In this document: positions 1 to 32,000 of the stretch, piece by piece
How positions within the stretch are numbered: the stretch's first letter is position 1
Layout: each line of letters opens with the position of its first letter
NCBI RefSeq assembly: GCF_036323395.1
Contig: NZ_AP028907.1
Coordinates: forward strand, 1,590,001-1,622,000
Reading direction: 5' to 3'
Origin: Pyrodictium abyssi
Lineage (GTDB): Archaea > Thermoproteota > Thermoprotei_A > Sulfolobales > Pyrodictiaceae
Length of the DNA: 32,000 nt
Position numbers and translations under genes: made by a program
Notes under the pieces: model-generated
What the model was told of the DNA's origin: nothing
The model's database searches: none
The model's input: the letters and a program-made list of their open reading frames with translations, nothing else

Positions 1-744
1 TATGGCAGCTGCTGTTCCGGGGGCCGGCATCGGCTTGCCCGAGAACTTCTCTATGACGCGCGCCACGCTATCCTCCATCCAGGGCGAGAGAGACATGTCG
101 AACCCCCGAAAGAACAGATCGTGCTTCTCCATCTCCATCCTTATGGCCTCGTAGACCTCGAATGCGGCGTCAACAGCGTAATCCATGGCCTCGTAGTAGC
201 CGAACTCCTCAAGAAGCCGGGGATAGACAAGAGCTATGGATACCCCGGGAAGGCTCTGCATAGTAGTGGCTAGCGGGAAATAGGGCGTCTCAGGGTAGCC
301 CCCGAACACCATTGCAACCCTTGAAGCCATCTCCGGCTCGAGTAGCCCAATCTTGTATAGAAGTCGCGGTGTCCGCTGGTCGCCAGGCTCCGTTATAGCC
401 GATATGGCGGCATAGACGTTGCTACCCAGCCGAAGCACCTCTTTAAGTACATCCACGTCCAGGTTAGCCGAGCTATAATGAAACGCAGCATACAGCACGT
501 CATCCCGCAGCTTGATAGCCTTAAGAAGCTCTAGTTGCTCCTTAGGCCTCAGAGGCGTTATAGGTAGTACTACCCGTGCCGACATAACCTCGTAGCCAGT
601 CCTCTCCTCAGCTAGCCTAGCCAGCTCCAACGCAATATCGGAAGCCTCCTCGACGAGCCGGATTATCTCCCGCCGGTCATCCCAGTCCTCCACAGCCACG
701 TGTACCGCAATAGCACGTACCTTGACCATCTCGGCTAGATCCAT
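1..744 (-). CDS. UPF0210/DUF711-family protein, N-terminal ~248 codons (3' end runs off the left edge)
   Basis: Absent from the ORF track because it is open to the window edge. My translation from ATG 744 (alternative ATG 729) reads MDLAEMVKVRAIAVHV...GFDMSLSPWMEDSVARVIEKFSGK and stays open for all 248 codons. The D-x-S-L-x-P...DSVARV block matches my memory of UPF0210 (COG2848) proteins. Confidence 0.6.
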   Translation of the reverse strand, partial: MDLAEMVKVRAIAVHVAVEDWDDRREIIRLVEEASDIALELARLAEERTGYEVMSARVVLPITPLRPKEQLELLKAIKLRDDVLYAAFHYSSANLDVDVLKEVLRLGSNVYAAISAITEPGDQRTPRLLYKIGLLEPEMASRVAMVFGGYPETPYFPLATTMQSLPGVSIALVYPRLLEEFGYYEAMDYAVDAAFEVYEAIRMEMEKHDLFFRGFDMSLSPWMEDSVARVIEKFSGKPMPAPGTAAAI

Positions 745-928
745 CGCTGCACGCCTGTGTGTCGGGAGAAGACAGTCGTCGGGCGAAATACCCTACGCGC
801 CACCCGGCGTATACACAGTCGTTGCCAGAGTCGAGGCCCTGGAGGCGGCGCCGGGCTTGCTGCATGTACACGCAGCTCTGGCAACGATATAACAGTGCAT
901 AGAGTGTACCTGGTGCTGGGCGTCTGGC

Positions 929-1144
929 ATGCAGAATCTGTGCAAGCAGCAAGCGCTCGACGAACTATTCCAGGGCAGCCTGGCAAAGTACTTCCTAAGG
1001 GTGGTCGAGGCTATCTGGGAGCGTGGCCAGGCGGAAGCAGAGGCAATAGCGGCTATGCTGGAGAAGACGGTGTGGCGCCCGGTTCTCGGCTTCTCGAACT
1101 CGGCGCTGGCAACGCGAGAGTGGCCATCCCGCTTGCTAGGCTAG
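929..1144 (+). CDS. small hypothetical helical protein (71 aa)
   Basis: ORF with an ATG start and non-biased, helix-like composition (LDELFQGSLAKYFLRVVEAIWERGQAEAEAIAAMLEK). The overlapping longer ORF 757..1230 is Gly/Arg-rich and looks like a GC artefact. No family recognised. Confidence 0.3.
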   Translation: MQNLCKQQALDELFQGSLAKYFLRVVEAIWERGQAEAEAIAAMLEKTVWRPVLGFSNSALATREWPSRLLG

Positions 1145-2097
1145 GACGCGTGCAGCCAGCAGGCAACCCTCCGCCCCTGCCCGGGGGAGACTGTGGGCGG
1201 CTCCTCGCTGCGGCACTTCTCCGTGGCTAGGAGGCACCTTGGGGCGAAGCGGCAGCCCGGCGGCGGGCGGCGTAGATCCGGAGGCTGGCCGGGTATCGGG
1301 CGCGGCCACCGCGGGTTATCGATGTCCGGGACGGATTCCAGTAGCGCCCTGGTATAGGGGTGTAGGGGCTCGCGTAGCACCTCCTCAGCGGGGCCCTGCT
1401 CCACTATCTTCCCAGCGTACATTATGGCTATGCTTGTCGCCCTCTCCGCTGCCAATGCTATGTCATGGGTAACAAGGACCACGGCCATGCCGTGGCGGCG
1501 CCGCAGCTCGTCGAGCAGATCCATTATCTGCTTCTGCACTATCACGTCGAGCGCCGTCGTGGGCTCATCTGCTACGAGCACTTTGGGCTCGAGCGCTATA
1601 GCAGCAGCTATCGAGACGCGCTGCCTCTGCCCGCCGCTAAGCTGGTGCGGGTAAGCCCGCGCTGCCTCACGGGGGAGCCCCACAGACTCGAGGAGCTGGG
1701 GGACCCGGCCCCGCGCCTCCTCCTTGGGCACGCCGTGCTCCAGCAGTACTTCGAGCAGCTGGTCGCCTATCCTACGCACTGGGTCGAGCGTCGTAAACGG
1801 GTCCTGGAACACGATCGAGACCAGCTCTCCACGGGCTCTACGCAGCTCGTCGCCCTCTAGCCTCGTGATGTCCACGCCGTCTACGAGTATTCGGCCAGCT
1901 ACTATCCTGCCAGGCGGCGGGACTAGGCGGAGGAGCGAGAACCCCAGAGTGCTCTTTCCGCTACCACTCTCCCCCACGACGGCTACTAGCTCTCCCCGGT
2001 GGGCCTCGAGCCAGGCCCCCTCCACGGCGCGTACTATCCCGCGCAGCGTGTAGTAGTAGACACTGAGGCCCTCGACCCTCAGCACAGCGTCGGCCAC
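1141..2097 (-). CDS. ABC transporter ATP-binding protein, Dpp/Opp (peptide/nickel) type
   Basis: Walker A GESGSGKST, signature LSGGQRQR, Walker B LVADEPTTALD, and the C-terminal oligopeptide-type extension with PGCRFAPRC. It is the last gene of a three-gene minus-strand operon. Confidence 0.9.
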   Translation of the reverse strand: MADAVLRVEGLSVYYYTLRGIVRAVEGAWLEAHRGELVAVVGESGSGKSTLGFSLLRLVPPPGRIVAGRILVDGVDITRLEGDELRRARGELVSIVFQDPFTTLDPVRRIGDQLLEVLLEHGVPKEEARGRVPQLLESVGLPREAARAYPHQLSGGQRQRVSIAAAIALEPKVLVADEPTTALDVIVQKQIMDLLDELRRRHGMAVVLVTHDIALAAERATSIAIMYAGKIVEQGPAEEVLREPLHPYTRALLESVPDIDNPRWPRPIPGQPPDLRRPPPGCRFAPRCLLATEKCRSEEPPTVSPGQGRRVACWLHAS

Positions 2098-2110
2098 GGG
2101 TGCCCACCCT

Positions 2111-3022
2111 CTAAGCCTCGCTCCTCCTCACCTGCTCGCTCAGCCCCTCGCCTATCAGGGCGAAGCCCGTGGCGAGGAGCGTAATCATGAAGCCCGGCGC
2201 AGCTATGAGCCAGGGAGCGGAGCGGGCAAAGCCCTTAGCATTGTAGAGGTCGAAGCCCCAGTCAGGGGTAGGTGGCTTCACAGCTAGCCCCAGGAAGCTC
2301 AGCGCGGCCTCCGTCAGTACCGCGTCGGCTGCGCTAAGGCTAAACACCACCATTATTGTGGGCACGAGGTGTGGCAGGAGGTGTCGCCTCATTATCCTCC
2401 AGGGTGTTAGGCCGAGCGCCCGGGCTGCCTCTATGAAGGGGCTCTCACGGAGCTGTAGCACCTGGCCACGCACCATCCTGAAGTAAGTTGGTATGTAGAC
2501 CACAGCTATAGCTATAGCAGCGTTCTCCGGCCGCGGGCCTAGTGCGGCGGCGAGAGCTATGGCGAGCACTAGCCCGGGGAAGGCGTAGAGAGCGTCCATG
2601 AACATGCTCAGCGCGCGGTCAACCCTACCGCCGTAGTAGCCGCTCACGAGTCCCATGGGCACGCCCACGGCCAGGCTCAGGAGGACCGACGAGAACACAA
2701 CCTTCAGTACAGTCCGAGACCCGTAGATTATCCTCGAGAGCACGTCGCGGCCCAGCCGGTCAGTGCCCAGGGGGTGCTCCCAGCTAGGCGGCTCGAGGCT
2801 CCCACCACTCCTCTCCACTGGGCTATAGGGGGCCAGGACTGGCGCGGCAACAGCCATGAAGACTACTGCGGCTACTATCACGAGGCCGGCTAGTACTAGG
2901 CCCCGGCCCCGCCGGGGCAGCGAGTAGTACGCTGCGACGAGCCTCCCCCTCACAGCCTGGAGCACTGCTTGCAACACGTGTCTGCCCCCGCTAGTAGCGT
3001 ACGCGTGGGTCGAGGAGAGCAT
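2111..3022 (-). CDS. ABC peptide-type transporter permease (DppC/OppC-like)
   Basis: Multi-TM protein with an EAA-type loop (FIEAARALGLTPWRIMRRHLLPH). It overlaps the upstream permease by 32 nt and sits 14 nt from the ATPase gene. Confidence 0.85.
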   Translation of the reverse strand: MLSSTHAYATSGGRHVLQAVLQAVRGRLVAAYYSLPRRGRGLVLAGLVIVAAVVFMAVAAPVLAPYSPVERSGGSLEPPSWEHPLGTDRLGRDVLSRIIYGSRTVLKVVFSSVLLSLAVGVPMGLVSGYYGGRVDRALSMFMDALYAFPGLVLAIALAAALGPRPENAAIAIAVVYIPTYFRMVRGQVLQLRESPFIEAARALGLTPWRIMRRHLLPHLVPTIMVVFSLSAADAVLTEAALSFLGLAVKPPTPDWGFDLYNAKGFARSAPWLIAAPGFMITLLATGFALIGEGLSEQVRRSEA

Positions 3023-4001
3023 AGAGGAGGTCGACTACTAGGCTCACGAGCCCCACTATGAACGCGAACACTATCACTACGCCTTGTATCGCCGGGTAAT
3101 CGCGGTACTGTATCTTCTCCACCAGGTATGTGCCGATGCCGGGCCAGTCGAAGGTCGTCTCGGTCAGTACAGCGCCGCCTAGGAGGAGCGCAAACTGGAG
3201 CCCAGCGTACGTGACAACCGGTATTATCGCGTTGCGGAAAGCGTGCCAGGTTATCCTCTTCTCTCTCACGCCGCGGGCCCGGTAGGCGAAGACGAAGTTA
3301 GACTCGAGCGCGACAGCCAAGTGGTTGCGGAGCAGCCTAGTATAGGGCCCGCTGAGCACAATGCCGAGGGTGAGCGCGGGCAGCACTAGGTGGGCGAGCG
3401 CACTACGGAGCGCCTCAGCGTTGCCCGTGAGTACGGAGTCGAGCACATAGAGGCCAGTTATCTCGTGCAGCTCTACCCCTGGGTCTATGCGGCCACTCAC
3501 CGGGAGCCAGCCAAGCCATATGGCGAACACGAGCTGGAGCAGTAGACCCAGCCACGGGATGAAGAGCGTGTACGAGACAGCACCGTAGATGCGCAACGCG
3601 GTGTCGAGCCTCGTGTCGCGCCGTAGGCCGGCCAGCATGCCTGTTGTAAGCCCTATCGCAAGGCTAACCAGCATACCAGCCACGGCTAGCTCTATCGTGG
3701 CTGGTAGCCTCTCAGTAATGTCAGCGGCTATAGGCCTCCCGCGGATGACGAGGCTCGTGCCAAAGTCGCCGTGGAGCACGCCCAGGAGGTAGTCTATGTA
3801 CTGCGCGTAGAGGGGCTTGTCGAGCCCCAGCTGCCTCCTCATCTCCACAAGCTGCTCCTCGGGTATATTCTTGGTGCCGAGCGCAGCCGCTATAGGGTCG
3901 CCGGGCAACACCCGGAGTATGAAGAACGTGACCGTGTAGAGTATGAGCACAGTAGGTATAATCAATGCAGCACGCACAGCTATGTAGCGTAGCAGCCCCA
4001 T
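2991..4001 (-). CDS. ABC peptide-type transporter permease (DppB/OppB-like)
   Basis: The track ORF runs to 4178, but its first 59 residues are Arg/Pro-rich and non-membrane. The family-typical N-terminus MGLLRYIAVRAALIIPTVL starts at ATG 4001. EAA-type loop AYRARGVREKRITWHAFRNA. Confidence 0.85.
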   Translation of the reverse strand: MGLLRYIAVRAALIIPTVLILYTVTFFILRVLPGDPIAAALGTKNIPEEQLVEMRRQLGLDKPLYAQYIDYLLGVLHGDFGTSLVIRGRPIAADITERLPATIELAVAGMLVSLAIGLTTGMLAGLRRDTRLDTALRIYGAVSYTLFIPWLGLLLQLVFAIWLGWLPVSGRIDPGVELHEITGLYVLDSVLTGNAEALRSALAHLVLPALTLGIVLSGPYTRLLRNHLAVALESNFVFAYRARGVREKRITWHAFRNAIIPVVTYAGLQFALLLGGAVLTETTFDWPGIGTYLVEKIQYRDYPAIQGVVIVFAFIVGLVSLVVDLLYALLDPRVRY

Positions 4002-4162
4002 GGAGCCTCGGCGCCTCCGCCCTAATGGACTAGCAGCATCCCCTCGAGCAGGCCTCGTCCACGGCAAGTACGTGGCGCAAGAATGGGGGTAATTATAGGC
4101 ACGGTGCCGGAGTCGTGGGGCCTCAGGTCCTGCCGGGATCCCCACTCGTCTTGTCGGTGGTG

Positions 4163-4174
4163 AGACTATAGTCT
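4163..4174. promoter_or_regulatory. perfect 12-bp palindrome AGACTATAGTCT in the divergent dppB / thiDN intergenic region
   Basis: Read directly as agacta|tagtct, extendable imperfectly to gtgagactatagtcttcac. It lies about 115 nt upstream of the thiDN start. Confidence 0.25.
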
Positions 4175-4289
4175 TCACAGGCCCCCAGGGAGCATCCGGC
4201 CCCGAGGTGTCCCTAAATGGTCTAGGGGGCTCACAGAGCGCACTTCACTACCATGCTCTAGACACATAGATAACCGGGCTATAGCCCCG

Positions 4290-5684
4290 ATGATAGCCGG
4301 GGGTGTCCAGGGCTCCTTGGCTGGATACAGGGCGCCCGTAGCGCTAACCATCGCGGGGAGCGACTCGGGTGGAGGCGCCGGGATAGAAGCCGACCTCAAG
4401 ACGTTCGCAGCCCTCGGCGTCCACGGAGTGGTAGCAGTAACCAGTGTGACGGTGCAGAACACGCTCGGGGTCTACGCGGTACACGATGTACCGCCGGAGA
4501 TAGTGGCCAAGCAGATCGAGGCAGTGGTAGAGGACATGGGTGTAGACGCTGCTAAGACCGGGATGCTGAGCAGCAGCGACATAGTAGCAACCGTGGCTGC
4601 CACGCTGAGGAGGTATGACTTCCCCCTAGTCGTAGACCCGGTAATGGCGGCTGAGAGCGGCGCCCAGCTCCTAAGTCAGGACGCCGTCGAGGCCCTACTG
4701 GAGGAGCTGGTCCCCCGGGCGACACTGGTCACGCCGAACCGGATGGAGGCTGAGAGGCTAACCGGGATAACCATTAGGAGCCTCGAGGACGCCAGGAGGG
4801 CGGCGCGGCTACTCGTAGAGGAGTACGGAGCAGAAGCGGCAATAGTCAAGGGGGGCCACCTAGGCGGCGACGAGAGCATAGATGTGCTGTACTACAGGGG
4901 TACGTACCGGGAGTACCGGGCCCCAAGGATAAGAGGCGGCTGTACCCACGGCACGGGCTGCTCCTTCTCAGCAGCCGTGGCGGCCGAGCTGGCGAAGGGC
5001 AGGGGGCTTGAGGAGGCCGTTGAGACAGCCAAGAAGCTCGTGACCATGGCGATAGAGTATGGGCTCCGGGTCGGCCGTGGCAGCTGCCCCGTAAACCCCT
5101 TAGCCTGGCTAGAGATCGATGCGTGGAAGTGGCGGGTGGTAAAGAATGTCGAGAAGGCCCTGGCCAGGCTCCTGGCCGGCGAGAGACTGGTGCTGCCCTA
5201 TGCGCCCGAGGTAGGCATAAACATAGCCGAGGCCCTGCCGCTCCCCTACGCCCGCAGCGTAGACGATGTCGCTGGCGTGCTCGGCCGCGTAGTGAAGACC
5301 CCTCGGGGTCTACGCGCAGGGGGCCCCGTAGCCCTAGGCGCCTCGAACCACCTTGCAAGGCTAGTGCTAGCCGTTATGCGGTATGCTCCTTGGCTGAGAT
5401 CGGTGGTAAACATAAGGTACTCGCCAGAGCTAGTAGAGGCGGCAGAAAGCCTGGGCTACAGGGTGGCCCGCGTAGACCGCGGCATGGAGCCGAGGGAGAC
5501 CCGTAGAGCCGAGGGAGGCACCATGGAGTGGATAGCCAGGAGCGTGTTCAGCCAGAGGGTGGTCGACATAGTGTATGATGAGGGTGACTGGGGCAAAGAG
5601 CCGATGGTACGGGTCTTTGGCGAGAACGCTATCGCCGCCGTGGAGAAGCTCCTATCAGTGCTGGAGCGCGCCGGGCGCCGCTGA
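4290..5684 (+). CDS. thiDN: bifunctional hydroxymethylpyrimidine/phosphomethylpyrimidine kinase + ThiN-type thiamine-phosphate synthase (ThiDN fusion)
   Basis: The N-terminal half has the ThiD hallmark [17 protein letters not shown] and a C-G-T-G-C type lid ([17 protein letters not shown]). A C-terminal extension of about 190 aa matches the archaeal ThiN domain architecture. Confidence 0.85.
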
Positions 5685-5699
5685 GCAGTATCGCGGCCC

Positions 5700-6494
5700 T
5701 CACGCTAGGTATGTCCTGCTGAACCTGGCTACGGCGAGCGCCGTGAAGACGCTGGTCACAGCGGCTAGCCCTAGCGCGTCTAGGGCTAGTGGTAGCGTGT
5801 GTACGCCGTACATGAGGCCCCGGGTGAGGTCTACAGCGTAGGTCAGCGGGTTCGCGTAGGCTAGCGCCTTTATCCAGCCCGGCAGCGGGTCTATGGGGTA
5901 GAAGACGCCGCTTAGGAACAGCATAGGCATCATAACCAGGTTGACCACCATGTGGAAGCCCTCCGGGCTCCTCATCGTGAGCGCTATGAGCGTGCCTATG
6001 CTGGCGGAGGCATAGGCCGCTACGAAGGCGGCTGCGAGGCCAGCGAGTATCCCCCGTGGGCTCGCGTAGCCAGCCGCCGCCGAGACTAGCAGTGCCATCA
6101 GGGCGCCCTGCACCATTGTGGCCAGTGTGTCCCCCGTTATGCGGCCTAGGAGTACAGCGCTACGCGGCGCGGGCGAGACTAGTATCTCCTTGAGGTAGCC
6201 GAACTCCCGGTCCCATATCACCCCCAGGCCGCTGCTGAAGCCGCCAGTGAAGACCGTCATCACGATTATGCCGGGCGCCAGGTACTCGAGGTAGCTAAGC
6301 CCGCCGAACAGCTGCGCAGCGGCAGGCCCTAGCCTGTTGAAGGCTGCACTCCACCCGTAGCCGAAGAATACTAGCCATATCAGCGGGAAGACCAGAGCGT
6401 TCGCGACCCTGCTACGGGCGCCTCGGAAGCGTAGCAGCTGCCGGTAAGCCATAGCAGCGAAGGCTTGTATCCAGCTCGGCGAGCTGTGCTTCAC
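5700..6494 (-). CDS. ABC-2 type transporter permease
   Basis: Six hydrophobic segments with an N-terminus typical of ABC-2 permeases (YRQLLRFRGARSRVANALVFPLIWLVFFG). The start is uncertain: GTG 6494 lies 8 nt after the ATPase stop, ATG 6452 is an alternative, and the track maximum is 6560. Confidence 0.8.
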   Translation of the reverse strand: MKHSSPSWIQAFAAMAYRQLLRFRGARSRVANALVFPLIWLVFFGYGWSAAFNRLGPAAAQLFGGLSYLEYLAPGIIVMTVFTGGFSSGLGVIWDREFGYLKEILVSPAPRSAVLLGRITGDTLATMVQGALMALLVSAAAGYASPRGILAGLAAAFVAAYASASIGTLIALTMRSPEGFHMVVNLVMMPMLFLSGVFYPIDPLPGWIKALAYANPLTYAVDLTRGLMYGVHTLPLALDALGLAAVTSVFTALAVARFSRTYLA

Positions 6495-6501
6495 GCCCGT
6501 T

Positions 6502-7509
6502 TCACCTGCCGAGCCTTCTGCCCGTGTGTATGTGTAGACGCATGAAGTCCCGCCAGTCACCCTCCTCGTCGCGGAGGCTACGGCCTGTGAGCTTGACGAA
6601 GACGTCGTTGAGGCTAGGCCGGGTGTAGCGCACCTCTAGCACCTCTAGCCCAGCGGCCCGGGCGGCGTCGAGGATCTGGGGCACGAGCCGGGGCGCGTCG
6701 CGGGCCATGAGCACCACTGTCGGGCCGGAGACCGAGATGGACTCTCCGAGGCCTTTCTCGCGGAGCAGTCCGGCGAGCTTCTCAGCGGCCTCAGCGGCCT
6801 CGAGCGTGATGTACACGGTGTCGCCGCCTACTAGGCTCTTCAGCTCCTCCGGCGAGCCCTCCGCGATTATCCTGCCGTGGTCTATCACAGCTATCCGGTC
6901 GCAGAGCTTCTCGGCCTCGTCCATGTAGTGGGTTGTCAGGAACACTGTGACGCCTCTGCGGCGTAGCCCCTCTATGACCTCCCATACCTTCATCCGCGCC
7001 TGGGGATCGAGGCCGATAGTCGGCTCGTCTAGGAAGAGTACCTCTGGCTCGTTGAGCAGCGCCCGGGCTATCTCCAGGCGCCTTATCATGCCGCCACTGT
7101 AGCTCCGTAGAGGCCGGTGGGCGTGTTCGCGGAGCCCGACGAGCTCCAGCAGCTCCGGTATACGCTGCTCCACGGCGCGGCGGGGGAGCCCATAGATGAG
7201 CCCGTGTATCAACATGTTCTGCCACGCGGTGAGGTCGCGGTCCACGGTGGGCTCCTGGAACACCACGCCTATACGCTCCCGGACACGCTGAGGCTCACGG
7301 AGCACGTCGTAGCCGGCCACCAGGGCGCGGCCACCGCTAGGCCGTATCAGGGTGATAAGCATCCCTATCGTAGTGGTCTTCCCCGCGCCGTTAGGCCCGA
7401 GGAGCCCGTAGACAGTGCCGCGTTCTACGCGGAAACTTACGCCCCTTACGGCCTCGAACCCGTTGTAGCTCTTCCTCAGCTCCTCCGCGACGACGACATA
7501 GCCTCCCAT
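6502..7509 (-). CDS. ABC transporter ATP-binding protein (DrrA/CcmA-like exporter ATPase)
   Basis: Walker A GPNGAGKTT, signature YSGGMIRRLEIA, Walker B VLFLDEPTIGLD, H-loop TTHYMDEA. Sits directly upstream of the ABC-2 permease. Confidence 0.9.
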   Translation of the reverse strand: MGGYVVVAEELRKSYNGFEAVRGVSFRVERGTVYGLLGPNGAGKTTTIGMLITLIRPSGGRALVAGYDVLREPQRVRERIGVVFQEPTVDRDLTAWQNMLIHGLIYGLPRRAVEQRIPELLELVGLREHAHRPLRSYSGGMIRRLEIARALLNEPEVLFLDEPTIGLDPQARMKVWEVIEGLRRRGVTVFLTTHYMDEAEKLCDRIAVIDHGRIIAEGSPEELKSLVGGDTVYITLEAAEAAEKLAGLLREKGLGESISVSGPTVVLMARDAPRLVPQILDAARAAGLEVLEVRYTRPSLNDVFVKLTGRSLRDEEGDWRDFMRLHIHTGRRLGR

Positions 7510-7713
7510 GAACCCAGGCCCCTTCCGGCCTCACATCTACAGGCTAGCCTCTAGAGACGGCCTCTAAAACACATATCGGTAGCCGACGCATCGGCAGGGG
7601 AACCCTGGTCTACCGTGATACCAGGAGAGTACGGGAAGCCAAGCCAACCCCAGGGCTAACACGTCAAAGCGTAACACCACAGAGGATAGGACACTATACG
7701 GGGCCAGCAAGCC

Positions 7714-7935
7714 ATGCAGCACAACATAGTACTCTACACGCCCAGCGTAGACCAGAGCATAGAGAGGCTGGTGGAGAGGCTCCAGAGGCTCGGCTACAGG
7801 GTGGAGCTACGCCGCACAGCAGACACGGGGGCGCCAGCGCTCGAGGGCCCCTTCGGGATAGTGAGGGGCTCAAAGAACATCAGCATCGTGGTACGGCAGC
7901 TAGAGCTGCTAGGCCGGCAGAGCCAGAGCAGCTAG
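7714..7935 (+). CDS. small hypothetical protein (73 aa), glutaredoxin-like alpha/beta pattern without CxxC
   Basis: ATG start and balanced composition. IVLYTPSVDQSIERLVERLQRLGYRVE...PALEGPFGIVRGSKNI resembles Grx/NrdH topology, but the redox cysteines are absent, so the fold assignment is a guess. Confidence 0.45.
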   Translation: MQHNIVLYTPSVDQSIERLVERLQRLGYRVELRRTADTGAPALEGPFGIVRGSKNISIVVRQLELLGRQSQSS

Positions 7936-8270
7936 CCCTTAACCTCCTCTTCGAGCTCTCTGATACGCTTGTCTACCTCCCTTATCTGCTCCTCTATCAT
8001 CTTCTTCACTGTCTCGAGCCAGTGGCGCTGCGCCCTCAGGAGCTCTAGCTCAACCTCGGGGCTAGGCCTACCCCAAGGCCCCGGGAAGGGCGGTATAGCC
8101 CACAGCAGAGGCGGCGGGGGATAGTAAGCGGCGAGCTCGATGGGTGGCGGCGGAGGCTGCTCCCCTCCACTGGCTTCTCCCTGCCTGCCTCTCTTTCTCC
8201 CATGGCCCCAGCCGTAGCCGGAGCCCTGCCATCCCCACCAGGCCAAGACTAGACGCCATGTAGTACTCAT
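7932..8270 (-). CDS. hypothetical protein with Gly/Trp/Pro-rich N-terminus and C-terminal coiled coil (DUF5320-like)
   Basis: GWQGSGYGWGHGRKRGRQ... followed by ELELLRAQRHWLETVKKMIEEQIREVDKRIRELEEEVKG. This architecture resembles DUF5320 small proteins, but the family label is low confidence. Confidence 0.55.
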   Translation of the reverse strand: MSTTWRLVLAWWGWQGSGYGWGHGRKRGRQGEASGGEQPPPPPIELAAYYPPPPLLWAIPPFPGPWGRPSPEVELELLRAQRHWLETVKKMIEEQIREVDKRIRELEEEVKG

Positions 8271-8409
8271 ACCTGGTGGACGAATATATTGCTACACCCG
8301 TGCAGCACGAGGCCCGCTACCGCGCGGGTCTTCCTCGGAGCCCGACCGGGCGGAGACACAGAGTTCTTACACCAGGTGGGCCGTAGCATGGCCCCTCGGG
8401 GGAGCAGCG

Positions 8410-8757
8410 GTGCCCGAGATAAAGTTGGTCCAGGGCTCCGAGAGGATAAGCCGTGTCGTCCTCCGCTCGGTCGTCGAGGCGGTGTGTCCTCTGACGGGGC
8501 TGGTCGACCGTTACGACGTGGCAGTAGAGTATGGCCCTGGCCCCGAGGGGCTCTACGTGGAGGCCTATAGCTTCCAAGAGTACTTGGAGAGCTTCCGCGG
8601 CAAGAAGATATACCAGGAGGACTTGGTGGCCAGGATAGCCCGTGACGTGTGCAAGGCGGTGCGGCCGAGATGGGTCCGCGTAACCCTAGTGGGGACCCAT
8701 GGCTCCGTCGAGATAGAGACCGAGCATCGCCTAGACTGTGGCGAGGCCCAGGACTAG
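8410..8757 (+). CDS. QueF-like tunnelling-fold protein (short archaeal QueF-L type, archaeosine pathway)
   Basis: 115 aa with a GTG start. A catalytic-Cys context CPLTGLVDRYDVAVEY (compare QueF CPvTgqPD) and a QueF-motif-like ESFRGKKIY. The length fits crenarchaeal QueF-L rather than the ~165-aa bacterial QueF. Confidence 0.7.
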   Translation: MPEIKLVQGSERISRVVLRSVVEAVCPLTGLVDRYDVAVEYGPGPEGLYVEAYSFQEYLESFRGKKIYQEDLVARIARDVCKAVRPRWVRVTLVGTHGSVEIETEHRLDCGEAQD

Positions 8758-8809
8758 CCCTAGCGTCTAGGTCTTATATCAGGTCGGCAAGCCCTAGTAT
8801 ACTGGTGTA

Positions 8810-9541
8810 GTGCCTGTGGCAAAGGCTGTCATACTGGCCGGTGGGTTCGGGAAGAGGCTCCGCCCCCTGACTGAGGACCGGCCCAAGCCCCTAGTAGAGG
8901 TCGCGGGAAGGCCGATAATAGAGTGGCAGATACTCTGGCTCCGCAGCCACGGGATCCGCGACTTTGTGATACTCCTCGGCTACAAGTGGGAGCGGCTTGT
9001 AGAGCGGCTCGGTAGCGGCCAGAGGCTAGGCGTAAGGATAGCCTACGTGGTCGAGGACGAGCCCCTGGGGACCGGCGGCGCGATCAAGAACGCTGAGCAC
9101 CTCCTAAGAGGCGAGGACTACTTCATCGCCCTCAACGGCGACATAATAACCAACCTGGATGTGGGCAGGCTCGTGTCCAGGCTAATGGGTAGCCGGGACG
9201 CGGTAGTGACGATAGCCCTTGTACCGCTCCGCAGCCCCTACGGCGTGGTAGAACTAGACCAGGAGGGCCGCATAGTCCGCTTCGTGGAGAAGCCCACGCT
9301 AGACTACTGGATAAACGCCGGAGTCTACGCAATGAAGCCCAGCATACTCGACTACCTACCGGAAAAGGGCGACATAGAGCGCACAGCCTTCCCTAGGCTC
9401 GCCGAGGAGCGCCGCATACTAGGAGAACGGTTCACAGACGCCTACTGGCGCAGCATAGACACGATAAAAGACCTCGAGGAAGCAGCACGGCAGATAGAGG
9501 CGCTCCGCCTAGAAGAAAAGCTGCTCAAAAACCAGGGCTAA
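8810..9541 (+). CDS. sugar-phosphate nucleotidyltransferase (NDP-sugar pyrophosphorylase)
   Basis: N-terminal signature [37 protein letters not shown] motif and a GTG start. Sugar specificity cannot be told from the sequence. Confidence 0.85.
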
Positions 9542-9552
9542 GCAAGGGCCCC

Positions 9553-9870
9553 CTAGCTCTTTTCCTGTTCCTGCTTCTTCTCTGTCTCTTCTAGCTCTTT
9601 TTCGAGTCGTTTGAGCTCCTCCTCGAGCTCTTTCTCTATCTCCTCGATGGGCTTGGGCGGCGGCGTGGTTGCCAGCGTGTAGCCTATCCAGGCCAGTATG
9701 CCGAAGACCCCCGCCACGGCTATGAACGCTGTCAGCTTCAGCAGCAGCACGTCGAGCCCCTCACGCGGCGGCGCAAACAGTAGCCAGCCATACACCACGA
9801 TAACGACAATAGAGACCACAACAAGCAGCGCGCCAACAGCCCTATCCGAAGGCATCGCCTGGGTCACCAT
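9553..9870 (-). CDS. small membrane protein (2 TM) with highly charged C-terminal coiled coil
   Basis: Two hydrophobic spans are followed by IEEIEKELEEELKRLEKELEETEKKQEQEKS. ATG at 9870 has a TATA box about 26 nt upstream. Confidence 0.6.
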   Translation of the reverse strand: MVTQAMPSDRAVGALLVVVSIVVIVVYGWLLFAPPREGLDVLLLKLTAFIAVAGVFGILAWIGYTLATTPPPKPIEEIEKELEEELKRLEKELEETEKKQEQEKS

Positions 9871-9892
9871 CTACGGCTTTCACGGGGCATGC

Positions 9893-9900
9893 TATAAAAA
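9893..9900 (-). promoter_or_regulatory. TATA box (TTTTTATA on the minus strand) for the 9553..9870 gene, leaderless geometry
   Basis: Plus strand reads gctataaaaatcc. The centre is about 26 nt upstream of ATG 9870, and the region is divergent with the thioesterase gene. Confidence 0.4.
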
Positions 9901-9946
9901 TCCTCGCTGATGGCAGCCAGTATGCCCTCTAGGGTGCCGCCCCGGC

Positions 9947-10432
9947 ATGGCTGACAAGCCCCTCTTCGCGGCGCGGTACCGTGTCCACTGGAGCGAGACA
10001 GACGCTGCAGGGATAATGCATTTCAGCAACTTCTTCCGGGTAATCGAGCGCTGCGAGGAGGACCTCCTAGCCAGCCTCGACCTCATGGACAGGATAGTGG
10101 GCCACGGGATACCGCCAATAGCGTTCCCACGCGTCCACGCCGAGTGCCAGTACCAGGCCCCCCTAAGGCTCGCTGACACCTACCGCGTCGAGGTGACCAG
10201 CATAGAGATAGGGAGGACCAGCATAGCCTACAGGTTCCGCATCGTGAACGAGACCCTGGGCCGCGTCTCAGCCGAGTGCAGTATAGTGGCAGTAGCATAC
10301 AGTCTAGCCGAAGGCAGGCCCATACCGGTCCCAGAGGAGATGAGGAAAAAGCTCCTAGAGATAGGGGCAGCAGAAAAGAACAACCAGAAGCAGCAGGAAG
10401 GCCAGCGGGACCCGGCCACCGGGAGCAGCTAG
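9947..10432 (+). CDS. acyl-CoA thioesterase, hotdog fold (4HBT/YbgC-like)
   Basis: YRVHWSETDAAGIMHFSNFFRVIERCEEDLL is the typical 4HBT-family N-terminal catalytic region. The length of 161 aa fits. Confidence 0.8.
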   Translation: MADKPLFAARYRVHWSETDAAGIMHFSNFFRVIERCEEDLLASLDLMDRIVGHGIPPIAFPRVHAECQYQAPLRLADTYRVEVTSIEIGRTSIAYRFRIVNETLGRVSAECSIVAVAYSLAEGRPIPVPEEMRKKLLEIGAAEKNNQKQQEGQRDPATGSS

Positions 10433-10503
10433 CCGGTTCAGCCGCTAAACCAGCATCTCGGACTATCCAGGCGCCCCGGCTCCCTACCCTCCCGGGCTCC
10501 CCG

Positions 10504-11112
10504 TTGGCAGTGTGCGTTAGCGTCGAGGGCGAGGTCTGGGCCAGGGGTAGGCTCCTCTACCGTGTCGAGGGGCTGGACCTCCCCTGCCGTGGCGTTGCAG
10601 CACTGATAGGCAGCAATGGTAGTGGTAAATCGACGCTGCTCCGCGCCCTAGCCGGGCTAGCTGGGGGCGTCGCGGGTAGGGCGTGGGCGCGTAGACCCAT
10701 AGCCTATATGCCGGAGGACAGCTTCTCGCCGCCAGGCGCGCGTGTAGCAGACTGGCTCCGGCTCAACGGTGTAGACCCCCGTGTCGCCGAGGGCCTCCTG
10801 CCGAGGAGGTACCTGTATTCCAGGATACGCGGCCTTAGCCGCGGGTGGCGCCGCTTCGTAGAGCTACTAGGGGTCCTCGGTAACGAGGCGAGTGTCTACC
10901 TTCTGGATGAGCCTTTCTCCGGCATGGACCCCGAGAGGGTAGGTACGGCTGGTGCCCTAGTACGCGGCGTCGCCGAGAGGAGCCTCGTCGTGGTTACGGG
11001 GCAGAGCCTCGCGGCTATAGCCGAGGCTCTCAGCCCAGACCAGGTCCTAATCCTAAGAGGTGGGCGGCTTGAGAGGGCTGAGCGTGTGGAGGCTCACGGT
11101 GTTCACGGCTAA
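10504..11112 (+). CDS. ABC-type ATPase with degenerate signature motif
   Basis: Walker A GSNGSGKST and Walker B VYLLDEPFSGMD, with LSRGWRR replacing the LSGGQ position. The track ORF starts at 10276 inside the thioesterase gene; the first starts after its stop are TTG 10504 and GTG 10510. Confidence 0.75.
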   Translation: MAVCVSVEGEVWARGRLLYRVEGLDLPCRGVAALIGSNGSGKSTLLRALAGLAGGVAGRAWARRPIAYMPEDSFSPPGARVADWLRLNGVDPRVAEGLLPRRYLYSRIRGLSRGWRRFVELLGVLGNEASVYLLDEPFSGMDPERVGTAGALVRGVAERSLVVVTGQSLAAIAEALSPDQVLILRGGRLERAERVEAHGVHG

Positions 11113-11116
11113 GACC

Positions 11117-11719
11117 ATGCTCCAGGGACGTATGCTCCTCCTAGCAGCCCTTGTGGGGGCGCTGCTCGCCCAAGACAGTGGGGCGCGGGGTGTCCCGGAG
11201 GAGCTACTGGGGCTCGTTGCAGGCGGCGGCGCTGCCGTCCTCGCCGGGGTGGCGGCGATGACGCTCATGTTGTCCTCGGGTAGGTTTAGCGAGTACTGTA
11301 CAGCGAGGCTGGGCTGCCCGGGCTTCGTACTCGGCCTCGGCCTCTCGGCGGCTCTAGCGGCGGCTGCGGCCTCCATGGTGGTTGACGCTGCCCTGCTGGC
11401 GGCCTCGGCTGCGAGGGGCGCCTGGCCCGGGAGCGCTGCCCTTCTCGTGGGCTCCACTGTGTACGCGGCGGCGCTCATGGCGTACGGCTACGCGCTAGCG
11501 GCCTACATCCTCGGCACCACGGTGCCGCTCATACTGCTGCTCATACTGCTAGCCCGGGCCCTGCCCGTCGGCACAGTCGGGTTCTACTACCTGCCGATAG
11601 TGGTGGCTCTCCTGGGGCTAGTGCTCCAGGCAGCAGCGTGCAGTGTTCCACGGCTCCGCGCAGCAGTAGTGGCAGGGGGTGGTGGGAGGTGTTGGAGATG
11701 GAGGCTGTCCGGAGGGTAG
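11117..11719 (+). CDS. Ala/Leu-rich polytopic membrane protein (probable partner of the upstream ATPase)
   Basis: In-frame ATG 11117 lies 5 nt after the ATPase stop. Several hydrophobic spans; no family recognised. Confidence 0.6.
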   Translation: MLQGRMLLLAALVGALLAQDSGARGVPEELLGLVAGGGAAVLAGVAAMTLMLSSGRFSEYCTARLGCPGFVLGLGLSAALAAAAASMVVDAALLAASAARGAWPGSAALLVGSTVYAAALMAYGYALAAYILGTTVPLILLLILLARALPVGTVGFYYLPIVVALLGLVLQAAACSVPRLRAAVVAGGGGRCWRWRLSGG

Positions 11720-12288
11720 CCGAGTACCTGGCAGCGGCCGAGAAGTGCCGCCAGAGGTACCTCTCACTGATAGCCTCGTCGGCGGCGTGGACAGCGTCGC
11801 TGCTACTAGGCTACATGGCGGTGTCCCTGCTCGGCGCGGAGAGCCGCTGGGGCCCCCTGGCGCTGATAGCCGTCGTCGCGGCTAGCTACGCGGCCGCTTA
11901 CGGAGCGGTGTTCGGCCCCCCACGGCTACCCGGGCTGATAGCACGTAGGCTCCACGTCCTGGCTGTTGCCGCCGTGCTCGCGGCGGTGGTGGCGGCGGGG
12001 CCCAGCGGCAGGGGCAGTGATGGAGCCCTACTGCTCCTGCTCGCGCTCCCGACGTTGAAGAGGGCGGCGAGACTGGCCGGGACGAGGCGGGCAGAGCTAC
12101 TAGCCCGGGGCCTAGCGGTACCCCTACTGGTTGTCGCCCTGACTGGCGCTGTGCAGGGTAAGCTGCTAGGGTTCACGCCGTTCATAGTGGCTACAGCCGA
12201 GGCCTTCGTAGCCACGGTTGCTGCCAAGAGGATGGTTGTATGCGGGGACGAGGCGCTCAGAGCCCTCCAGGGGGCTGCAGAGAGCTAG
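11698..12288 (+). CDS. Ala-rich polytopic membrane protein
   Basis: ATG 11698 (MEAVRRVAEYL...) overlaps the end of the previous gene by 22 nt. Four to five hydrophobic spans; no family recognised. Confidence 0.55.
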   Translation: MEAVRRVAEYLAAAEKCRQRYLSLIASSAAWTASLLLGYMAVSLLGAESRWGPLALIAVVAASYAAAYGAVFGPPRLPGLIARRLHVLAVAAVLAAVVAAGPSGRGSDGALLLLLALPTLKRAARLAGTRRAELLARGLAVPLLVVALTGAVQGKLLGFTPFIVATAEAFVATVAAKRMVVCGDEALRALQGAAES

Positions 12289-12605
12289 ACAGGAAGAGGC
12301 TAAGGGAGCTGCTGCTAGAGCCGACTAGGCTACTAATAGTAGCTGTCCTCGCGGAGGGCTGCCGCCGGTTCATAGAGCTGTACAGGCTACTAGGCGTGTC
12401 GAAGGGAAGTCTCCACTTCCACCTAAGAGTCCTCGAAGAAAACTGCGTGGTGACGAGGAGCTACCGTCTCAGCAGCAGCGACCGGCCAGCCCTCATGGTC
12501 TGCCTCAGCAGCGATGCGCGCCGGGTGCTCGTAGAGGCGCTGGAAGAGGTCATAATGGAGCTCGCGGGTATACGGGAAAAGCTGCTAGAGAAAGAAACAG
12601 AGTGA
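12240..12605 (+). CDS. winged-helix (ArsR/TrmB-like) transcriptional regulator
   Basis: LLEPTRLLIVAVLAEGCRRFIELYRLLGVSKGSLHFHLRVLEENCVV is a typical wHTH recognition region. It is the last gene of the ATPase-membrane-membrane-HTH string. The start is uncertain, since ATG 12240 overlaps the previous gene by 49 nt. Confidence 0.65.
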   Translation: MRGRGAQSPPGGCRELDRKRLRELLLEPTRLLIVAVLAEGCRRFIELYRLLGVSKGSLHFHLRVLEENCVVTRSYRLSSSDRPALMVCLSSDARRVLVEALEEVIMELAGIREKLLEKETE

Positions 12606-12637
12606 CGCAGGGGGACGCTGGGGCCCTGCTGCGGCTG

Positions 12638-15130
12638 CTACCTCTCTATTATCACCTCGGCGGGCTCTATGTATGGCTGCCCGCCACCGCTTATCCTTAC
12701 GGTGCCTATTACTGTCACCTTCTCGCCGTAGCTCGGTATCGGGCCCCGGGTTGCGGCCACGTATATCCTGCCAGTGCCGTCGCTGAGCACCCAGTCGCTC
12801 CGCGTAACCGGCGGCGGCTCGTCTAACCCGCTCCAGCCGAGAGACATGCCCTCTATCTTGACCAGCCTGCCCTGGTAGCTCTGAGGGTCCTCGCGTATAT
12901 CGCGTATACTGGCCTCCACCGGCCTGGGAGCGTACGCTATGGGCTTCAGAGTCTCAGCGTCGAACGCCTTTATGCGCGGTAGGCTGCCCGGCGACACCGT
13001 GTATATGGCGTCGTCTATGTAGAGGCTCCTTGCAGCATCCCGGTGCTCCAGTATGGCTACGAGCCCTAGCTTTCCTGCAGCCTCGTCCAGCTTCACCACT
13101 GCGACTCCGCTCTTGGGCTTCACAACCTCCTTTGTAACAGTCTTGCCGTTCACCACGCCCGCGACATAGTAGCGTACAACGCCGCTGACGGGTACCAGGA
13201 TGTAGCCGTGCCGTGCATCCAGTGTGAAGGCGCGGTGACCCCACCTCGGGTCCAGCACGGGGCTCCAGGCGTAGCTCCAGCCCTGCTTGTCGCTGCCGAT
13301 GTACACCCGGCTCAGGACCTCTATCCGCGCGTCGCTGTGCACACGGTACAGGCTTATACGCAGACGCGGCCCCTCACGGCCCACCCCCACCAGTAGCGTC
13401 TCGTTCACAGGGTGTATGTACTCGTCGAAGCCCGGCGCCTCCAGGAACCCAAGCACCCTAGGGTTCTCCGGGTCACTGAGGTCTATAGCGAACAGCGGAT
13501 CCACCTGGCGGAACGTCACCAGGTACAGCCGGGGCCCCAGGAACCTTACCGCGTGGACACGCTCGTCCACCACCACCTCGTCGAGCCTACCAACCTCCTT
13601 CAGCGTGCCAGCGTCTAGGATGTATAGGCTAACCTTGGTGACCCGCCTCCCGTCCTTCTGGCTCTGCTCCTCCAGGACCACGCGCAGCATCCCGTTGTAC
13701 TCGTCGAGCATCCACTGCTTCCGGACAAGCCCGGGCACTACTGTGCTGGCTGCGGCCTCTAGCCGCGGCTCATGGCCTACAGCCACCCTTACGAGCAGGC
13801 TCTTGCCCAGGCTCCGGTAGAGCGTCCTCTCCACGCTCTCCAGCTTCTTCAACAAGTCCTCTATGCTGGCATCCAGCCTGTCGCCTAGGACGCCGTGGAG
13901 CTCCTCTACGCCGGGAAGCACCAGGTAGAGGCTACCGCTCGCAGGCATGTATATCGCAGAGGGCTGCGCCCCTATGAGCGTCAGCGTAGCAGCATTCCCC
14001 GTCTCGGTGCTGAACGCGGCTACTATGGTCTCGGTGGCCCCGGGGCCCACTATCACGGGCGGCTCGGGGGCTGGGATCACCCTGGAGGCTATCGCGTCCA
14101 CTATCATGGGCCGTACCAGGGACCCTGTAGAGGTGACCACTACTAGCGTGCCATTGTATAGCCTGGCGTCGTAGAAGCTTCCGGTGATGCTCCTAATCCA
14201 TAGAGGCTCTAGGCTAGGGCTCAGCGCTATTATCCATGTTCTCGGCTCGAGCGGCCAGGGGCTCCTTGCCTCCTCTGCCAGCACTATCAGCCTGCCGCCC
14301 TCCATGTAGAGCCCTCTCACGCGCACATAGTGCTGCACCGGCGCCACGGGCTCCATGTGCCCGTCTGACACCAGTACAAGCCTCTCGTCGCCGACGAACT
14401 CCATTATCTTCCTATACGCGTCGAATACGCCTGCTAGGCCCAGCTTGCCGGGCGGGTACGCCCGGTAGAGCTCAACTCTTCTCCCCGTTGCAACCGCTAT
14501 GTGGGTCCCATTGGTCTTGACTATGTCGGGCTCATCTACTCCAGCGACCTGCACGTTCGTAGCACTATACTCCGGCTGTGCCGGGCTGGACATAGCTGCT
14601 TCAGTCTGTACTTCGAGAGTTATAGGGGCTTGTGCCGCCAGTTGCTCGAGTGTAGCCTGTACAGCGGCTTCCAAGGCCCCTGGCTCCGCGACAGCTACGC
14701 CAAGCCGTATAGGGTAGACTGGGCCGGCCTTGCCAGCTTGGAGTAGGTACTGCCTAACGGCTTCTATGTCCTCCCAGGGTGCTCGGTAGCCGTACCCTGT
14801 CCACTCGAGGCTCACAGTCCTGCTAGCGTTAACCGGGCACGCGGCCATGCCGTTGGGGCCGCTCGGCGCGGCTATAGGGACCCCGCTGCCCGGCCGCTTT
14901 GTCGTGGTTTCGACGGCCCCTGTGGCCGTGCTATTTTGCTGCCCCGGAGTACAGGTAGGCACAGGGGCTGTTGCCACAGTGGTAGTATACGTTGTGCCTC
15001 CGGCCTCTGGCTGGGCGCTTTCGCCGCTTCTCCAGGCGCCAATAAGGTAGCCTGCGGCAAGGCTCACGGCTACGGCCGTCAGGAGGAGAACAGCTAGCCG
15101 TGCATCCGTCCTCATGCCCTTCTCCACCAT
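12638..15130 (-). CDS. secreted/anchored beta-propeller domain protein (COG4880 / Beta_propel family), 830 aa
   Basis: N-terminal signal anchor. Family blocks are YSATNVQVAGVDEPDIVKTNG and VHAVRFLGPRLYLVTFRQVDPLFAIDLSDPENPRVLGFLEAPGFDEYIHP. An extra C-terminal domain of ~100 aa (GRLVKIEGMSLGW...VTVIGTVRISGG) looks OB-like. Confidence 0.85.
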   Translation of the reverse strand: MVEKGMRTDARLAVLLLTAVAVSLAAGYLIGAWRSGESAQPEAGGTTYTTTVATAPVPTCTPGQQNSTATGAVETTTKRPGSGVPIAAPSGPNGMAACPVNASRTVSLEWTGYGYRAPWEDIEAVRQYLLQAGKAGPVYPIRLGVAVAEPGALEAAVQATLEQLAAQAPITLEVQTEAAMSSPAQPEYSATNVQVAGVDEPDIVKTNGTHIAVATGRRVELYRAYPPGKLGLAGVFDAYRKIMEFVGDERLVLVSDGHMEPVAPVQHYVRVRGLYMEGGRLIVLAEEARSPWPLEPRTWIIALSPSLEPLWIRSITGSFYDARLYNGTLVVVTSTGSLVRPMIVDAIASRVIPAPEPPVIVGPGATETIVAAFSTETGNAATLTLIGAQPSAIYMPASGSLYLVLPGVEELHGVLGDRLDASIEDLLKKLESVERTLYRSLGKSLLVRVAVGHEPRLEAAASTVVPGLVRKQWMLDEYNGMLRVVLEEQSQKDGRRVTKVSLYILDAGTLKEVGRLDEVVVDERVHAVRFLGPRLYLVTFRQVDPLFAIDLSDPENPRVLGFLEAPGFDEYIHPVNETLLVGVGREGPRLRISLYRVHSDARIEVLSRVYIGSDKQGWSYAWSPVLDPRWGHRAFTLDARHGYILVPVSGVVRYYVAGVVNGKTVTKEVVKPKSGVAVVKLDEAAGKLGLVAILEHRDAARSLYIDDAIYTVSPGSLPRIKAFDAETLKPIAYAPRPVEASIRDIREDPQSYQGRLVKIEGMSLGWSGLDEPPPVTRSDWVLSDGTGRIYVAATRGPIPSYGEKVTVIGTVRISGGGQPYIEPAEVIIER

Positions 15131-15155
15131 GGTTATGGGTGTCTAGGGGTGCTGG

Positions 15156-15178
15156 ATAGAGCTAGCCCCTAGCTCTAT
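15156..15178. promoter_or_regulatory. perfect palindrome ATAGAGCTAG-ccc-CTAGCTCTAT in the divergent promoter region
   Basis: Read directly: 10-bp arms with a 3-nt spacer, between the beta-propeller gene (start 15130, minus) and the 15245 gene (plus). A further CTAGGGG (15143..15149) is inverted relative to CCCCTAG inside it. Confidence 0.5.
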
Positions 15179-15244
15179 GTGTTCGAAACTCTAGCCTAAT
15201 ATCCCGGGCGCACGCCTCTCGGCCCCCGGGGCCTGGTATAGGCA

Positions 15245-16012
15245 ATGAAGCACATGGTGCTCGCAGTCCCCGCGGCTGTAGCCACGGCCATAGTGCTGAT
15301 CACGGTCACCGTATTCTCTACAGTAGCGGTGGCGGATACAGGCTACACGCCGGTGGCAGTTGCGGTGTACAACGACTCCGTGGCTAGTCCTGGGCAGCTA
15401 CAAGTCCTAGACACTATTGTATGCGGTAATTACACCATCGTAGTCTACGGCGTGGATACTGCGCCGCTACTATCGGTAGCCTACGCTAAGCCCGGCATGG
15501 ATGCTGGCGGCGCGCTGCAATGCCTTGCAGGGACGTCCAAAAAGCTTGGCAAGCAGCCTCTGGCCATAGCGGCGCCGTCTACAGCGACGCTGCAGGCAGC
15601 TAGGGCTCACGTAGAGGCTGTGACGGTGGCCGAGGCGCTGGTCACGGTGGTGAAAGCTGTGAACGTTGCAGGCACTGCTCAAGGGCAAAACGAGACAATA
15701 GTCCATGGAGATGCCGGCCAGCAGGCTGCTGCGTGTACCGAGCCCGCTAGAGAGATTGGCAAGGAGCCCACAGTAGCCCCTATAGTAGTTACTACTGTTG
15801 CCCCGTTGGAGCACGTAGGCAACGGTACATGTTACGCGGGAGAGGCGGTTGAGGTAGGACACTCTACGCTAGACGGTGCAGCGCAAACAGTCTATCAGAC
15901 CCAGTATAGCCGGGCAGGAGCCATGGGCGCGGCTGAAAGGACAGCCATCACCCTCCTTGCAGGAGCGCTAGCGGCGGCAGTGGTGGCGGCGCTATGGCGG
16001 GCAAGGGCCTAG
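15245..16012 (+). CDS. surface/secreted protein with N-terminal signal anchor and C-terminal TM anchor
   Basis: Hydrophobic N-terminus (LAVPAAVATAIVLITVTVF) and hydrophobic C-terminus (ITLLAGALAAAVVAALW). Several N-x-S/T sequons (NDS, NYT, NET, NGT). No family recognised. Confidence 0.65.
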   Translation: MKHMVLAVPAAVATAIVLITVTVFSTVAVADTGYTPVAVAVYNDSVASPGQLQVLDTIVCGNYTIVVYGVDTAPLLSVAYAKPGMDAGGALQCLAGTSKKLGKQPLAIAAPSTATLQAARAHVEAVTVAEALVTVVKAVNVAGTAQGQNETIVHGDAGQQAAACTEPAREIGKEPTVAPIVVTTVAPLEHVGNGTCYAGEAVEVGHSTLDGAAQTVYQTQYSRAGAMGAAERTAITLLAGALAAAVVAALWRARA

Positions 16013-16461
16013 AGGGTGGCGCCAGGGACCCGCTGCTAGAGCTTAGCGGCACCGCACTGCGAGCCTACATGCTCCTCCTCCGCAGCCGCCGGCCCATGGG
16101 CGTGAGGGAGCTCCAGCACCGCCTAGGCCTAAGGAGCCCGAGCACGGCCCGGCACCACCTCGAGCGGCTCGTAGAGCTCGGGCTCGCCCGCCGTGTAGAA
16201 GGAGGCTACGTAGCCGAGCCCCCGAAGACCGGCCTGCTACGCGCCTACATCATCGTGCGCGGCAGGCTCGTACCCCGGAGCCTAGCCACGGCAGCATTCA
16301 CCCTAGCCGCTACCCTGGCCTATGCAGTCCTACCCGGCAGCGACCCAGCAGCTGTAGCGGTGCTCTCCGTGGCCGCTGCGTTATCGTTGCTCGACGCGTA
16401 CACGGCCTACCGGGCAGCCGAGACGCTGAGAATAGACTCGGCACAGCAGCGGCCCAGCTAG
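15994..16461 (+). CDS. winged-helix DNA-binding domain fused to two C-terminal TM segments (membrane-associated regulator)
   Basis: ALRAYMLLLRSRRPMGVRELQHRLGLRSPSTARHHLERLVELGLARR is a wHTH, followed by hydrophobic spans. The ATG overlaps the upstream gene end by 19 nt. Confidence 0.7.
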   Translation: MAGKGLEGGARDPLLELSGTALRAYMLLLRSRRPMGVRELQHRLGLRSPSTARHHLERLVELGLARRVEGGYVAEPPKTGLLRAYIIVRGRLVPRSLATAAFTLAATLAYAVLPGSDPAAVAVLSVAAALSLLDAYTAYRAAETLRIDSAQQRPS

Positions 16462-16580
16462 CCACAAGCCGCCCCAGGCTAGCTAGTTGCCCCCGGGGTG
16501 GTCTAGCTAATCCGCCCGGTGGGCGTCAGCCCCTACACCGCGGCAGCGGAATGCTCCTCCGGAGTATTGGCTGGCCTGGT

Positions 16581-16775
16581 CTAGCCTGCCGTGGCTGCCG
16601 CGTGGAGCGCTACGACGAGCATGGCGGTGATAATGAGCATGACTATGCCCGCGAAGGTCTCTACTCCGCGGAGGAGGTCGTCGTTCTCCCTGCTGCACCT
16701 CTTAAGCAGCTTTGCGCTGCTGTAGAGGGCGAGGGCTATGGCAGCAAGCAGCCCGGGGACCACGAGTAGGGACAA
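16581..16775 (-). CDS. possible small 2-TM membrane protein (64 aa)
   Basis: TTG start, with two hydrophobic spans separated by a charged loop (KLLKRCSRENDDLLRG). It overlaps alternative-frame ORFs and has no family support. Confidence 0.35.
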   Translation of the reverse strand: MSLLVVPGLLAAIALALYSSAKLLKRCSRENDDLLRGVETFAGIVMLIITAMLVVALHAAATAG

Positions 16776-16785
16776 TGTGCCACCC

Positions 16786-16796
16786 CTAGCCCCTAG
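16786..16796. promoter_or_regulatory. second copy of the CTAGCCCCTAG core (within CCTAG-ccc-CTAGG)
   Basis: The same 11-nt core as the centre of the 15156..15178 palindrome. It lies in the intergenic region between the 16775 start (minus) and pepA (plus). Confidence 0.25.
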
Positions 16797-16964
16797 GCTA
16801 AGGCCCGGCCCCCGGGAGGGTCCCGGGGAGTACTGGTCGCCGGGGCTCGGGTGTAGCCTAGGCGATGTATGGAGTTATTGAATGCTTGTCCCGCTTCTGT
16901 GGGTTTCTAAACACTTGGCATGGGCTCTGCCCCCGCGTAGCGGTGTCTTTATCGCCCCTTTGGC

Positions 16965-18461
16965 TTGCTGGCTCCTATACGCTGGTGCAGCTCTGTGCGC
17001 GGCTCACTCGCTGTGGGCAAAGCGGGGGACGGCGTGGACGCTGTCGCGTACGTCGCCGGCCGCGAGGCTCTCGACTGGCTCCGCGCCGTGGACCCCCTCG
17101 CCGGCCACGTTATCGACCTAGGCGATTTCCGTGCGGGGCTAGAGGAGGCCCTAGTCCTCTACCGCATGGGCGGCGCCCCCCGCCTGATACTCTCGGGGGC
17201 TGGCGGCGAGGACGAGTGGCTGGGGCACGCTGAGAGGCTCCGCGTAGCCGTCGCGGCCGCGGTGAGGCAGGCACGCCGCCTCAAGCAGGTCAAGAGGCTC
17301 GGCATAGTCGTCGAGAAGGGGCTCCTAGAGAAGGCCGCAGAGGAGGGCTCCGGGGAGGCCTGGGCGCTGGAGCAGGCACTAGTAGCAGCAGACATGGCCA
17401 ACTACGCCTATAGCCTCCACGGCCGGGGCGAGCGCCCCCACGTCCTCGCGGAGATACGTCTAGAGCCCGGCAACGAGAAGGCCCTGGAGCAGGCTAGGGC
17501 GGTCGCGGAGGGTGTGAGGCTGGCCAGGGACCTGGCGAACGCCCCCGCCAACATAATGGGGCCTGACGGCCTGGAGCAGGAGGCGCGGGAGCTAGCCCGC
17601 CGGCTAGGCCTCGGGATAAGGGTGCTACACCGGGGCGAGCTAGAGAGCCTCGGCATGGGCGGGATACTAGCAGTCGGCGAGGGCAGCGACTCGGAGCCCC
17701 GGCTGATAATACTCGAGTACCATGGCGGAGGCAAGAAGGTCGCTGTGATAGGCAAGGCGGTAGCATTCGACGCCGGCGGCCTCGACCTCAAGCCCCCGCA
17801 GGCAATGCTCGAGATGAAGTACGACAAGAGCGGCGGCGCGGCAGCAATGGGCATAGTAGCTGCAGCGGCCAGGCTCCGCCTCCCCGTAGACCTGGTAGCC
17901 CTCATCCCCGCTGTCGAGAACATGCCTAGCGGCCGCGCCTACAAGCCCCTAGACGTAATACGGATGTACAACGGCACCACGGTAGAGATAGGCAACACCG
18001 ACGCAGAGGGCAGGCTCATAATGGCCGACGCTCTGGCCTACGCCGCGGAGCGCTACAAGCCAGACATAATGATAGACCTCGCCACCCTCACCGGCGCAGC
18101 AGTAGTAGCCCTAGGCAACCACGCAGCCGCCCTCATGTCCAACAACGAGGAGCTAGCATCAAAGCTAGAGCGGGCAGCGTGGCGCGCCGGCGAGCCGGCC
18201 TGGAGGCTCCCCACGTGGCCTGTCTACGAGAAGCAGCTAGAGAGCAAGACCGCGGACACGAGCAACGTCGGCGGCCGCTGGGCCGGCGCCATCACGGCCG
18301 CAAAGTTCCTCGAGAAGTTCGTAGACGGCCGGCCCTGGGCCCACCTAGACATAGCGGGCGTAGCCTGGGTCCAGGACAAGGGGCCCTGGAAGCCATACTA
18401 CCCAGGCGGCGCCACCGGCTGGGGCGTACGCACAGTAGTAGAGCTCCTCCGCAGCCTCTAA
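16965..18461 (+). CDS. pepA: leucyl aminopeptidase, peptidase family M17
   Basis: M17 signature NTDAEGRLIMADAL and the metal/active-site block GKAVAFDAGGLDLKP. The start is uncertain; GTG 16995 gives a more typical N-terminus. Confidence 0.9.
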   Translation: MLAPIRWCSSVRGSLAVGKAGDGVDAVAYVAGREALDWLRAVDPLAGHVIDLGDFRAGLEEALVLYRMGGAPRLILSGAGGEDEWLGHAERLRVAVAAAVRQARRLKQVKRLGIVVEKGLLEKAAEEGSGEAWALEQALVAADMANYAYSLHGRGERPHVLAEIRLEPGNEKALEQARAVAEGVRLARDLANAPANIMGPDGLEQEARELARRLGLGIRVLHRGELESLGMGGILAVGEGSDSEPRLIILEYHGGGKKVAVIGKAVAFDAGGLDLKPPQAMLEMKYDKSGGAAAMGIVAAAARLRLPVDLVALIPAVENMPSGRAYKPLDVIRMYNGTTVEIGNTDAEGRLIMADALAYAAERYKPDIMIDLATLTGAAVVALGNHAAALMSNNEELASKLERAAWRAGEPAWRLPTWPVYEKQLESKTADTSNVGGRWAGAITAAKFLEKFVDGRPWAHLDIAGVAWVQDKGPWKPYYPGGATGWGVRTVVELLRSL

Positions 18462-18501
18462 CGCCCCAGCCCCCTTCCTCGGACCCGGCCCCCTCCCCGG
18501 G

Positions 18502-18633
18502 CTAGACACTGAACTCTAGGTAGTGGTAGCTGGTTCCCTCCTCTCTTATGCCCCATGTTGGCACTACTATGTCGTACACCCTTACGCTCGGATGCACCGC
18601 GCCGGCGGCGCCGTAGACTACGAACCACTGCAC
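18502..18633 (-). CDS. possible 43-aa ORF (VQWFVVYGAAGAVHPSVRVYDIVVPTWGIREEGTSYHYLEFSV)
   Basis: Below the track's size cut-off and found by hand. GTG start directly after an in-frame TGA, with protein-like composition, convergent with pepA. No other support. Confidence 0.2.
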   Translation of the reverse strand: MQWFVVYGAAGAVHPSVRVYDIVVPTWGIREEGTSYHYLEFSV

Positions 18634-18675
18634 TCGTCACAACAGATGAGCTACACGGAGAGAAATGGGGCATAA
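18546..18675. repeat. 11-bp perfect inverted repeat TTATGCCCCAT / ATGGGGCATAA flanking 108 nt
   Basis: Read directly at 18546..18556 and 18665..18675, immediately left of the GC-to-AT transition. Confidence 0.6.
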
Positions 18676-18871
18676 AGTGGAACGTACACGGAGACAGGGA
18701 GAGGAGAATAGAAGCTGTATTCCTAGTAATATTCTCCCTAGTATCTTTCTAAGCGAACTATATACTTGACAATGTAGAATTAGTTATAGATATTTGATTT
18801 TATATAATCAAAGATTAGTAGTTAGTAAATCTACACAAAATACTCTAATGTCTAATGCTTCTTCGAAGCTC

Positions 18872-19090
18872 CTACGTAATATATATATATGGCAGCAGTA
18901 GGTAGTATACGGTGAAACAATGCACGCCCAAGTAGCTATCCAAATAAACAAGCCAATAAATAAGCCAAATACAGAGAACATGTATATTATAGCTCCATTT
19001 CAGAGGCCCATACGTATAGCTCCAGTTATAGGCAAGGGTCCATGTGACTGCTAAAGGGGGTTGAAAAGGTGAAGTATAATAGCACTGCAA
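18872..19090 (-). CDS. alternative reading: 72-aa aromatic-rich hydrophobic ORF (possibly a gene fragment)
   Basis: Track ORF with a TTG start and an unusual Tyr/Trp-rich composition. No convincing promoter spacing. It overlaps the plus-strand 44-codon ORF completely. Confidence 0.2.
   Translation of the reverse strand: MQCYYTSPFQPPLAVTWTLAYNWSYTYGPLKWSYNIHVLCIWLIYWLVYLDSYLGVHCFTVYYLLLPYIYIT
18877..18890 (+). promoter_or_regulatory. (TA)n TATA-like element upstream of the 44-codon ORF
   Basis: taatatatatatat ends 30 nt before ATG 18920. GGTGA (18911..18915) lies 4 nt before the ATG as an SD-like element. Confidence 0.3.
18920..19054 (+). CDS. candidate 44-aa peptide MHAQVAIQINKPINKPNTENMYIIAPFQRPIRIAPVIGKGPCDC
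   Basis: Hand-found ORF on the same strand as the radical SAM gene and 235 nt upstream of it. TATA-like and SD-like signals precede it, and a T-run (ctttttat) follows about 40 nt downstream. It has internal repeats (INKP x2, IAP x2) and a C-terminal C-x-C. It is mutually exclusive with the minus ORF 18872..19090. Confidence 0.3.
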   Translation: MHAQVAIQINKPINKPNTENMYIIAPFQRPIRIAPVIGKGPCDC

Positions 19091-19288
19091 AAATCTTTTT
19101 ATCCTTAAAGAAATAGTTGAACCAAACTTTAACTTGCATCTATTCGTCCTAATTAGGCGTGATGCTTCTTGGAATCAATTCCTAATAAGTAAAGCTTTAG
19201 GTTCTTTACTTAAAAGCGTTGCAACGAGTAACTATGCAAATGTAAATAGTACGAGCTGAACAAAGAGCTATTAATAGAGCTTCAAAAG

Positions 19289-20248
19289 ATGGGATTAGTT
19301 GACCTATATGGGAACACAATGCTTATACCTAATTATAAGTATCGAAGTGGAAGACTACTAAGTTACATACTACTAGAGGTTACTCAGAGCTGTAATCTAC
19401 GTTGTCGCCATTGTTATATTAACGCTGCATTTAATAAAAGGAACAATCTTGAGTTGAATGAAATTAAGAAGGTTCTTAGAGAAGCTGCGGACTTGGGTGT
19501 AGTAGGTATAGGTATAACTGGAGGCGAACCCTTCATTCGTAAAGATATCCACGAAATTTTAAAATATGCAGCTGATCTAGGGCTGTATGTACAGATATTT
19601 ACGAATGGAACATTGTTAACAAAATACGATATACAAATGTTAGCCAAACTTGGTGAGTATCTGGATCGTATGAGAGTGAGTCTCTATGGAACGCGGGATA
19701 TCCACGATTATGTTACTGGGGTCAGAGGTTCATATGACCTAACAGTAAGAAATATAAAACTTATGCTTAGAGAAAATCTGCCAGTAGCTATTAACTTTAC
19801 TATAACCAAACCTATTATGGATAAACTTGATGAAGCGTTTGCTAGCATTAAGAGTACTGGTGTTGAAGACATAGTCTATGGTATTATATTTCCTCAAGGA
19901 CGTGCATCGGAGAATAATGACCTATTGTTTGAATTTAGTGATCTAATCCATTTATATAAAAAACTTTATAAAATGATAGTAAAAGACAATATAATTAACT
20001 ATAGCAATATAATGTTAGATATAAACAATATATCTAGAAATATGGAAAAAATGAAAATATTATCAAAAGAATATAGAGTACCAGTTGAAGGCCTTATATG
20101 GCTCGGAAGTTGTGGTGCAGGTGCCTCATTTCTTTATATTAATACGAATGGTGATGTTTATCCATGCAATAAGATATATAGTATTAAATTAGGAAATATA
20201 AAGCAGATCTTGCGGAGCTTAGCCTCCTCGCGCGCAATGGTCTCGTAG
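19289..20248 (+). pseudogene. radical SAM / SPASM-domain maturase, 3'-truncated inside the SPASM motif
   Basis: The CxxxCxxC cluster is CNLRCRHC in LLEVTQSCNLRCRHCY, with a GGEP motif (GITGGEPF). The first SPASM element C-x12-G-x4-C is present (CGAGASFLYINTNGDVYPC), but the following CxxCx5Cx3C is missing. After GNIKQ the frame runs into GC-rich antisense DNA (ILRSLASSRAMVS*). Confidence 0.8.
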
Positions 20249-20346
20249 ATGGCTCTGCGCACCACCTCGCTCCAGTTGATGTGCTTCAGCTTATCCATCT
20301 TCTCCTTGAGCTTCCTGTCTATACGGAAGCTGACAACTACGCTCAA
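20158..20346 (-). pseudogene. VapB-like ribbon-helix-helix antitoxin, 3'-truncated at the island junction
   Basis: TTG 20346 gives SVVVSFRIDRKLKEKMDKLKHINWSEVVRRAIYETIAREEAKLRK, a paralog of the intact vapB at 28797 (VVSVRVPKELKEKMRKYDIDWAEEIRKFLEKR). It then reads into AT-rich DNA (ICFIFPNLILYILLHG*). No cognate PIN gene lies downstream. Confidence 0.65.
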
Positions 20347-20479
20347 CAGTAGGCCCCGGTCCTGGTGATGTAGCACGAGCCCGTAATATCTGTGCTACGC
20401 TAGAGGCCCGGGTCCGAAGCACGATACCCCGATATAGCGCCCTAGCCGGGTGTATAGAGCTACACGGGGCAGTAGAGTA

Positions 20480-20950
20480 GTGGACGCGTACACCCTGGCA
20501 GTAATCCTCATACTAGTGGGCGTAGCCCTGGACCTTGCAGAGATCGTGGTCCCCGGTTTCTTCCTAGCAGTCCCGGGCACGGCCGCCATAATCTACGGTG
20601 TGCTCTTGGCAATGTTCCCCGGGGTGGTCGAAGAGCCCTGGGGCCCCTGGCTGCTAGCGGGTCTCGCGGCGCCGCTGACCCTCGCCACGGTGGCCCTCTA
20701 CAAGCGGCTCTCGCCGCCCCAGAAGCCGGTGACAGCGAGCTACGAGGGCCTAGTAGGGCTCACCGGTGTCGTCGTGGAGACCGTTACCGGGGATGAGCCG
20801 CGGGGCCGGGTGCGCGTCGCAGGAGACGAGTGGCCCGCGGTAAGCGCCTCCGGCGGCGAGATCCCGCCTGGTACGCGTGTGAGGGTCGTCGGCGTCGAGG
20901 GCGTGCACCTCATAGTGGAGCCGCTACATGGCACGGAGGAGAAACAATAA
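20480..20950 (+). CDS. NfeD-family membrane protein (short form, C-terminal OB domain)
   Basis: Hydrophobic N-terminal half plus GLTGVVVETVTGDEPRGRVRVAGDEWPAVSASGGEIPPGTRVRVVGVEGVHLIVEP, the typical NfeD C-terminus. It sits directly upstream of a stomatin gene. GTG 20480 has a TATA-like gtatagag about 27 nt upstream; the track maximum start is 20450. Confidence 0.8.
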   Translation: MDAYTLAVILILVGVALDLAEIVVPGFFLAVPGTAAIIYGVLLAMFPGVVEEPWGPWLLAGLAAPLTLATVALYKRLSPPQKPVTASYEGLVGLTGVVVETVTGDEPRGRVRVAGDEWPAVSASGGEIPPGTRVRVVGVEGVHLIVEPLHGTEEKQ

Positions 20951-22134
20951 GTGTTTGTCGAGCTAGCCTCTACCCGGTACTAGCGTGGGGTGGATTCCCC
21001 CTGGCGCAGCCTCTGCTCGCCCTAGCAGCCCTAGTCCTCGGCACAGCCCTCTCAGTGCTGGTCGCGGCCGGGGTCCGTGTCATACGGCCCTGGGAGGTGG
21101 GCATCTACATCAGGCTCGGCAGGTTCATAGGCATCCTGCGGCCTGGGCTGCACTGGGTCCCGCCCTTCATCAGCAGCGTCCACCGGATAGACCTGCGTAC
21201 ACAGGTCGTGGACATACCGCGCCAGGAGGTCATAACACGGGACAACTCCCCGGTGGTCGTCGACGCTATAGTCTACTTCCGGGTCGTAGACCCCAAGAAG
21301 GCGTTCTTCGAGGTCGAGGACTACCGCATGGCCGTGGTAGCGCTAGCCCAGACAACGCTCCGAAGCGTCATAGGCGACATGGAGCTCGACGAGATACTCT
21401 ACAACCGCGCCGCGATAAACGCCCGGCTCCGCCGGATACTAGACGAGGCCACAGACAAGTGGGGCGTCCGCGTAGAGAGCGTCGAGATACGAGAGGTGGA
21501 GCCCAGCCCCACCGTCAAGAAGGCCATGGAGGAGCAGACAGCCGCCGAGAGGGAGCGGCGCGCAGCGATACTGCGAGCCGACGGAGAGAGGAGGGCAGCC
21601 ATACTCCAGGCTGAGGGCGAGAAGCAGGCAATGATACTACGCGCAGAAGGCGAGAGAGCCAGCAGAGTGCTGCGCGCCGAGGGCGAGCGAATGGCCCTCA
21701 TCCTACGGGCCCTCGGCGAGGCCCAGAGGCTGAGGGTACTCACAGCAGCCTCCGCCGCGATGACGCCGCAGGCGCTCAGCATACTAGCGATGGAGACGCT
21801 CCAGGAGCTAGGCCGCGGCAAGGCCACCAAGATAGTAGTGCCCTACGAGGTCACGAGGCTCCTAGAGACGCTCAGCAGCCACATAGCAGGAGCAGCCGAG
21901 AAGCCACAGCCGGGCAGGACAGACGTCGAGGCCCTCCAGGAGGCGCTCCAGAGGCTAGAACAGCTACTAGGCCCCCTGCCCAGGAGCGAGGAGCTAATGA
22001 GCGAGGTAAAACGCCTACAGGAGGAAGCCGAGCAGCTACGCCGCCAGAGCCCCGAGAAGCTGGAAGAACTCCTCAAGCCGCCCAAAGAGCTAGCAGAACA
22101 ACCAGCCGAGAGCCAGGAGAAACAAGAGAGGTAG
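20830..22134 (+). CDS. SPFH/band-7 protein (prokaryotic stomatin) with long charged C-terminal tail
   Basis: VIRPWEVGIYIRLGRFIGILRPGLHWVPPFI...DLRTQVVDIPRQEVITRDNSPVVVDAIVYFRVVDP is a canonical stomatin core, followed by AEGE-type repeats. The start is unresolved. The only in-frame starts are GTG 20830 (121-nt overlap with nfeD) and GTG 21055 (which would delete the N-terminal TM). Confidence 0.85.
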   Translation: MARGKRLRRRDPAWYACEGRRRRGRAPHSGAATWHGGETISVCRASLYPVLAWGGFPLAQPLLALAALVLGTALSVLVAAGVRVIRPWEVGIYIRLGRFIGILRPGLHWVPPFISSVHRIDLRTQVVDIPRQEVITRDNSPVVVDAIVYFRVVDPKKAFFEVEDYRMAVVALAQTTLRSVIGDMELDEILYNRAAINARLRRILDEATDKWGVRVESVEIREVEPSPTVKKAMEEQTAAERERRAAILRADGERRAAILQAEGEKQAMILRAEGERASRVLRAEGERMALILRALGEAQRLRVLTAASAAMTPQALSILAMETLQELGRGKATKIVVPYEVTRLLETLSSHIAGAAEKPQPGRTDVEALQEALQRLEQLLGPLPRSEELMSEVKRLQEEAEQLRRQSPEKLEELLKPPKELAEQPAESQEKQER

Positions 22135-22226
22135 CCCCTCCGCACGGCCCATGGCCCCAGCCGCTCTTTTCCCGCCTCCCCCAGCTCCAGAGGCTCTCCC
22201 GGCGCCACGCTGGTGCCACAGCAGCC

Positions 22227-22637
22227 ATGAAGAGGACACTACTCCTCCGAGCCGCGGCAGCCATAGCCATGGTCCTCGTGGCCCTCGACGCACTCTCAGT
22301 CTACTTCCTGCTGCTAAACCCCGAAGGCTACTGGGACCACGAGAAGCTCGACGGCGCTAAGGCCATCCGCAGGCTGCTCCCCGTCTTCGCCTCGCCCCTC
22401 GCAGCAGAAGCGGCAGCGCTCCACCTACTCCGCCGAGGCAGAGCAGCCCCCGTCACACCACTACTAGCCCTAGCATCAGTCCTACACTATTATTCGGGAC
22501 TCCACATCTGCGCCGACTGCCAGATGTCGCCAGGCGAGGCAGCAGAAGCAACCCTAGCAGCCTTGGCTGTGATCTTGGCTCTGGCTTATGCAGTTTCTAG
22601 GAGACCATATCCTCTCCCTGCCCGTTGTATGTATTGA
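22227..22637 (+). CDS. hypothetical membrane protein (136 aa)
   Basis: ATG start and three to four hydrophobic spans. No family recognised. Confidence 0.55.
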   Translation: MKRTLLLRAAAAIAMVLVALDALSVYFLLLNPEGYWDHEKLDGAKAIRRLLPVFASPLAAEAAALHLLRRGRAAPVTPLLALASVLHYYSGLHICADCQMSPGEAAEATLAALAVILALAYAVSRRPYPLPARCMY

Positions 22638-22713
22638 CGGTCGAAGCGGGCGTGAAGGCGTTCAACCTCATATAGTAGCCTCTTGCATGTCATGTTGCGG
22701 GTGCTAGGCTACT

Positions 22714-23982
22714 ATGCTCCGGGCCTTTAGGCTTGCTAGGGCGCTGCTACGGGGAGGGATACGCGTAAGCGAGTGCGGGTGTGTCGTCAAGGAGGTGGAC
22801 GCTGTTGTCGAGGCGCGTGGCGTTGTGCTCAGTGTGAGCGTAGAGGTGTCAGTCGATGCTCACGGGGAGTGTTGTCTGTGGCTGAACCCTGGGCTCCGCG
22901 TGGGGAGCGTATCCGGGCTAGAGGACTATACAGTCAAATACAGCAGGGACCCCGAGGTAGGGCTGGCCCGGCTCCTAAGGCTCCGCTCTAGGAGCTGCAG
23001 CGCCTCCATCGGGGCCTCCTACGAGGGGAGCGTTGCTCCTCTCATGCGGGGCTTCTGGAGCAGCGGGGAGGACCGGCACGTACTCCGGCCGCAGACGCTA
23101 TGGTACCCCTACACGGTCTCCTGCAGCTGCCTCCTATGGCCGCTTGTGCGGGGGCGCCACGCGCGGGCCAGGCTCGAGGCGAGGCACGACGGCACGCATG
23201 CAGCCTTGTCCTCCCTCAGGCTGAGGGAGGATGGTGGCAGCTATAGCGTGTGGGAGGGCACTGGTTGTAGCCCCGTGGACCTGGTCGTGCTGAGGCGCAG
23301 GGCGGAGAAGAGGCTAGCCCTCGAGGGCAAGGAAGTGGTAGTGGTGAGCGAGACAGCGGGCGGCGTCGAGGAGGCGGTGAGGGGGCTCCGGGAGGCCATA
23401 GCGTTCTACCGTGGTCTGGGATTTCCCGACCCCCAGGAGGAGCTGTACGTGGCGGTCATGGGAGGTAGCGGTGGCTTCCGCAACGACTACCTACTATCGC
23501 TCGACACCGTTCACCTGGAGAACAGCGCCACGGCGCTGGCTAACGCGCTCCACGAGTACGCCCACACCTGGCTAGGCTCCCTGCTTAAGCCGCGCAGCCC
23601 CGAGGACCTCTGGATGTTCGAGGCCCTACCAGACTATCTGGCCGCGGCTGGCCTAGACGCTAGCGGCCTCAACGAGCAGGCCAGGAGAGTCCTCCGAGAA
23701 GCCGTAGCGGAGGCCCGCAGGGCGCTGAGGAGCCCGCTCTACACCCCGCCGCACAGGATACACATGCCCCTCACGAGGAGAGGGATCGCCACCCACCGGT
23801 CGGTAGGCGTAGCAGTCCTAGACGAGATAGCCAGCAGGATAGGGCGCAGAGAGCTCCTCCAGCAGCTAGCCAGCTACATAGCCAGGAAGCTGGAGACGGA
23901 CAGAACGTTCAGCTGGAGAGAATTCACGGCCAGTCTCGGAGAAGACGTACGCAGCGTCCTAGAGAAGTACCGGCTGCTCTAG
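22714..23982 (+). CDS. gluzincin metallopeptidase, M1-like catalytic domain
   Basis: Exact HEXXH-X18-E arrangement: HEYAH followed by 18 residues and then E in WMFEALPDY. The ~260-aa N-terminal beta-rich region resembles the M1 N-domain. Confidence 0.75.
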   Translation: MLRAFRLARALLRGGIRVSECGCVVKEVDAVVEARGVVLSVSVEVSVDAHGECCLWLNPGLRVGSVSGLEDYTVKYSRDPEVGLARLLRLRSRSCSASIGASYEGSVAPLMRGFWSSGEDRHVLRPQTLWYPYTVSCSCLLWPLVRGRHARARLEARHDGTHAALSSLRLREDGGSYSVWEGTGCSPVDLVVLRRRAEKRLALEGKEVVVVSETAGGVEEAVRGLREAIAFYRGLGFPDPQEELYVAVMGGSGGFRNDYLLSLDTVHLENSATALANALHEYAHTWLGSLLKPRSPEDLWMFEALPDYLAAAGLDASGLNEQARRVLREAVAEARRALRSPLYTPPHRIHMPLTRRGIATHRSVGVAVLDEIASRIGRRELLQQLASYIARKLETDRTFSWREFTASLGEDVRSVLEKYRLL

Positions 23983-24006
23983 CCACTGCGTGCCCCGTCC
24001 CACGGG

Positions 24007-24588
24007 CTAGGAGCTGGTTGCTGCCTTCAGCCTCTCTAGCGCCTCCTGGTGCTCTCTACTCCACAGCCTCTTCTCCTCTAGCCGGGGCTTCACCTTTTCC
24101 TCGGCTATCTCGGCTAGCCTCGCTAGCAGGTACACTATGTCCTTTCTAGCCTCCTCCTCGCCGGGGTACTTGCTCAGCTCCCCCGCCGGGTCTGGGCCGT
24201 GGTACTGGTAGTCGTGTAGCAGGAGCGCTACCGCGGTGTAGGCGGAGAAGCCGGTGATGCCAGCGTCCTCCAGTAGCTGGCTAAGCGCTTTGAGCCTACC
24301 AGTCGGGGCCCGGGGTATCCCGACCTCCTCTAGCCATCTCCTCTGCTCCTCGTTCTCCAGCTTCTCGGCTATCCTGTCCCGCTCGAGGGCCGGCAGCGCC
24401 CCGGTTAGCGCCCGCCACGCCTGGAGCGCCTTACCCGCAGCACTCCTCGTAAAGCCCCGGCCGAGGAACCTCAGCGCCAGCAAAGCCTCAAGCAGCGCCT
24501 CCAGAGCACGAGCAGCGGCATAGCCCACCAGGTCCCGCCGGGGCCGGGGTAGCGGCCGCTCTAGAGCCTCTGTAGCTGTAGGCAGCAC
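24007..24588 (-). CDS. PaREP1-family protein (HEPN-related archaeal family)
   Basis: RFLGRGFTRSAAGKALQAWRALTGAL and LLLHDYQYHGPDPAG match my memory of the PaREP1 conserved blocks (AAGKAFQAWKA, LHxYQYxG). The family call comes from memory only. Confidence 0.6.
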   Translation of the reverse strand: MLPTATEALERPLPRPRRDLVGYAAARALEALLEALLALRFLGRGFTRSAAGKALQAWRALTGALPALERDRIAEKLENEEQRRWLEEVGIPRAPTGRLKALSQLLEDAGITGFSAYTAVALLLHDYQYHGPDPAGELSKYPGEEEARKDIVYLLARLAEIAEEKVKPRLEEKRLWSREHQEALERLKAATSS

Positions 24589-24729
24589 TGCTGCTCCCTA
24601 ACTGGGTTCCCCTGGGCGGTTCCCTCTTATTCCCCACCTATGGCGCGTGAACACTGCCCTCGGGGCTCCTTCGGCTACAGGGCAGCACGACATAGTCTGG
24701 TTTTCAACACTTAATGCGTAACCCAGATC

Positions 24730-25485
24730 TCATATTCTTCTTATTGTATATTCCTTGTTTTTAAGTACATACGGGCTTTTCAAGAACTGTCGAGGCGACA
24801 GAGCCCTCCTAGGCTTATATGCAAGTATAAGGTGCTTCAAAGGGTTCCCACTAGGCTGCTTAATCACGTCTACATCCTCGAAGAATATCCAAGATAGCGC
24901 TGCGAGCCTCGCTACACTCCAGTAGTAGAGGTTGATAACCGCCGTCCTGGACGGGTTCCTGAGATCAATAACTCTCCTCCTGCATGTGCCCCTCACCGGA
25001 TCATAGCCCTTGAACACGTCGAGCACCATTCTCGCACTGCACTCGTCCTCGACAAACATTATATCTGCACAACCCCTCGTCAAGAACATGCGGAACCTGT
25101 CTGCCTCTTGCATGACCAGTAAACCCCTGGGGCTGAGAACGTGGCTTACCGATGCTAGCAGAGTGTTCATGCTCCAGGGGTCAAAGTGTGGACTAGAGGA
25201 GCCCCACATGAGCGCCAGGTCGTACTCATCATTGACTTTGTGGAGTACCTTGGCGTCAACGATGTGTATTGTGGGTTTCACAGCGAGTTCGCCGCTTATC
25301 CACTCTCTAGCCTTGAGCAATACGTCTTGCCTGACATCGACGAGTGTCAGCTCTACCCGGTAGCCCTTCTCTATCAATACTTTCGAGAACGCATAGCCTG
25401 CTATACCTACACCGCTACACACGTCTACTACCCGCACTGGGTCCCTACCTTTAAGCGTCTCAGCGGCGAAGGGGTGATGTAGCAC
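24730..25485 (-). CDS. class I SAM-dependent methyltransferase (5' end possibly frameshifted)
   Basis: Motif I VVDVCSGVGIAG, acidic post-I LVDVRQD and later LSPRGLLVMQE. GTG 25485 leaves only 18 residues before motif I. The same frame stays open and coding-like for 37 more codons upstream without a start. Confidence 0.75.
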   Translation of the reverse strand: MLHHPFAAETLKGRDPVRVVDVCSGVGIAGYAFSKVLIEKGYRVELTLVDVRQDVLLKAREWISGELAVKPTIHIVDAKVLHKVNDEYDLALMWGSSSPHFDPWSMNTLLASVSHVLSPRGLLVMQEADRFRMFLTRGCADIMFVEDECSARMVLDVFKGYDPVRGTCRRRVIDLRNPSRTAVINLYYWSVARLAALSWIFFEDVDVIKQPSGNPLKHLILAYKPRRALSPRQFLKSPYVLKNKEYTIRRI

Positions 25486-25634
25486 CTCTTTGGCTGCTTC
25501 TATGGCTTCCCGGAGGCGTTCATTAAAGCAGGGTGTGCCGGGAGTCTCGGACCATGGAAATACCTGGTAGAGCTCTTCAAGCCCGGATAATGGGTATCAC
25601 CATGTCTAGGTCGAATACCGTTAAACTATTAAAC

Positions 25635-25645
25635 TATATATTTTA
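25635..25645 (-). promoter_or_regulatory. TATA-like element (minus strand taaaatatatag) upstream of out-of-frame ATG 25603
   Basis: Plus strand reads ctatatatttta. The centre is about 37 nt upstream of ATG 25603, which would be the natural start of the methyltransferase if one nucleotide were removed. Confidence 0.3.
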
Positions 25646-25862
25646 TGACGCGTTAGTACTTTATGGGGGTCTTGAAGCGGGAGGCGGAAGGAGTAGAGCC
25701 TGCAAGGGAGGTATAGCGCTCCCACAATGTACTTAAGGTAGCTATACTAGTAGGATGGCTTGGGTCCAATGAAGCCAAGAGACACGTAGCTAGCTCTAAG
25801 ACCCGTAGTCGTTAGAGTCTTGTACACATGGTTGCGGGTTAATGGTAGTGCGCATCTCGGGT

Positions 25863-26573
25863 TCACGAAGCTAGCCTTCTAGATACTACGGCGGATAGTA
25901 TGGCTGCGTAAGCTAGGGCTGCTGCTAGCAGCCAGTGGAGGGGCTCGTCGTAGACAAGCACGCGCCGTATCATCTCGGCGGCGTAGGTTGTAGGGGCGAT
26001 GAACGCTACGGGCTTTAGGGCGTCTGGCAGCGCGTCTAGAGGGTAGTAGACCGGCGGGAGCAGTATAAGTGCTGACGAAAGGAACAGGGTTATAGAGTCT
26101 ATATGCACGGGGCTCTCGACGTACAGCGCTATCGTGAATGCGAGTAGGCTAGTCAGCAGCCACGCAAAGAGTATAGCAAGGGCCAGTACTGCTAACCTGT
26201 AGGCGTTAAAGCCTGCTACAGTAGAGAGAGCTAGGGAGAACACGGTGATAGCGGGTAGTGAGCCTAGTAGCCTCGACAACGCTAGCCCTAGCATGTACTC
26301 GTGTAAGCCGACCGGCGATGCTACAATAATGTCGTGGAACCCTATGAGCCGGAACAGTACAAGCAGCCTCGCAATACCTATACACGAGCCTGCTGCGACA
26401 GACACAAGAGCGCCTACAAGGACATGTAAGAGCGCACTCTTACCTGCTAGCATGTACGTAGTCAGCACCACGCCGACGGGAGTCACCAACTGTGCTGCCA
26501 TCCATAAGGGGGAGCGGAGTAGAGGCGCAGTGGTAAGGTAGGCTACCGCTATGACGGGCTTTAGCCTAGCCAT
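25863..26573 (-). CDS. ABC-2 type transporter permease
   Basis: Six hydrophobic spans. ATG 26573 overlaps the ATPase stop in ATGGCTAG (translational coupling); the track maximum start is GTG 26582. Confidence 0.75.
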   Translation of the reverse strand: MARLKPVIAVAYLTTAPLLRSPLWMAAQLVTPVGVVLTTYMLAGKSALLHVLVGALVSVAAGSCIGIARLLVLFRLIGFHDIIVASPVGLHEYMLGLALSRLLGSLPAITVFSLALSTVAGFNAYRLAVLALAILFAWLLTSLLAFTIALYVESPVHIDSITLFLSSALILLPPVYYPLDALPDALKPVAFIAPTTYAAEMIRRVLVYDEPLHWLLAAALAYAAILSAVVSRRLAS

Positions 26574-27465
26574 GCACGCCACCGGTCAGCACTGCAAAGA
26601 CGTCTTCAAGGTCAATCGGGGACACACGGAACGATGCTTCCCGACTTGCCAGTAGCTCAACAATCTCCTCTAGCATGCCTCTGCTTGGGATGTACACTAG
26701 CAGTCTATCCCCAAGCCTGGCAACCCTAACGCGAGTACCATAGGCTGCTAGTATATGCTCGAGCACCTCCCTGTGGCCCTCTACCACGAGTTTATAGCGG
26801 AAAGGGATCTCCTGCTTCAACTCCTCTACAGAGCCTATAGCCCTGATAACACCCCGCTCTAGCAGGGCTACTCTCGTAGAGATGTTCTCCGCCTCGACCC
26901 CCAGGTTAGTGGTCACGAACAAGAAGCTGCTCGTCTTCATACGCAGTAATAGCTCCCATGTACTCCTCCGGGCGTACGGGTCAAGGCCGAGCGTCGGCTC
27001 GTCAAGAAAGATGAGAGCTGCATGGGTAGCCATAGCTGCCGCGAGGAGGACTCTCCTCCTGAGCCCGCCTGACAGTAGCATACATGGCTTACTCCTATAC
27101 TCCCACAAGTCAAGGTCCTTGAGGACTTCTTCTGTCCTCATCTTGGCCTCCGAGAAGCTCCAGCCCCGTGCTACGAGAAGCCAGTAGACAAACTCCCAGG
27201 GAGTAACGTCACCCAGGGGCCTACCCTCCTGAGGCATAATAGCTATCTCTCTTCTAATTCTCTTCGCGTCCGATAGAGGGTAGCCGAGCACTTCTACATA
27301 GCCCTTACTCGGCTTAAGCTGGGTAGATAGTATCCTTACCAGTGTCGTCTTGCCAGCCCCGTTCGGGCCCATGAGGCAGAAGATGTTATCATTACTTCTC
27401 ACCTCAAGGTTTATGCCTCTTAAAGCGTATGTACCGCCAGGATACGTAAAATGCAAGTCTTCCAC
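26566..27465 (-). CDS. ABC transporter ATP-binding protein (exporter type)
   Basis: Walker A GPNGAGKTT, signature LSGGLRRRV, Walker B LIFLDEPTLGLD, with a GTG start. Confidence 0.9.
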   Translation of the reverse strand: MEDLHFTYPGGTYALRGINLEVRSNDNIFCLMGPNGAGKTTLVRILSTQLKPSKGYVEVLGYPLSDAKRIRREIAIMPQEGRPLGDVTPWEFVYWLLVARGWSFSEAKMRTEEVLKDLDLWEYRSKPCMLLSGGLRRRVLLAAAMATHAALIFLDEPTLGLDPYARRSTWELLLRMKTSSFLFVTTNLGVEAENISTRVALLERGVIRAIGSVEELKQEIPFRYKLVVEGHREVLEHILAAYGTRVRVARLGDRLLVYIPSRGMLEEIVELLASREASFRVSPIDLEDVFAVLTGGVHG

Positions 27466-27591
27466 ATAGACTACAGAGCTACGAGCAATAGCACTCCACC
27501 ACTACTAAAGATTATGTAATGGGGGTATAGCGGTGATAAAAGTTACCGCCTCCTCCTGGGCCTAGGGCATCCTTCAGGGGATATGGCCTCT

Positions 27592-27975
27592 CTAGTGCTG
27601 TGGAGGTGTACTAGTTGCTGAAGGTGAAAAGCCCACGGATACAGTGCATGGCGCTGTTTTTGCCGTGGGCAGATGCTGCATACTTTTTACTCCCTTCTTC
27701 TCCGCGTAGTCCTCGTCATCGTCTCCGATGAGTGCTCCTGCGAGCACAGCTACCGTCCTCTTACTGGGATAGCGCCTCTTCATGGCTTCTAGCTTCCCGG
27801 GGAGCACGTTCACGTCACGGCACCTAGGCTTCACCTTGACCTCGACGACTTAGACCGGCCTGTCGGTGGCCAGTAGTAGGTCTATGTCCTCGCCGTCCAG
27901 CCTGGCACTGCGGTGGCGCTGTGGCAGCCTCTCCCCGCGGCCCACTATCTCCTCGCGCAGATCCCCCAGACGGTC
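27592..27975 (-). pseudogene. remnant of a PD-(D/E)xK nuclease-like archaeal gene with in-frame stop
   Basis: My translation reads DRLGDLREEIVGRGERLPQRHRSARLDGEDIDLLLATDRPV*VVEVKVKPRCRDVNVLPGKLEAMKRRYPSKRTVAVLAGALIGDDDEDYAEKKGV. This shows the D...E-V-K pattern, with a TAA at 27852..27850 inside the core strand and another TAA at 27978..27976. The N-terminal part is missing. Confidence 0.5.
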
Positions 27976-28075
27976 TTAGCGTAGAAGGATTCGCTGAGAG
28001 CGCAGTGTTGCCGGGTGCTGTTCGTTTTACCCGGGGTTTCAGGGTAGTCTTGGTATATGGTGGTGCCTGGTGGAG

Positions 28076-28291
28076 ATGAAGGATCAGTTACGACAGAGTA
28101 GCCGACGCGTTATACATCAAGTTGAGGGGCGACGAGGTTGCTGACTCAGACGAGGTGGCTCCTGGTATAATAGTGGACTTCAACGATAAGGGGGAGATTG
28201 TCGGAATAGAAGTGCTGGGGTTTCCCGTAAGAGAATAGACCTGGCAAAACTAGTTGTAGAAGGTCTTGAAACGTTGGTGGCCAGCACTTGA
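28076..28291 (+). pseudogene. DUF2283-family (putative antitoxin) gene broken by two frameshifts
   Basis: ATG AAG at 28076 is followed in the next frame by ISYDRVADALYIKLRGDEVADSDEVAPGIIVDFNDKGEIVGIEVLGF (stop 28236..28238). Back in the original frame comes KRIDLAKLVVEGLETLVAST*, whose TGA overlaps the TTG start of the next gene (ACTTGAAG). Confidence 0.7.
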
Positions 28292-28530
28292 AGATACGCT
28301 GCACGTTTCACGCGATAGAGCGTATGCGGCAGCGAGGTATAAAACGAGAAGAGGTCGAAGACTGTCTAGATGACCCCGATAGAATTCTTGAGGTCGAAGA
28401 ACTCAAGTGCGTAAAGAGATTGAACGGTAAGGTCCTAGTAGTGGTTTATAGGAAGGATGCCGACGCAGTCGTAGTCATAACGGCCTTCCGTTCATCAAAG
28501 CTGCACAGGTACTTGCAGACAGCGCTATAA
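28288..28530 (+). CDS. DUF4258-family protein (putative toxin partner of DUF2283), apparently intact
   Basis: FHAIERMRQRGIKREEVEDCL...VLVVVYRKDADAVVVITAF matches the H-A-x-E-R-M-x-x-R-G-I hallmark. 80 aa with a TTG start. Confidence 0.75.
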   Translation: MKIRCTFHAIERMRQRGIKREEVEDCLDDPDRILEVEELKCVKRLNGKVLVVVYRKDADAVVVITAFRSSKLHRYLQTAL

Positions 28531-28796
28531 ATCAAAAAGACTCCCAAATTATCGCCGGAGCCTCCGCTGAGGCTCTAGGCCGAGAACTGCAGCCTGTATG
28601 CAGGGGTGTATGAGGGCTAAAGCTGCTCGGCACTACTAGTGTAGAGCTGGCTCTCTGTATAGCTGATGTCAAGCCGTACCGGGGACTGGGTAAGAACAAG
28701 GATACTTAAGCGTCCATGGGCAAGGTCGGTTTATATACTGGGGTTGTATACGCTACTGTATACGGTTGTGTAGACTAGAATGGAGGGTCTGCGGTC

Positions 28797-29021
28797 TTGT
28801 CCTCTGATGTCGTCTCGGTGCGTGTCCCTAAAGAGCTGAAGGAGAAGATGAGAAAGTACGATATCGACTGGGCTGAGGAGATAAGAAAATTCCTTGAGAA
28901 GCGTGTTAAGAGCCTAGAGGCACTAGAAGTCCTAGAGGCCGTCGGAGCCCGGGCCCAGAAGAGGAGAACCCGTTTCGACTCCGCCAGGGTTATCAGAGAA
29001 GCCAGGGACGAGCATTGGTAG
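28797..29021 (+). CDS. vapB: VapB-type ribbon-helix-helix antitoxin
   Basis: VVSVRVPKELKEKMRKYDIDWAEEIRKFLEKRV. The stop overlaps the start of the PIN gene. TTG start. Confidence 0.8.
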   Translation: MSSDVVSVRVPKELKEKMRKYDIDWAEEIRKFLEKRVKSLEALEVLEAVGARAQKRRTRFDSARVIREARDEHW

Positions 29022-29440
29022 TGCTTGACGCTTCGTTCATAGCGAAGATTCTGCTCGAGGAGGAGGGCTCGGAGAAGGCACGGAGACTCCTACGGGACTG
29101 GATCCTCCGGGACGAGGGGCTTGTAACAGTTGACCTGGCGTTCTCGGAGGTTCTCAACGCCCTATGGAAGCATGCAGCGGTACTCGGCGACCTAGAGCCT
29201 GGGGAGGCTCTTGAGGCAGCAAAAGACCTTACCCGTGTCTGGCGCCTGCTGGATGTGTCCATGGCTGCTGGGCTAGCCGTAGAGGCTCTCAGGCTAGCAC
29301 TAGAGGAGGGCATCACAGCCTATGATGCTCTATACTTGGCGCTCGCGCTGAAACGGAGAACAAGCCTAGCAACCTTCGACACCAGGCTAGCCGAGACGGC
29401 TAGGAAGAGAGGAGTACCAGTCTACGGGCTAGAAGAGTAG
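29015..29440 (+). CDS. vapC: PIN-domain ribonuclease toxin VapC
   Basis: Conserved acidic positions VLDAS, FSEVLN, AYDALYLALA and TFDTRL. 141 aa, starting at TTG 29015 or GTG 29021 and overlapping the vapB stop. Confidence 0.85.
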   Translation: MVVLDASFIAKILLEEEGSEKARRLLRDWILRDEGLVTVDLAFSEVLNALWKHAAVLGDLEPGEALEAAKDLTRVWRLLDVSMAAGLAVEALRLALEEGITAYDALYLALALKRRTSLATFDTRLAETARKRGVPVYGLEE

Positions 29441-29829
29441 CATTGTAAACCCTACAAGACAATAGCTAACTGTATCGTCTCTGCTGCGGGCTGCCGAGCA
29501 AGGCATAACAAGATAGGAACCGTAGTTGTCCGCAACGCTGCGCTAGATTGTAATGAGGTGCTGTCAACGGCTTGGCCATCTGCGTGACATAACAGTGTAC
29601 ACCATCGTATATGGAGCATGCTCGGAGGCCCATGTAGCGGTGCCATATCCTGTTTGTGCTTCAAATGTGTCTTCTCTCGGCTGATACCGGCTACCCGCGT
29701 CTTCACGCGTTCCAGGGGTTTAGACGGGCTCCTGAAGGTGTCCTTGGACACTATCCCGAATGGGGCCGGGGATGGTTGAGTAGTTTTCGGTTTTCTGCCT
29801 AGAACTCTCTTTGTTCATGGTTGGTGGGG

Positions 29830-30546
29830 CTAGGGTTCTAGTAGCTCGGTGCCGGTTCTTGCCAGCTCTATTACTGTGCGGCGGCTCTGGGCTGTGAGCT
29901 TGGCGGCTGAGAGTAGGCGGCGGCTGAGCCTGCTGGCTAGCTTTAGGGCCTCGCGTAGCAGCTCTACCTCGGGGCCGTCGTAGCCTAGCTCCTCGGCGCG
30001 GCGTAGCAGCCTCGCTGCTAGCTCTAGCTCGTTGAAGGCCAGTGCGCGTAGCCTGGCGAGCTCGGTGCGGGCTAGCCGGGGCTTGGCTGCTAGGCGGCGT
30101 AGCTCCTCGAGCATGCCCGGGGGGTCTAGGCTCGCTATCTGTATCCTTAGCAGCTCTGTCTCCGGGTCTAGGGGCTCTTCCTTGTCGCCCTCCAGCGGGG
30201 GCTCTGTGGCGTCTACGCCCTGGTCGTAGGCGTCGAGGGCCTCCACCACGGCGTCTAGGTCGAGGAAGCGCCACCAGTGCTGGTTGCTGCTCCGGTAGCT
30301 GGTCTCGATGACCCCGTAGTCACGCTCCAGTACGCGGAGGAGCATCGAAGGGTTGTAGTCTATGCCCCAGGCCTTTAGCCGGGCTACGACCTCCCGGTGG
30401 CTGAAGTCGCCTAGGCGGACCCCGCGGCGCCCCTGAGTGGACAGGGCGGCGTCTACCGCGGCGCGGAGTACGGCATACCCTCTCTCCCCGTACTCCGCGA
30501 GGAACTCTAGCACTCTCTCCCGGATACCGGGCGCCGCGGAGCCCAT
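29830..30546 (-). CDS. hypothetical protein (238 aa), helical C-terminal half
   Basis: The track ORF starts at 30651, but a plausible start is ATG 30546 (MGSAAPGIRERVLEFLAEYG). Conserved-looking core GVIETSYRSSNQHWWRFLD. No family recognised. GC-rich, unlike its neighbours. Confidence 0.6.
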   Translation of the reverse strand: MGSAAPGIRERVLEFLAEYGERGYAVLRAAVDAALSTQGRRGVRLGDFSHREVVARLKAWGIDYNPSMLLRVLERDYGVIETSYRSSNQHWWRFLDLDAVVEALDAYDQGVDATEPPLEGDKEEPLDPETELLRIQIASLDPPGMLEELRRLAAKPRLARTELARLRALAFNELELAARLLRRAEELGYDGPEVELLREALKLASRLSRRLLSAAKLTAQSRRTVIELARTGTELLEP

Positions 30547-30913
30547 AGCAGGCACCTTAGCTAGCAGCGGGCTGGCGGGTCGAAGTGGGAGGGGCCCCGG
30601 GCCCCCTACACTAGTAGTACAGTTGGCGGGGCTAGAAGCCAGATACACCAATGAAGGGGCCCCTACACGAAGACCCCGGGGTACTACCAGCGTAGCAGCC
30701 CAGGATCACCGCCGGGGCCTAGCGGCATACTCTGGGGCGGAGGAGAATCGCCCCTAGGCCCTTGGTGGCGGGGGTGCTTGGCTTCGAGGGCCCCTGGAGG
30801 CTCTAATTCTGGGGTCAATGGCGTCTGCCTGGCCTGTTTTGTTGCCGGCTGGTTGTCTATGGGGAGCCGTAGCGCGTTGTCCATGGTTTTGAGGGGGTTC
30901 GGTGGACAAGCTA

Positions 30914-31205
30914 ATGAGGGATGCTAGTGCTCTAGGGGTGGAGGGGTTGTAGTTGTCCTATAGCGGGCTTGCCGAGATACTGAGGAGGGAGCGGGTGCAC
31001 TACCCCGGACCCGGAGAAGCTGTTCCTTGTGCTTGGGCTCTTCCTCTCTGGTAGGATCTCGGCTGGTAAGGCTGCGGAGCTGCTAGGCCTCCGCGTAGAC
31101 GAGTTCTACCGGCTGCTCATGAGGCTCGGTATAGAGTACAGCATCTACGACGAGGGAGAGGCTCTGGAGGAGCTGGAGGCCTATGAGAGAGTCTTCAGGG
31201 CCTAG
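30914..31205 (+). pseudogene. UPF0175-family antitoxin, apparently disrupted (in-frame TAG plus frameshift)
   Basis: The C-terminal part is clean: PEKLFLVLGLFLSGRISAGKAAELLGLRVDEFYRLLMRLGIEYSIYDEGEALEELEAYERVFRA*. It has no start before GTG 31029, and TGA at 30981 is in frame. The expected N-terminus (MRDASALGVEGL*LSYSGLAEILRRERVHY) lies in another frame with a TAG at 30950. Confidence 0.55.
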
Positions 31206-31206
31206 A

Positions 31207-31679
31207 GTGGTGCTCAACTCGTCTCCTATCATCCTGCTTGCTAAGCTGGGGCTTCTCCGGAGCGCTGTAGAACTCTTCAGTGAAGTCGAAGTCCCTGAGG
31301 CTGTTGTCGAGGAGGTGAACAGGAAACGTGATGAAGCCAGCCAGGAGCTAACAAGGCTCATTGAGGAGGGGCTGGTCAAAGTCGAGCATGTCGGGAGGAT
31401 GCTGCCCAGGCTTGGCCGCGGCGAATCCAGGTAATACTCCTTGCAATGGCGAGAAACAAGGCAGTTGTCCTGGATGACCGCCGGGCCAGGAGGCTAGCTA
31501 GGGAGCTAGGGCTGGAGGTCATCGGGACACTCGCTATACTGCGGAGGCTCTACGAGACCGGGATTCTCCGTGTCACACCGTCTAAACTGTATCAGAGGCT
31601 ACTTGGCCTAGGATTCTACATCGATAAGGAATTATTCAATAGGGTAGTCGGCCCCACTGTGCCCGATAACGATGACTAA
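31207..31679 (+). pseudogene. DUF3368-type PIN-like nuclease (partner of UPF0175), split by a 1-nt frameshift
   Basis: ORF 31183..31434 ends ...LGRGESR*, and ORF 31446..31679 continues the family (AVVLDDRRARRLARELGLEVIGTLAILRRLYETGIL). Reading tcc(c)ag gta ata ctc ctt gca restores GRGESQVILLAMARNKAVVLDD. The lesion is at the CC run 31427..31428. Confidence 0.7.
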
Positions 31680-31887
31680 TGGGGAGTAGGAGACGAGGCA
31701 TTCGTGTCTAGCCTTCCCCCTCCCCCGTCTACGTGCTACGTGTATTTGCTAGTGGCTTGAGGGCTTCATTGTTCTTGGGCTGCTTCGCTGGCGTCTGCTT
31801 GGGCCTGTGTGACGGAGTAGCCTGGCTATCGGCTATGAATGACCCAAGGCCGTAGGGTCTTGACGCCGCTGCTCCTATACTATAGGC

Positions 31888-31974
31888 CCGTAGGCCCGTT
31901 TATGGCCGCCTTTTGAGGGTATGGCGGGCTAGCCCATGGCACCATATACCCTGGCATCTTGTACGGGCCTACGG
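31888..31974. repeat. nested imperfect hairpin / possible structured RNA or element end
   Basis: A 12-bp perfect stem CCGTAGGCCCGT (31888..31899) pairs with ACGGGCCTACGG (31963..31974). It encloses a 7-bp stem AGGGTAT/ATACCCT (31916..31922 and 31946..31952) and the central palindrome GGGCTAGCCC (31926..31935). No ORF covers it. Confidence 0.5.
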
Positions 31975-32000
31975 CTAGCCACCTCTAACCATAATTATTG

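Follow-up and report, generated by a model that had tools for sequence, protein, structure and literature searches.

How did a short stretch of strongly AT-rich DNA come to lie in the GC-rich chromosome of Pyrodictium abyssi, at a point where two convergent reading frames are cut at once, and does it belong to the organism at all? We addressed this question in a window of 32,000 nucleotides from the chromosome of P. abyssi AV2, two ORFs of which match PABY_17500 and PABY_17510. The genome of P. abyssi has a GC content of 63.5% (PMC13140500). The GC content of the block was 0.335, compared with about 0.63 in the surrounding DNA. In 400-nt windows, the values were 0.28-0.38 inside 18.7-20.2 kb, against a mean of 0.617 outside it (SD 0.050, minimum 0.475). 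The mean of the block is thus 5.4 SD below the outside mean, and no outside window comes near it. This windowed calculation, which had been proposed as a check together with the original prediction, indicates that the shift is exceptional and bears out the sharp AT-rich block that had been described. Maximum-likelihood change points in composition were placed at 18706 and 20211, and GC3 was 0.255 in the radical SAM (rSAM) ORF of the block versus 0.74-0.80 in pepA, nfeD, the band-7 gene and the kept part of vapB. The left border first proposed, at about 18.69-18.71 kb, holds as a composition switch but not as the break in host synteny, which lies at 18517/18518. As detailed below, the block is very probably a true part of the P. 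abyssi chromosome, left as a scar when illegitimate recombination, with no integrase involved, replaced most of a vapBC operon.

To define the host side of the locus, we compared it with loci found via VapB homologues, namely those of P. delaneyi Su06 and Hulk and of three Pyrodictium-like metagenome contigs (L026, L032 and L033). A scan of genome contigs with PepA returned neither P. abyssi nor close species, and its best matches were Pyrodictiaceae MAGs with 70% identity and without kept synteny. The gene order in P. delaneyi Su06 and Hulk is band7-nfeD-vapB (82 aa)-vapC (142 aa, PIN)-pepA, with nfeD seen beyond vapB on the far side from pepA, and the three metagenome contigs also carry vapB-vapC-pepA with an intact vapBC. 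The window was collinear with these sister loci by blastn at 16996-18460/18517 and at 20211-22561, with the two flanks oriented alike, and no match to the sister loci was found between them. The DNA identity of pepA with P. delaneyi, L026, L032 and L033 was 82-94% up to the stop codon (the true start of pepA is probably downstream of 16965), and that of the nfeD/band-7 region with P. delaneyi was 86%. In P. abyssi, 507 bp of the vapBC operon are missing (from vapB the 37 codons at the 3' end, from vapC everything but the 16 nt at its 3' end), and 1693 bp of unrelated DNA (18518-20210) are present instead. A plain insertion can be ruled out, because to the left of the block the frames of the minus strand contain neither the C-terminus of VapB nor, apart from the last 16 nt, any VapC sequence. 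The recombination scar made by low-GC foreign DNA, which had been proposed as either an insertion or a replacement, is thus supported, and the sister loci, in which the interval between pepA and nfeD holds an intact vapB-vapC in P. delaneyi, favor the replacement. The features of the locus are summarized in Table 1; the gene calls made beforehand for pepA, nfeD, vapB and the rSAM/SPASM gene were all right according to Pfam.

Table 1. Features of the P. abyssi pepA-nfeD interval, with positions in the window
Feature	Position	Strand	Evidence or remark
pepA (M17 leucyl aminopeptidase), intact left-flank host gene	16965..18461	+	Pfam Peptidase_M17, E 6e-118
Host intergenic spacer, pepA to former vapC stop	18462..18501		Aligns with spacers of L026 and L033
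vapC tail (EFSV and stop codon), sole remnant of the PIN toxin gene, 16 nt	18502..18517	-	blastn to L026 and L033
Purine/uridine nucleoside phosphorylase internal fragment, about 40 codons	18518..18636	-	Pfam PNP_UDP_1 positions 61-107/233
Candidate second phosphorylase piece (C-terminal region), opposite orientation	18624..18707	+	Weak; family HMM positions 211-238, E 0.007 (six frames)
AT-rich block proper	18707..20206		GC 0.335
Short ORF encoding MYIIAPFQRPIRIAPVIGKGPCDC and a stop codon, candidate precursor peptide	18980..19054	+	Alternative start 18920
Radical SAM/SPASM maturase-like pseudogene	19069..20206	+	Pfam Radical_SAM E 6e-26; SPASM positions 1-36/67
Right joint J3 (CAGATCT), rSAM remnant meets vapB codon 45/46	20204..20210		Base-level alignments
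vapB (RHH_12 antitoxin), 5' 45 codons	20211..20346	-	VapB identity 91-98%
nfeD and band-7/stomatin gene, intact right-flank host genes	20450..22134	+	Pfam NfeD, Band_7

Both outer joints could be placed precisely. On the left, L026 and L033 can be aligned with the window as far as 18517, the 16 terminal nt of their vapC included (the VapC of P. delaneyi ends in SEFQV and a stop codon), and this joint (J1) precedes the composition switch by about 180 nt. On the right, the rSAM ORF ceases to match its nearest relative at 20200 (GNI) and the host DNA begins to match the five sister loci at 20211, so that the joint expected near AGATCT was confirmed within about 7-10 nt by both homology ends. The double truncation predicted there was also found: the rSAM gene is cut inside its SPASM domain, and vapB keeps 45 of its 82 codons and does not encode a full-length RHH antitoxin. 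The vapB remnant is 91-98% identical to the 82-aa VapB of P. delaneyi and Pyrodictium MAGs and ends in ...EEAKLR, after which the chimeric ORF PABY_17510 (20158-20346) continues with 16-17 extra residues from antisense AT-rich DNA. Conversely, the final 42 nt of PABY_17500 (19289-20248) read host antisense DNA, and the two annotated ORFs overlap convergently at 20158-20248. The locus occupies the same genomic position as the archaeal VapBC type II module (RHH_12 VapB and PIN VapC) of P. delaneyi, but it has neither the toxin gene, as no cognate PIN toxin is left apart from the vapC tail, nor the toxin-binding C-terminal half of the antitoxin; the P. abyssi vapBC is a dead module.

The DNA between J1 and the composition switch is of another kind. 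The first piece is joined to the vapC tail in the same reading frame, with an in-frame stop just upstream, and was recognized as an internal part of a nucleoside phosphorylase (family HMM E 4e-22; phmmer E 1e-12 in a search of 1.8 billion representatives, with identities of up to 73%). It aligns to residues about 97-136 of proteins that are about 255 aa long and bear the names PNP or uridine phosphorylase. Its GC3 of 0.72 shows a GC-rich codon style. No near-identical protein was found in a database of 5.8 billion proteins, none of which shares even three 5-mers with the fragment. For this reason, and because its identities are at most 73%, recent copying from a gene of P. abyssi itself was rejected as its origin. 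A second phosphorylase gene piece may possibly follow in the opposite orientation, as suggested by the tblastn match of TDELHGEKW to SDELYGDEW in addition to the weak HMM match. The proposed picture of a low-GC donor is retained for the AT-rich foreign DNA, but the insert is also a mosaic that includes a GC-rich phosphorylase fragment and starts 180 nt further left.

The major part of the AT-rich block is a damaged rSAM gene. The rSAM core is present (PF04055), with the CxxxCxxC motif as CNLRCRHC, and the 443-aa rSAM protein of 'Ca. Pyroantarcticum pellizari' DIMAG01, the nearest relative with 41% identity, matched the window by tblastn in two different frames with its residues 8-47 and 57-368, whereas no match was found in the window for the residues after 368. 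The SPASM domain is incomplete in the window copy in comparison with positions 1-67 of the profile in the DIMAG01 protein; the cysteines of the CxxCx5Cx3C motif are absent, and five of the seven SPASM cysteines are lost. Besides this 3' loss, which had been predicted, the 5' part is damaged by two frameshifts at about 19089-19093 (a run of five A) and about 19250-19257, the former of which could be a sequencing error. Neither copy could be assigned to a named family at the equivalog cut-offs of NCBIfam, where the best matches reached 126-158 bits overall against cut-offs of 400-650 (AhbD-like for the window copy, 126 bits with a cut-off of 500; ScmE for the DIMAG01 protein, 158 bits with a cut-off of 400). 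By these profiles, the protein belongs to no named maturase family.

The only close relative of the cassette was also that of DIMAG01 (contig L021, 9933-12543), in which an intact peptide ORF is accompanied by the rSAM gene, its SPASM domain complete, and by the gene of an MFS-like membrane protein. The two share gene order and spacing, and both are low-GC islands in Pyrodictiaceae genomes (GC 0.34-0.39 versus 0.48 in DIMAG01), although the DIMAG01 cassette differs in being intact, in having the downstream genes and in its unrelated flanking genes. A search among low-GC Thermoprotei and their viruses and plasmids had been proposed, but this closest relative is from Pyrodictiaceae and neither viral nor from Staphylothermus or Sulfolobales. 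The short ORF is the sole stretch before the rSAM gene that is kept in comparison with L021 (52 nt, 73% identity), which encodes MKRHLLIDLIIGKGRCDC and a stop codon at the same position. The last nine peptide codons show six differences, five of them at third codon positions, and both peptides end in IGKGxCDC (IGKGPCDC in the window); the peptide is known from these two lineages only. The peptide ORF was not found with more distant rSAM homologues. A scan of metagenomes for the peptide motif gave 18 matches, none of them beside an rSAM gene and all of them due to chance, and the motif was absent from viral contigs.

This arrangement is reminiscent of RiPP clusters, in that a short Cys-containing ORF lies directly upstream of the rSAM gene and a transporter-like gene lies downstream in the intact relative. 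With RiPP SPASM maturases (the sactisynthases AlbA, SkfB and StsB, the ranthipeptide maturase PapB, ScmE and WgkB), the protein shares the CxxxCxxC core and the start of the SPASM domain, and the DIMAG01 protein bears an N-terminal extension of about 90 aa that can be likened to theirs; a PqqD-like RRE in this extension was considered but not demonstrated, the alignment with PqqD-bearing homologues being partial only. In contrast to these maturases, the window copy is a pseudogene, the candidate peptide is seen in two lineages and the comparison is based on sequences. The cassette may encode a RiPP modification system. A fuller version of this reading, that the block is a dead copy of an unrecognized archaeal RiPP system moving among Pyrodictiaceae as a low-GC cassette, in which a putative peptide, about 18-24 aa long and with IGKGxCDC as its C-terminal core, would be modified by a dedicated rSAM/SPASM enzyme and exported by the MFS-like protein, is possible but doubtful. 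The modification in such a system could be, for example, thioether cross-links of the Cys-Asp or Cys-Cys type.

The absence of an integrase, a tRNA target and direct repeats, which had been stated beforehand, was confirmed. Pfam scans of 33 window ORFs (most plausible-gene ORFs of at least 100 aa) revealed no integrase, transposase or recombinase, and ARAGORN and Rfam found neither tRNA genes nor other RNA matches in the window. The only direct repeats spanning the block were of 10-11 nt, non-collinear and at chance level; no terminal inverted repeats paired 18518 with 20210, and the best outer inverted-repeat pair (18479-18494/20402-20417) is host DNA. There is no target-site duplication; the host lost 507 bp instead. 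A site-specific island and an IS, MITE or transposon were rejected, as neither recombinase, att target nor terminal repeats were found in these scans, and a viral or plasmid origin was unsupported, since the block gave no blastn match to phage and plasmid collections and the peptide motif did not occur in viral contigs. The block resembles integrase-less genomic islets and pseudogene remnants in its deviant composition, its absence from sisters, its truncated genes and its variable, TA-adjacent location, but it differs from the known islets in its very small size (1.7 kb), its at least two sources of opposite GC style, its outer joints both within reading frames, its 63.5%-GC hyperthermophilic host and the lack of att, tRNA and recombinase.

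Could 1.5-1.7 kb from a contaminating low-GC organism have been stitched into the contig by assembly or cloning? In favor of this are the extreme composition switch and the abruptness of both joints; in addition, P. abyssi is represented by a single assembly (GCA_036323395.1), and the chimeric ORFs have no independent sighting: none was found in other contigs among 15 billion catalogued proteins, and exact-protein look-ups of the window rSAM ORF and NfeD yielded no encoding contig. The literature on the P. abyssi genome gave nothing on the sequencing platform or on islands. However, such a chimera would need two or three joints in one contig, yet the flanks are collinear and in the same orientation, and a spurious insertion would not remove exactly the vapBC segment. 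The block also holds the phosphorylase fragment with host-like, GC-rich codons joined to the vapC tail, the decay of the rSAM gene is as expected of resident junk DNA, and the sole relative of the cassette comes from the same archaeal family. The BglII/GATC site AGATCT at the right joint was rejected as a cloning signature, because six-base palindromes are so common in the window (about 19 per kb) that it is uninformative. We consider an artifact of this type very unlikely. A native function of the AT-rich stretch, for instance as a replication origin, a DNA-unwinding element or a regulatory region, might be suggested by the approximately 350 nt of non-coding sequence with GC of 0.15-0.38 and TATA-like runs, but is still less credible, indeed extremely improbable; the stretch is missing from every sister locus, about 75% of it is the recognizable remnant of the rSAM gene and the peptide ORF, Pfam scans of the window ORFs revealed no orc1/cdc6 gene nearby, and repeated ORB-like elements were not found in the repeat search.

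A more serious alternative, although still an unlikely one, is that the mosaic was imported ready-made from another Pyrodictium strain by homologous recombination via the conserved pepA and nfeD/vapB flanks, with the border between the phosphorylase fragment and the AT-rich cassette representing an old gene neighborhood of an earlier donor. The vapBC genes of L026, L032 and L033 are near-identical despite pepA identities to the window of 82-94%, which indicates allele exchange at the locus; the phosphorylase GC3 is Pyrodictium-like, yet the fragment matches no P. abyssi protein; and the cassette is directly preceded, on the same strand, by what may be a phosphorylase 3' end. Against this, the mosaic is known from no second genome, and the identity of the flanks to the relatives shows no obvious step beside the joints.

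The block is absent from the sister loci, its outer joints are resolved to a few nucleotides, all of its pieces are truncated and no mobility machinery accompanies it. Illegitimate recombination in the P. abyssi lineage would explain these features as follows. The ancestral state would have been a vapB-vapC operon at the 3' flank of pepA, transcribed towards pepA, of which 507 bp would have been swapped for 1693 bp of non-homologous patchwork DNA, made up of an internal nucleoside phosphorylase fragment, possibly two in opposite orientations, and a low-GC cassette of about 1.5 kb with an AT-rich promoter region, the short ORF and the 5' 80% of the rSAM gene; the 3' rest of this gene and the transporter-like gene downstream of it in the intact relative are missing from the block. 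DNA fragments may have been captured at a break, by end-joining or a microhomology-type process, or a larger element may have been inserted and then have suffered a deletion that extended from the interior of the rSAM gene to vapB. No donor was found, the nearest rSAM relative being only 41% identical, and the joints by themselves do not reveal the mechanism. The event appears to be young, given its unameliorated composition and the persistence of vapBC in a relative whose pepA is 94% identical. Probably nothing in the block is functional, since the rSAM gene is frameshifted twice and has lost most of its SPASM cysteines, the toxin is gone and the antitoxin is an RHH half with a nonsense tail.

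As a horizontal-transfer scar, the block is of an ordinary kind, though unusually clean. Both PABY_17500 and PABY_17510 are chimeric, and annotation of these ORFs as pseudogenes is called for. The scar provides a base-resolved case of foreign DNA fixed without an integrase in an archaeon growing above 100 °C, and in this case a toxin-antitoxin module was destroyed. This makes the scar useful for the study of illegitimate recombination in Thermoproteota, most of which are not known to possess classical Ku-dependent end joining. Of the by-products, the one best suited to further use is the lead to an intact peptide/rSAM/transporter cassette in a different member of Pyrodictiaceae; if the RiPP reading is true, the intact version of 'Ca. 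Pyroantarcticum pellizari' would make a hyperthermophile natural product.

The locus in related genomes indicates that the block replaced most of a vapBC pair. In P. delaneyi Su06 and Hulk, the order band7 - nfeD - vapB (82 aa) - vapC (PIN, 142 aa) - pepA matches that of the window exactly, with vapBC occupying the site of the block, and vapB-vapC-pepA was also found in three Pyrodictium-like metagenome contigs (L026, L032 and L033). P. delaneyi and several such contigs encode 82-aa VapB homologues with 91-95% identity to the part retained here. By blastn, window 16996-18460 (to 18517 against L026 and L033) and 20211-22561 were collinear with the sister loci at 82-94% identity, and no match to these loci was obtained between the two tracts, in agreement with the insertion or replacement proposed in the original prediction. 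In L032, pepA is 94% identical to that of the window and vapBC is still present, suggesting that the replacement is younger than that split.

On the right, each of the five sister sequences can be aligned from 20211 (TGCGGAGC...) onwards. The radical SAM ORF ceases to match its nearest relative (P0002, an intact 443-aa protein of 'Ca. Pyroantarcticum pellizari' DIMAG01) at 20200-20206 (...GNIKQ), placing the joint inside CAGATCT (20204-20210), around the AGATCT where it had been expected. On the left, L026 and L033 stay aligned with the window past the pepA stop, across the spacer and into the final 16 nt of vapC, where the minus strand reads ...GAG TTC AGT GTC TAG (EFSV and stop), the same as in the relatives; the end of this homology places the host joint at 18517/18518, and the left border previously set at about 18.69 kb is an internal composition switch. 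The host thus gained 1693 bp (18518-20210) and lost 507 bp, namely 113 nt of vapB and vapC less its final 16 nt.

The predicted switch to AT-rich DNA withstood a windowed GC calculation (400-nt windows): GC is 0.28-0.38 across 18.7-20.2 kb versus a mean of 0.617 (SD 0.050, minimum 0.475) in the rest of the 32-kb window, so that the distributions do not overlap and the block mean is 5.4 SD lower. A two-state likelihood scan gave change points at 18706 and 20211, and third-position GC is 0.255 in the radical SAM ORF versus 0.74-0.80 in pepA, nfeD, the band-7 gene and the retained part of vapB. The assembly of P. abyssi AV2 (GCA_036323395.1) is a single contig of 63.5% GC (PMC13140500). A perfect 8-bp inverted repeat (GGAGAATA ... 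TATTCTCC, loop of 19 nt, 18703-18737) lies exactly at the composition switch.

Features in and around the block between pepA and nfeD (window positions)
Feature	Position	Strand	Basis
Nucleoside phosphorylase (purine/uridine) gene fragment, internal, ~40 codons	18518-18636	-	Pfam, phmmer, family HMM
Candidate C-terminal phosphorylase-family piece	~18624-18707	+	Weak HMM match (positions 211-238, E 0.007)
AT-rich part	18707-20206		Composition, tblastn
Short ORF, MYIIAPFQRPIRIAPVIGKGPCDC and stop	18980-19054	+	Adjoins radical SAM gene; compared with DIMAG01
Radical SAM ORF	19289-20248	+	ORF list
RHH ORF (annotated CDS 20158-20346)	20158-20376	-	ORF list

The insert is a patchwork. The phosphorylase fragment corresponds to positions 61-107 of 233 in Pfam PNP_UDP_1, and a family HMM matched it with E = 4e-22. 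In a search of 1.8 billion representative proteins the strongest hit had E = 1e-12; the proteins matched are about 255 aa long and up to 73% identical to the fragment over their residues ~97-136, and some are named PNP or uridine phosphorylase from Thermoprotei. Its third-position GC of 0.72 is Pyrodictium-like. A recently duplicated resident gene was rejected as its source, as no protein sharing even three 5-mers was found in a set of 5.8 billion proteins including those of P. abyssi. The adjoining plus-strand stretch is a likely candidate for a second, inverted phosphorylase piece. In the AT-rich part, tblastn with P0002 (41% identity) matched residues 8-47 in one frame (19098-19214) and 57-368 in another (19256-20200), with no match beyond residue 368, and the plausible start codon, GTG at 19069, is in yet another frame, which indicates two frameshifts, in an A5 run (19089-19093) and at 19250-19257. 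The gene is without the CxxCx5Cx3C part of SPASM and was assigned to no named maturase family in NCBIfam.

All the predicted gene calls were upheld by Pfam: Peptidase_M17 on the left, NfeD and Band_7 on the right, Radical_SAM with SPASM, and RHH (a weak match) on the minus strand. The two convergent ORFs share 91 nt and both are truncated, as had been proposed: the SPASM match ends at profile position 36 of 67, and vapB keeps 45 of its 82 codons (to ...EEAKLR), followed by 16-17 codons of antisense AT-rich DNA. The ORFs are identical to PABY_17500 (BES82183.1 / WP_338253019.1; 100%) and PABY_17510 (BES82184.1) of P. abyssi, both annotated as intact CDSs, the former as a radical SAM protein in RefSeq and hypothetical in GenBank, the latter as hypothetical. 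They are chimeric read-through ORFs, and a pseudogene flag is warranted in the databases.

No integrase, transposase or recombinase was found among the window ORFs scanned, no tRNA or tmRNA gene and no Rfam match in the window, and no direct or inverted repeat pairing the two joints, which accords with what had been noted from the sequence. A virus or plasmid source was not supported, the block having no DNA similarity in phage, virus and plasmid collections. The simplest account is that the block is a real chromosomal scar formed without site-specific recombination. Several short, unrelated, truncated fragments in direct succession, a gain of DNA accompanied by net loss from the host, and outer joints that both lie within reading frames point to illegitimate joining. 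The fragments could have been captured at a double-strand break or, equally possibly, a larger piece could have been inserted and followed by a deletion from within the radical SAM gene into vapB.

We consider an assembly artefact or chimera very improbable. Although no second assembly or contig with the chimeric ORFs was found, an artefact would require two or more false joints within a finished single-contig isolate genome, the host DNA is collinear on either side with exactly the vapBC segment deleted, one inserted piece has host-like codon style, the radical SAM gene is decayed, and the sole relative of the cassette comes from the same family. The AGATCT at the joint is uninformative, given a density of about 19 palindromes of 6 bp per kb. 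In a variant of the scar account, the mosaic formed in another genome and entered this one when the conserved flanks recombined homologously. Some support was found for allele exchange at this locus. The 5' segment of vapB (about 180-190 nt; contigs compared with window 17535-18517 and 20211-20400) is identical among L026, L032 and L033, in which pepA is 82%, 94% and 86% identical to that of the window, respectively, and in L032 and L033 an ADP-ribosylglycohydrolase neighbourhood precedes vapB in place of nfeD-band7. From this identity despite divergent pepA and changed neighbours, the pepA 3' flank appears prone to recombination across Pyrodictium.

Elsewhere in the window, a second insertion of 7.3 kb (22562-29829; GC 0.57, with stretches near 0.50) was seen relative to P. 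delaneyi, which is continuous at that point (L025 7797 to 7760). It encodes an M1-peptidase-like protein, a PaREP1 protein, a methyltransferase, an ABC-2 transporter pair and a further RHH/PIN vapBC pair (28797-29021 and 29015-29440), and no integrase was found in it. In P. delaneyi, the 8 kb on the far side of pepA contain nothing that matches window 1-16586 at the DNA level, and synteny thus ends at about 16.6 kb; this part of the window encodes peptide and ABC transporters, ThiD/ThiN and a beta-propeller protein.

P0002 is encoded on three contigs, one of 1.37 Mb in GCA_013540595.1 and two from hot-spring or fumarole metagenomes. GCA_013540595.1 is the Pyrodictiaceae MAG DIMAG01, of 48.3% GC (PMC13140500). 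Its cassette is also low in GC (0.34-0.39 versus about 0.50). Upstream of the radical SAM genes, the sole nucleotide similarity between the window and DIMAG01 is a 52-nt stretch, the 3' end of a short ORF in both genomes whose stop lies 11-14 nt ahead of the radical SAM start. The products, MKRHLLIDLIIGKGRCDC in DIMAG01 (L021 9933-9989) and ...PVIGKGPCDC in the window, share the ending IGKGxCDC and stop directly upstream of the radical SAM/SPASM gene, and five of six differences in the final nine codons are at third positions. The DIMAG01 radical SAM gene is followed downstream by one for a multi-pass membrane protein of 404 aa, whose match to MFS is below threshold. Peptide, radical SAM/SPASM enzyme and transporter form the classic layout of RiPP clusters; the order here is alike but is known from only two lineages. 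A degenerate peptide-motif scan gave 18 metagenome hits, none beside a radical SAM gene, and none in viral contigs; more distant radical SAM homologues have other gene contexts. For these reasons, an undescribed RiPP-like cassette of archaea, with the short ORF as its candidate precursor peptide, is kept as a lead rather than a result. Just upstream of the cassette, DIMAG01 has only the final 83 codons of a short-chain dehydrogenase gene (L021 9322-9573), versus a full 248 aa in L022 (8827-9573), a metagenome contig with the same cassette, indicating another breakpoint at the left border.

The block is a further case of a well-known kind, in which a variable locus with a toxin-antitoxin pair holds an acquired islet or pseudogene scar and no integrase. 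It is made somewhat notable by its extreme contrast (third-position GC of 0.26 within a 63.5%-GC hyperthermophile), its patchwork content and the base-level resolution of its joints, owed to the sister genomes. The intact peptide/radical SAM/transporter cassette in 'Ca. Pyroantarcticum' is a by-product with more potential. For P. abyssi, the functional outcome is loss throughout: the gene for the toxin VapC has been lost, only the RHH half of VapB is left, and the radical SAM gene is dead.
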